Shown: positions 1-64,000 of the stretch, one piece after another
How the letters are laid out: each line of letters opens with the position of its first letter
Position numbering within the stretch: position 1 is the first letter of the stretch
From: Pristiophorus japonicus
Taxonomy: Eukaryota
Reading direction: 5' to 3'
DNA: 64,000 bases
Assembly (NCBI RefSeq): GCF_044704955.1
Contig: NC_091999.1
Coordinates: 50,282,001 to 50,346,000 of the forward strand
Made by a program: the position numbers and the translations under genes
The notes under the pieces: model-generated
Seen by the model: the letters and a program-made list of their open reading frames with translations, nothing else
Databases searched by the model: none
What the model was told of the DNA's origin: nothing

Positions 1-649
1 TCTTGGTGTTCGCACCATCGCATACTGCTCAAACCTGCCAGTGACTCTCCATTTTATTGATGTTACAGGAGTTCTTTTAATTTACCACATCATTGTGTTC
101 AAATCCTTCATGGCTCGCTTCCCGTCTACATCCCCCTTTTATCGGCTATGCTTAGTGGTAATGGTCAGCAAGCAGCTCCTTTAATGGGAAGCTCCCTCAC
201 AGCTGCCAGAACAACATTAATTGTTTCCTTCACTGCTCTCCTTTTCAAATTGACACTGTTAAAGAGGTAACATAGACAGATGTTTGAGCGATAAGGGAAT
301 AAATGGTCATGGGGAGAGCGCAGGGATGTGGAGCTGAGTCCATGATCCGATCAGCCATGATCTTGTTGAATGTCGCAACAGGCTCAAGGAGCCAGGTGGC
401 CTAATCCTGCTTCTATTTCTTGTGTTCTTATCACATTTTCCACCTAGCTACATACGGAGATATTAGGGCAGATATTTAGGGGTGGAATTCCAGAGTTTAG
501 GGCCGAGGCAGATGAAGGCATGGCGGCCAATTTTGGAGCGATTAAATTGGGATTGCACAAGTGGCCAGAATTGTAGGAGCAGACAGGTCGTGGAAGGTTG
601 TCGGTTTCAACAGTCTGAAATTAATGCAATTGCATCTTAAACCTTTCCT

Positions 650-1100
650 TTCGTTATTAATTATAGGGATATGGATTTCACTGGCATGTCAGCATTTATT
701 GCCCGTCCCTTGGTTTCCCCTTGAGAAATTGCTGGTGAGCCATCTGCTTTTCGAACCACTGCAGTTCTGCTCCTTTCAAGTGTTTGATACAACTGGGGGT
801 GCATGCAGGGCCATTTCAAAGAGCTAATTCACGTTGAGTATGGGACTGGAGTCACATATAGGCCGGACGGGGTAAGGACGGATGATTTCTTTCACAGACG
901 GGATGTTCGTGTACCCGTTGTTTTTTTTTGCCAAAGCCGATCATTTCATGGTCACTTTTGCTGATACCAGCCTCTCATTTATTTTTTAAAAATCGGAATT
1001 TAAATTCCCAAACTACGCAGGTACCATTTTAATTCGTGCAATAAAATGCTTCGCCCAGGCGTCTGGATTACAAATGGAGTAACATAACGAAAACACCGCT
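650..1100 (-). mobile_element. Degenerate tRNA-derived SINE (shark HE1/V-SINE-like)
   Basis: Resembles a common shark SINE body read on the minus strand (CAGCATTTATTGCCCGTCCCT...CTGGAGTCACATATAGGCC...GTCTGGATTAC). A related, more decayed copy lies on + at about 1500-1780. Recognised from memory; boundaries approximate. Confidence 0.5.
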
Positions 1101-1789
1101 GCAACTTTTTTAAGGCGTAATGTTCTCTGCCTCAAACAGTGTTTGTGGCAAAATATCCCATGCTCCAACCAATCCTACGCTCGCGTCCATGCATATATTT
1201 TTCCGAGCTTCTGTCACTCTCTTGTTAATATGTTTAATTTGATGACCTTTCTTTACCGATTCCCACAAGCAGAGGAAGCAGTCTTTTCATCTTCTCTCTA
1301 GTAAAGCTACTTTACAACAAAAACTCGATTAGATCGCTTAGACTTATTAGCTTCAATCGAAATCTCAAGTCTAACATCATAAATGCAGTTACAATTGCTA
1401 GGTTCGTCTTTGTCCATATCAGCAGTTAAAGCTTCCAACTTTAATATGATTTCTATAATAGGACATCTTGCTCTACAGACATCAATCTTACAGTAGACCA
1501 ACCAGCCCAGCAGTAAGAGTACTAGACCAGTGACTCACAGTTAGTAAGTTCGAAGCTCCCCAAGCCGTGAAACTGATGTAAAATACAGCTGAAAATATGT
1601 GAGTTGCCAAAAGGAAAGTAGGAAGAAAGCTGACGGATGGTTGTTAAAAACCACAATTGGTTGAATAATATCTTTCATTGTAGGGAAACGGTTCCTCACT
1701 TAACCTGCTTCTCTGCTAATACACTCAGGGCGCCTGGGGATTGGCACGTAAAACCTCGCTGTAGTCATTCACCTCCCAGAAACAAAGAT

Positions 1790-2586
1790 AATTTTGAGGC
1801 CTAAAAATTTAGTTGTCCGAGTACAGCAATCACTAAAAGCTAGCGGACTGGACAGCTACACAAATTAGTTAAAAGACTAATGGTGGGCTGGCCTTTATCT
1901 CTAGGGGGCTGGAGTAAAGTGTGGTAGCAATTATGTTAAATCTGTATATATCACTGGTTGGATCCCATTTAGAGTTCGGGTTTCAGTACTGGGGATCACA
2001 CCTCAGGAAGATGGACTGAACTTTGAGGGGATTCAGCGCAGATTCACCAGGGTAAAATTATGAAGACAGTGTGCATAAACTAGGTTTCTATTCCCTTGAA
2101 TATGGAATATTACGGGGAAGTTTAATTGATGTGTTTAAGATGATGAAAGTATTTGATATTGTGGATAGAGCATGAAACATGCAAGAAGGAATGGCGCTGT
2201 TATCACTGAGATATTATATCGATGGATTTCTCTGCCACGGTGTTGTGGAGGCTGGGTTATTAATACATTCCAAAGCCTCAAAGCCTCCCCGATAAAGTGC
2301 AACATCCCCACTGACACCTAGGAGTCGCTGGCCCAAGACCACCCTGAGGGAAGGAAGTGTATTCGAGAGGGCGCTGAGCAACGCGGGTCTCAACGCCGAA
2401 AGCATGTAGAAATGAAGCGCAGACAGGAGAAAGAGCGTGCGGCAAAACAATCCCACGCATCCCTTCCCTCAACTACTATCTGTCCCACCTGTGACAGAGT
2501 CTGTGGCTCTCGTATGGACTGTTCAGCCACCAAAGAACTCACTTCCGGAGTGGAAGCAAGTCTTTCTCGATTCCAAGAGACTGCCT

Positions 2587-2617
<31 letters not shown>

Positions 2618-2783
2618 CATTTAACACAGATTTTGACAGATTTTTGATCGATAAGGAAATAAAAGGGTCAGGGGGAGCAGGCAGGGAGCTGAGTCCATGA
2701 TTAAATCAGCCATGATCTTATATATTGTGGAGTAGGCTTGTGGGGCCAGGTGGCCTCCTCCTGTTGCTATTTCTTATGTTCTT
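1790..2783 (+). mobile_element. CR1 LINE 3' fragment, interrupted by an RTE insertion
   Basis: Decayed CR1 ORF2 C-terminal sequence ending in the CR1 tail TTCTTATGTTCTT at about 2771-2783; split at 2270-2613. Confidence 0.7.
2270..2613 (+). mobile_element. RTE-clade LINE 3' end with (TGA)n tail
   Basis: Encodes the RTE C-terminus (...CNIPTDT.ESLAQD...KERAAKQSH..LPSTTICPTCDRVCGSR...) followed by a (GAT)n tail. Flanks ATACATT / ACACATT look like a target-site duplication. Confidence 0.75.
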
Positions 2784-2809
2784 GTGTAACTCCGTGCTTC
2801 GAATCCGAA

Positions 2810-3778
2810 GCTCCCCTGTTTACCCAGGCACCCAGAAGAGCAGATACAGGACATTGAAAAACTAACTCCTACAAGACGATAGAAACCTACTTCTGCCGAT
2901 GGCATCTCCGGCCAAACCGGCAAAAGATTGTCACCTCGGCATTCCGCTTTAACATCCATCAAGCATACCAAGCTTTGAAAGGCTCCTGATGTGGAATAGC
3001 GGTAAACGATGCCAAAAAACCCTCCTATTTAGGATTCACGCTGGATCACACGCTGTCATATAGACAACATCTCCAGTACGTTGGCAAGAAACTGAAGAGT
3101 AGAATGAACATGATCGAGAAACTCGCCGGATCCACATGAGGAGCATACCGTCAAGCCCTCCCCCTCCCCCCGTACTACAGCACTCGCACTGGTTTACTCT
3201 GCAGTGGAGTTCTGCTTTCCGGCTTGGATATCAATTTCGGTTGTTAAAACCGTTGATGTCCAGCTGAATTCTATTATGAGAATAATCACCGGTACGCTTT
3301 TATCGACACCAACACCTTGGCTCCCCGTGCTTACAAACATTGCACTACCACATACACGTCGCAAATAATTAGTCTCCAGAAAATACATGCTGATACAAAG
3401 ACATGATGATCCAGGCAGAATTGAACAATCTGCCACCAACACGTCTTAAATGTAGAATGCCATTTTGGGGCACTACCAAAGCCCCTCAACGATCTCCCCT
3501 CAGCCTTAACGACCGATGGCCAAATGCCTGGTAGAACTGAAATGGATTCCTTCAAGTAAACCCCACAGTACATCCTATAGAATCTGACCTTCATCACAAA
3601 GAGTGCGGGACCATTTAACTGCCTCAGAACTTGTCATGATAGATGCAACCACCATCAACATAGGAGAAATATTAATGCAACCCCATTAGGCCACAGTGGA
3701 GCTACAAAGTAGAAACAGGAGCACATCATTGAGTACTTGGAAACTGACATTTGACATGTGATACTACCAAACGAATTA
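2810..3778 (+). mobile_element. Non-LTR retrotransposon fragment, Vingi/Ingi-like RT C-terminus
   Basis: Manual translation gives YLGFTLDHTLSYRQHL..KLKSRMNMIEKLAGST*GA...ALALVYSAVEFCFPAW...DVQLNSIMRIITGTLLSTPTPWLPVLTNIALPHIRR, with stops and frameshifts. Confidence 0.65.
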
Positions 3779-3779
3779 G

Positions 3780-4503
3780 AGAAGGCATACGGAGAGAGAG
3801 AGAAGCAATGGGAAATCAGATAGAGAGACACTGCGACATTCAGAATTAGAGGGAAAACGATAGGTATTTAGACAGAGAGACACTGAGAGTCGAAAGGGAG
3901 AAAAACAGGAGTGATCAGATAGAGGGACACGGAGACAGTCAGACAGGGAGATGATCAGGCGTAGTCTGAGTGTAAGACATTGAGGCAATCTGACAGTGAG
4001 ACTGAAACAGTGGGTGATCATACAGAGAGAAACTGAGACAGTCAGACACAAACAGAAACAGGGTGTAATCAGAGAGCGAGAGACATTGCCATAGTCAGAC
4101 ACACAGAGAACAGGGATTAATCAGAGAGGGCAACAATGTGACAATCAGACAGATAGAGAGAGAGAGCAGAGTAATCAGATAGAGACACGCTGAGGCAGTT
4201 AGACTCAGAGAGCTAGTCGCAAAGAGTAATCAGATCGAGAGACACTGAAATAGCCAGACAGAGAGGGAGAAGCAGGGAGTATTGAGATCGAGATATACTG
4301 CTACAGTCATACAGAGATAGAAACAAGGGGCAATCATATAGAGACTCACTGAGACACAGTCGGACAGGGAGCGAGGGAGACGCAGGATGTATTCAGGAAG
4401 AGAGACATTGAGACATACAGAAAGAGAGAGAACGAGAGAGATAGAGTGAAATAGAAATAGAGAGAGAGAGAAAGAGAGAGAGAAATAGAGAGAGAGAGAG
4501 ATC

Positions 4504-4535
<32 letters not shown>

Positions 4536-4548
4536 GAGAGAGATAGGG
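3780..4548. repeat. GA-rich degenerate simple repeat running into an assembly gap
   Basis: (GA)n/GATA/GACA-rich low-complexity sequence; another tract at about 5760-6020. Confidence 0.85.
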
Positions 4549-4790
4549 NNNNNNNNNNNNNNNNNNNNNNNNNNNNNNNNNNNNNNNNNNNNNNNNNNNN
4601 NNNNNNNNNNNNNNNNNNNNNNNNNNNNNNNNNNNNNNNNNNNNNNNNNNNNNNNNNNNNNNNNNNNNNNNNNNNNNNNNNNNNNNNNNNNNNNNNNNNN
4701 NNNNNNNNNNNNNNNNNNNNNNNNNNNNNNNNNNNNNNNNNNNNNNNNNNNNNNNNNNNNNNNNNNNNNNNNNNNNNNNNNNNNNNNNNN
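4549..4790. other. Assembly gap (N run)
   Basis: Run of N. Confidence 1.
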
Positions 4791-6410
4791 ATTATCCAGA
4801 GGTAAAGAAATAGAGAGAGACAAAGAGAGACTGTAAGGGGACAAAATACCATCACTAAAGTGGGAGTGGACAGACGGACAGATGGTCACTAAAGTGCCTA
4901 CTGAAGGTAGTGAATTGATCTGACACATGGTCGAGATTTGTAGGCCTTATCAGTATTAGGAGGTTCTGAGGAATCAGGAGTTCCTCTGTCTTACGGTAGG
5001 GATTGTAATATATATTAAATTGACCGGTTGTATGAAAAACTCACTTATGTATGTACAGCACGCTTATACACTCGCTTTTTATGGGTTTTAAGTAGCGGAG
5101 ACAGCAAATTGTGCTTCACAGTAAAGCGTGATGAACCATTCGTTGTGTTAACCTTAATAAAGACTGAGGGAAACATACATTCAGTACAGCATAACACATC
5201 CATCAAGGTCAGTGGAGAATTAACAGTTTAGAAACAACAAGATTGGACAGCATCTCAATCTCATGGGATTCTGAAGGGAACTCAAACATTTTCACTAGAA
5301 TTCTCTTGGGAACAGGATATGAAAGTACGTATTTGGGAAAAAGATAGCAAATCCTGGGAAGCAATTTCAATTCAAACTTCATGAGGAATTGAGGCAAATT
5401 TGACACCACAGAATAACACATTCCAGAAGGGTGACATGTGATGCAAGATGGATAGGTGGCGAAGCACCACTCAGAGCCAGTCTGACAAGGGTCGACTCAT
5501 CAATGCAAGTTCGTTGATATCAGTAGGCCAATCGATGTTTTTTTTAAGAGGGGCGCACACCTCTAAAATTGAAGAAATGTATTTGCAAAACCTCTGTTCT
5601 GGGAAGGTCCATCCATGAAATCTTCCCCTGCATGCTTGAATAAAAACCGGTTGAAACGAAGTTTCATGTGAGTGATTCTGTGGTCGCTATTCGGGCGGGT
5701 GGGTGTCGATTGCTTATATCAGGGAGTCCACCTTGAGGAAGAGAAGTTTTCCTTCTACACCAACAGAGACAATGATACAAAGAGGTTGAGAGATACAGCG
5801 ACTGAGCAAGCGGTACAGGGAGCGAGAAAAAGAGATAGAGAAAGAGAGAGCGAGAGAGATACATAGCTAGATAGACTGATACAGAGATACAAAGAGAGAT
5901 AGAGATGGAAAGAGAGAGAGAGAGAGAGAAAGGGAAAGGTACACAGATAGAGAGACTGATACAGAGATAATGAGAGACAGAGAGAGATGTAAAGAGAGAC
6001 AGAGAGAGAGAGAGAGAGAGATTCGTGATTGTGTTTCTTGATAAAGATCTTCACTCCAACCTCAGTATCATGATTTCAATCTTGTCTTCTGACGCTGATT
6101 CGTCCTGTTTTTTTGCATGGACAATGAAAGGTTGACCATGTTATAAAACCCGTCAGCATCTGTCAGTATGTGCTAGAAGCTTTCGTTTCTACTTATGGTT
6201 TGCAGCGATCTGTTCCCCAGGTGCCATTCAGGTATTTGTTTCCAGTAGCTCTCCTGTTTACACTGAGGGTGGGCTTTGCGCAATGCATTGAGCTGTGTGT
6301 ATGTGTTACTGTCATTTATGAAATTGCACGTATGGGTTCAGCCTCCATTGCTTGAGTGTTGTTTATTCTGATAACATGATGCCTTTTACTTGCTAATGCT
6401 CCTTATCCAG

Positions 6411-6710
6411 TCCAGTGAGGAAATATTGTCCGTGTTTCAGGACCCACCGAGTATCATCTTGGGTGACGGGCAAAGTTTCACTTTGAAGTGTAATTATCCG
6501 ACATCACCTCCTCACCCTTCTTTTTTCTCATGCATTCAGCAGCCAGAGGCAAATCCGCAATAAATACTGCAAAGCTCGAGCCAGAAAAAAATTAACTGCC
6601 TTTGGGAAGTGTCTGCTCTAGTTACATTAGACAATGCCATAGGAACTGTTCATTTAACCATTCAATATTGCCAGGTGTCTGACAGCGTCATTTATTACTG
6701 TTCACTGGGT
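6411..6710 (+). pseudogene. TCR V-alpha/V-delta-like variable exon, pseudogene
   Basis: The frame from 6411 reads SSEEILSVFQDPPSIILGDGQSFTLKCNYPTSPPHPSFFSCIQQPEANPQ*ILQSSSQKK...LDNAIGTVHLTIQYCQVSDSVIYYCSLG. Both V-set cysteines are present (6489, 6699), with TLxCxY, a decayed WYxQxP..PQYIL (TAA at 6561) and DSxxYYC. Preceded by a pyrimidine tract and AG (6409-6410). A possible decayed leader lies at 6168-6231, after TATAAAA (6142). Confidence 0.75.
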
Positions 6711-7749
6711 ACAATGTGCTCTGTGCACAATGTGCATGGTTGAAAGCAGGCTTTTCCCATCTGTCAAGCTCCAACTTGACAGATCCTCCACATCTCAGCA
6801 GCCAGCACATTCGGATGGGCAAGATTGCGTTATTTATCCATATCTTGCCCAGTAAATGTCCTGAAAACTTGAACCTGATAAAAGCATTTGCATAGCCTTC
6901 TTTTAGAGGCATAGAGTTTTAAATCATAAAACTCATAGAAAAATAAAATTTTAAACACATTTTTTGTCAAAAGCCCTGCCCACTGAGGTAAGTTTATTTT
7001 AAACTGGAAATTAAAAAAAACTTTTAAAAATTTGGAAAGTTTTTTTTATTGGACAAAAATAGCTTTAATTTAAATAAATATTAAATATGTGGTGTATTTT
7101 CTATTTTTTTTCTTTTTGTTTTGATGTTTGGCGGGTGTGTTTCTCAATCATAATAATCGGAACTCCAACTCATGGAGTTCCCATTATTTTAAATGAGAAA
7201 ATATTGTATCGTGATTGGCTGCCCAGGGCCATGTGATTCCAGCTCAAGCTTCTGGACGTTAAGACGTGCACGCCTCCGTTGCACAGCGTGGAGGCCTCAA
7301 GGCCTGAATTGATGGTAGTCGCAGCATTTGAAGGTAGTTCTGCAACTTTTAAAATTTTTTAGTGAATCGCCTTCGGGAAGACCTCGACTGGGATTTCTAG
7401 ACCATTATTAAAAAAGAATGTGAAGATTGCAGTTGCGACTGTGTTTGCTGACAGAAATTTCGATGTACCACATGGTCGAGACCGTGCCTGTGATTGTATC
7501 AAAACCTAATGTGCAGCGTCAGGAAAACATTGTGCCAATTTGGAACAGTAAGAGGAGGGCAGACCTTCCAATGATGAAGTTTCTTCTTGAGAACTTAACT
7601 TTGGTATTTTTTGCCCAAGAGCGCACACTTTAATAGGTTTAAAGTCCATGTTAAGAAAATACAAAAAGGAATGTATTACACATTTGTTCGTGTTCCTTTG
7701 TGAACTTTGCTGACCTGACGATTTGCCAGATAATTTTGCATTATCCTTT

Positions 7750-8235
7750 GATTTCCTCAGGTTTAAAATGGAGTAGGGAGTGGCCTCGTGTCAGACCGAG
7801 AGATTAAAGCTTGAGTAGAGTGGGCCTATATTCTCTGGAGTTTAGAGGAATTAGGTGATCCCATTGAAATGGGGACAATTTTAAGAGGGCTTGGCAGTGT
7901 CGATGATAAGAGGATGATTACCCTCGCTGGAAATTCTAGAACGAGGGTTGATAGACCCAGCATAACCGGTCAGCCATTTAGGACTGAGATGAGGAGGGAT
8001 TACTTCACTCAGAGGATGGTGAATATTTTGAATTTTTATGTTCCCGGGGGCTGTGGAGGCTCAGTCGTAGTATATTCGAGACAGAGGTCAATAGATTTTT
8101 GGGCTCAAAACGAATATGGGGATGGGAAGTGGAGATGATGTACAAGTTCAGCCATGACCTTATTGACCAGCAAAGCAGGCTGGAAGGGCCACCTGAACTT
8201 CTCCTGCACATATTTCTTACGTTCTTATGTTCTTA
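7750..8235 (+). mobile_element. CR1 LINE 3' end
   Basis: ORF2 C-terminal motif (..SRTR....ITGQPFRTEMRRDYFTQRMVNILN) and a TTCTTACGTTCTTATGTTCTT tail. Confidence 0.75.
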
Positions 8236-8425
8236 AGAGGAAACTAGTCACGGACGAATGGGGCAGTCTTGAAGGGAGCGGTAGTGCAAAGCTGGCAATA
8301 GTGAATCGGCTGCACATTTTACAAGGCCTGCAAAGACCAATGTCATGACAGAATGTTAGACCGAAGAAAAGAAAGACACCAAGATATAATCCGAGTAGTA
8401 ATTGAAGCCGACTCTTAAAGCTTTC

Positions 8426-9333
8426 CTAGTTTACTAACTTTACAATTCGATTGCAAAAATATTTTGCCGCATGCTTTAACTCCTCCCTGAATTTTTTCTG
8501 AGTCACTGCATAAATAGACGTGTTGGTGCAGCAACTTAGGAGCTGGAGCATGTTTCCCCTTTCCTGGCGAATGAACCTGGGGTCATTGAAATGGGAACCT
8601 GCGAAATAAGATTCGTTTGTAATTTTCACGTACACGAAATCTACAACATACGTCATCCATAACAGGATAAAACTGCTCGAGATGGTGAAGAGTAAAATGA
8701 TGGACTTTCTGCGCCTCTCCATTTCTGGATCACTCTCATTCTTTCCATTGATGTGGGCCCGGAGCCTCCTGCGGGCTCTGTTGGCTCCTACAATGTCTCT
8801 GACGGTCACAGCATTCAGCAGCAAGATCAGGAAGAACGGGAGGCCTGGGTTTAAAAGACGAGCAAACCAATCATACGCTGTCCACGCGAGTGAAGTGTAG
8901 AAGCTTGATTTAATATTACAACACCAAGGGACCTTGTTGATTATAGAGAGTGGTTCGTATATAAAGTACCAGGGAATGCTTTTTAAACAGCTCAGTAAAC
9001 AGACCGTTCATATAACCACAGCCGCTGTTTTCTCGGTGCAATAATTTGTTTTCAGCTTCTGGCAACAAATGGCTACAAATCGATCAAAGGTGAAAGCGAC
9101 CGTTAACCAGACCGAACTCTCCGTGGCTGCATAAATTACCACAGTACTAAGAGTACACGCCGGGGTCAGGGACAAGAAATTAACTGGAAAATAAATGCCA
9201 CTATTCCGATTGAATATCACAGCTGTGATAACGACCAGAAGATCCGTCACCGCCATGGACACAAGGTACCGAGTGATACATCTGGAGAGACCGCACCTTC
9301 CTCGGGACAGGATCACAATTGCCACTAAATTAA
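8426..9333 (-). pseudogene. GPR139/GPR142-like class A GPCR, main coding exon with one in-frame stop
   Basis: The acceptor (TTCTTACTCTCAG on -) precedes VNLVAIVILSRGRCGLSRCITRYLVSMAVTDLL...SVWLTVAFTFDRFVAICCQKLK. TGA at 9008-9010, then the same frame continues (61 codons) into ORF 8824-8426 ...EMERRRKSIILLF...LQLLSCCTNTSIYAVTQKKFREEL. The short first coding exon was not confidently found. Confidence 0.9.
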
Positions 9334-9997
9334 CTGAGAGTAAGAAGAAAGTTAACATTGGGAAGCTACCAGTCAAAGTCTCAGCAAACACATAAGTGTG
9401 ACAGTTATGCTGTGACATTTTGAGACTTCATCCAAACACAGCAGAACACCGTTGACAAAATATACCCCAAAAAATATTAGTGCGTTTCCAGTGCCACCTG
9501 TATCTCGACATTACTCGCGATAATTAGTTTTATCTGTAGGATACAGTATAATATAACAGGAAAGTAGCTTAAAAATATAATCGTCAGTATTAATAAGTTT
9601 GTATTATGACAATGTATTATTTCATAGAGCCGACCACGGTTTAGATGTGGCCATTGGGATACTGCAAGATATTACTCAGTAAGCAGGAGGATTCATGTTA
9701 ATCCAATTTAAATGGCATCAAAGGGTATGTGTAAGATTTCTCGCTTGTTTGGAGCTAACACGCCTCCAAACTGTTCTAGATTCTGTTGACATCTGATCTT
9801 TATAACCAAACAAACTCGATATCTTCAACATAAACACAACTCTAACCCCAGCGAGACTGGAGTGTCTATGGTTCACACTTCCATTTACAGGTGATGTGGC
9901 ACATGACAACAGAAACACGACATGAGAATAATCTCAGAATTGATAGGTTCACAGCTACTGATCTCACATCTAGGTGTATAAATCGGCAAAAGCTCAC

Positions 9998-11820
9998 GGA
10001 GCGAAATTGCCCTGCACCCTGATTGGGGTTGATAACCAGCTGGGGTTGGGACGTCCTGCTCCCAGTGTGGAAGTCCCACCCCGATTGCTGAATTGTGCTT
10101 ATTGCCGCTCAAATGAAATGGAGTGCAAACTCGCGCATTCCACTTACTTTAGAGGCGGTACCAGCAGCGCTAACAGGGTGAGTATTGCAGTGCTACACAG
10201 ATGCTCCACATAACGCTGATGCGGTTTAATGCCCCTACCCTTCGCCTAAAGCGGACGGCCTCTGTGCACTTTGCAAACCTCTGGTGGTCTCCACTAAACC
10301 ACCAGGACAGCGTGGAACCGGCCCTGCAGCCCGGCACCCAAAAGAGAATAACGGGCTCCACGATGGTGGCTCGTACCATAAGAACATAACAACATAAAAA
10401 ATAGGAACAGAAGTAGGTTATACGGCCCCTCGAGCCTGCTTTGTCATTCAATAAGTTCATGGCTGATCTGATCATGGACTCAACTCCACATCCCCACCCG
10501 CTGCCCATAACCCCCTATCCCCTTATCGTTTAAGAAACTGTCTATTTCTGACTTTAAATTATTCAGTACCCCAGCTTCCACAGCTCTCTGAGGCAGCGAA
10601 GTCCATAGATTTACAACCCTCTGGAAGAATAAATTCCTCCTCATCTTTGTTTTAAATCGGCGGCCCCTTATTCTAAGATCATACCCCCTAGTTCAAGTCT
10701 CCCCCATCAGTGGAAACAGTCTCTCTGCATGCATTTTGTCAAACCCGCTCATAATCTTATACGTTTCGATAAGATCACCTCTCCTTCTTCTGAACTCCAT
10801 AGACTATAGTGCCAACCTTCTCAGCCTTTCCTCATAAATCAACTCCAGAATTCCCGGAAGCAACCTAGTGAACTTTCTCTGAACTGCCTGCAAAGCAATG
10901 ATACCGTTCCGTTTATATGGAAACCAAATCTGCACACATTATTCCAGGAGAGGCCTCACCAAAACTTTTTATAGCTGTAGCAAGCCTTCCCTGTTTTGAT
11001 ACTCCATCCCCTTTGCAATAAAGGCAAAGATACCATTGGCCTTACTGATCACTTGCTGCACCTGCGTACTATCCTTTTGTATTTCATGTACAATTACGCC
11101 CAGGTCCCGTGGACTGCGGCACTTTGCAATCTTTTGCCATTCAAATAATGACTTGCTCTTTGATTTTTTTCGGCCAAACCCTCTCACACTTTCGAACATT
11201 TTACTCCATCTGCCAAATGTTTTGTCCACTCACTTAGCCTTTCAATTTTCTTTGCAGATTTTTTGTGTCCCACTCACACATTTGTTTTCCTCCCATCTTT
11301 GTATCGTCAGCAAACGTGGCTACGTTACACTCAGTCCTTTCTTCCAAGTCATGAATATAGATTGTAAATAGTTGGGGTCCCAGCCTGATCCCTGCATCAC
11401 CCCACTAGTTACTGGTTGCCAACCAGAGAATGAACTATTCATCCCGACACTCTGTTCTCTGCTTGTTAGACAATCCTCTTCACATGTCACAACCAAGTGA
11501 ACTTTATCTTGTGCAGTACCTTTGACCATGCCAGAGGGGGACATGTAGAGCCAACCCGAGAGTCGGCAAAACGAGGAAGATGATGTCGCCGGGCTCTGGC
11601 GACATTAACTTTAACTTCTGGCTGCAGCGGATGTCAGAAGCTGGGGTTGGCACCCGCTCGCGCCAGCCTTGCGGGAAGCGTTCTCCAAATTCCCGTGCAA
11701 TTTAGCAAGAGCCAGGAGAGCCCCCCTCACCCCACCTCCACCCCTTGCCAAAATAGTATTTTGCCCCGTTGGCACCCCTGGAGGCACTAACGGGCCTCTA
11801 AAAATGGGCAATTTGGCCCC
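9998..11820. mobile_element. MITE-like non-autonomous element with terminal inverted repeats, split by a CR1
   Basis: Left end GGAGCGAAATTGCCC (9998-10012) and right end GGGCAATTTGGCCCC (11806-11820) match 13/15 as inverted repeats; the GC-rich interior is interrupted at about 10378-11523. Confidence 0.55.
10378..11523 (-). mobile_element. 5'-truncated CR1 LINE
   Basis: Tail CATAAGAACATAACAACATA at the left end; ORF remnants RDLGVIVH..QVQQVISKANG..AFIAKGMEY and FSGWQPVTSGVMQGS. Confidence 0.85.
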
Positions 11821-14139
11821 ATCAGTTGTCCTTTGGGACTCCTTGCTGAGAATTATCCTGGGTTGATCCATAGTTCTTATAAACCGGTGGGTATCCTACT
11901 AGAAAGTGTAGAAGTATGACATACTTGTATGTTCTGTCAATATTAATAAAGTAAACAAGTTCGAGAATACATGTGGTTATAGATTTTCGATATATATATG
12001 TAGATAGAGAAATGGGAGGGGGAATGTGTGCGCGAATGCTCTGTTCAAGAGAGGATGGATCCTTATACTTTATTAAGAGTGCAGCATCGGCTGCGTTTCA
12101 TTTCCATTTACTTCAATGTTGAACACAAACAGCGATCATTATAATGGGCAAAATCGATGAAAATATATTGGTGTGCAAAAGGGGCTGGGATTGCCTGCGA
12201 GACATTTTTTGGATGGCAGCAAAAGTAGGAATTCACCCCAGTCCTACAATACTGATTCAGTATTATTATTCCTAGTTAAAAAGAAACCGTTACTGAATTT
12301 GAGGAAAATAGTTGGTTGAAGATTTGGCGATTTTGTATCGTGTAAAGTAAGCTGCTGTTTAACACCAAACTAAAGCGCTATAACGCCCTTTATGCCGGAA
12401 TTGTGTAAGTAAATAGCAATGATTACAGTTAGCAGTTTCTATTAATGTTATGAAATAAATTCGCACACACATTTGCCAAAATATAAAAATGGAAAGTCAC
12501 TTTCCTTTAGACACCAAGAGCAAGCATAAATATGTTTAGCATATTATTATTCAAGATTGCAATCGATAGATTTTTGCATATTGAAGATATCAAGTGATAT
12601 GGTGATAGTACGGAAAGGTCGAGTTGAAATCGAATATCAGTGCTGTCCCTGTGATTTTGAAGCAACGGCCTCATTTAAGCCAGGCCGGCAATTCGGGTCG
12701 CCAAACAGGTGTCCCGATGCTGCTCCTGGATTGAGATCTCCCAATATCCGGACCCTACATTCCACGTGAATTTCCTGTTCATCACTCTTTCTATCTCAAT
12801 TTTTTCTCAGAGTTTTGTGTCACACTCAATTCGATGCGAACATATTTTAGATGGAAATTTCATGCAGCTTATTGTTTTATATCAAACGTTCATCTGTCAC
12901 TAAAATATTATAGCTTCTCTTTGCAACTAAATATAATATTTACAAGACAAAAACATCAAACTTATTCAAAGTTTATTTAATTATGCGTGGCTACTAATGT
13001 ACGGTTTTTAAATAAATCTTAGCCAAAACTTGTTTTGTTCTACTGGCCTACGACTCGGCCCTGTGCCCAACTCTCAACCTCACGACCGTTTCAAGACCTG
13101 TTCCAGCTTCCGCGATGTATGCCGACCCCTCCGACTCCCTCCACGGTCAGTATGCCGTGATCCATGTTAAATTCTAATTCTGTCTACTCAGCCTCAACGA
13201 TTTTCCTGTCAAACCCATTACTCTTCGGTTATCTAGCCCGGTTTTATGCTGAACGCGCAAGCCGCATGTCTTCCCTGCCATCTTCCTTGCTCATCCACTT
13301 CTGGCCATCAGGAGTGTCTCAGAATCGAGCATCGCGAAATTACCCATTAACACTAAGCAGCCATACCTGAACAACGTTCTATCCAGTAAATAAACTATTC
13401 ACCTTATTTGATAGTGATACGGACTCTCTCAATTAATAATTATTGTAAAAATTAAACATAATCACTTAAGTTAACTTACGCGATAAATGTAATCATTGAT
13501 TGAATAATTGATTTAACAACCTCACTTTAAAAATTCTATCCGATACATGTGATCGTTCTCGTCTGATCTCTACATTGGTTTATAAAATGTTGTCTGTATT
13601 CAGTTTATATTCAGTCTTTCATTATCAGCAACGCAATCCTTTCCGCCAGGAAACCCACTAGAAGCCGACGAAAGATCCAATTTAAAGGCCACAATTAACG
13701 CATTATGAGAAATAATAATAAAAAGTGGGTAGCAAAAATTAACCAAAACCCTCTGAAATGAAACTGCAAATGCTGCAGCTCTGAAAATAAACCACTGAGA
13801 TGGAAATGCACAACAACTCAATCAGCATCTGTAAAGAACACAGAAAGAACCTGGCTTCGGTTACAGGCCCTTCACCAGAAATGTTAAATTCCTCACCAAT
13901 GACCTACACATCAACCCTTACATGTCGAATGCTCCTTACATTCGGGGACACACCTGTTATTCATGTGCAACATTTCCATGTTGTCTTTTCATGCATACTG
14001 CACGACAACGAAAATATTGGAGATTGCAATCCCCAATAAAAGTAGCAACTAATTAAATAGGGATAAACCCCGAGATTTTATCTCTACTGGAATAGAAAAT
14101 AAAAGCCAAGAGATAATAATGAAACTATATAATAAAAGA

Positions 14140-14590
14140 AATTGCATTTATATTGCGCATTTAACGAAGTAAAGCGTCCCAAGACGCTTCACAGGAGTAT
14201 CATAATAAGCCAAATATTCGGAACGATAACCAAATACTTGATCAGAGAGATAGGTTTAAGGAACGTCTTTCATGACGAGAGCGAGATAGCACGGTTCGAG
14301 AGAGAATTCCAGAGCTTAACGACTAGGGAGCTGAAGGCATGGCCACCAATGGTGGAATGAAGAACATTGGGGATGGGGGACAGGCCATAATTGAAGGAAT
14401 GCATTCATGATCGAAGATGGTAGGGCTGAAGGAGGTTACAAAGTCTGGAGGTGTGGTGCAATGGAAGGATTTGACCAAGGCTGAGAACGTTCAAATCAAA
14501 GCGTTGTTCGACCAGGAACTCGTGTAGGTCAGCAAGCACAGGGCATGATGGATGAAACTGATGGTGGGAGTTAGTATACGGACAGCATGG
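14140..14590 (-). mobile_element. L2-type LINE 3' fragment (degenerate)
   Basis: Starts TTGCATTTATATTGCGCATTT...CGTCCCAAGACGCTTCACA, the reverse of the tail shared by L2 and Deu-SINEs, followed by GAGAGAATTCCAGAGCTT...GCTGAAGGCATGGCCACCAATGG. A related fragment lies at about 455-605. Confidence 0.5.
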
Positions 14591-14714
14591 TTAACGAAAT
14601 TTAGTTAAGAATATGGTATGAAGTATTGCAGCATCGGAAGTATAGTGAGGCAATAGAGAGAGCAAATCACGCGATGCTGATTGGCATGATGAGATACAAA
14701 TATCAATAAATCTT

Positions 14715-16030
14715 CCAATTTTAATATGCCGCTTTTTGATTTCTCTGCCCTCCACTCTTACTTTTCTCCTTCCTATCTTTTGCTTCTGCCGCCTTTTTAC
14801 TTCCCTCTGCCTCCCCTATCCCCATCCCGCTACCATATTCGTTTAAACACTCGCCAACAGCACTAGCAAACACACGACCGAGGACCTCGGTCCCGGTCCT
14901 GCCCAGGCGCAGACCATCCGGTTTGTACTGGTCCCACCTCCCACAGAACCGGTTCCAATGTCCCAGGAATTTGAATACCTCCCCCTTGCCCCAGTCCTCA
15001 AGCCACGTATTCATTTGAACTATCCTGCTGTTCCAACTCTGAATAGCACGTGGCACTGATTGCAATCCTGAGATTCTACCTTTGAGTCCCGACTTTTAAA
15101 TTTAACTCCTAGCTCCCTAAATTCAGCTTGTAGAATGTCATCCAGTTTTTTACCTATATTTTTGGTACCTATATGCACCACGATAGTTGGCTGTTCACCC
15201 TCTCCCTCCACAATGCCCTGCACCCGCTCCAAGACACCCTTGACCCTTGCACCAGGGAGGCAACATACTTCTCTGGAGTCTCGTTTGCAGCCGCAGAAAC
15301 GCCTATCTCTTCCACTTATAATAGAATCTCCTCTAACTATATACCTTCCACTCTTTTTCCAGCCCACCTGCGCAGCACTGTTATTCCTGCTGCCATGAAC
15401 TTGGCTGCTGCTCCCTTTCCCTGATGAGCCACCATCCTCAACAGTATCCAAAACTGTATAATTGCCCTACCTTCCTTCCCCTGCTCTTCCTGATGGTCAC
15501 CCATTCCCTATCTGTCTGTGTCACCTTTACCTGCAGTGTGACCAACTCACCAAACATGCTATCCAAGACATCCTCAGCATCATGAATGCTCCAGAGTGAA
15601 TCCATGCACAGCTCCAGTGCCTCGATGCGACCTGACAGGAGCTGCAGCTTGACACACGTCACGCACACATAGTAGCCAGTGTCCCTGGCTACCCACATTC
15701 CGCAGGAGGAGCAGGAAACGGCTCTGGGCTCTCCTGCCATGACGTAACCTTTAGATGAACATAATTTGGCAACAATGCCAAAGGTTTCCTACTGATAAGA
15801 AAAGAAAAAGAAAACGAAAAAATGCTTACCAATCAACCAGCCAAAAACTTACCCGCTTGGTTGTGACATTACTCTTCGATTTCATTTTACTTCTATTTTG
15901 TTTTTTGTTTTTTGACGCTACACCAGCTGTTCCTGCGACTGCTCTTCCTCCCGATCTGCCGCAGAACTTTTATCCGCCTCGATCCTCCCGCTCCCTCTAG
16001 CTCCTCCAACTGATGCTCCTCCCGATCAGA
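14715..16030 (-). mobile_element. CR1 LINE 5' region: ORF1 (zinc finger/leucine zipper plus SGNH esterase domain), disrupted
   Basis: ORFs 15438-15740 (CSSCGMW...YVCVTCVKLQLL..RIEALEL), 15020-15451 (GDSII...CCLPGARV...VVHIGT) and 14721-15065 (FLGHWNRF.GRWDQYKPDGL). Confidence 0.85.
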
Positions 16031-16034
16031 GAGC

Positions 16035-16598
16035 AAGGTTTACACACATAATACATGGTGTACTTATACAATACAAGCTGAAATTACGCAACACAATCTA
16101 TTCTCACACAATACAAGGTTTACGCACACAACCCCAAGGTGTAATCACATAATAAAAGGTGTACACATACAGTAAAAGGGGTGCTCATACAATACAAGGT
16201 GTACACATACAACAAAAGCTTTACTTTCACAATACAAGATGTACTTACACGATACAACGTGTGCTCACACCATAAAAGTTATACTCACACGATATAAAAT
16301 GTGAACTCACACCATAATATCAATACTCACACTATATAAGCTGTATTCATACAACAAAGTCAGTACTCACACAATACAAGGTGTACTCACACAATAAAAG
16401 CTTTACTTATAAATACATGGTGTACTCCCACAACACAAGATGTAGTCACGCAACACAAGCTGTACTCATGCAACACAAGTTCTACTCACACAATATATCG
16501 TGACTTCACACAATACAAGGTGTACCCACACAAAACAACATATACGGACAAATGTTAATCTGTACTCACACAACACATTGCATACTCACCCGATACAA
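16035..16598. repeat. About 20-bp minisatellite (TACTCACACAATACAAGGTG)n, diverged
   Basis: Recurrent unit visible throughout. Confidence 0.85.
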
Positions 16599-16599
16599 A

Positions 16600-16920
16600 T
16601 ATCATCATTGGCAGTGCGTCGAAACGAGGATGACTTGCTTCCACGCCAAAAAGAATGATGAGTTCACAGATGTTTGAATGAAGGACCTAATATTCCAGGT
16701 TCGAAACTACATCCTGACGGGTGGAAGATGCTTGTGCATGGATTTTTTTAACGTGTGGTGGCCGTTACACACCAGCCGCCACACGGGCTTGACAGAGCTA
16801 CGTCTTATTCCAGTGGCAAGGGTAATCCTAGATGTGCTCTGCTGCGCGGACCTAGTGTGCACACATATCACTGTGTGGTCTGGCCCGCGCTGCCCAATGG
16901 CCCCGAACTCACGCCTCTGT
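16600..16920 (-). mobile_element. RTE-clade LINE 3' end
   Basis: ATCATCATTGGCAGT...GAGGATGACTTGCTTCCAC is a diverged reverse complement of the RTE tail at about 2548-2612. Confidence 0.6.
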
Positions 16921-17642
16921 AAACTACAAGGCTACGGACTAAGAGCTGGAAAGTGGGATTAGGCTGGATAGCTCTCTATCAGTCTGCGCAAACACGATGG
17001 GCCTAAATGGCCTCCTTCCGTGCTGTAAATTTCTATGGTTATATAATGAGAAATAATTTACAATTTCGGGGGTCGATAACCAGGTGTTTAAAGGCCATTC
17101 ATTTCTCTCTTTCCATATCGCTGTTAGTTAAAGGAACACAGATTGATTTCCCCTCATTATGCATCTTTAGTTGTGAAACAAAAATCTTTCCTGTTAATAG
17201 AGAGCCACATTCTGCACTGGGGGAGACGGCGGGTAGCTTCAGCCTTTAAAATTATCCTCCTCTTGTTCAAATCCCGCCAAAACCTCGCCACTCCCTATCT
17301 CTGTAACCTCCTCCAGCCCACCAACCCTCTTAATGAGGGAAAACATTTTCAGTGTCAGACGGCTCGGTAGCCAGAGGACACCGATTTAAGATGATTGGCA
17401 AATGAACCAGATGCCACACGACCGAAAAACATTCAGTAGCGAAATGTTATGGCCTGGAACGCACTGCCTGTAAGGGTGGTGGAGGCAGATTCACTCCTTA
17501 CGTGCAAAAGAGATAAATATTTGAGTTGCATAGATTTGCAGTGTTATGAGGCAGAGCAGTGGAGTGGATTAATTATACAGCTTCGGATGAGCAAGAGAGG
17601 AAAGAATGTTCCAGAGAAACTAGAACTGTCTGTAGAGAATTT

Positions 17643-17933
17643 ATATCTTGGGCAGGCAGCTCAGTCCCATGGAATACACATCCTGGGCAGGCAGCTCAGT
17701 CCCATGGAATGCACATCCTGGGCAGGCAGCTCAGTCCCATGGAATGTACATCCTGGCTAGGGAAGCTCAGTCCCAAGGAATGCACATCCTGTGCAGGCAG
17801 CTCAGTCACAAGGAATGCACATCCTGGGCAGGCAGCTCAGTCCCATGGAATGTACATCCTGGGCAGGCAGCACAGTCCCATGAATGTACATCCTGGTCAG
17901 GGAGCACATTCCCATGGAATACACATACTGGGC
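17643..17933. repeat. 35-bp minisatellite (CCTGGGCAGGCAGCTCAGTCCCATGGAATGCACAT) x about 8
   Basis: Period 35 (GGGCAGG at 17650 and 17685). Explains the repetitive ORFs 17449-17986. Confidence 0.9.
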
Positions 17934-17979
17934 CATGTGGGAACACCTGGATGACCACGTTGCGGGAAGTGTCGCCAGC

Positions 17980-20350
17980 TCCCTAATTGCCTGTTTGATG
18001 CCCTCCCCAACATCACTACGACTGTTTGGATGTCTGTACACAACTCCCACTAACGTGTATTGCCCTTTGGTGTTCTGCAGCTCTACCCATATAGATTCCA
18101 TATCATAGGGGTGCATTTTCAGCTCCGGGTTTCGGAGCTTGAGCGGTTGCTAGCGTCAATGCAGTCTATCCGCGGGGCTCAGAGCTTCGAGGATAACACA
18201 TTTCAGGAGGTAGTCACCCAGCAGCTTAAAATTGTGCAGGCATAGAGGGAATGGAAGATCGTCAGACAGACAAGGTGGAACTGGCATGTAGGACAGGAAT
18301 CCCCTGACTCATTAACCGCTTTCCAGTTCTGGTTAATGAGGAGCACCATGGTTGCTCTGGGGAGTGAAGCCAATGCCAAGTCCACGGAACCATGGGTGGC
18401 TCAGCTGCACAGAAGTGAAGGAAGAAGAGTGGAAGAGCAATAGTGGTAGGTCAATTGATACATGGGGAATAGACAGACATAGAAACATAGAAAATAGGTG
18501 CAAGACTAGGCCATTCGGCCCTTCTAGCCTGCACCGCCATTCAATGAGTTCATGGCTGAACATGCAACTTCAGTACCCCATTCTGCTTTCTCGCCATACC
18601 CCTTAATCCCCCTAGTAATACGGACGTTTGGCGGCTGCAGACGTGACTCCAGGATAGTTATTGCCTCCCTGGTGCAAGGGTCAAGGTTTGTCACTGAAAG
18701 GGTGCAGGACATTGTGAGGGAACGGGGGGGAGGGGGGTGAATAGCCAGAAGTCGTGGTCTATATTGTCAGAAATGACAAAGGTCGAAAGAGGGATGACGT
18801 CCTGCAGGCAGTTTTGAGGGAGCTGGGAAGGAGACTAAAAAACAGGACATCAAAAGTAGTAATCTCCAGATTACTCCCAGTACCACGTGCTAGTGAGTAC
18901 AGCAATAGGAGGATCGAACGGGTGAATATGTGGCTTGAGACGATGCAGGAGGGAAGACTTTAAATTCTTGTGGTATTGCGACTGTTTCTGGGGGCGGTGG
19001 GACCTGGACAAGTCAGTCGGGTTGCACCTGAACAAAGCTGGGACCGAGATCCTCTACAAGCTGGGGAGAGCCTCAGCTCGTTTGTGGGAAAATTTTTCGA
19101 CGAAATGCTGAGGGATAGGATAAATCTTCATTTGGGAAGACACGGATTAATCAAGGACAGTCAGCATGGATTTGTTAAGGGAAAGTCGGGTCTGTCTACC
19201 GATTGAATCTCCTGTATAGCCACTCAAAAAATTTAATGAGGGCAGTGCATTTGATGTAGTGTATATGAATTCTAGCAACGATGTTGATAAAGTCCCACAA
19301 GGCAGACTGGTCACAAAAGTATAAGCAATTGGGATACAAGGCAAAGTGGCAAGTTGGATTCAAAATTGGCTCAGAGTCAGGAAGCAAAGGTTAATGGTTG
19401 ATGGGTGTTTTTGAGACTGGAAGGCTGTCTCCAGTGGGGAATCCATAGGGCTCACTACTAGGTCCCTTTTTTATCAATAATTTGGATTTGAATCGACAGG
19501 GTATGATTAGGAAGTATGCAGATGACACACAAATTGGTCTTGTGGTTGATAATGAAGAAGAAAGCTATAGACTGCAGGAAGATGTCAATGGACTGATCAG
19601 GTGGGCAGAATAGTAGCAAGTGGACTTCAATCCGCGGAAGTGTGTGGTCTTGCATTTGGGGAGGGCTAACAAGGCAAGGGAATACACAATGAATCGTAGG
19701 ATACTGAGAAGTGTCGATGAATAAAGAGATCTAGGAGTGCATATCCACAGACCCATGAAGGTTTCAGGACAGGTAGACATTATAAATATATTAAGTGGAT
19801 AACTAGAGAAAGAATGGGGCCTATTAGAGACCACAAAGGAAATGTGTGTGTGGAAGCAGAAGATGTGAATATAATTCTTAATAAATACCCTGCATTTGTT
19901 TTCACAAAAGAGAGGGGCGATGCAGATTTTGCAATGAGGGAGGAGTGTGAAATATTGGACGAGGTAAACATAGTTAGAGAAGAAGTATTAAGGGACTTAG
20001 CAGCTTTGAAAGCGGATAAATTCCCAGGCCCAGATGAAATGTATTTCAGGCTGTTAAGAGAAGCAAACGAGGAAATAGCAGAGGCTCTGACCATCATTTT
20101 CCAATCCACACTGGCTACAGGTGTGGTGCTAGAGGACTGGAGGACCTCTAAAGTTTAACCTTTGTTTAAAAAGGGAGACAAGGATAGATCGATTTATTAA
20201 AGGCCTGTCAGCCTAACCTCAGTGGTGAGAATTTTTTTTGGAAAAATCCTGAATGACAGGATAAATCTTCATTTGGAAAGACATGGATTAATCAGGAACA
20301 GTCCGCACGGATTTGTTAAGGGAAGGTCATGTCTGACTAACTTGATTGAA
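17980..20350 (+). mobile_element. Patchwork of CR1 fragments (ORF1 esterase and ORF2 RT pieces on +, small nested pieces on -)
   Basis: ORF1 motifs (RTFGGCRRDSRIV.ASL.., LKNRTSKVVISRLLPVPRAS) and ORF2 motifs (DSQHGFVKGKS, DKFPGPDEMYFRLLRE). Minus-strand endonuclease piece at 17980-18108 (ESIWVEL..LVGVVYRHPN) and tail piece at about 18476-18620. Confidence 0.8.
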
Positions 20351-21615
20351 TCTGTCCCTTCTTCCAGTTCATCCATGCATATTGTAAACAGTTCTGGTCC
20401 CAGCACCGATCCCTGTGGCACACCACTAACCACCGGTTTCCAACCCGAAAAGGACCCATTTATCCCGACTCTCTGCTTTCTGTTAGCCAGCCAATTCTCT
20501 ATCCTTGCTAATACATTTCCTCTGACTCCACGTACCTTTATCTACTGCCGTAACCTTTTGTGTGGCACCTTATCGAATGCCTTTTGGAAATCTAAATACA
20601 CCACATTCATCGGTATATCTCTATCCACTATGCTCATTATATCCTCAAACAATTCCAGTAAATTCGTTAAACATGATTTCCCCTTCATGAATCCATGATG
20701 CGTCTGCTTTGTTGCACTATTCCCATCGAGATGTCCCGCTATTTCTTCCTTAATGATAGCTTCAAGCATTTTCCCCAATACAGATGTTAAACTAACCGGC
20801 CTATAGTTACTTGCCTTTTGTCTGACCCCTTTGTTAAACAGAGGCGTTACATTAGCTGCTTTCCAATCCGCTGGTACCTCCCCAGAGTCCAGAGAATTTT
20901 GGTAGATTATAACGAATGCATCTGCTATAACTTCCGCCATCTCTTTTAATACCCTGTGATGCATTTCATCGGGACCAGGGGACTTGTCTACCTTGAGTCC
21001 CATTAGCCTATCCAGCACTACCCCCGTTGTGATAGTGATTATCTCAAGGTCCTCCCTTCTCACATTCCCGTGACCAGCAATTTCTGCAATGGTTTTTGTG
21101 TCTTCCACTGTGAAGACCGAAGCAAAATAATTGTTTAGGGACTCAGCCATTTCCACATTTCCCATTATTAAATCCGTCTTCTCATCTTCTGAGGGACCAA
21201 CATTTACTTTAGTCACTCTTTTCCGTTTTATATATCGGTAAAAGCTTTTACTATCTGTTTTTATGTGTTGCGCAAATTGACTTTCGTCATCTATCTTTCC
21301 TTTCTTTATTGTTCTCTTAATCATTCTTTGCTGTCGATTAAAATTTTCGCAATCTTCTAGTTTCCTACTAACATTGGCCACCTTATACGCATTGGTTTTT
21401 AAGTTGATACTCTCCTTTATTTCCTTGGTTATCCACGGCTGGTTATCCCTTCTCTTGCTGCCCTTCTTTTTCACTGGAATATATTTTTGTTGAGCACTAT
21501 GAAATAGCTCCTTAAAAGTCCTCCACTGTTCCTCAATTGTGCCACCGTTTAGTCTGCGTTTCCAATCTACTTTAGACAACTCTGCCATCATCCCACTGTA
21601 GTCCCCTTTGTTTAA
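20351..21615 (-). mobile_element. CR1 LINE ORF2 internal fragment (young subfamily)
   Basis: 349-aa ORF 20542-21591 with KSPGPDEMH, DWKAANVTPLF, NYRPVSLTS, HGFMKGKSCLTNL, VYLDFQKAFDKVPH. Highly similar to the copy at 43103-45030. Confidence 0.95.
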
Positions 21616-21619
21616 GCGG

Positions 21620-21765
21620 CTGTAATATAAATAGAGACAGGGTCTCGTGTAATGAAAATAGGGACAGGGTCTCGTGTAATATAAACAGAGACAGGGTCTA
21701 GTGCAATGTAAGCAGGGACATGGTCTAATGTAATCTCAGCAGAGACAGGGTCTAGTGCAGTAATC
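21620..21765. repeat. Short block of the 27-bp minisatellite (TGTAATATAAACAGAGACAGGGTCTAG)
   Basis: About 5 units, same family as 24110-26790. Confidence 0.85.
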
Positions 21766-22129
21766 CATTTTAAATCTCCGGCTTGTGGTTACTGTCCGTC
21801 CTACCAGTGGCAAAGGTTTCTAACTATTTACTTGATTAAAACTACTCATAATTTCGATCGCCACTATTAAATCTGCCTTAACATTCTCGGATATAAGGAG
21901 CACCGTCCCAGTTTCCAGCCGTTCTACTGATGCACCTCATGAACATCCAGATGAGGATTCGCTAAGATTTGATCCCATTTTACAACAGTGCCAGAATATC
22001 ATCCCAGGCAAGATAAGAGTATTATCCGAGGGAATTAAACCGACTGTGTAAGACTCGTCTCAGGCTTTGAACTTTGGACACTCTGAACTAAATGACAACA
22101 TCTAAAAAATTAAGCTGTGACGTGATAAA

Positions 22130-22580
22130 GCCCTGGTACAATGGGATCTCTCTCACCTCTGAGTGAGAAGGCTGTGGGTTCACAACCCCTCTCCAGAGAC
22201 TGAGCACATAATCTTGGCTGGCACTCCCGGTACCAGTACCGAAGGAGAAGGGGAGGGGGGCTATATTGACGGTGGAGCAGTCTTTCGGATGAGACGTTAC
22301 ATCTGCTGAGTCTTCGCTTACAGTTGGATGTAAGAGATTGAATGGCACTATTTTAAATAGCAGGGGAGTTCACCCCGAAGTCCATTACACATATTTATCC
22401 ATTAACCAGCATCGCTAAAGAACAGATTCTATGGTTATTATCACATTATCTTTGTGGGAGTTTGCTGTGTGCAATTTGACTCCACGTTTCCTACATTACA
22501 AAAGTGACTACACTTCAAACGTACTTCATAATAAAGCACTTTTGGACATTCTGAGGACGTAAAAACCGTGAAAGTTATTT
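22130..22580 (+). mobile_element. Deu-domain SINE (SacSINE1/AmnSINE1 superfamily)
   Basis: tRNA-like head (CACCTCTGAGTGAGAAGGCTGTGGGTTC) and Deu core GTCTTTCGGATGAGACGTTA...ATGGCACTATT...GTTTCCTACATTACAAAAGTGACTACACTTCAAA. Confidence 0.75.
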
Positions 22581-23399
22581 CTAAAAGTCAACATTTAAAA
22601 TACACGTTGCAATGGGTGAATCCTCTGGTCGCTGTGTTAACTTGTTTAGTTTAAGTGGCTGGGATCTTACGCTAAATGGACATTCAGTGAATTACTGATC
22701 TGTTCAGCGAGGTTCCATTGACTTTCGTAGCAGAATTTTCAGAATTGAATTATTAATTTTAATATGTTCCCTTTGATATAAATCATATCTCTTCTAATTG
22801 AACAAACCAAAAACCGATGTCACAGCTGGAGATATTTCCATTTCTTTGTACCAACTACCAATATTCATAAAATAAACCCGTGCTGTGAGTTAAAACTAAT
22901 CAGTAAATTACTTTATGGATCTGCTTTTGCTGCCATGAACACTTCATGGAAACCTGTGAGGTGTTTCTGTAAATAAACGCAGAAATAGAAGTCCAAGATT
23001 AGAATAGTGAACGACAGAATAGAAATAAACAGAGAAAGAAACGCTAATGCCTCAACGGATTCCAGCAACAATTGATGTTTGGGATATTTTTTTTCAGTTA
23101 TTGGTGAACAAATCAACGATGTTATCCGCGGCCAGAATGGGGAAAGATTCTAGTCACCGTACATAGTCACAGCTCAAATGTATTCGTGGCAATTCCCTGT
23201 ATCCCCTCCCTCTCTGCCTCTCTCTAATATCCCCACCTTTTGCCTTGCCTCTAAAGAATGCGTCATTATTTTACCTCACAATAAGAAGTCAATGTCTAAC
23301 AAAAATGTTCTCTAAGGTCTATTTCCAGGCCTCAAACCAAATTGGTAGGTGTGCGGAAAGGCAGCTTTATAATAAAATATGTCGTGTGAACTCAATGAT

Positions 23400-23888
23400 C
23401 TTGGGTGTTTGATGTGACTCTGTAGCGGGAACTTTACTCTGCATCTAACTACGTGCTGTACCTGCCCTGCGAGTGTTTAATGGGACGGTTTCGAGAGAGC
23501 TTTGCTCTGCATAGATCAGTGATGTACCTGCTCTGGAAGAGTTTGATGGGACGGTATAGAGGGGGCTTTACTCTATAGCTTACCCGTGCTGTACCTGCCC
23601 TGGCAGTCTTTGCTGGGACAGTGTTTTGGGAGCTTTACTTTGCATGGACCAGAGCTGTACCTGCCCTGGGAGAGTTTGATGGGACGGTGTTGAGCAAGAT
23701 TTACTCTCTATCTAAACCGTGCTGTACCTGCCCTTGGAGTGTTTGATGTGACGGTGTAGAGGGAGCTTTATTGTTTTTCGAATCGTGCTGTACCTGAGCT
23801 GGGAGTGTTTGATGAGACAGCATCGAGGGAGCTTTTCTTTGCATAGACCCTCGCGGTCCCTGCCCTGGGAATGTTTGAATGGACAGTG
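23400..23888. repeat. Tandem repeat (GAGCTTTACTCTGTATCTAACCCGTGCTGTACCTGCCCTGGGAGTGTTTGATGGGACAGTGTAGAGG-like, about 65-bp unit)
   Basis: About 7 diverged units; older degenerate copies at about 35520-36030 in the J-C intron. Confidence 0.85.
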
Positions 23889-24030
23889 TGACATCACTAT
23901 CGCAGAAAATTGTTTTTGTCAGTGCAACTTCCTGTATATTGCATTTCGTGTTTACCTGTTTGACATCATCACGTCAGCAACACGTAAACAATGGGTGACG
24001 TCATTGTTTACAACAAAGCAGCGTCATCAA
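23886..24030. promoter_or_regulatory. Candidate enhancer: CRE flanked by inverted Forkhead/Sox sites, plus ETS and TGACATCA motifs
   Basis: GTAAACAATG (23984-23993) and CATTGTTTAC (24002-24011) form a perfect 10-bp inverted repeat around TGACGTCA (23996-24003). Also ACTTCCTG (about 23927), TGTTTAC (about 23949) and TGACATCA (about 23890, 23961). Motif evidence only. Confidence 0.35.
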
Positions 24031-24109
24031 CTTGATTTGGTCGCCACAGCTACATCAGTGCGACGTCTGACCCTCAGCCAAATGCATTGCTCGATTTGAC
24101 ATTTATATA

Positions 24110-25030
24110 CCCCAGGGTCTAGTGCAGTAATAACCGAGACACGTCCAAGTGTAACATCGACAGAGAGAGGATATAGTGTAATATCTACAATGACAGGGAC
24201 CAGTGTAAAATAAAAAGACACAGCGTCTAGTGTAATATAAACAGAGACAGGGTCTTGTGTAATATAAACATAGACAGTGTCTAGTGTAATATAGAAAATA
24301 AAGGGTATCGTGTAATATAAACAGAGACAATGTCGAGTGAAATATAAAAAATACATGGTCTAGTTTAATATAAACAGAGACAGTGTCTAATGTAATATAA
24401 ACAGAGACAGTGTCTAGTGTAATGTAAAAAATACAGTGTCTAGTATAATATAAACAGAGACATGGTCTTGTGTAATATAAATAGAGACAGGGTCGAGTGT
24501 AATATAAATAGAGACAGGGTCTAGTGTAATATAACCAGAGACAGGACCAATCTATTATAAAGAGACAGGGGATAGTATAATATAAATAGTGACAGGGTCC
24601 AACATAATATAACAAAGGATAAAGTGCACTAATACTAACTAATACATGAACTATTGTAGTAGAAACATTGACATTTTCTAGTGCAATATAAACTGAGACA
24701 TGTCGAGTGTAATATAAAGCGAGACAGGAACGAGTGAAATATTGACAGAAACATGGTGTACGGTCATATAAACAGAGACTGCGTCTAGTTCAGTAGTAAC
24801 TGAGAATGGGTCTAATGTATTATAACGGAGGGTCCAGTACTGTGATAACTGATACAGAGCCGACCATAATATAAACAGAGACAGGGTCTAGTGCAGTGTA
24901 ACTGAGACAGTATCCACAGTAATAAAATTGATCCCGAGACTAGTGCAGTAATAACTGAGACAGGGCCTTGTGCAATCCGAAAAGAGATATGATCGAGTGT
25001 AGTTATAATTAAACAGGGTCCAGAGTAATT
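24110..25030 (+). repeat. 27-bp minisatellite array, forward orientation, diverged
   Basis: (TGTAATATAAACAGAGACAGGGTCTAG)n. Confidence 0.9.
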
Positions 25031-25189
25031 TAAACATATAGAGTGCCTGGAATAATTTGATGGTAACATTCCAGCCATGCGAATCTTCATGTCTGTCTGA
25101 CTGCCTATCTGTCTGTCGTTCGGTCGGTCGGTCCATTCGTCTGTCCGTCCGTCCGTCGATTCGTACTTCTATCCATCTATCTGTACTTC

Positions 25190-26790
25190 TATCTAATATT
25201 ACACTAAAACCTGTCTCTCTTAAGACCCTGTTCCTGTTAATATTACACGAGACCCTGTCTCTGTTTATATTACCCGTGTCCCTGTCTCTGTTTATATTGT
25301 ACTAGACCCTGTCTCTGTTTATATTACACTAGACTCTGTCCCAGTTTTTATTATACTGGACACTGTCTCTGTTTATATTAGTGAAGACTCTGTCCCTGTT
25401 TATATTATAATGGATCCTGTCGGTGTTTATATTATACTGGACCCTGTCCCAGTTTATATTGCACTAGACCCTGTTTCTGTGTATATTAAGTAGACTCTGT
25501 CTCTGTTTTTATTACACTGGACCCTGTCCCTGTTTATCTTACACTAGACCCCGTCCCAGTTTATATTACACTAGACCCTGTCTCTGTTTATATTGTACTA
25601 GACCCTGTCTCTGTTTATATTACACTAGACCCTGCCTCTGTTTACATTACACTAGACCCTCTTCCAGTTCATATTATACTGGACCCTGTCCCTGTTTATA
25701 TTAAACTAGATCCTGTCTCTGTTTATTTTACACTAGACCCTGTCTCTGTTCATATTACACTAGACCCTGTGTCCGTTTATATTAAACACGACCCTGTGTC
25801 TGTTTATATTACACTAGACCCTGTCTCTGTCTATATTCTTCTTAACACTATCCCTGTTTATATTGGACACGACCCTGTCTCTGTTTATATTAAACTCGAC
25901 CCTGTCTCTGTTTTTATTACACTAGACCCTGTCTCTGTTTATATTACACCAGACACTGCCTCTGTTTATATTCGTTCTGACACTATCCCTGTTTATATTA
26001 CACTAGACCCTGTCTCTGTTTGTATTACACTAGACCCTGTCCCTGTTTATATTACACTGGACCCTGTCTTTGTTTATATTCTTCCAGACACTATCCCTGT
26101 TTATTTTGGACTCGACCCTGTCTCTGTTTGTATTACACTAGACCCTGTCTCTGTTTATATTACACTAGACCATGTCTCTGTTTATATTACACCAGACACT
26201 GCCTCTGTTTATATTCTTTCTGACACTATCCCTGTTTATATTACACTAGACCCTGTCTCTGTTTGTATTACCCTAGACCCTGTCACTGTTTATATTACAC
26301 TAGACCCTGTCTCTGTTTTTATTCTTCCAGACACTATCCATGTTTATATTACACTAGACCCTGTCTCTGTTTATAATACACTAGACCCTGTCTCTGTTTA
26401 TATTAAACTAGACCCTGTCTCTGTTTATATTACACTAGACCATGTCTCTGTTTATATTCTTTCTGACACTATCCCTGTTTATATTACACTAGACCCTGTC
26501 TCTGTTTGTATTACACTAGACCCTGTCTCTGTTTATATTACACTAGACCATGTCTCTGTTTATATTACACCAGACACTATCTTTGTTTATATTCTTTCTG
26601 ACACTATCCCTGTTTATATTACACTAGACCCTGTCTTTTTTTGTATTACACTAGACCCTGTCTCTGTTTATATGCCAGTAGACACTGTCTCAGTTTATAT
26701 CACACGAGACCCTGTCTCTTTTTATAATACGCCAGGCATTGTCACTGTTTATATTATCCTCGACACTGTCTCTCTTTGTATTACCCAGAT
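25190..26790 (-). repeat. 27-bp minisatellite array, inverted orientation, more homogeneous
   Basis: (CTAGACCCTGTCTCTGTTTATATTACA)n; its 9-codon period produces the 353-aa DPVSVYITL ORF. Confidence 0.95.
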
Positions 26791-27589
26791 CATCTTTCCT
26801 TTTCAAATATATATTGATTTCCCTATTTGAAAGTTATAATTACATTTGCTGCCATCACCCTTTCAGACACTGCATTCCAGGTTATTACAACTCGCTGCAT
26901 ATAAAATCTCCTTATCTCCCGTCTGGATTTATTTTTTCATTCATCTTAATCTTTGTGTTCTGGTTACCGATAGACCTGCCGATAGAATCCCCACCTTACT
27001 ATTAACTCAATGAAACCCCTTCACAATTTTGAAAACATCTGTTAATTCTCCCCTAAGCATACCCTGCGAAAATAAGAATAAACCCATCCTCTCTCGTCTC
27101 CACAAAACTGAACTCCCTCATGCCTTGCACCAATCTCCTCTGCATCCTCGACAAGAGCCCGACAATCTTCTTAAAATGTGGATTGTATAAAATGCAATCT
27201 TTATTTGCCCTTCAGATTATTTCTAAGGATACATGCTCCCTTCCAATTTGACTGTCTGAGAAGCATTAATTATATTGTTTTACTTGTTTTGACAAAACGG
27301 ACGGTGACTGAAATGCTCAGCAACATCTGTCTCCACATGACTCATGTATCAATATGATCACTGTCGCCACCTGCTGATAAACGACATCTACTGCAAGCTC
27401 CAGAGCTCACTTTCAACATGATTCATAACACCCACTACAATAACTTGCTTGAACGTTTACCCAGAGGATTTTTTTTAGAACAAACCACAAGAGGTGTAGA
27501 TGATCAGGAAGTATCAAGGGCGGAATTAGCAAAATTATTGTTGCAAATTCACCTTCAGCTCATCACACGGATCGTCAGATTAGATAAAC

Positions 27590-28530
27590 ATCCATAATGA
27601 ATAAAAACCTCAAAGGAAAAATGCTGCAACCGTGGCTAACAAGGGAAGTTAAAGATAGTATTAGATGAAATTAACAGCCATGGAATGTTGACAAAAAGAG
27701 TAATAAGCCCAAAAATTGGGAAGATTTTGGAATTCTGCAAAAGATGCACATGCAACTGATAATATGGGAGAAAATATAAAATTAAATAAGCTATCAATAA
27801 TCTACAAACAGATTGTTCGAGCTTCTACACGTGTATAGAAAGATGACTTAAATTAGCGTACTTTACAATACAAAGGTAGGTGGGACAGTAAACAGTGAGG
27901 AAGTAGTAAGGAGGCTGCAAAGGGATATTGACAGGTGAAGTGAGTGGGCATGAACATGGCAGATTGAGTATAATGTGGAGAAGTGTGAAGTTACGCACTT
28001 TGGTAGGACACATAGAGACGCATAATAATTTTTGAATGCTGAGAAACTGGGTAATGTTGTTATTCAGAAAGACCTGGATGGCCTTGTACACGAATCACAG
28101 AAAGCTAACATGGAGCCAAAGTGAGCAATTAGGAAAGCAAATGGTAAGCAACATTTTATTGCAAAGGGATTGGAGTATTAGAAAAAAGAAGCCTTCATGC
28201 ACTTATATAGGGCTCTGCTGAGAATACACCTGGTGTATCGTGCACAGTTTTCTTCTCCTTATCTAAGGAAGGATACACTTGCCTTGGAGGGAGTGCATCT
28301 AAGGTTCATCAGACTGATCTGATTCCTGGGACGGCGGCGGGGCGGGGGGATGTTCTATCAGGAGAGATTGAGTATCTAATGTCCATATTTCCTTGGAAAT
28401 CACAACATAAGAACATAGGAATTGGGAGCAGGAGTAGGCCATATGGTTCAGCGAGCCTGTTCCGTCATTCAACGGGATCATGGCTGCTCTTCTACCTCAA
28501 CTCCCCTTCCCTGCACTATCCACATATCTG
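27590..28530 (+). mobile_element. Old CR1 ORF2 fragments, followed by a CR1 tail on the minus strand (about 28405-28530)
   Basis: Decayed PWLTREVKDSI..., YNVEKCEVTHFG..., CAQFSSPYLRKDTLALEGV; then ACATAAGAACATAGGAATTGGGAGCAGGAGTAGGCC. Confidence 0.7.
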
Positions 28531-29029
28531 AATGGAAACATATGCAGGGCTTCAGGGAAATGGCGGGGGATTGGTCAATTATACAAAGTACGACAAGTGT
28601 GGTCTAACCAAGTTTAGCATAACTATTGCACTTTTCAATTCTATCCCTCTAGAAATAAACCCGAGTGTAGGTGTTCTTCTTTTTATAGCATTATTAACCT
28701 GCGTCGCTACCTTTAGTGATGTGCGTAATTGCATTCTCAGAGACCTGTGTTCCTCCATCCCGCATAGATTCTTATTTTAAACGTGATAAGTGACCTCCTT
28801 ATTTTTCTTACCAAACTGTAATAGCTCATACTTGTCTGTGCTGAAATGAATTAGTCAATTCATGTATTCTTTTAAATAGTTGCAGTGTTCCACAGTATTT
28901 ACACGCCGACCCGCCCGCCCCAAGTGCATTTGTAAAATTTAGAAATTGTGTGTTTGACTCCAAAATCTAAATTGTTAATATAAGTTGTGAACAATAGTGC
29001 ACCCATCACTGATCTTTGTGGGATCCCAC

Positions 29030-29242
29030 NNNNNNNNNNNNNNNNNNNNNNNNNNNNNNNNNNNNNNNNNNNNNNNNNNNNNNNNNNNNNNNNNNNNNNN
29101 NNNNNNNNNNNNNNNNNNNNNNNNNNNNNNNNNNNNNNNNNNNNNNNNNNNNNNNNNNNNNNNNNNNNNNNNNNNNNNNNNNNNNNNNNNNNNNNNNNNN
29201 NNNNNNNNNNNNNNNNNNNNNNNNNNNNNNNNNNNNNNNNNN
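29030..29242. other. Assembly gap (N run)
   Basis: Run of N. Confidence 1.
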
Positions 29243-30778
29243 ACTGATACTCCAGCTGACTGCTGCTACTGACATGGTGTCTGAGACTTTGGATATATTT
29301 CCTTTCCTGCAATATGTGAACAGTTACACACATTTACACAACGAAAAAATTTAACTTAACACCAGTTCTGTTATTGGGTAGATGTGTATATAAATAGTTC
29401 TTTTGACAATGTGAATGTTTTGAAGTTGGCTTCCAGGCATGCGGTCAGTAGTGAGAAAACTGACCTTTGATGGACTGCACAGAACCCCAGATGCTTCCTG
29501 AAAATGACACTGGTGTTCGAGGCTCGCTGACGGCAGTCGGTTGGGTTACTGCCAAATATTGTGCGGGTCAGATTAGCGTGAACAAGAATGAGAGAAAGAT
29601 GGTATTTAACTATTTAAATATTACATTATTCAGTCGAACTTTTAAAATAAGTAACATTTTACATAGTATAACATCTCAAGAATGATTTTACGTAAATTGC
29701 ATGCTCACAATATTACAAAACAGGATCGGAAAATAATGAATTGATCCACACGGTACCTAATGAAAACTATTTCCAAATAAAGACCATTCTAAATCTTTCA
29801 GTCGATTTATTCAGTACAGCATGAAATGCTGGAGAGAGGTTTAATGTCCTCACCCCACACTGTAATGAGATGAGTGGGATTCGGAAATTAACTAAAACAG
29901 GTTGAATTGCCTTGAATTATTCTCACAGAGAAGTGCCAGCTGCACTTCTTTAATATTCTCACAGAATTTTGCGCCTGGTCTAAACTAATGTCTCCATTAT
30001 TCGTGATTAGTAGCCGCGCAGTGTGCAGTGTAATTTGAAATGATTTGGATCCCTGAACAAGCCCTGTCATAGCCCGGCTACCAGTGGGTGGTGAAAGGCC
30101 CCAGATTGTGATCTGTTTCGGCTGGAGATGAAGCATTTATTCCTGTGATATTCTGCAACATATCACTATGTCCTGATACACCGTGTTCCTGTTACCCGTG
30201 TCTGTTACACATTCGGTCGCTATTGAAGTTAGCTGCAAGGCTTTGGATGTCGAGGTTTGCTGATCACATTATCGATTCTGATTCACCAGCTTCTCTCATA
30301 AAACGCTGGTCTGAAGCGGGCGGGCCCCACTTTCTTATGTGTCTTCGTCAACTCACTCCTTAATCATCAGACAAGCGGACATATTTTACAGCTAAATTTA
30401 CAAACGGCTGTCTTAGAGTCACAGACTCAGGGGCAGTTAGTGAAATGCAGTGAGAGACAATTTTATAATGTGAGGAGTATGATCTCATCTCCAGAACAAA
30501 AGTGTAGCTTCAGCCAAGTACACTGTAAATAGAATCACATTAGCCATCTACCGCACTCGGTTACATAGATTGATATCAATTCAGATTATAGGGGATACTT
30601 TATTGGTGCAGTTGCATGGATAGATAGCGGTCGATGTAAAAGCACAAACTGGCCGTGTCTTTAGATCCTGATTATGTAATTCAATCTCAAAGATTTACAT
30701 CCCCTGTGAAAGAGTGAGGAATAAAGAGATTTAATTTACAGTCCAGATGTGAGTCTATTCTGTTGGTGATGTGGAAGG

Positions 30779-30860
30779 AGTGACGTGGATCCAGAAACCG
30801 CTTCCATCAGGGAATCAATGGGTGGCGCCTTTAACCTCGCCCCCATCACCCGGGTATTTA
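30779..30860 (+). promoter_or_regulatory. VH promoter: CRE-like decamer and TATA-like element
   Basis: AGTGACGTGG at 30779-30788 and GTATTTA at about 30854, roughly 170 and 95 nt upstream of the ATG. No ATGCAAAT octamer seen, as expected for shark IgH promoters. Confidence 0.5.
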
Positions 30861-30947
30861 GCTGCCGGCCACTGGGAGCGCAATACAACAGTCTGGGAGT
30901 GGGTTTGCTCAGTGAGTTCTTGCCGGAACCAGTCACCACACATTGCC

Positions 30948-30999
30948 ATGAGGATGAGGTCGGCGATTGCTTTCGTTCTGTTGCTGGCTTTACTTTCCC
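30948..30999 (+). pseudogene. IGHV: IgM VH leader exon
   Basis: MRMRSAIAFVLLLALLS plus 1 nt, then a GTGAG donor at 31000. The intron ends TTTTTACAG at 31127. Confidence 0.9.
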
Positions 31000-31127
31000 G
31001 TGAGTAGATTTTATTGTCCAATTTTCTCATTGTTACTGTCTCAGTGAAAGTCTCTCTCTGGAATTTTACAGAGTCAGGAATCATTTTTCGAGGATTGATC
31101 CTCGGGGTATTTTGATTATTTTTACAG

Positions 31128-31447
31128 GTGTCCAGTCGGATGTGGTGTTGACTCAGCCCGAGGCGAAGACCAGGATTTCCTGAGGCTTCCTGAGACTGAC
31201 CTGTAAACCAGCGGGTTCGATCTTAGCGGATATGGGATGAACTGGGTCCGCCAGGTTCCCGCACAGGAGCTGGAGTGGCTGGTTTACTATTACACTCCAT
31301 CGAACAAGAATAACGTCCCAGGGATTGAGAGCCGAGTTACTGTATCCAAAGACACTTCAAACAATATCTTCACGTTGGACATGAAGAACATGAGGAGCGA
31401 AGACACCGCCATCTATTACTGTGCAAGGAAGGACTACGGGAGTGGGT
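31128..31447 (+). pseudogene. IGHV: Shark IgM VH exon fused to a D segment (VD), pseudogene
   Basis: [25 protein letters not shown] (TGA at 31181-31183), then a 1-nt deletion, then [28 protein letters not shown]...[28 protein letters not shown] followed directly by AAGGACTACGGGAGTGGGT. Confidence 0.95.
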
Positions 31448-31485
31448 CACGGTGAAATACAGAGCGAGCTCTCCATACAAAAACC
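31448..31485 (+). promoter_or_regulatory. Recombination signal sequence, 22-nt spacer
   Basis: CACGGTG (31448-31454), 22 nt, ACAAAAACC (31477-31485; perfect nonamer). Confidence 0.95.
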
Positions 31486-31802
31486 CCAGACAGTGAGTTT
31501 GCTCAAACCTGCGACCATTACCACGCCAGGAGCGTCGAAGGAACTGAGGCTTAAATAAAAATAATTAGAAATAAGTTATATATATATATATATTTAAATG
31601 TATAACAGTTTTCTTCTTTATTACTATTGACTGCCATGTTGAACATGCACAGATGCTTCAGAAGTATTCCAATCATTTTTGTAAATATAATGAACGGTAA
31701 AAAATGAAATATCTCGCTGATTCACTCTTACGAGAGTCGGAATCGGGTTTTTAGAGCTGTGTGGAATTTAATCTCTGTATTTTACAGTTAACAGTCCGCC
31801 GG

Positions 31803-31830
31803 AGTATTTGACACAACGTGTCTCACTGTG
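31803..31830 (-). promoter_or_regulatory. Recombination signal sequence, 12-nt spacer, in front of (D)J
   Basis: AGTATTTGA (6/9 match to GGTTTTTGT), 12 nt, CACTGTG (31824-31830). No nonamer-like sequence at 22/23 spacing. Confidence 0.75.
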
Positions 31831-31880
31831 TTACGCAATGGGCTACTGGGGACAAGGGACCATGGTGACGGTGACTGCAG
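31831..31880 (+). other. IGHJ: JH segment (possibly a germline-joined D2-J)
   Basis: T TAC GCA ATG GGC TAC TGG GGA CAA GGG ACC ATG GTG ACG GTG ACT GCA G = YAMGYWGQGTMVTVTA, then a GTAAG donor at 31881. Confidence 0.95.
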
Positions 31881-34800
31881 GTAAGGAGCATTCACTGATT
31901 CAGTAACACTTGTATTTGTGTCTTTATTTTATATTTCTGTTTATTTTAATAATTACTTTGTTCACTGAAACTTGGGTTCGGTGGATTTTGTTTTGAGATT
32001 TTTTGCACTTATCAATGTGATTCTGCTGCAAAGTGATTATAGAATTCAACTGTTTCTCCACAGAAAATGTTGTTGATGTGATTTGGTATTTATTTGCTGA
32101 CGAGACTGTGTGTCGAGGTTACTTTAAATACCTTATGATTATTACACTGTTTGACGTTTCTGCAATGTTTAATCTTGGTGACCTCTGATTGCTGCAGTTT
32201 TTCTGATCGAATGCAAACATTGTGTTTGAATGTGTTTAAAAGAACATTGTAGGCACAAAGCAGAAAGCTTAGTGATCAGTAAATAACCTTAAGGAATTTT
32301 AAGTTTTTTCATGAAAATTACATTGTCATCTCCTGACCGAATGTTCCCGAATGATCAGATTCAATACGTGAGCTGTAATTAAGAACTGAAAAATTAACAT
32401 ACTTCCAGCTGGAACACATTTAAATTAACATTATTATAACGTAGTAATATCACCAATTATTATTTAAATATGCTATAATATCAAAATTAATGTATTTAAC
32501 ATGATCCATCTAATCACAATTCTCTGTCAGTATTTTATATTTCTGTTGAATTCAATCATTAGTTATTTCAGTGTGAGGCGGGTTCGGTGATTGTATAATG
32601 AGATTTTTTTGCAATGATATATTTGATTCTGCTGAAAGGGTTTATAGAATTACGGATCTGCTCCATGAAAGGTTCTGTCGAGGGATTCCGCCCCTCAGCG
32701 ATGTGATTTAGTGTTGATCTTCTGAGGAGAGTTCGTGCCTGTGTTACTCAGAATACCTAGAATTTGTGAAGCTGTTTGGCGTTTCTACAATGTTTAATAT
32801 CGGTGACAGCAGCAGGTTTCTGATCGAATCCAAACACGATCTGTATTTTGAAACTGTTTGAAAACAGTCGGTAGGCAAAGAACAGGACGGGTTTAGACAT
32901 CAGAAATCATTGAAAGGTATTTTAAAATCACAATTATTGAAGTGATAATTATATATTCAACTATTAATCTATGTTGACGATGCTGGTATTTTAATATGTG
33001 AAATGTAACTAGTTGCCATCTACATAATTAACTTATTCTGGTTGTAGTTGAATTAAATTACAATTAACCAACCGATTATAATGCAATAATATCTCCGAAT
33101 GTTATTAAAATATGCTATAAGTCCAATGTTCATTTACTTAATATTATTCACCTTCAAAAATCCTGCTCTACACTGGGCACCATTAAGAGAAGCAGAAACT
33201 TTTAGAGGCTGGATACAGTTGTTAATTATGGCTGCAATTATTTCATTAACAACATACTGATTCCACCGCTGTGTTCAGTTTGAGTCGGGAGTTCAATTAC
33301 TTGCTACCTCCTGTTTACACAGATGAATGACTGAGTGCAATTAATTATAACTTAAAGCTGTGTTGCAAATTGCATTTCGTCAATTTAATATATCTGCCGG
33401 GGTGTGACATTCTCACTGTGTTGCCGAAATTTGTTATTGAATCAATATTGTGTGTTGTTTGATAAAATTATCACTAAGTTAATCTTGAACACTTTGCAAG
33501 AACAAAAGCTGAGAGAGAGGCATCGCTGGCAGTCAAAGAATTGTTTATGTAATTATATTGAAATTCAAGGCAGGTTCCGACTGCGTATGGCTGGAGAAAG
33601 CAAATAATCCATTGAAATTCAAGCAGATTAATTTACTTTCAAAAGGTTCATCTGATTTTGAATTTGAAACAAAATCCTATCTCCCAAAACGCTGCTGTAT
33701 GCGGAATAGAACGGTAGACAAAGCACAAATCATATCTGAGTGCTATGTTTAATTCTTATTAATATTAAATTGATGAACAAAGTCTCTCCTCCATTTGCTC
33801 ATTCAGTTTCAGTGCCCCAGATGGTCTGAACGAATTGTTATCCTCTAGTTTTACACTGACCATTCTGGAAACTATTTTCAAGAAGTAGCAGAATATATTT
33901 AATCATCAACTTACGGGCATTTTGTGAATAACTGGTGTGTTCACCCATGAACTCATTGAATGGTGGTGCAGGCGCGAAGGGCCGAATGGCCTACTCCTGC
34001 AGCTATTTTATTGTTTCGATGAACTTTAAAAGATTGTCTGTGTTATTAAGTAGCGGAGGCTCTGCTACTGACTGCAAACTGCAAGGATATATTTTAATTA
34101 ATAAAAACGTTTTTGGGGATTAAGGTTGAGGAGAATATTTCAGCTCGAGATTCCAGCATTAGTAAACAAGCGGTTTACAGCCCATCGGAGTTGTGACCCC
34201 GGCTGGACAGAGAACTATTTAAATTAGTCCACACCCAAATCCATCATGTGAAATGTTCTTTGCAAATAGACGCAGATTATGCGATATTAGAAACATGCAG
34301 AGTTTAAAAAAGTGTCGGTCGAGAGCGGGACAATAGTAGAAATGCGTGATTATTGTCAATTATTCAAATTTGATTCCATTTAAGTAAAAATAAGGTATAT
34401 TTCTGAGTAGTTATGTATTAATATGCTGCTTAATATTGTAATATTGATTAATTGTTATGGTAAGTTAAGTAAACCATAATATATCACAAGTTATCAGGCA
34501 GAAAAGGTTTTAAAATTATTAATAATTACTTGTATTTGTATGGCTGAAATTCAAGCACATTAATTTAATTTCAAAAGTTCCAGGTAGGTATGCTTCTGAG
34601 GAGGAAGGGCCAGACTGGCACTCAGATTATTTTCAATATTCAGCTAACATGAACATTAAATTAGAATGTAACATCAGTGCTAATTCATTAAAACGTAAGC
34701 GAGCCATTACAATTGTGTTGCATACTGGTCAGTATTACAATTATTGCAACGTTTCAAGGGTTGGAGATAATGTTTAATTCATTCATAAATTAATTTAGAA

Positions 34801-36739
34801 AACAATGCATTGATAACTCGGCTGTGCTGAGTTCGACAAGGTGTCGCTGCAAATTTTAGTGAATTAATTTCCTGTTTTGCCGCGATGATATTACAGGTTA
34901 TATTTACTGATGAAAACATATAAAATCAGTGGGTGATTAGGTATCACTGTATATGTCTCCTGGATTGCGACATTCTTACTCTGTCACCGAGACCCGTGTG
35001 ACGGGCAGCAAATTCCCGTGGAATGTGAATTAGTTCCAGATACTTGCTTTCAGGGAAGTTAATCTTTACACGGTTTACAAGATAGTTGACAGAGATGGGG
35101 AAATGGCTGGATGTTGAAGAGTCTCTCAAATTAATATCACATTAATTTCAAAGAATCTGCTGCGTTGAGGTGGTTGGAAATTGACAAGAAATAAACTAGA
35201 AATCAAACAGCTTCATTGAAATTAACAGATTGAACTGGTCTCTCTCTGCCTGGAGCACCCTTGTTGCACCGTTTGTGTCTGTTCTGTTTCTGTGCGCCTG
35301 CTCACTGTGTGAGAATCAGGAGTCCTCCTGACGGGTTGTAAACCTTCGGGGTTGTGATCCTTTATTGCGGGCAGTGTCATTTAATTCAGTTATTTAAGAA
35401 ACTGGTATATGTGAGAAACGTGAAAGATTGACTTTAAGCTTGAGGAGTCGCCGTAGAAATGAGATCAGTAACCCAGATTGTGACAGTCAGAAGGAGCAGT
35501 TCCGAAACACCACGGGGAGACAGTCGAAGGAGCTTTAATCAGTTTTTAACCCGGTTGTACCTGCTCTGACAGTGTTTGATAGGACAGCTTTACTCTGCAA
35601 CTAACCCGTGCGTTATCTTATCTGGCAGTGCTTGATGGGACATTGCAGAGATAGCTTTAATCAGTATTTAACCTTTTCATTACAAGGACGTGGAACTTAA
35701 TTGCGTCCTTCAATATAGAATGATCTTCTATTTAATCAGAGCTTTGGAGGGGTGGTGCGCTTTAATGGGACAGTGTATTGGAAGCTTTTCTTTGTACTCG
35801 TCATAATTGTGCTTAATTAATCGGTCAATTTGATAACGCATTTTATGGGGAGACATTTCGTAGCACATCTCTGCAGTACTTGAGCTGGGAATGTTTGACG
35901 GGATAGTACATATAACATATTACTCTTTGTGCAACACTTGCTATACCTGTCCTGACCACACGGCAGCATAGCGGGAGCTTTGCTCTCTTATCCGTGCTGT
36001 ATCTGACCTGAGAGTGCTTGGTCAGGCAGTGTTCTAGTCACCGTTATCTGCGACTAACAGATAGCAGATAAACTGCTCGTGCCAGATATATACAATAATT
36101 CGTCCCATTGCCCAGATTAAAAAGCGCACATTCTTTGATGTTTATATTCTTGCTGAAAAAATGCCCAATTTTTAATGAGTTATTAATGTTTGAACATTTT
36201 GAGTATCAGATTACTAATGAACATGATTGGCCTGATCCTCAGCTCACTTTCAGAACAAACAGTTTGAGGATGTGAATAACGCTCCAGAAAGCAGCGCCTG
36301 GTCTGATCTGATGGGAGGTTACAAGTTATTTCCACAATTAAAATAGAGAATATCGAGACTCCCACTTCAAATAACCGTCATGGGGACCTCATGTTTAGAA
36401 AAATTATGTTGTCCAATTCTTCCTGAGAAGGTTAAAGGCAGGGACAAACTGTGACGAGATGCAGCTATTGGCCTGGGTCACAACACAAGGCACACAGTCG
36501 CTGGGCTGCAATTCTGTGAAACATTTAAAGAGAGAGAGTCAACCTGCAATACGTCATCATTCGCAATGAATTTAAGCCTTTCTAACAGCATGCGATTGAC
36601 TAATTTGCGTCAGATTCATAAGATCCCTTTATTTTAAATATCCTCTTTCATTATAACGAATAATAAAAATAGATCTGGTAGAGGTATCGAAAATATGAAG
36701 TGTTTCCTTCCATGAAATCTAGAAGAACTATTCCCACTG

Positions 36740-37690
36740 ACTCGTGTAGACTGATAGCATCTCACAGCATTGGAAGAGGCCATTCAGGCATCCAGCCTGT
36801 GCCGGCTCTGAAAGAGCTGTCCAATTTAGTCCAACTCCCCAGAGTTTACATTATAAACGAGCAAATGAGTCCTCCTGACGTACAGGAGATACTGCCTGGA
36901 GCATTCCTGAAATTACCAACCCTCTGTGTGAAAGAAATCACCTGAATTTTACCTTCTGATCTTTTCACAATTATTTTAAAACTGCGACATTTGGTTACCC
37001 ACCTATTTTCCAGCGGAACAATTTCTCTCGAGTTAGTATATCAAAACCTGACATAATGTTGAATATCTCTCTTCGGTCTCCTCTTAACCTCTGCTCTAAG
37101 GAGAATATTCCAACTTCTCCAATCTTTCGACAATACTGAAGACCCCATCCCTGGTATCATCCAGGTAAAACGCTTCCCTTTACACTCCCCAATGGCTTGA
37201 CATCCTTACTACATTGTGGTTACAAAATTGTACGCAATTGTCCAGCTGATGCCTATCACGTGATCTGTAAGTTTAGCATAACCACCTTGATTTTGTAGTG
37301 AATGCCCCATTTACAAAGTCAAGTATCACATACGCTTTCCTAACAGCCTTACCAGTTTGCCCTGCCATCTTCAAAGATTTGTGAATATGTACATCCAGAT
37401 CTCTCTATTCGTGCATCCCCTCAAAACAATACTATTTAGATTATACTGCCTCTCCAACTTCCACCCAATGTGCATCGCTTCTCAATGATTCGCATTTAAT
37501 TGTAATTGCCATGTCCCAGCCTATTTCACTGGTCCATCTGTCTCCTCATGGAGTCTGCTGCTATCATGCTCACTATTGGCTACGTTGCCAGGTTTTGCAT
37601 TATTTTTGAACTTCGAAATTGTATTCCCTGTAACCAAGTCCATGTCATTGTTATACAACAAGAACAACAATGGGAATTGAAACGGGTCAT
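36740..37690 (-). mobile_element. Old degenerate CR1 LINE in the J-C intron
   Basis: Decayed reverse-strand CR1 3' region (GAAGAGGCCATTCAGGCATCCAGCCTGTGCCGGCTCT...AAGTTTAGCATAACCACCTTG). Confidence 0.6.
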
Positions 37691-38428
37691 TTAAGGAGTA
37701 ACTTCAAATTAATCGGATTTTGGAATGGTATTATATTCGGATTATTAATTGAGTGGCAGGAAGCAGGCTACTCAAGAGAAATGCATATAATAGCATGGAA
37801 TAGAGCTCAGATCACAGTGCACTGAAGGACATCGCTCTCCCTCAAATGCTGAGAAAATAAGGAATAAATTCGACTCAATCGCGGTTCATTTACAACTTGC
37901 ATCTTAGAAACTAGACTATGGAAATGCTACCTGTTGAATTATGTGGTAGGCAAGTTTGGAGGGTTTTTTGCTAACGTCCGAAGCAGGAATTCCGATGTTA
38001 CTTTGAAGTGCAGTCACTGTTGTTTTGTACTGATAAACCGCAGGCAACGTGCACAGAGCAAATTTCCCCAAACTGCAATTAAATAAAGGACAAGAAATGG
38101 TGCTGATTGAGAAATAAATGCAGGCCGAAATAACAGGAACATTTCTCTGTTTTGCTATTGTATGATCCAATGAAGGCGTCTTTATTGACGAGTTGTGCAA
38201 AGGTTCTTGTTGTGTAATGTGATAGAGCTCGGTGATAGAGAGGTGCGTTCCTGACCAGCGCATTGACAAGTGCTTACGATAGAACTGACAGAAGCTCAAA
38301 TGCCTGTGTAGTCTTTGATGGAGAAATGGTGGAATTAGTTTATTCTGCAGTCAAATTTCGATTTGTTTATTTTTTTTATAAGCACGGATTACAGAGTCTA
38401 ACTTGTTCAATGGGCCATTCCTTCCCAG

Positions 38429-38728
38429 TAACACCGTCTCCCCCCACCCTCTGCGCCCTGCTCTCCTCCTGTGAACAACCCAGCACCGATGGCTCCATCA
38501 CGTAGGGCTGTTTGGTGATGGACTACTCCCCTGACATCATCAGACTTTTCTGGAAGGAAGATAAAGAGCCGATCACCACTGGATTGAAGATCTACCCGTC
38601 ATTGCTCAAAAGGAATTGAGCCTACACACTGAGCAGCCAGTTAACCATCACCGAGTCCGAGTTGGGGAGCAGCACAATTTGCTGCGAGGTTCGACGTGGT
38701 GGGTCGGCGTGGAGCATCACAATGTCAG
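38429..38728 (+). pseudogene. IGHM: Cmu1 (CH1) exon, two in-frame stops
   Basis: [99 protein letters not shown] at 38427-38428, GT at 38729; TAG at 38503, TGA at 38617. Confidence 0.95.
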
Positions 38729-38769
38729 GTTAATGATGTGGGATACAGGGCAAACTGTGATAAGGTGAG

Positions 38770-39097
38770 AAGTTATGTTCAACTTGTATAGAAACTTGGT
38801 TAGACAACAGTTAGAGTACTGTGCATAGTTCTGGTCTCCATATAATACTTAGAATACTGTGCACAGTTCTAGTTTCCTTATCACATTTAGAATATTGTTT
38901 ACAATTCTGCTTTCCTTCTCATACTTAGAATACTGTGTGAAGTTCTGGTCTCCATATCATACTTAGAATAGTATGCACAGCTCTGGTCTCCATATCACAC
39001 TTAGAATACTGTGCATGGTTCTGGTCCCCATATCGCACTTAGAATATTATGCACAGTTCTGGTCTTTATATTACACTGAGTATACTGTGCACAATCT
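38770..39097 (+). repeat. 38-bp minisatellite derived from the CR1 RT motif LEYCxQFWSP
   Basis: Units TTAGAATACTGTGCACAGTTCTGGTCTCCATATCACAC at 38811, 38849 and onward (about 7.5 copies), preceded by single-copy CR1 sequence (VMFNLYRNLVR). Confidence 0.85.
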
Positions 39098-39219
39098 TGC
39101 TCTCTTCAAATGCCAGGTTCGTGTGAATCTGACAGCAAAGAACTTGTTAAAATATAAGGACACTTTGCATTTCTTAATCATTTAGTTTACAAGCAATGTC
39201 AATAAAATGCCTTCTCGTG

Positions 39220-39540
39220 AACGTCCTGAACGGATCATCGTTCCTCCAATTGTTCTCCTCTTGCTAAGTTCCACTGAACAAATCATCAGCAGCAGATATG
39301 CAAGCGCCATGTGTTCAATCATCGAATTAAGGCCAAAGTCACTGACCGTGAATTGGCTGAAGAGTGGACAACTCCTGGATTCGGGCTTCACCACCTCTCC
39401 CGCCTTTGAGATGAACAGAAACGTTTTGACGGCCAGTCGGCTGACACTCCCCGCCAGGGAATGGTTCACCGGCTCGGTCCACACCTGCCAGGTCACTCAT
39501 GAAGGGGGCACACAAAGCCGTAACTTCAGCAGATCTCAGG
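39220..39540 (+). pseudogene. IGHM: Cmu2 (CH2) exon; open frame, but the acceptor appears mutated
   Basis: ERPERIIVPPIVLLLLSSTEQIISSRYASAMCSIIELRPKSLTVNWLKSGQLLDSGFTTSP...SRLTLPAREWFTGSVHTCQVTHEGGTQSRNFSRSQ. GTAAG donor at 39541; TG rather than AG at the expected acceptor (39218-39219). Confidence 0.9.
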
Positions 39541-39669
39541 GTAAGAGGCACAATCCAGGGAGGTTCCAGACCATTCTGAGCGCTGATCTCAGTCAGGACT
39601 TTGATTGAAATTAGTAGAAAGCAGAGGAATATTCCTAATTTCCAATCATGCAGTTTGTGTATTTTTGCA

Positions 39670-40105
39670 ATACAATGTTGCCTTTATACAGCGCCTTCAG
39701 CGACCACAGACTGAACCAAAGCGCTTGCCAGGCAATGAATTAAGTTGTGAAATGTGGTTACAGTTGTAATGTATAAAGTGCGGCAGTCATTTAGTGCACA
39801 GCAAGCTCCCAATAAACAGCAGTGTGATAACGACTATTTTTTTTGTTCAGTGTTATTTCTTGAGGTATTAATATTCCCAGGACACTAGGGAGAACTCCTC
39901 TGCTTTTCATTGAAATAATTCCAGGGGAACTTTTACCTCCACCTGAGAGGCTAGACGGATTCTTGGTTTAACACATGATCCCAAATACGGCACCTCCGAC
40001 AATGCACCACGCCCCCAGTACTGCACTGAGAGACTCAGCTTACATATTGTGATCAAATAACTGGAGTGAGACTTCAACCCACGATCTTCTGGTTCAGGAT
40101 TCCTC
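39670..40105 (-). mobile_element. Deu-domain SINE
   Basis: Reverse-strand copy of the family at 22130-22580 (CTTTTACCTCCACCTGAGAGG...ACGGCACCTCCGACAATGCA..CCCAGTACTGCACTG). Confidence 0.7.
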
Positions 40106-40289
40106 ATTGCTCAGGGTTTATTAACCTCGCCAAAGTAGCTTTCCCCTTGCTCTGGCGTCAGGCAGTGAGTGAAGTGTCCTTAGTCTCAGGTATATCCTGA
40201 GTTGGCTGATCATATACGAAATGGCAATAGGTGTCTGGAATCCTTTAATGCTAACTGTCCAGGAACCCACTGCAAGAATGGGCATCTAC

Positions 40290-40810
40290 CCTATTCAGAG
40301 TACTGAGCCCAATTCTGGGCTCCGCACCTGAGGAAGGATATACGTGGAGGTGCTGAACTGCAGGTTTACCCGAATTATACCGGGGCTAATAATGTAAAAT
40401 GATCAGGTGGTGAGTATAGAACGTCAAGAGATGATCCAATTGACGTGTTTAAGTTGATAAATGGAATTGTATCGATTAGATATAGAAACATTTATTTAGT
40501 TTGATGTGAGAGTCCACAACAAGTAGCAGAACCTTAACATTAGAGTTAGGCCGTGCAGAGGTGATGTCAGAAAAGATTTTCTCACAGGAAGAATAGTGCA
40601 AGTCGGGATTTCCCTCCCCAAAAGCTGCTGACACTTGCTTTCAATTGAAAAGTTGAAAACTGAAATTGATAGATTTGTGTTCGGCAAGGTTATCATGGGT
40701 TACATAACCAAGGCGTGAAGATGGTGTTGAGTGTTGATCAGCCATGATATAACTAGATGGCGGGACAGAATGGATGGGCTGAATGGCCTTCTCCTATTCC
40801 TATGTTACTA
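40290..40810 (+). mobile_element. Degenerate CR1 3' end
   Basis: LEY.AQFWAPHLRKDI-like start; ends ATGGGCTGAATGGCCTTCTCCTATTCCTATGTT. Confidence 0.65.
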
Positions 40811-41512
40811 TTAATGCCCTGAGGTCATAGTGCTTTCTGAATCTCTCTCACCAGACATGATAAATGTTCAGTAATTACAGATATTTACAAACTACCTCAC
40901 ATCATTACAAATGATGCCCCACCACAAAAGATTCCTTGCAACTCCATTCTCCGGAACTTGCACTTCTCCTCTGACGGGGGATGTGACTGGTTCGTGCACA
41001 TTTTCATCGCAACAAAAATAGCAGCAAAAGACTAGAACCTTAACTTTGTTTCCTGTTGTCCCATAAATCCTGAAATTAATTTGACACTGGTTTTGAACAA
41101 GTATAATGCTGGTGTAGACCTCTTGAACTTGGGCTATTCGGGCTTCAGCTATTATAACCAGTGGAGATGCACTTGGGTGCAATAATCTATAGATGGGCAT
41201 AAAGGAGCAAAGGATTTCAGAAAGAGCGCTATTCAGTGCCTATCACAATTGCGTCCCAATGTATTCCCATTTTATGCCAGGCATTTGTTTCATAGCCCAT
41301 TACAGGTGGCTCTGGCTCAAATACACAGGAAATATTACAGACCTCCCGGAATCGTTGCCAATTCATTGTCCTTCCATAACGACGGTGTTCAAGCAATAGC
41401 GAGAGGTTGATATCTCAAAAGTGAGAATTTCCACTTGAAAGAGTTAAGGCTAATTATTGGTGTCCTGATTCTGAAGATGCGGCTTTTCCTGACTTTCATT
41501 CCTGTTTCGCAG

Positions 41513-41819
41513 TGGATGTCCCATGCAGCGATTAAAAATCACTCTTCGCCCACCGTAACTGGAACAGGTTTTACTGGAGGCGACGGTGACCTTAACGTGT
41601 GTCGTGTCTGACGCTCCTTATGGGCTCACCGTGACCTGGACCCGAAAAAACGAGACTTTGAAATCAGAGATTGCCGTCCAACCCGGAGAGGATCCCAACG
41701 TGTGATCAGCAACTTAAACATCTCGACAAAAGACTGGCTGAGTGGGGATAAGTTCTACTGCGTGGTGAGCCATCAGGATATGCCGATTCCTCTCAGAGAT
41801 TCCAGCCACAAGGAAAAGG
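41513..41819 (+). pseudogene. IGHM: Cmu3 (CH3) exon, frameshifted with stop
   Basis: VDVPCSD / [54 protein letters not shown] / [41 protein letters not shown] at 41511-41512, GTGAG at 41820. Confidence 0.92.
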
Positions 41820-42736
41820 GTGAGCGGGGAGATTGTTGCAATAAGTGAGCAACTGCGACAATTTCGATGCGTGTGCAAGGGCCAATTGATTATATAAAGT
41901 GTTTAATGGCTACTCTGATCATTCAGGTTGGTAATTCCACCAACTCAGCACTCTGGGACCTGACATTATGTATTTTAGGGGAAACTGGATAAGTCCATGA
42001 GCGAGAAAGAAATAGAAGCGTATATTATTAGGGTTAGATGAAGTGGGCTCGGAGGAGGCTTGTGTGGATCACAACCACCGGCATAGACCAGTTGGCCAAA
42101 TCTCCTCGTTCTGTACATTAAATTCTATGTCATTTTCCAGTCCAACGCTTCAAGATTTCAGAGAGAAAGATCACGTTCCCTCGGATAAGGGATGGAAAAC
42201 CAGAGAGGCAACAGAGGGGAAAAGGTAAAACGTTAAGATTCAACGCAGTGTCCATTTCTCTCACATCTAACCACCGGAAAATTGCTGAATTTAAATGAGG
42301 AAGGCGAGTTGTGGGCGTTGGTCTCACAGGCCACCAGTGAGAGCGGGAGGATTGGAAGCCGAGTGAGGAGGTCGCGGATCGCGGGCGATGGGTTAGGCAG
42401 GGACCCTGGATCCAGGAGTTCGGTGTAAGGGCAATTACCAGCTGGGTGCAGCAATCCCCGCATTGCTGTAACTGCTGAGATTTACACAGTTTGTCAAGCC
42501 GGACCAGCGACAGTTAAACACCAAATGGTGGTTAAAATAGAGGATTCCAATCTCATTTAAATATATTACTCAAATATAATATTACAACAGGAAGTAGGCG
42601 AGTTGAGTTCGGGATTCTGATTTTTACCAATTTAACAACCTCCACGCCCAATACCCGCCCGCTGTATTGGGTTGAAATTCCCCCATTGTCTCTGGAACTA
42701 TCCAGTTCATTGGCCTTTGTTGTAACTGTCCTACAG

Positions 42737-43102
42737 CGAAAGATCCGCGGGAACCGGCCATGTCTGTCCTCCTGCCCTCGGCAGAAGAAGTCTCCGCCCA
42801 GAGGTTGGTCAGCCTCACCTGCTTAGTGAGAGGTTCTCCCCCCGAGAGATCTTCGTCAAAAGGACCGTCAATGATAAACTGGTGGATTCCGGCAACTACA
42901 AGAACACCGAGGTGATGGCGGAGAACGGCAGCAGCTCCTTCTTCATCTACAGCCTGCTATCCATTGCAACCAAGGAATGGGCCAGCGGCGCCTCTCACTC
43001 CTGTGTGGTGGGATATGAAGCGATCCCATTGATAATCACCAACAGATCCGTCAATAAATCCAGTGGTAAAGCATTTCCCTTGTTCTGATGGACAACGTCA
43101 TT
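42737..43102 (+). pseudogene. IGHM: Cmu4 (CH4) exon and first part of the secretory tailpiece, frameshifted
   Basis: [32 protein letters not shown], 1-nt deletion, SPREIFVK(R for W)[69 protein letters not shown], then a small deletion and [10 protein letters not shown]. Internal TM splice donor G/GTAAA at 43065/43066. Confidence 0.93.
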
Positions 43103-45030
43103 AGAACATAAGAACATAAGAATTAGTAACAGAAGTAGGCCATCTAGCCTCTCGAGCCTGCTCCGCCATTCAACAAGATCATGGCTGATCTGGTAGTGGA
43201 CTCAGCTCCACTTACCCGCCCGCTCCCCATAACCCTTAATTCCCTTATTGGTTAAAAATCTATCTATCTGTGAATTGAATACATTCAATGAGCTATCCTC
43301 AATTCCTCCCCTTTGCAGAGAATTCCACAGATTCACAACTTTGTTGAAGAAGAAATTCCTTCTCAACTCAGTTTTAAATTGGCTCACTCGTATTTTGAGT
43401 CTCTGCCCCCGAGTTCTAGTCTCCCCGACCAGTGGAAACAACCCCACTGCCTCGATCTTGTTTATGCCTTTCATTGTTTGAAATGTTTCTATCGATCACC
43501 CCTCATCCTTCTGAACTCCAACGAGTAAAGTCCCAGTCTACTCAATCTATCATCATAAGGTAACCCCCTCATCTCCTGAATCAGCCTCGTGAATCATCTC
43601 TGTACCCCCTCCAAAGCTAGTATATCCTTCCTTAAGTAAGGTGGACAAAACTGCACGCAGTACTCCAGGTGCGGCCTCACCAACACCCTATACAGTTGCA
43701 GAAGGACCTCCCTGCTTTTGTACTCCATCCCTCTGGCAATGAAGGCCAACATTCCATTCGCCTTCCTGATTACCTGCTGCACCTGCAAACTAACATCTTG
43801 GGATTCATGGACAAGGACCCCCAGATCCCTCTGCATCGCAGCATGTTATAATTTCTCCCCATTCAAATAATATTCCCTTTTCGTGTTTTTTTTCCTCAAG
43901 GTGGATGACCTCACACTTTCCGACATTGTATTCCATCTGGCAAGCCTTAGCCCATTCGCTTAACCTATCTAAATCTCTTTGCAGCCTTTCTGTGTCCTCT
44001 GTACAACCCGCTTTCCCACTAATCTTTGTGTCATCTGCAAATTTTGTTACACTACACTCTGTCCCCTCTTCCAGGTCATCTATGTATATTGTAAACAGTG
44101 GTAGTCCCAGCATCGATCCCTGTGGCACACCACTAACCACCGATTTCCAACCCGAAAAGGACCCATTCATCGCGACTTTCTGTTTTCTGTTAGCCAGCCA
44201 ATTCTCTATCAATGCTAATACATTTCCTCTGACTCCGCGTACCTTTATCTTCTGCAGTAAGTTTTTGTGTGGGACCTTATCGAATGCCTTTTGAAAATCT
44301 AAATACACCACATCCATCGGTTCACCTCTATCCACCATGCTCGTTAACTCCTCAAAGAATTCCAGTAAATTAGTTAAACATGATTTCCCCTTCATGAATC
44401 CATGCTGCGTCTGCTTGATTGCACTATTCCAATCTAGATGTCCCGCTATTTCTTCCTTAATGATTTTTCAAGCATTTTCCCCACTACAGATGTTAAACTA
44501 ACCGGCCTATAGTTACCTGCCTTTTGTCTGCCCTCTTTTTTACACAGAAGTGTTACATTAGCTTCTTTCCAATCCGCTGGTACCACCCCAGAGTCCAGAG
44601 AGTTTTGGTGGATTATAACGAATGCATCTGCTATAACTTCCGCCATCGATTTTAATACCCTGGGATGCATTTCATCAGGACCAGGGGACTTTTCTACCTT
44701 GAGTCCCATTAGCCTGTCCAGCACTACCCCCCTAGTGATAGTGATTGTCTCAAGGTCCTCCCTTCCCTCATTCCTTTGACCAGCAATTTCTGGCATGGTT
44801 TTTGTGTCTTCCACTGTGGAGACCGAAGCAAAATAATTGTTTTAGCTCTCAGCCATTTCCACATTTCCCATTATTAAAACTGTCTTCTCATCTTCTAAGG
44901 GACCAACATTTACTTTAGTCACTCTTTTCCGTTTTACATATCTGTAAAAGCTTTTACTATCCGTTTTCATGTTTTGCGCAAGTTTACCTTTGTAATCGAT
45001 CTTTCCTTTCTTTATTGCTTTCTTCGTCAT
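43103..45030 (-). mobile_element. About 1.9-kb 5'-truncated CR1 LINE inserted in the IgM tailpiece
   Basis: Tail AGAACATAAGAACATAAGAA at 43103; RT motifs LDFQKAFDKVPH, SGVPQGS, KFADDTK, RPHLEYCVQF in ORFs 43594-45039. Confidence 0.95.
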
Positions 45031-45086
45031 TCTTGTCAATGAGAATGTCTCGATTGCATTTCAGTTCTTGAATAAAAAACAATAAA
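45031..45086 (+). terminator. IGHM: End of the secretory tailpiece (SCQ*) and poly(A) signals
   Basis: TCT TGT CAA TGA at 45031-45042; AATAAA at 45071 and 45081. Confidence 0.85.
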
Positions 45087-45759
45087 GGGCTTTTCTTCCA
45101 ATCGTGAGTTAAACACACAGCCTTTACAATTAATTATGTTTCCTATTTTGGCCAATGTGAGGGCTGTTTATCTGAAGTAGCGTGTTTGCGGATATCGTTC
45201 CCAAGGCTTGTACAGCCAGCGCTCCCAGCTCAGATACAGCATGAGTTAGAAATTGGGTGGAGTTCTCTCATTACAGGATTCCTGAAGGTAACTTCAGCTG
45301 AGAGGGAGTAAAGGGTAATTTTAACTCACTGTACCTCTCACACGCACCAGCGAGAGGAGAAAGGGAAAGGTGTAATTCATGTAACCTCCACTGCCCCTCC
45401 CGCAGGGAGATGGGAAGTGAACCACTCTCTTTGAAATGCAGTAAGTTGCCATCGTACGTTCTAACCCATGATCTAAAGATTTTAAACTTGCCATATGAGT
45501 ATTATATTCTGAAATAACTATTTATTCCACGTAATATTTTTAAATAGGGTTGGGGATGCAACAGTCCCTGTTAATTGTAAACTAACATGTTGAATTCTAA
45601 TGGGCCATGTCTAAACTGGTGACTGAATCCTCTGCGGGTTTCTCACAGTTGTGTCCCTGATGTTGCTGAAGCCCATCGGTTGAATTGTTGCATTCGTTCG
45701 GCTGATGTCACATTGCGCCTCACACAGAACACATTTACACTGAGCGGAGGAGAATACAT

Positions 45760-46710
45760 GTGAAAGTGAGTTTGTGTGTGTTCACATGTGAGTGTTTTGA
45801 TGATTTTGTATAAGTTTGTGTTTTTGTGTAAGTGCACAATTACACATAAACACACATAGACTTACATATAAAGATATACTAACAACCTGACACATAATAT
45901 TATACATAACTAGAATATAATGAAAACTATCATTGTCAAATCCAGTTATTGGTACTCACTGAAACTTTGAACAATAGCAATAATACACGTCAATCGAAAC
46001 GTACACTTGCACAACTGAAACTTATACACACTTACAAAAACATAGACACACATATCAATCCAGACACACACTAACACAAAACACACTTACACACATTTAC
46101 ACACATATCAACACATACATCAATCCACACACACATTTACACAAAACACACTTATACATACTTACACACATATAAACACACACATCTATCCACACACACA
46201 CTTGCACAAAGCAAACTTACACACACATAAACACACACATCAATCCACACACACACTTACACAAAACACACAAACAGACTTACACACAGATAAATATACA
46301 CGTCAATCCACACACAGACTTGCACAAAACACATACACACTCGTAAACCAACGCATCAATCCAAATACAGATATACACAAAACACACACACGCTTACATG
46401 CAAACACACTATTGCACTTATACACACGCATCAATCAAAACACACACTTACACGAAACATACACACACAAACACACACAGACTTACATCTAAACATGAAC
46501 AACATTGAGACATAACCATACACTTACAGGAAAGCACACACCTCAACACACTTACACAAGCATGAACATGCATATAAATCCAAACACAAACTAACACAAA
46601 ACACACACACACACTTACATGTAAACACAATGTTACACGAAAACTCAAACATACTTACACCTCAACATAACCAAACATTTCGACATAACCATACTTATAC
46701 ATGTCCACAC
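45760..46710. repeat. CA-rich degenerate simple repeat
   Basis: (CA)n-derived low-complexity sequence. Confidence 0.85.
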
Positions 46711-47000
46711 ATGAACAAAGCATCACGTTAAATTGAGTCATTATTATTTTATCCATTTTTGTAACTGCTGATAAATCTTCATTTAGAAATAGAAAGATCA
46801 AGACCAAAATTATTAATCAATAACATAAAGGTACACATTGCATACCAGTTCTTGTAATATCTTTGTAAAGCCAAGCTCAGTAATGAATTCTGTGTGAGCA
46901 TGGTCTGTATAATTGTTCTCAGAGAAGTGATTCGTGCCACAGAGAGGGAGGGAGATAGAGATAACATAGAAAGTCAAAGGCAATAGATAATATGATCTAT

Positions 47001-48136
47001 TGTAAGGCTAAACCAGCTGTAAATTTTCACAGCTTTTGAATGGGAGAAAAATGGTATAAAGTAACAGCACTTCTACTCAGAAGGCAGTGCAAATCAAGCG
47101 AACAGGAGATAAGGAGTCGGCACCACGGTCAGCTCGAGAGGACGTTATCGAGAATTAGGCTGCGACTATAATTTGTTTAGTGTTACTTTTTGTAACAGAA
47201 TGTAATTTACTTGATAAAACACTGTTTTTACTCACTATACCTCTATTAAAAGCATTTGGTATGATCTGAACAAGAGTCTCCCAGTTTGAATTAAATATAT
47301 ACCCTGAATATAGTTGAATTGCTATAGTTAGCAAAGCGGCAAAAAGCTGCTCATTGGATAAAAACTACATCTGGCGACCACGAAGGAACAAAACAAAGAG
47401 ATATTGAACAAAATGCAATATACTCAATAATCAAGTTAATTGGGAACTCTTGTAATTTTTTCTGTCTATTTGAAAACAAGTTGTTGTGTATCACCAGCAG
47501 ATGTAAGGCAGATCGTTTGATCACCGATCAAATCTTGATTTACGTCAACTGCTAGTGACTGTTATCTTCATTAAGGAAGCTTGCTTAAAAATAATAAATT
47601 TTCAGATGCCGGAGGAGTGTCTCTTGGAAGAGTATCAGAAAAAGATAGAAAAAAGATGGGACGAAACGCAAGTGCAGACACTGTTGCTAGATTGCCTCGG
47701 GAAGAATCCGAATGCATCCCTTAAGGATGTGGTCACTTTTATTTATGAACAGATTAAAGCTAAGAAATGGAAGCTGGGTAAGGCGATGCGTCTAGTCACC
47801 TGTGCAGCTTCGTACTTCCCAGGACGTCAATCAAAGGTCAAGAAAGAATTAGAGGATAAAATATCAGAACTGGAAAAAAAAATCGGCTAAGAATGAAGAA
47901 TTGCAGAAAATAGATTCAGACATTAAACAGAAAATTGTGAATTTGCAGAGTCAATTTGCCTCAGCTACTGCAGTAATCCAACAGCAGAGTATCAATGCAA
48001 TTCACGTCGGGGCTGCAGTGCAAACAATTCGGAAATCTTGAGGTGTAAAAAGAAGATCTAAGCAGAGAGAATAAACGTCTTACCAAACAATGAGAGGACT
48101 CATGGGGAGCAATGATGGAGGCTTTGCATCGACCCC
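47001..48136 (+). mobile_element. ERV-A: LTR (47001-47369), tRNA-Arg PBS (47372-47389) and truncated gag-like ORF
   Basis: TGTA...TACA termini. TGGCGACCACGAAGGAAC is 17/18 complementary to the tRNA-Arg(TCG) 3' end as recalled. ORF 47555-47890 leads into a coiled-coil-like region and is cut off by ERV-B. Confidence 0.75.
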
Positions 48137-50745
48137 TTCAATGGATAAATTGTAAGGTTGCAAATAGGAGCTCAGAATTATGATGAAGGTCTTGAACTTA
48201 TAATTGCTACGTAGGTAACACTTGCTTATGTAGGTACAGCGCAAATGTATAACGCATTGAACTGAATCCGTAACCTCTGTAATACTTAAACAGCCGGTCA
48301 GCAGTTTTTTTAAGTCCCTGAGGAAGAGATAAATAAGCAAGTACAGCCACTCTAACCGTCGGATAGACTGGGGCAGAGGGAAAAATGGAACAAAACAATG
48401 ATGAGAGATGGTCTGTTGCATTTACCACTCAGAGCCCGTCGGATAAGAGTCGACAAATCAATGTAACTTCGCTGATATCAATAGACCTATCGATGATTTT
48501 GCAGGAGGATAGCTCCTCTCCAAAACCTGTATAAGTTATGCTTGAAAACTTTTTTTTTCGGAGGTTCCACGACTGAACCTTCCCTTGCAATTGCTCGTAA
48601 TAAAAGCCAGTTGATCCTGGGATTTCGTGTGTTAACTTCCGTGGTCGTTATACAGTGGGAGAAAGGTGAGGTGTCGATGAACTTTATCAGTTAGTCCACG
48701 TCAAAGAAGAGAAGCCTCCTTTTTAACCCCAACATTTGGCGTCATCAACCGAATGCAGACCTTCCGACCTGGATCACGTGACAGCTAAATGGTAGTGAGC
48801 ATGTTTTTTACCACATGCAGCTGTAGCATTGACGGGGAAGGAGTTAATTTGTATAAATAATTAGAAGGGGTCAGCTGTAGGACAACTTATAACGAACCTC
48901 AGATGGCTGAAAACCAAGGGTGGGATCGGTGTATGCCTGAAAAAGAAGGAATGCAACCGCAGGGGGAGTGGACCCCAGCGATCGTTTTGTGAAATATAAG
49001 GCGTATGTCCTGAAGCGTGACGTGGTAATAACACTGTGAAGCTGGTATTGATCGTGTGAGGTGCAAACAAGAAGAAATACAACCTAAACCGTGGGTTGGG
49101 ACCCCAGGATCCAAAGAAAACAGGTCAGTGGGATAAAATGCTCGCTGAGATAAATGGAAAATTAATAAAAGAAAAGAAAAATGTTGGAAATCAAATTGAA
49201 TTTACAAAGGACAGTTTGTTTTTATCAAAAGATAGAAATATGACCTTGAAAGCTGCAGAGATGCAAAGATGATGAGGAAAATGGACTGGAGGAAGATCAT
49301 CAAAATACAAAACCTAATTTGAAGAAACGAGATTTAAATTGGCTGTGAAAAGGATATTGGTTGAAATATAAAAACTTATGAGTTAAACCCGACAACGCTT
49401 TGTGCCGAGAAAGAGAAACCAAGATGTTTAACTATGGACTGGAGTAAGGTCATCAAAAAATGATTAAGTTCAGATTCAAAAGGGGGAAAAGGTCTAAGCT
49501 ATGTGAACTCAGCACAGAAAGAAAAAACTAGGAATTACAGGATTCTTAAAAAGATGGACCGGCACTGAAGTTTAGATTTTGTGCTGAGAGAAATAAAACA
49601 CAAGATTTGCTCAGTGAACGGGACCATAAAAAAACAAAATGCTGGAATGTATATAGCTTGCGTGAAAATTGGATTTCTGGAAACAAAATAGCTATTAAAA
49701 TGTGTGGTCTCGCTTTAAATCAATAAAAAACTCGTTGGCAAGTATTTGAATTGGATGTGTAGAGAAATTGGAGTTTAATCTAAAATGCTGCCTTTCCCTC
49801 TGAGAAGGTTTTATTTTGACAACTTAACTAGTAATTTCTACTATTTTAACGGATTCCTAATTTCATAGCAAGTTTTGAAAGCACAAAGACTTGGGAAAAA
49901 TTTGCAGATCAATACCCGAAGTCACGTAATGACGCCAGGCCTTCTTACAAACCTGTAAAAGAGTTAACCCTTTCCATTGAAAGCTGTTTTATACTGGACA
50001 TTATTAATTTGGATTTCTTAATAAAAGAAAAAAGACTCACCTGACAGACAGAAGAAATGTGGGGATATACAGAATGAAAACAAAACGAAGAAAGCCTATG
50101 TAACAATATTCACCTGCTGCAGAGGACAGATAGATACTTAAACGCATCAAATTCAAGAGTTAGAAGCTCAGATAAATAAGCTCGCAGAGAAAAAGACAGG
50201 ACCAGATTGATAGTGCAGAGCACAGCCATAGCACCATCACCTACGGTAATAGAGATAATGTACCCCAAGGTGGGTAAGTGCAGTCCACAAACCCAACCTA
50301 ACAGTCAATCAGACAGGGATAATGAGTTTGGAGTAGAGGTGGCCCCGGCACATGATAATGGCTATTTATCAGTGGCACTGATACGTACGACCACCATTCG
50401 CTCCAGTGGGAGTAGAGCAGCCCAAATTACCATAAAGGAGGTGCCCCTCAGCCCACAGGAGACAAATTCTATTGAATAAGTTACCACCCGCTAAAGCAAA
50501 ATAGTAGAGATACAGAACTCTGACAAAAGATTGGAGTAGAATACTGTGACTCAAAAGGCAGGTAAAAGTGTTGGGGAGTACGGGGAACGAAAGTGGATTG
50601 AATACAAAAACCACTCTGGGGCTGATGACCGCAACATAAATGATGCAGCATTCTTGAAAATGTTTAAGGATGGACGAGGAAAGGCACATCAAAAGATAAT
50701 TAAGTGATTATTTAAGATTGGAGATGATTATGATGAAACTTTGGA

Positions 50746-51147
50746 ATGGGCAGAACATGTAGAGGGGTTAAAGATAGAACAAGGGATAAAAGAGCAAAAA
50801 TAGCAACAACAGCTTTAGCAATAGAGACGAAGGAGGAAGAGACACACTCCTGCGCAGCTCCACTGATATGTTTAAACTGCAATCAGGAAGGCAAGTTCAA
50901 TAGGGATTGCCTGCAGAAAAGCAGAGGTTTCGGCAATTCTAAAGGGAGATGTCAAAATTGTGGTAAACTTGGACATCTGGCCAAAGATAGCTGGAGTTAT
51001 GAGGAAGGCGCTGGATGGCGAGACCACAAACAGGCACAGAAGGGAATACCATTAATCAGGGAAGATCTGATGGACATGCTCAGACAAGTACCAGCACCAC
51101 TGGTATCACTGCCACCACCACCGCCCCAATCAGAGAACACCCAATAA
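50746..51147 (+). pseudogene. gag: ERV-B gag nucleocapsid region
   Basis: Two degenerate CCHC knuckles, CLNCNQEGKFNRDC and CQNCGKLGHLAKDS. Confidence 0.85.
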
Positions 51148-51499
51148 CCAACTTAGATTTGCACCTGACCCATAGGACCATCAACATACAAGGAGAGAGT
51201 GGGGCATATCAGAAAGCAACCCTAAGTGAGATGGTGTTGTCGAAGTACAGGGGTAATGCTACCTGCTCAGTTTTGGTGCTGTCAGAATACAGAAGGCAAC
51301 ATAAAGAAGGTATACAGAAGGCAGCGATACATTAAGGGAGATAGGGGTACGAATAGCTCTTCAGCGTAATCGGATAATTTTGGGGGATCAGCACGAAAAC
51401 CGAACTCAGTTCGAAAACTCGGGACACCAGCAGCAACGAATGGCAGGAACAACCATAATCCAACCCGAGTGGGATTCAAAGGCTGTATTGGGTAGCGTG

Positions 51500-53920
51500 T
51501 GCCAATTATACCCGACTCTGTGGGCACAATGCAAACAAGATTGTGGATTAGCAGAGATATCACCCATCAAATTTCCTGGACCCGAACACAAAGCTCACCG
51601 ACCGTACCAATTAACACCCGAAGCTGAGGTAGCGGTCTGTCAGATAGTGCATGAATTAGAGGAGCAAAGTATATTGAAATATGTAATAGCTTCCATTAAT
51701 TCACCTTTGTGGCTGATGAAGAAACCCGACAGGTGTTACCGACTGACTATCGGTGAATAAGGTGACTTCCGGACAACACCCAATAGTGGCAAGTCCGGCC
51801 ACAATTTTTAATGGCCTGGATCGAAATCATAAGATATTCACCATGCTGGATATAGTGAATGGAACTTGGACGATTCCCTTAGCCAAAGAGTCTCAAGGAA
51901 AATTTCTCTTCATGGTAAATGAATAACAATACACATGGCCCAAGGTACCACTGGGATTCAATAACAGCTGGAGCATATTTCATCGAATATTGTCATGGAT
52001 TTTGGAACCAGTAGTCTTAGGAGAAAGAAGGAGCGAAGTAACATATCTGGGATACATAATATCGTAAGGGAAGAGACAGATGCCCGAGGACAGTAAGGAA
52101 GCAATTCAATCAATCCCCAGACCAGGAACCGTGAAAGGGGTCAGGCAGATACTAGGGCTATTAAACTACTGCAGAAATGTTATTCCCGAATATGCCAAGG
52201 TGGCCGAACCTATACAGAAACAGGTCAAAGGATGGGAACCCTCCTAAGAGCCAGTAAACTGGGGTCTAGATCAAGAAACTGCATGTGTGCGGTTAAAACA
52301 AACTCTCACAAGTGCTCCAGCCCTGGGACTACCAGACCAGAATAGGCCCTTTTACGTCTCTTCCTACCATATTAACCATCATTATAACGCGGTAGTGATT
52401 CAATTACATGGCGAAAGGCATAGACCGTGGCATATTACTCAGATAAACCGCAACCTGTAGCTGCAGGACTGTCCAGGTGCGTTGCTGCCCTCGACTGCTG
52501 CTTGGGCCATCAGAGTTAACGAACCAATAATAATGCCAGGATGCATTATTCTACAAACCCAGCGTACCTTAGTAGAATTACTTAACACTGGAAGGCTAAA
52601 AAGGTATTCGATGCACAAATGGCGAGGTGGTAAATAATGCTCTCCCCCCTCCTCTCCTGTCACCCCCCCCACCCACCCACCCAACGGGACGGTAACAATA
52701 ATAAAATACAGAGGGAGAGGAGCATCAGTGTAGCACAACAGAAGAAGATGCGAGAAGTAGTCAGGCAAGTGAAATCCCGCTTGAGGAGGCAGACATGGAT
52801 CTATATGTAGATGGGTTTTGGCGCTATATCAATGGGACACCACAGACAGGATGGGCCGTGGTAGATCGCAGCGGTCAGGCCAAAGGGGAAGGACGGTTAG
52901 AAGAGAATCTATCAGCTCAAGTGGTTGAATTAGTGGTTCTCACATGAGGCTCTGAGGCTGGCTAGGGGAAAATGAGTAAACGTCTATACAGACAGTCGAA
53001 ACGCTTTCGGATTAGTGCATGTTTATATGATAGCCTGGAGCAGACGGGGATACACGCCCTCAGGAGGAGGACCGATTAAACATGAGGAGATTGATAAACA
53101 TCTAGTGGAAGCCTCCCACCTACCCCAGGAGTTTGCGATAATAAAGATTAAAGCACATGTAAAAAAGAATGATCAGTATGAACAGGGGAATGCATGGTCA
53201 GATGAAGCAACCAAGCGAGTGGCAGGTACACTGGCCGGGGAAGCCCAAGGCAGGGCATGTAAAATCAGGCCTGAGGAAGTAAATATGCTTGAGGTACAGG
53301 GAGAGGACAATCCGCAGGAACAGGAGGGATGGAAGCAGAGATGGGCCAAAGAAGGGACCGACGGGATATGGAGAAAAGATGGGAATGTGGTGGCCCCGGA
53401 ATGCATCCAGGGAAGCCGATTAAATTTATACCACGGGTATGTCCATACAGGTAGAACCAGCATGATAAGCTCGATGTCCAGATGCTGTTGGTGGAAGGGA
53501 ATATTTAGAGATATAGAGGACCTCTGCAGAAGGTGCGTGATATGCACAAAATAAAACCCAGTGGGGAAAGTAAAGGTCAGAATGGGACATTAGCCCCGAC
53601 CGAAGGGACTCTGGGAAAATTTGCTGGTAGATTTTATTGGACCATTATCCAGCAACAGGGGGAAAACATACTGCTTAGTTATAATAGAATTGATATAGAG
53701 TAAAAGGTTACAGATCAGCAAATCAAGAATTTCGAGAACGAAACTAAGAAACAGAAGTTCCAAACACCCCAAATAGGCAGTCAAGAGATTACCCCAGAGA
53801 GGTTCGAGATCGCATCCAAATGGATCGGTCTCTATCAGGTAATCATAGTACGTTATGGTACTTATAAGGAGTATTGGCAAGTGGAAACACTGGACCAAGT
53901 TCAAAAAGCATGGTCACTAA
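51500..53920 (+). pseudogene. pol: ERV-B pol remnants (RT, tether, RNase H, integrase N-terminus); RT YxDD and the integrase core appear deleted
   Basis: RPYQL..EA...NSPLWLMKKPD..YRLTI; LTSAPALGLPD..RPF; LYVDG...GWAVV...SAQVVEL...YTDSRNAFG; HGYVHTG...WWKGI..DI...CRRCVIC; VDFIGPL. Confidence 0.85.
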
Positions 53921-54199
53921 CTAACCAGTGACGACCGGAAAATATTGCTTTTTGCAGGACTCGAGAGCTCATGGAAATAACGTGGAGTAACGCAGCCTCA
54001 TATCAGAGACAACAGACTGAGGGATGGCAAGGCCTGTATTACAGGGACTCGGACGACATTAGTTTAATAAAACATCAAAAACACTGATGTGTCGGACGGA
54101 GCAACAGTAGAGTTAAATAACGGGCATAAAACAACGTTACAAGGAAACGAAACAACATTGGGGATGAGCCAATAATATAGAACCATAATTAGTGGGAAT

Positions 54200-55950
54200 A
54201 AGACCGCGGTGTGTTTTTAATCAGGAGGGACAAACATACTGCAACAGGGGAAGGGGGTGCAGATTTCATGAACATCTATGAATGGTGGTGGAGGGATATC
54301 TCCAGAGATAGACCCACCAACACGGCCCCATCCACTGCTTTAGCATTAATGAGCGCTACCAGGGCCTCGACCATCACACCCTCAGCGCCACAAACGTGTC
54401 CAACTGTGAACACTGGGGCAAAAGAGAAATTGATAAGGCAGACCAAGGATAAGATACACTTCAGGGTACGTCAGCGAATAATTACTGTAATCCTAAAATT
54501 AAACAATAAAGCTACCCCAACATCTGCGGGTTAAACAGTATAAGCCTGTATAGAAACCTGATCCTTCGAGCACTTAAAGGCGCTGAATCCAAAACCATGA
54601 AGTTTAATGTGGAAAGAGGGTCAGGTAAAAAAAAACGGGACAGGGGAAAAAGAGGGATACTAGAAATGGTACGAGGCAGGATACACGGCAGGATACGTGG
54701 CAGGATACACTGCAGAATACACGGCGGGATACGTGTATGTGGCGGGAGCTGCGACACTATTGACCGACACACGATAGATGATTGAGTTAACGCCTTAACA
54801 TTAACCTGACAGGGATTGCTGGAAAGGGATAAGGATAATGAAAAGATACAGGTACAGCTGGGTAATGGCGCATAAAGCGAATTATTACAGTGGCCCACAC
54901 ATTGCGAGACCACACCAGAACTATAAATGAATAGAGCAGAACGCAACTTAAGTAAAACCATACAGACAGAACTAGTACGTGCAGGATATGGAGCATGGTT
55001 GCTCAATGGAATACAACATAACATAGAGTAGCTTCAGAATAGAAAGGTGCCGGATTGGATAACATTCGATATATTTACCAACTGGACCTTGGACAAAAAC
55101 ATGACTCATGCCTGCGAGGTGCAGAGAAACAGTCATGCTTGGGTTTCAAAGGCCAGCTGTGTTACCGGACATTTAAATAGATTTTGTATTATCTATACGA
55201 CAGTATGATGTGACAACAGGAGATCCTCTATACCAAACAATGTAGGAGAAATAAGGAATCAAACTCGCGTGCGGTACGATGAAAAACCAGAAATTTAATT
55301 GAAGAGAACAACAGTACTAAGAGACTCAGCATATGTAGATTGTTATAAAAATAACCAAGTTGCTTTATGTCGAGATCCACTACGAATGATCAAAGATGAC
55401 TGTGGATATAACCAAGTGGACGGGTGCACCTTGAGTATCACCCCAACTAACACAGGATTACTAAATTATCGCTGTAGTACGAGGATATGGAGATTGATGT
55501 GTGAGCACCACGGCAACTGAAATGAATGAAGGAAAACCTCATGCACCATTATGGATATTGACTTCTGCTTTACTCCACTTGATGAGACAGATATAAATGG
55601 GTTTATTATAACCCCTGAGCTAAAGGAGGAATGATCGATGGGACAATGATGGACATTGCCTGAGGAGGTTATGCGAAGACCATCGGGCCACAAGGAAAAC
55701 CGATACTCGAATTGAAAGAGAAACAAACACCATTCGACAACATAGAGGATACTCCAGGCGGGGCAGAATGTCGGCAGAACAGTGAAGACCCCAAGTGGAG
55801 GGAAGATAGATGAAACAGCAGAAAACCCAGGCGTGGCATAATTCGAACACCGAAAAAATTTTGGCTACAAAGGACTTATACACGAATTAAGCTGGACTCA
55901 ATGTATTGGTTGTCGTGCAAGGGGGCTGACCTTGCTATCCTTTAAAAAGC
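54200..55950 (+). pseudogene. env: ERV-B env remnants
   Basis: Furin-type site RGKR/GILEMV (about 54643-54670), then AGY-rich fusion-peptide-like sequence, HTLRDHTRTINE, GYGAWLLNGIQHNIE*LQNRKVPDWI, NNVGEIRN, DCYKNNQVALCRD...DDCGYNQVDGC. Many stops and frameshifts. Confidence 0.7.
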
Positions 55951-56794
55951 TGTAACCGACGTAAGAGGTAGGCCCTAGCCCGTACTATAGTTAAAACATT
56001 GAAGAAAGGGAAAACAGACAGTCCTGCAAAAAGGACTTACATAGTATAACCTTGATGGGAAAGCCAACAGGTAGATCCAGGATCTCGGGAAGTAGCACTA
56101 CCCAAGTGAAAGGACACCCCTGGAAGCTCACCCATGTGGAATTAATTGCGAAATAGCCTATCTGGGGCAAATAGCCTGGGCCATTAGGGGGGAATTGTAA
56201 AGGATAAATAGTAAGGTTATAGAAAGGGGGTCAGAATTATGCCGAACGTAGTGAACGTATCAATTGTCGATGTATGTAACACTTGATTATATAGGTATAA
56301 CACATTTATACGCATTATATTATAGCTTAACCTTAGTAACACTGAAACAGCCAAAGTCAGCAGTTTTGTTTCAAAGTCGCTGATGAAGAGATAAATAAGC
56401 CAGAACAACCACACTCGGCGTCGAATAGACTGGGGTGGAGGGCAAAATACAATAAAACAATGATGAGAGATGGGCAGTTTCATGTACCACTCAGAGCCCG
56501 TCTGATAAGAGTCGACAAATCACTGTAACTTCGCTGATAGCAATAGACCTTTCCATGATTTTGGAGGAGGATAGCTCCTCTCCAACACCTGTATACATTA
56601 TGCTTCAAAATTCTTCTACTTCGGAGGTTCCAAGACTGAACCTTCCCGTTCATTGCTCGTAATAAAACCGGTAAACCTGAGGTTTCGTTTGTTTACTTCC
56701 GTGTTCGTCATACAGTGGGAAGCTGGGCGAGGTGTCGGTTAACTATATCAGTTGGTCCATCCCGAGGGAGAGAAGCCTCTTTTTTACCACAACA

Positions 56795-58905
56795 CCTCCC
56801 CTCCTCACCCTCCATCTCCTCTCCTCTCTCCTCACGTCTCTCCTCTGTGCACCTCCTCTCCTCTCCTCTACCTTCTACCCTCCTCTACTCTATTCTCCTC
56901 TCCCACCCTCGCCTGTACCCTCTCCTCTCCCCGTCCTCCCCTCTAATTCCCTACCCTCTTCCCTCCGCTTTCCTCTCCTCTCCTCTCATAACATCCACTC
57001 TCCGTTCCACAACTCTCCCCTGCTCTGCTTTCTTCTCCCCTCTCCTCCCCTCGTCTCTCTTTTCCTCCCCTCTCCACTACTCTCCTCCTCTCGCCTCTCC
57101 TCTCCTTCACACTCTTCTCCTCTCCCCTCTGCTCACCTCCTTATCCTTTCATCATCTCTCCTCTCCCCTCTGCTCCCCCATCCTCTCCACTCGGCTCATC
57201 CCTTCTCCCATCTCCTCCTCTCTCCTCTCCACTTCTCTTCTCACCTGTCTTCCCGTTCTCTCCTGTCTCCTCTCCTCTCTCCTCTCCACTCTCCGCAACT
57301 CTCCTTCCCTTTCAGCTGTTCTCCTCAACTCTCTTGTGCCTCATTTTCTCCCCTCTTGCCTACCTTTTCCACGCCTCTACTCCATTCTCCCCTCTCCCCT
57401 ACACTATTCTCCTCCCCTTCCCTCTCCTCCATTCTCCTCTCATCTCCTCTGCTCTCTCATCTCCTGTCTTCCCCGATCCACCCCTATCCTCACCTATCCT
57501 CTCCTCTCTCCTGTTTTCAGGTCGCTTCTCTGTCCACTCTCCTCTCTCCTCCCCACTCGTCTCCACTCCAATCATCGCGACTCCTCTCCCCTAAATTCTC
57601 CCCTCCTCTCCTCACCCCTCTCCTCTCCTCCTCACCTATTCTCCCCTTTCATTTTAACTCCTCTCCTCACTTGTTTCCTCTGATGTTCTCCCCTCTCCTC
57701 TCCTTCCCGCTCCTCTCCTTCCCTCTGCTCTCCTGCCTGTCCAGTCCTCTCTTCTCCACTTCTCTCCTCCCCCTCCTACACTCTCCTCCCCTCTTCCCTC
57801 CTTTCCTCTACCCTCTTTTCACCTCCTCCTCTCATGCACTGTCTTCTCTCTCCTCTTCTCTCCCCTAACTTCCTCCCCTCTTCTCCACTCACCTCTACTC
57901 CCCTCTCCGTTAACCACTCTTCTATCCTCTCCTGCCCTCGCTTCTAAACTCCTCCCTTGTCCCCTCTCTTCTCCTCTCCTCTCCTCTAATCTACTACCTC
58001 CTCTCTCCACTCTGCTTTCATCTTTTCTCTCCTATCCTCTTATCTCCTCTATTCTCCTCTCCATTGCTCGAATCTCCACAGCTCTTCTCTCCTCCACTCT
58101 CATCTCCGCTTCCCCTCTCTTCACCCCTCTCCTCCCCTCCCTTCTCATCTCTTCTCGCCCCTGCTCTCCCCACTCTCTTCCTCTCCTCTCCTCTGATGGT
58201 CTCTCCTCTGCTCTCCCACTGCCCTTCCCCTCTCCTCTGCTCTACTCTCCTTCTCTCTCATCATCTCTCACCTCTCCACTTCTCTCCATTCCTCCCTTCT
58301 CTCCTACGCTCCTCTCCTCCTCTCCCCGCTACTCTCATCTCTCTTCTGTCGCCTACCTTCTCCCCACCTCTACTCCACTCTCCTCTCCACCCCTCTACCC
58401 TACACTCTCATCTCCACTCCCCTCGCCTCTCCACTCCTCGCATCCCTCTCCTCTCCCCTACCTTCTCCTCACCTCTATTCCACTCTCCTCTCCATCCATC
58501 TCCCCTACACTATCATCTCCTTTCCCCTCCTCTCCTCTCTTCCCCTCTCCTATCTTCTCTTGAACTCTCCTCTGCTTTCCTCTACTCATCTCTGCTCTGC
58601 TCTCCTCTGCTCGCCTCTCTACTTCCCCTTTCATCTATCCTATCCTCCACTAACCTCTCCTCCCCTTCCTGCTCATCTTCACTCTTTCCTTCTCCCACCT
58701 CTCCTCTCACCTCCTATCCTCTGCTCTGCTCTGCTGTCTTCTCCACTCCACGCATATCCTCTCCTCACCTCTGCTCTCCTATTCCCCTCCTCTCCTCTCC
58801 TCCACACTCATCTCCTCTCGTCTACTTCCCTCCCACCTCCTGTCCTCTCTCTTCTCCTCTCCTCACCTCTCTGCTCCTTTCATCTCCATTCCTCACATCC
58901 AGTCT
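56795..58905. repeat. Degenerate (CCTCT)n polypyrimidine tract, about 2.1 kb
   Basis: Source of the S/P/L-rich ORFs 56715-59015. Confidence 0.95.
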
Positions 58906-59004
58906 CTGCTCTGAGGAAAATAAACGATTTGATGGCGTGTGACTGTCAGTGTGGCATCGGTCGCCATGAATCCTTAATGACCATTGTAATAATAGCACAC
59001 GCGT

Positions 59005-59400
59005 ATCCTTACTGACCAATATGTTATCTGTCCCCATGTGCCCTGACTGACCACTGTATTATCTGTCCCCATGAACCGTTACTGACCAATATATTATCTG
59101 CACCATGTCCCCTTACTGACCACTGTATTATCTGTCCCAATGTATCCTTACTCACAATTATATTAACAGTCACCATGTACGCTTACTGACGATTGTATTA
59201 TCAGTTCTTATGTACCCTTACTAACCACTGTATTATCAGTTCCCATGTACCCTTACTGACAATTGTATTATCAGTCCTCATGTACAATTACTGACCAATA
59301 TATTATCTGCCCCATGTAACCTTACTAACCACTGTATTATCAGTGCCCATGTATCCTTAATTTGAACTGTACTGTCAGTCCCCGTGTATGTTACTGACAT
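59005..59400. repeat. 35-bp minisatellite (CCTTACTGACCACTGTATTATCTGTCCCCATGTAC)n
   Basis: ACTGACC at 59011 and 59046; about 11 units. Confidence 0.9.
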
Positions 59401-59759
59401 TTACTTAGCCTGCCTCTATCCTTCCATTTGTTTTATTTCACTTGTGTTACCCCGAGAAGTGAATTGAAAATCTGAAATTACAGAGCTATTTTACATCTCA
59501 GTAATAATAGAAACTGCCTAAATGAAAGTTGCTCCCTTCACATGCATGCTGTGATTCTGTGGAATTAACTATTTCTGCTTTTACCAATAGTGCTTGGTTT
59601 TGGATAAAGTTATTTGATCTGAAGGCCACGTTGCTTTTAAGATATTTTGCAATTGAAAGTGATGCAAAGAAAAGGTTCGGACAACTTGTTTATTCAGAGA
59701 CTGTGATTAATATCCTTCAGTATGCAGTTTAATTGTCTCACTGGAGAGTTCCCTCAGGC

Positions 59760-59767
59760 TATAAATA
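59760..59767 (+). promoter_or_regulatory. TATA box of the GPCR gene
   Basis: TATAAATA about 98 nt upstream of the ATG at 59858. Confidence 0.55.
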
Positions 59768-59857
59768 GGGATTTGTTTTCAGTCTGTACAGCAATGTTTG
59801 ACTGAAGTTGTTGTTTAAAACGAACAGCGATCATTGGAGCTCAGAGAAAGTCAAGTC

Positions 59858-62311
59858 ATGTTCTGGGAGATTCCAACTCAGCTTTGGATCCTGTGGGCAC
59901 TTTTGGATGTAGAACGTATTTATTACCCGCTCCTCGCTGCTGTTGGTGTTCCTGGTGAGTCCTTCATCTGCAATAAATTATGTAACCCATGTTTCTCTGT
60001 ATTTGCTGTCCTTGTCCTTTAGTTCTAGTTATTAATTGTATCAATTTAAACCTCTTGTTCTTTGTCTGGCAATGCAAATAAGTTTCTGTCATGTAATGTT
60101 TGATCGTTTGTTAATTCGCTGCTCCCAGTTCAATGAACAGTATGTTGTTTCCACAACTTGCTTCCAGTGATAGTGGTTTACAGGATTTGAGAGAAATTTG
60201 ATTTTATTGACACAGATATGTTGGTGAACGATTATATTATTGAACAGCTTGCAGTCAGCTTTCTGCACTGATGCCCAGTGTTGGATAATAAATATGTGTT
60301 CAGCGGTAACAAGTGTTTTAAGGTCCACTGGTTATTGTTAATGACACTGACCAGTGGAAATCAGCGTTGAGAGACCCTTCACAAATACACTGAGATATGA
60401 GACATTATCCACTAATGATTCAGCTATAGACAGTTGTCGCAATTTCCACCGCCTCCCGCTCTGCCTCACAGTCACTAATTCCAGATGGTCAGGACAGGGT
60501 TAAAACTGCAATACGTCTTCCAGTAAAATGTTTATTCAGTTGTGTTTGAATTGATTTATTTCCCTTGTTCAGCCACAGTTCAGGAGAGCTCGGGGTGGGC
60601 CGCACGGTAGCAACTATTCAAAATGGAGCACTATATTGTGAAATAGTTTGATATTTCCAGTCTCAAACTCTCTCTGTCTACTGGAAGACTGTAATTTTCT
60701 CACACCAGGTGAAAGGCAGTTGGTTGACACAGTTCCAGCTGTAAACAGACACGTTCGTAAAGCGACAGTCCCTTCTTTAAAGATTATTTGCAATGTTCGT
60801 GGAAAGTCAGCTTAAGCCAATTACAAAGTGTACTTTCAAAACAATGGTAGGAAAGGTTCTGATTTCGACACATAATACATTTCAAGTCATCTTCTTCAGC
60901 TTACGACACAACCGCAGTAACCTCGCCAAAGACTGCATTCCCCTCTCAGGCCACAGATTTCATTCCCCACCTTGGCCACAGACTCCATTCCCCTCACTGT
61001 ACAGAGATTCGATTCCCTTTCGTGGACAAAGAATCGATTCCTCTCCTTGGCCACATACTCCATTCCCCTCCCTGTCACAGACTCCATTCCTTTCCTTGGC
61101 CACAGACTCCATTCCCTCCCTTGGCCCCCAATTACATTCTCCTCCCTGGACACAGATTTCATCCCCCTCGCTGTCCCCATACTACATTCCCATCCCTGGA
61201 AAACACCACACGTCCCATCCGCTGGTGTAATCAGTCCTGTCCCAAACAGTACACGTCCCATCCGATGATTTCATCAGTCCTGACCCAAACACCACAAGTC
61301 CCAATGGCTGGTTCATATAATCCTGACTCATTTCACACATAATACTTTGAGACAGCTGTTGTTGCTCTCAATCTGAAATATAAATTCCCTCTTTTTCTCT
61401 TTCTTACAGTGAACTTAGTGACGATAATGATCCTGTCTCAAGGAAGGTGCGGTCTCTCCAAGTGTGTCACCCGTTACCTGGTGGCAATGGCAGCGGCGGA
61501 TCTACTGGTCGTTATCCTCGACCTGATATCCAGGCAGATTGCTATTCGTTATTCAACCGTGTTTGTGTTCATGTGGAAGATTAATGTTTGTAATATCCAT
61601 GCCATCCTGCTTTACGCAGTCACGAACTGTTCCGTCTGGTTCACAGTTGCTTTTACCTTTGATCGATGTATAGCCATTTGTTGTCAGAAGCTCAAAACCA
61701 AATACTGCACCGAGAAAACGGCGACTGTGGCTGTGGGAACAGTGAGTGCGCTGTTCTGTGTAAAGAACACTTTCTGGTACTTTATGTATGGAGGTATGTA
61801 TAATATTTCCAATAGTCCCTGGTTTTGTTTTGTTCGATTGGAAGTCTATGAGTCAGTATCATGGGCAGTAATTGAATTCCTTCATTATATTATAACACCG
61901 TTTATTCCATTTGTTCTGATCCTTCTGCTCAATACTTTAACTGTCAGACACGTTTTAGTGTCGAGCAGAGCCCGCAGGAGACTCAGGGCCCACAGCAGTG
62001 GGGAGAGTCCCAGTGACCCAGAGATGGAGAAACGAAGGAAATCCATCATTTTACTGTTTGTTATATCCGGCAATTTTATGCTCTTATGGGCAGTGTTTCT
62101 GTTGTATTCTGTTTTTGAACGATTGTATTCGTTAAACGTTATTCCTGTATCTCTACCTAAATATGTACAGGAAATGGGATTAATGCTTCAGCTCCTGAGT
62201 TGCTGCACCAACACATGTATTTATGCCGTGACCCAGACGAAATTCAGAGAGGAGTTGAAGAATGTGGTGAAATATCCCTTTACTGTAATTGTTAAATGCA
62301 TTAAATTATAA
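59858..62311 (+). CDS. GPR139/GPR142-like class A GPCR, intact two-exon gene (exon 1 59858-59954, exon 2 61410-62311; 332 aa)
   Basis: Exon 1 MFWEIPTQLWILWALLDVERIYYPLLAAVGVP plus G/GTGAG. Acceptor TTCTTACAG (AG at 61408-61409) is in matching phase. Exon 2 has 7TM hallmarks (VNL TM1, MAAADLL TM2, FTFDRC TM3, TPFIPF TM5, LSCCTNTCIY TM7, FREEL helix 8). 97+902=999 nt, open. Confidence 0.92.
60925..61195. repeat. 25-bp minisatellite (GCCACAGACTCCATTCCCCTCCTTG)n in the GPCR intron
   Basis: About 10 diverged units. Confidence 0.85.
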
Positions 62312-64000
62312 GAATCACACAATGTTTTGGGCGGGTGTTCTGCCCAATCCGCTCATCTCTGTGATATACACAGAGTGAGGCATGTTTTGATCTTTCACCG
62401 CGCGGATTCAGCGACTCACAAAAATGGTAGAGGTGGGGAAGTCCACGGAGATCAGTCCCGTTGGACTCCTGCAGGTTTTATCCCCGCTAAGACGTCTGCT
62501 GCGGTTTCGGACGGGTTTATAAAGCTCCCGACCGCTGGGCTCGTGTCGGATGTGTTTACCCAAAGAGAGCGGCACGGTGAAGGTGGCTCTGTTACTTTTC
62601 AGTCCACGGGCGGAAGGGCCGCTCAGTCCCCAGCATTCACAGGGAAAGCTGGGGGGAAATGGCCTGGGACCAAACAACAGCCAGGGAGGCAAGGTTTCAA
62701 AGGCTCAAAAGGCCAGTGCTTTCATCCTTTTGCAGGCTCCTTGTGTTTTTCTCCAAGTGGGGTTTAACCTGAGCAGCCCCAGCGCCCGGTGATAGCGACG
62801 TATCCTTGTTTCAGATAATCTACCTTTGGGATTAACGGGCCTCCTGCAGACGGAGTATCTTCCAGTGAAATTCACCACTATAACGTTCCTTTGTAAGTTT
62901 GCCTGAACAATGCGGTGAGCTGCAGGATGAAGTGTTCCCCGCACACACTCGACACACATTAAACTCAGCTCCTCCTCACTCTCTGTAAAATCTCCGTGCT
63001 AAACATAGCCCATAATATGCAGTGTTCAGGGAGGGTGGTAACGAGCTTTGTTGCTCGCTATTGCAGTATGTGTGATGTAATAAAGCAGGGAAACTCACAT
63101 GACACTGTGCCTGAGTATTGTGACATCACAGATCTGCCCTTCTGACCATGCCCTGGTCTGTGGTTGATCCAGAATCGCATTTCAGACATCCCTTCTCCTT
63201 CACACCTCACTTTACATAGAGTTACTTAATGTCTGCAACACCGAAATAGGCCATTCGGTGCTCGCGGCTGCAAACTGGTCTGAGGCCGTTCCCCTGAGGT
63301 TTCACTGGGGGTGCTGGGAGTTAGCAGCCCATCTGCCTGTGGACTGCAAATTTACAGAGCGACCTTCCCCACCCCGAACCTTTCGGCCCAGCAAAGCATG
63401 TCAGAGCTTACTCTATCACCACATCATGATCTTAAACGGAGTGCACAAAGAGAGTGTTAAACTTGGGAACGTAGAGAAAGTGAGATTCAGTGGTAAGTCC
63501 GTGGTGAGTCTGGCTGAGTATTAGCTGTAAAAAGGGACATTTAGATTAACGTTTTGAATTGAACTTAGAACTTTAAATACAGAAGTTAGCAGAAACTGCC
63601 TGTTAGTGGTAGTTAACTATCAGTCAGCTGTAAGTGTTAGTCTTAAATATGTGCTAATTACTGCGAGCAATGGGCATGGAGCTGAGACAGCACTTGTAAC
63701 TTGTGTGTGGCTCCAAAGATATAAAACGAAACACTAACTGCTGATGCACAGTGTGTTCTGCACAGTGATATTAAACGGAATTTGGTGAGAGTTTGAATGG
63801 GAACAGTGGTTGAAGGAGGTGCTGCTTTGGCCTCCAAAATACAGCAGGTTGAATACGTTTGGAGAGTATTACCTTTTTTCTCGAAGCTTGGTCCACACTA
63901 AGACCTGGGAGCAATAACAATACTTTATTAAATTAATAATTTAACTATAATTACTAATTAATTAATATAATTATAAATAACAATTGTCTAAAAACTAAGT

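Follow-up and report, generated by a model that had tools for sequence, protein, structure and literature searches.

A decayed TCR alpha/delta-type V segment copied together with a dead IgM cluster, far from the TRA/TRD V array, in Pristiophorus japonicus

A decayed T-cell receptor V segment of the alpha/delta type precedes a dead IgM cluster on the same contig (here C23) that carries the working TRA/TRD V array, at a distance of tens of megabases. It is likely that this dead TRA/TRD V left the array long ago, together with three neighboring V segments and the 3' tail of an IgM gene, and was then carried passively to 21 places as a dead IgM cluster underwent segmental duplication. The V segment and the downstream IgM died before multiplying, and they multiplied together. 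We refer to the V pseudogene as relic D, the fourth of four V relics in the order A-B-C-D. "The window" is the whole stretch that was analyzed, 64,000 nucleotides at C23:50,282,001-50,346,000. The presence of TCR V segments between IgH clusters has already been published as a general phenomenon; the mapped donor, the shared junction, and the copy history are added here.

Results

The V exon and its decay

Relic D is encoded in a single plus-strand frame, 6411-6707, that holds all of the V-set motifs listed in an earlier, sequence-only reading of the window: SVFQDPP, TLKCNY, SCIQQP, PQ-stop-IL, VHLTI, and DSVIYYCSL. The frame scores 30.1 bits against the Pfam V-set model (cut-off 26; E 5.9e-7). 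Both Cys are present in the window copy, Trp41 has been replaced (SCIQQP), and a TAA sits in FR2. None of the three AG acceptors at 6370-6424 is in phase. A putative leader-like remnant lies further upstream (Table 1), and its start-plus-stop string is identical in 14 of the 20 relic D copies examined.

The 3' end is also decayed. An RSS with a 23-nt spacer is absent, and the sequence is repeat DNA from ~6720. Two heptamer-like words with no convincing nonamer had been pointed out from the sequence alone. Their positions stand, as does the lack of a nonamer (5-8 mismatches of 9 after either word, at every spacer of 11-13 or 22-24 nt), but the CACAATG at 6726 belongs to a high-copy repeat that starts at about 6720-6726. 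Unrelated copies of the repeat read CACAATG at this position in five of six cases and CACAATA in the other. Contig depth rises from ~60 to >1000 at the repeat edge, and two DNA runs of one sample, possibly the source of the assembly, show paralog-type variants and the repeat edge over relic D. Because the window enters the repeat in its middle, the RSS was likely removed by deletion or recombination. The V end at 6701-6732 also resembles, by eye, an old 16-nt tandem duplication (12 of 16 positions alike), and 10 nt of this duplication are missing from seven relic D copies (L008-L014). It is very unlikely that relic D has a functional role, and it has no present function in rearrangement.

Table 1. 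Features of the window and of the adjoining block. Plain numbers are window positions; C23 coordinates mark features outside the window.
Feature	Position	Strand	Remarks
Repeat-rich spacer between relics C and D	1..6030		
Dispersed repeat upstream of relic D	5200..5770		2408 candidates, 40 scored
Leader-like exon remnant of relic D (tentative assignment)	6168..6231	+	Stop at codon 3; phase-1 GT donor at 6232
V exon of TCR alpha/delta-type pseudogene (relic D)	6411..6707	+	Cys23 and YYC kept; Trp41 lost; internal TAA; no in-phase acceptor
Two heptamer-like words	6710..6732	+	TACAATG at 6710, CACAATG at 6726; no nonamer; second word inside repeat
High-copy dispersed repeat, entered mid-element	6720..7407	+	Occupies the place expected for the 23-RSS spacer and nonamer; 3655 candidates, 40 scored
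Rhodopsin-family GPCR pseudogene, split by a stop	8426..9427	-	Inside the duplicated unit; collinear in paralogs
IgM VH pseudogene	30948..31486	+	TGA and frameshift in FR1; germline-joined to a D-like segment; 22-nt-spacer RSS at 31448
JH	31803..31881	+	Degenerate 12-nt-spacer RSS before JH
IgM Cmu1-Cmu4 exons of the downstream dead cluster	38390..43070	+	
Relic A	C23:50,274,670	-	~14 kb upstream of relic D
Relic B	C23:50,279,518	+	~9 kb upstream of relic D
Relic C	C23:50,280,865-50,281,152	+	Just outside the window; ~7 kb upstream of relic D

The downstream IgM cluster and other contents of the window

The VH leader of the downstream IgM cluster starts at 30948, 24.2 kb downstream of relic D and on the same strand, which agrees with the distance of ~24 kb and the shared orientation originally proposed. 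The degenerate RSS before JH is consistent with a germline D-J join, i.e., a VD-DJ cluster. No match to a TM exon for this IgM was found within the window. A run of N at 29030-29242 separates relic D from the VH, and continuity across it is supported: an N-free paralog at C23:46.86 Mb is collinear on either side (94% and 98%), and in a twin copy the spacing from relic D to VH is equal within 8 bp. The window also holds an open, plus-strand rhodopsin-family GPCR frame of 322 aa at 61343-62311 (Pfam 7tm_1, 58.1 bits), which resembles the broken one in Table 1, and a decayed retroelement at 50180-54500 with RNase H and integrase zinc-binding matches at 52976-53551.

Relic D belongs with TRA/TRD V segments

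What kind of V segment is relic D? First, a profile built from 42 intact TRA/TRD V segments of this genome gives it 54.5 bits, as compared with 9.5 bits for the best shuffle (917 of 1000 shuffles scored), and profiles subsampled to eight TRA/TRD sequences give 46.7-58.6 bits. The score is 9.0 bits against an eight-sequence VH profile, so that relic D does not class as VH-type (VH or TAILV), 20.6 bits against a VL profile, and 21.9 bits against an NCR3-like profile built from two sequences only; the TRBV and TRGV of this genome were left out of these class comparisons. Second, among the best 60 PDB matches, the top nine are TCR alpha chains, and the 60 divide into 45 TCR, 14 antibody, and one unlabelled; there is no CD8, NKp30, or lone beta or gamma chain among them. 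Third, an 82-row tree has a 99/98 branch that parts TRA/TRD from VH and VL, and relic D falls on its TRA/TRD side, on a long branch (1.42) without a close family; the NCR3-like rows fall on the TRA/TRD side as well, so that the tree by itself does not separate relic D from an NCR3-like class. Fourth, a search of 1.84 billion representatives returned 121 matches, in which single-domain proteins all have ≤39% identity, and of ten matched proteins that were looked up, three are named as TCR alpha or alpha/delta V, the others being unnamed or generic Ig-like. A word-index protein search that used an alignment of eight relic D pieces gave 767 candidates, none at E ≤ 0.1. No J-like strand follows the YYC, but the repeat cuts the 3' end. 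No look-alike of the window was found in the other genomes compared.

The supporting Vdelta of NAR-TCR is a leaderless V with an extra Cys in CDR1, located downstream of the NAR V-D-J. Relic D differs from it in having no CDR1 Cys, a leader-like remnant, and relics A-B-C as the V segments upstream. It scores 43.5 bits to an array V that has a CDR1 Cys (L061), as compared with 57 bits to the best TRAV. By sequence likeness, then, relic D is best classed as a pseudogene of a TCR alpha/delta V: its affinity to TRA/TRD V exceeds that to VH, VL, or non-rearranging V. The sequence-only reading had judged this affinity correctly in preferring TCR alpha/delta over VH and VL.

The working TRA/TRD locus lies elsewhere on the chromosome

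The TRA/TRD V array, with intact 23-RSS genes, is at C23:9.74-11.67 Mb; it measures ~1.95 Mb, and part of its sequence was examined. There are 63 TCR-type J segments at C23:9.58-9.73 Mb, of which three are at 9.727-9.733 Mb and 60, with 11- or 12-nt RSS, are at 9.584-9.683 Mb; the layout suggests delta and alpha labels for the two groups. A motif scan of C23:9.58-9.77 Mb, which found the J segments, found no C exon, and did not locate Calpha or Cdelta. A search for full-length shark TCR chains with an intact V gave six matches, all non-shark, and none was used. A VH-like V with a 23-RSS lies at C23:9,746,511, between the V array and the three J segments at 9.73 Mb; this is where an Ig-like TCRdelta V would be expected, a label that is suggested by the position.

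Relic D is 38.6 Mb from the nearest array V on the same chromosome, and hence outside the TRA/TRD translocon, without access to its J and C. Because the TRA/TRD locus is so far away, the window (at 50.28 Mb) is not an IgH/TCR interface, which was one of the two settings suggested from the sequence alone.

A block of IgM tail and three V relics matches the array

Relics A, B, and C carry stops or frameshifts yet keep a recognizable 23-RSS, and relics B, C, and D are on the same strand. Upstream of relic A is an IgM tail relic comprising Cmu2-Cmu4 and TM, which lies ~17-20 kb upstream of relic D, outside the window; together with relics A and B it falls within C23:50.260-50.280 Mb. Neither Cmu1 nor VH was found in the 28 kb before the tail. 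The historical partner of relic D is traceable to this IgM tail relic, rather than to the VH 24 kb downstream.

The stretch C23:50,267,396-50,281,245 is collinear, in inverted orientation, with positions 11,464,554-11,428,994 of the TRA/TRD array, at 65-77% nucleotide identity. The intron, Cmu4, TM region, and 3' flank are 68-77% identical, and relic A, the spacer DNA, and relics B and C are 65-75% identical. In the unit and the array alike, the IgM flank DNA stops ~1.9 kb before A, and the ~1.9-kb interval that follows is mostly unaligned between the two. The array counterparts A' and C' are intact and have 22/23-nt RSS. Collinearity ends ~130 bp past C', and the array goes on with other V families. 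B-C pairs are found at three array places and B alone at a fourth, which argues that B and C are native to the array. For relic D there is no array counterpart at the DNA level, since all 21 of the candidates are relic D's own copies; its best array match has 35-37% amino acid identity. A 340-bp match linking DNA upstream of relic D to the donor region was discarded because it is a dispersed repeat.

The V array itself contains two IgM Cmu4-TM relics (C23:9,976,707-9,980,152 and 11,455,834-11,464,554; 83% alike), one of which is directly upstream of V genes A'-B'-C'. In both, the match to the unit begins at the same point, just after Cmu3; the array relic lacks the Cmu2-Cmu3 that the displaced unit has. 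The relic at 11.46 Mb has a 3.5-kb insertion in Cmu4. In trees of the IgM tail, the unit, the array relics, and other IgM tails flanked by V segments part from an open fork at the base, and a sister relation of the unit and the array relics is neither shown nor rejected (3' part, support 41/12; 5' part, AU p 0.45). A recombination model, with an affinity switch along the IgM tail, was also tested, and the outcome did not decide for or against it.

Relic D and the dead IgM multiplied together

Relic D has 21 copies in the assembly, at 90-100% identity, 17 of them on C23 (23-66 Mb) and four on unplaced contigs. Fifteen are full length, with the block kept, and six start mid-exon. The number of independent copies may be lower than 21, because four are on unplaced contigs and the copies at 48.1 and 50.3 Mb are 100% identical over 701 bp. 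Across C23:47.9-48.2 and 50.2-50.5 Mb, window included, there are mirror-image matches that are 99-100% identical where compared, which suggests that an inverted duplication of at least 300 kb joins the two regions, as either a recent event or an assembly artefact.

The copies share their lesions. The TAA and the loss of Trp41 are found in all 20 relic D copies read, and the 21st also shows the TAA. Relics B and C and the IgM 3' flank occur at 15 displaced places each, relic A is present in all seven full copies examined, and TAG and TAA are listed for all 15 copies of relic C. A same-strand VH lies within 50 kb downstream (24.8-47.8 kb) for 16 of the 17 copies on C23, against a random expectation with a mean of 0.5 and a maximum of 5 (10,000 draws); the VH list is a lower bound, with 150 of 514 candidates scored. 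The copy without a linked VH, at 64 Mb, runs into a 200-N gap. Of the four unplaced copies, three have a VH at 25-33 kb and one is 24 kb from its contig end. The 12 linked VH that were read all have the same TGA, frameshift, and germline V-D join. Distances among relic D copies correlate with those among the VH (Mantel rho 0.92, p 1e-4, 11 copies).

This linkage, the correlation, and the common lesions support the second setting suggested from the sequence alone, namely that TCR V segments were carried along as IgH clusters duplicated. The related question of whether other IgM clusters have the same V upstream is answered in part: 19 of the 21 relic D copies precede the same dead, germline-joined IgM, but seven VH of the linked subfamily have no relic D, and the one of these that was read has the same lesions.

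Other displaced TCR V segments near IgM

Further TCR-type V segments lie near IgM sequences outside the array. A second displaced block, with three TCR-type V segments, has four copies, at C23:20.23, 51.19, 52.41, and 65.15 Mb. Its first V has an open frame, a near-canonical 23-RSS, and no array relative with >50% amino acid identity; its third V has a perfect 23-RSS; and a lone Cmu4 lies 30 kb further on in two of the copies. The open-frame V segments at 20.2, 51.2, 52.4, and 65.1 Mb were considered as live genes and rejected: at the donors tried, none showed an open leader, and the 40-70 kb around each of them held no VH, JH, or Cmu1-3. A third displaced block is a decayed TCR V pair, ~1.5 kb apart, at C23:19.62, 37.27, 65.66, and 66.96 Mb; the pair matches tandem pairs in the array, and the copy at 37.27 Mb is 19 kb downstream of a Cmu4. 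Additional IgM clusters adjoined by TCR-type V relics are at C645:1,012,000-1,075,000 and C23:5.50-5.53 Mb.

Discussion

How might this arrangement have arisen? First, IgM Cmu4-TM relics lie inside the array, and one of them sits directly upstream of A'-B'-C'. Second, a block of IgM tail, A, B, and C would have been duplicated into IgH territory. Here the collinearity is observed, and the direction, from array to IgH territory, is suggested by the intact state of the array copies and by B-C pairs being native to the array. The export was probably old, because the non-coding DNA has diverged by 25-35%, as compared with 0-10% among the copies. Relic D may have arrived in the same block, as its position indicates, and its array version would later have been lost; against a joint arrival, it has no array counterpart beyond matches of 35-37%, and collinearity ends just past C'. 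Third, relic D lost Trp41, gained its stop, and lost its RSS to the repeat junction, all before amplification. Fourth, the unit of tail, A, B, C, D, GPCR relic, and dead VD-DJ IgM was amplified.

There is some evidence in support of histories without one-way export. Both places could descend from an ancestral region in which IgM and TCR V were intermixed, or the tail-A-B-C block could have moved from IgH territory into the array. Either would fit the retention of Cmu2-Cmu3 in the unit and their absence from the array relic, the open basal fork in the IgM tail trees, and the occurrence of IgM among TCR V in great white shark, catshark, and stingray (table S1, PMC12227049). We nevertheless consider these histories rather unlikely: A' and C' are intact with RSS in the array, whereas the displaced copies read are all dead and share their lesions, and the B-C pairs at three array places, with B alone at a fourth, mark these segments as native there.

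The lack of an array counterpart for relic D, its long branch, and the absence of any single-domain protein above 39% identity among the 121 matches would also be expected if it had arrived separately from A-B-C, or had come from another class of V (TRBV, TRGV, or a non-rearranging IgSF V such as NCR3, CD8, or NITR). This is improbable given that the best PDB and named matches are TCR alpha/delta V, that the 60 PDB rows shown include no CD8, NKp30, or lone beta or gamma chain, and that the YYC is followed by no J-like strand; moreover, relic D shares its strand with B and C, and in 15 copies it keeps its place next to them. It is highly improbable that relic D serves, or did so until recently, as a functional TCR V whose rearrangement into the downstream IgM yields a TCRV-IgM chimeric chain. 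In favor of such a role are an orientation matching that of IgM, a linkage fixed in 19 of 21 copies, recognizable 23-RSS in relics A, B, and C, and a 12-RSS before JH, with which a V bearing a 23-RSS might in principle recombine. Against it, all relic D copies read have a stop and lack Trp41, a nonamer, and an in-phase acceptor; A, B, and C carry stops or frameshifts; and the partner IgM, which has no TM exon in the window, is dead in each of the 12 copies read. The connection to chimeric IgHV-TCRdelta chains that the sequence-only reading had drawn finds no support, with relic D and the downstream VH both dead.

Export from the array followed by passive copying may also be part of a wider pattern. 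We put forward tentatively, as a possibility with rather less than an even chance of being right, that array-embedded IgM clusters have repeatedly budded out with flanking TCR V segments, giving at least four such lineages on C23 and C645, this unit included, and that relic D is an extinct TRAV family surviving only as a passenger. Leads come from three more groups of displaced V blocks, located on C23 and C645. If this were true, shark IgH territory would be a datable fossil record of Ig-TCR exchange.

What are the implications of these findings? First, what had been published as a one-line observation can now be traced as an event: the donor has an address, the IgM-TCR junction is shared, and the steps have an order. 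Second, the direction and age of Ig-TCR locus exchange become testable by comparing related shark genomes. Third, there is a warning for annotators: such V segments are passengers, and should be taken neither as repertoire nor as a sign of chimeric receptors.

Comparison with known systems

Mammalian IG and TR loci have orphon V segments that were copied out of the locus by segmental duplication, cannot reach J and C, and are decaying. The likeness is a displaced, decaying V; the difference is that here the orphon block lands and multiplies in another antigen receptor locus.

The closest precedent is in elasmobranchs. IgH clusters are linked to TCRad, and TCRad-type V exons lie between IgH clusters (Flajnik et al. 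2025, PMC12227049); table S1 of that paper places such V segments, some of them pseudogenes, beside IgM and IgM pseudogene clusters in great white shark, catshark, and stingray. As in the present case, these TCRad-type V segments lie between IgH clusters on the TRA/TRD chromosome, megabases away from the TCR constant region; the copies described here are displaced by 11-55 Mb relative to the array. The difference is that the available part of that paper provides gene models only, and names neither a donor segment nor a shared IgM-V junction, a copy family, or an order of events. No description of a donor-mapped or amplified TCR V block was found in the literature searched, a partial search beyond which other sources could bear on novelty. 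In what was available of PMC3964593, close Ig-TCR linkage is stated, with nothing further on this point.

Elasmobranch IgM clusters that are partly germline-joined, as VD-J or VD-DJ, have been reviewed, to judge from the accessible portion of PMC5192425. The downstream cluster resembles them in its V-D join, which has an RSS of its own, and in the 12-RSS that precedes JH, and differs from the clusters described there in being a pseudogene family amplified with TCR V relics. Finally, trans-rearrangement of IgHV to TCRdelta, TAILV, and NAR-TCR are described in the available part of PMC12227049 as arising from the linkage of IgH with TRA/TRD. In those systems, a functional Ig-type V is used by TCRdelta, whereas here a dead TCR-type V lies in IgH territory.

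Follow-up and report, generated by a model that had tools for sequence, protein, structure and literature searches.

We describe here a dead IgM minicluster of the shark Pristiophorus japonicus in which V was fused to D in inherited DNA, likely by one germ-cell RAG event acting on a cluster that had likely lost its second D (D2) already; we give this reading as a whole a probability of about 80%. The locus lies in a stretch of 64,000 nucleotides (hereafter, the window) on contig C23 of the 5.9-Gb genome. On its own it matters little, being a dead copy in a known germline state; the family around it, with split and joined heavy-chain paralogues that are 85-99% alike, documents V(D)J recombination in germ cells in close detail.

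Layout of the window locus

The window displays the arrangement of an elasmobranch IgM minicluster, i.e., one V, D sequence, and one J within ~2 kb, with four C-mu exons and a secretory tail downstream (Table 1). Its constant region, made up of four C1-set exons plus that tail, is of IgM type; in an intact paralogue, the fourth exon together with the tail has Ig mu among its best PDB matches. Every feature named in a preliminary description of this DNA is present where that description had placed it. The Cys-Ala-Arg codons (31420-31428) are followed by 19 nt (31429-31447) and then by the CACGGTG recombination signal sequence (RSS) with a 22-nt spacer; the J said to lie ~340 bp further on, behind a 12-spacer RSS and with no free D between, starts 345 nt past the nonamer of the D 3' RSS, and a scan of the window cluster (L001) for RSSs yielded no other between that element and the J-side 12-RSS.

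To score the RSSs, mismatches were counted and the paralogues served as reference. The D 3' RSS pattern has its sole match with at most one mismatch in the 64-kb window at this site, and none of 100 shuffles gave one. The J-side 12-RSS has a perfect heptamer (31824-31830) and a nonamer (31803-31811) that scores 6/9. The window D is identical at 14 of 17 positions to the free D of nine single-D clusters and at 16 of 17 to the D of seven V-DJ clusters. Elsewhere in the window lie a decayed V-like fragment (6375-6740, +), with weak TCR alpha V matches (best E 0.007) and no Pfam match, and an open frame of 322 aa (61343-62308, +) of the rhodopsin-family GPCR type.

Table 1. Parts of the IgM locus in the window (positions count from the first nucleotide of the window).
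Feature	Positions	Strand	Evidence or remark
Leader exon of IgM VH gene	30948..30999	+	Frame open from ATG (30948) to GT donor at 31000
VH exon, family I, pseudogene	31128..31430	+	Pfam V-set E 8.6e-14 (3' frame); V ends of 29 unjoined paralogues
Likely V-end remnant (last 2 nt of VH exon)	31429-31430	+	V ends of 29 unjoined paralogues
D (D1), full 17 nt, germline-fused to V	31431..31447	+	Matches to paralogue Ds
D 3' RSS, 22-nt spacer, CACGGTG-22-ACAAAAACC	31448..31485	+	Heptamer and nonamer as in free-D paralogues
Former D1-D2 spacer, 317 nt	31486..31802	+	Aligned with D1-D2 spacer of two-D cluster
12-spacer RSS, inherited from 5' side of lost D2	31803..31830	-	Nonamer 1 nt off D2 5' nonamer of two-D clusters; flanks align
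JH	31831..31880	+	2 extra nt (31831-31832) plus full-length J, 14 nt before Trp codon; donor GT at 31881
Cmu1, two in-frame stops (38503, 38617)	38429..38728	+	
Cmu2, open frame, 77% to intact paralogue	39225..39540, ends approximate	+	
Cmu3, stop and frameshift	41514..41821, ends approximate	+	
Cmu4 and secretory tail, frameshift, damaged tail	42745..43100, ends approximate	+	

Related clusters and the V-D junction

At least 83 IgM clusters were collected from the genome, from searches with junction DNA (best 40 of 99 candidates scored), the D 3' flank (best 40 of 44), the V 3' flank (29 of 29), and J patterns (41 and 57 matches, every one examined). All cluster counts are lower bounds, a few clusters may be false duplicates on small contigs, and contig depths were kept out of the copy numbers. 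Family I, that of the window, has 69 clusters: (i) nine V-D-J with one free D, (ii) 26 VD-J with the window junction (family A), (iii) nine VD-J with another junction (family B), (iv) 20 V-DJ in four junction types, and (v) five VDJ. Family II has 14, namely 12 V-D1-D2-J and two V-DD-J. IgM constant exons occur in both families, the family-II C exons and tail being 65-89% identical to those of family I, and the J introns of the two are 74% identical. The family-II clusters (L090-L096, L098-L104), all of them off C23, have a divergent VH that we take to resemble IgW V regions. An assignment to IgW from the V sequence was rejected, as the four C exons and tail are of IgM type; a V/C chimera was dropped given this type and the stated identity to family I.

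The nine one-D clusters (L032-L035, L041-L044, L081) read V23/12-D-22/12-J with an open V; all four C exons are intact in L033, L034, and L081, and a Cmu4 lesion is present in L041 and L042. Family B (L027-L030, L036-L040, on C23, C2538, and C3800) has a 4-nt V/D overlap and an open V in 9/9 copies. The V-DJ clusters (L075-L080, L082-L085, L097, L114-L122) have junction types with 7, 3, 9, and 1 copies, one of them (L077) lying on another chromosome-scale contig (C19). The remaining joined loci (L031, L086-L089, L092, L101) are the two family-II V-DD-J clusters and the five VDJ genes, the latter showing three junction types. A dispersed repeat (L107-L109, with 10 more matches on C1-C13) contains, in its interior, a sequence resembling a 12-spacer RSS; as homology continues upstream of the heptamer, the sequence does not mark a terminal repeat.

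The V-D junction of the window is present throughout family A, with 23 of the 26 copies spread along 43 Mb of C23 and three on small contigs. In a tree built from 1 kb of 5' flank plus V, with the junction left out, family A forms one clade (100/100). In five copies compared, the 5' flank and V share 90-99.9% identity with those of the window, and the copies display nested, shared substitutions, a few being identical over 1 kb. Since 26 diverged copies form one clade, a pattern that a somatic product cannot give, we read the V-D join as inherited in the germline and as made once.

Alignment to the unjoined clusters of the same genome, as the preliminary description had suggested, defined the V end, the 17-nt D, and the full-length J. 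In unjoined V segments a 23-RSS begins 2-4 nt beyond the Arg codon, and what extends V in the window is their free D, so that the proposed germline V-D1 join holds. Measured on L034, the fusion skips 477 nt, with loss of the V 23-RSS, the D1 12-RSS, and the spacer between, and the deletion ends coincide with RSS borders. The enzyme was presumably RAG.

The second base after the Arg codon is A in 28/29 unjoined V ends. The junction reads AA in 25/26 family-A copies, and GA in the basal copy, L026, as at the V ends of six unjoined clusters. The simplest reading would thus be that V was trimmed by 1-2 nt, D was left untrimmed, no N bases were added, and a G-to-A change came later; two N bases are possible, the number of non-templated nucleotides needed being zero if the basal GA is ancestral and two at most. 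Of the trimming and fixed non-templated nucleotides that had been proposed for this junction, the trimming stands (V loses 1-2 nt, D none), and added nucleotides are not needed, the two bases being more simply V-encoded. Families A and B as one clade were rejected on a J-intron tree (p-AU 0.0002) and kept on the 5' tree (0.22); they are counted as two join events because their junctions differ.

D2, the J-side 12-RSS, and competing readings

The D-J spacer of family I, represented by L081 with the window spacer in the same alignment, can be aligned over its full length to the D1-D2 spacer of a two-D cluster (z 26), 12-RSS flank included; against the D2-J spacer, z is 2.8. The window cluster thus retains a D1-D2 spacer bounded by its 22- and 12-spacer RSSs, and a J-side 12-RSS independent of the D2 flank, as expected of a native single-D cluster, was not found. 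Because this spacer homology ties it to the D1-D2 spacer, the J-side 12-RSS is the former 5' RSS of D2, with D2 and the D2-J spacer gone. A free D2 is present in 0/69 family-I clusters, and all 14 places where the D2-J spacer was detected belong to family II. A search for J with a 22/23-RSS, using a loosened nonamer pattern, returned 14 matches, 12 in family II and two apparently unrelated to Ig, with none on C23. In this assembly, two-D clusters survive only in family II; it counts against our reading that, as the assembly contains no two-D family-I cluster, the D2 and native J of family I are reconstructed from family II.

The same 12-RSS sits directly on J in 9/29 V-unjoined paralogues. The loss of D2 would thus predate the V-D join, since V-unjoined family-I clusters share it. 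The preliminary description had proposed a D2-J join within the window cluster, and had named paralogous J segments natively carrying a 12-RSS as evidence to the contrary; the nine V-unjoined clusters are of this kind, with no recognisable D2 coding sequence, and that join could not be upheld. The 12-RSS does descend from the 5' RSS of D2, yet the J-side event is not specific to the window cluster.

Before the Trp codon, J has 14 nt in all 14 family-II clusters and in 12 clusters of family I, and 16 nt in 32 family-I clusters including that of the window; i.e., two bases separate the heptamer from full-length J in the window and none in 12 paralogues, D2 coding sequence being unrecognisable. 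The two forms are mixed on trees, and the 14-nt clusters were rejected as one clade (p-AU 0.001); as the forms do not sort cleanly, gene conversion or more than one D2 loss would be needed. On the J-intron tree, the 12-RSS-J clusters also fail as one clade (p-AU 7e-9), a V-DJ family being nested within the group. Within the junction of that family is a stretch resembling D2, which matches one family-II D2 variant at 8/8 positions and the common one at 7/8; this could mean that D2 persisted late, and P plus N bases would also explain it. In nine V-DJ clusters the full 17-nt D lies flush on a 14-nt J, a structure easiest to explain if J already had the 12-RSS.

A classic VD1-D2J cluster, formed by a pair of standard RAG coding joints in which trimming and N addition left 2 nt of D2, is the alternative that fares best, and we consider it possible though doubtful. 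Such a state is recorded for horned shark and skate (PMC2193153, PMC5192425). Family-II D2 starts GTAC and J starts AC, such that joining on the AC common to both would produce GT, which differs by a single change from the observed TT; the 2 extra nt would, however, also fit TG-repeat slippage at the heptamer end or P nucleotides, and 12 clusters have zero bases between heptamer and J. The AA at the V-D junction of 25/26 copies, which added bases would explain, amounts to one substitution in V-encoded GA. The J-side event is common to V-unjoined clusters, and hence older than the V-D join.

The window V contains an in-frame TGA (31181-31183) and a 1-nt deletion near 31205, both overlooked in the preliminary description; V and C exons together carry seven stop codons or frameshifts, with similar lesions in the three other family-A clusters checked. 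Across family A, V is broken in 26/26 copies and the C exons in 4/4 checked. The V deletion region is common to 8/9 aligned copies, the basal L026 bearing a different lesion. For the membrane exon, no match was found in the 64-kb window (21 kb past Cmu4; it may lie beyond) or in 19 kb of three other family-A clusters, and the same search found one in 4/4 other clusters. An old LTR-type element (48140-56794), with a zinc knuckle at 50737 and 600-nt direct repeats that are 81% identical, lies immediately beyond the point where homology to an intact cluster ends, about where a membrane exon is expected. A full set of open V and C exons, as in a functional one-step IgM gene, is lacking in the window cluster, which likely makes no antibody. 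The suggestion that a single recombination would have completed the gene is defeated here by the lesions in V, Cmu1, Cmu3, and Cmu4. It suits family B, in which the C and membrane exons are intact in the single copy checked and an untrimmed D-J join would be in frame, making it the best candidate for a living one-step IgM gene.

Family A is the largest group (26/69 clusters), and chicken VD pseudogenes serve as gene-conversion donors (PMC2193156). Amplification under selection, as a constrained-CDR3 receptor or a putative donor pool, nonetheless appears very improbable: the 25-copy expansion carries common inactivating lesions, and the J-side heptamer is damaged in 10/26 copies. The order was rather join, inactivation, and then most of the expansion; as expansion postdates inactivation, this points to neutral segmental duplication.

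Slimmer still is the chance of a native single-D cluster type in which D2 was never present, like the one-D clusters of holocephalans. The nine open-V one-D clusters, three of them with all C exons intact, and their full-length J would accord with it, but the entire D-J spacer, together with the flank of the 12-RSS, has its counterpart in the D1-D2 spacer of this genome's two-D IgM clusters, and two Ds are the norm reported for nurse shark, horned shark, and skate (PMC2193153, PMC5192425).

A somatic VD-DJ intermediate from a lymphocyte, such as PMC2435157 describes in nurse shark B cells and thymocytes, or an assembly artefact, as the small-contig copies and those identical over 1 kb might suggest, can practically be dismissed, being refuted by a diverged multi-copy clade with nested shared substitutions on one chromosome, and a short-read contig bridges the junction. 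DNA runs bridging the window's own junction are X1 and X3 only, which may be the source of the assembly; run X5 gave no contig matching the window stretch, and no RNA runs are listed with it, which has no bearing on expression.

Proposed history and relation to known systems

We propose the following history. In a first step, an old germline deletion would have set the 5' 12-RSS of D2 directly on an untrimmed J, converting V23/12-D1-22/12-D2-12/23-J to V23/12-D-22/12-J. The leading route, at a little under even odds, would be a hybrid joint made by RAG from the 5' 12-RSS of D2 and the 23-RSS of J, leaving an intact heptamer on J; the geometry fits, as family II has both signals. Next in likelihood comes a D2-J coding joint removing nearly all of D2, which on the shared AC would leave 2 nt. 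Somewhat less likely again is a non-RAG deletion between the two identical heptamers, which would give the same product as the hybrid joint and yield the flush form. In a second step, visible in the junction and presumably RAG mediated, V joined D at the RSS borders, with 1-2 nt lost from V, D intact, and probably nothing added. The third and fourth steps, as the lesions and copies show, were inactivation and then duplication to 26 copies, 25 of them in the lineage with the shared V frameshift.

Run X6, another sample with the same species label that looks like RNA since introns are skipped, offers a view of a second animal. One contig spans the 12-RSS-J fusion of family B, and a J-to-Cmu1 splice has ends that, among the cluster starts compared, match only the L033/L041 type. 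In a spliced contig, a pre-joined D-J has been joined somatically to V, out of frame and with bases added at the join; one V-DJ junction type appears somatically completed. From these contigs it follows that a second animal has the fusions too and that rearrangement of family I continues, productive one-D rearrangement being beyond their reach. The intact one-D relatives of the window cluster likely make antibody.

More broadly, and tentatively at well below even odds, a germline RAG hybrid joint may have moved the 12-RSS of D2 to J and made the largest IgM VH family a working one-D system, with repeated germ-cell recombination following (at least seven multi-copy joins, mostly without TdT additions). 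If so, RAG would have rewritten the architecture of an antibody family, beyond single genes. If the intact one-D clusters rearrange, this shark would have two parallel IgM systems, one with two junctions and one with three. RAG frequency in germ cells, the presence of TdT there, and RSS swapping as a changer of locus layout are all testable from sequence.

Partly germline-joined IgM clusters (VD-J, VD1-D2J/VD-DJ, VDJ) are known from horned shark and little skate (PMC2193153, PMC5192425). As there, the inherited DNA has V fused to D1 but retains the D1-D2 spacer and one 22/12 RSS pair; the window cluster differs in having no recognisable D2 coding sequence at J (0-2 nt), in a J-side event that is family-wide and includes V-unjoined intact clusters, and in being a pseudogene within a 26-copy clade. 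A germline hybrid joint, or RSS swap, has been described in horned shark IgH (Kokubu 1988, as described in PMC2193153). It likewise placed an RSS on a different coding segment via a RAG-compatible 12/23 pair; the horned shark case is an inversion of the D1-D2 spacer, whereas the event here would be a deletion that removed D2 and gave J the 12-RSS.

Germline-joined nurse shark NS4 light chains (PMC2193156) show several independent, tree-traceable joins among close paralogues and little sign of TdT activity, as here; the present case concerns a heavy chain with three segments and many partial states. The same paper notes that heavy-chain joins were hard to dissect for want of close split relatives, which this genome contains. 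All nurse shark IgM loci have two Ds (PMC5192425). We found no report of a D2-less or one-D elasmobranch IgM VH family in the literature searched, which takes in few subscription papers. Ratfish reportedly has one-D IgH clusters, as Rast et al. are said to have described in 1998, which would share with those here a single D and a 12-RSS on J; ratfish is a holocephalan, and the one-D layout here is shown to derive from a two-D cluster. The germline-joined state of the window cluster is known, and what is newer is a family-wide one-D conversion with intact copies, possibly by a germline hybrid joint.
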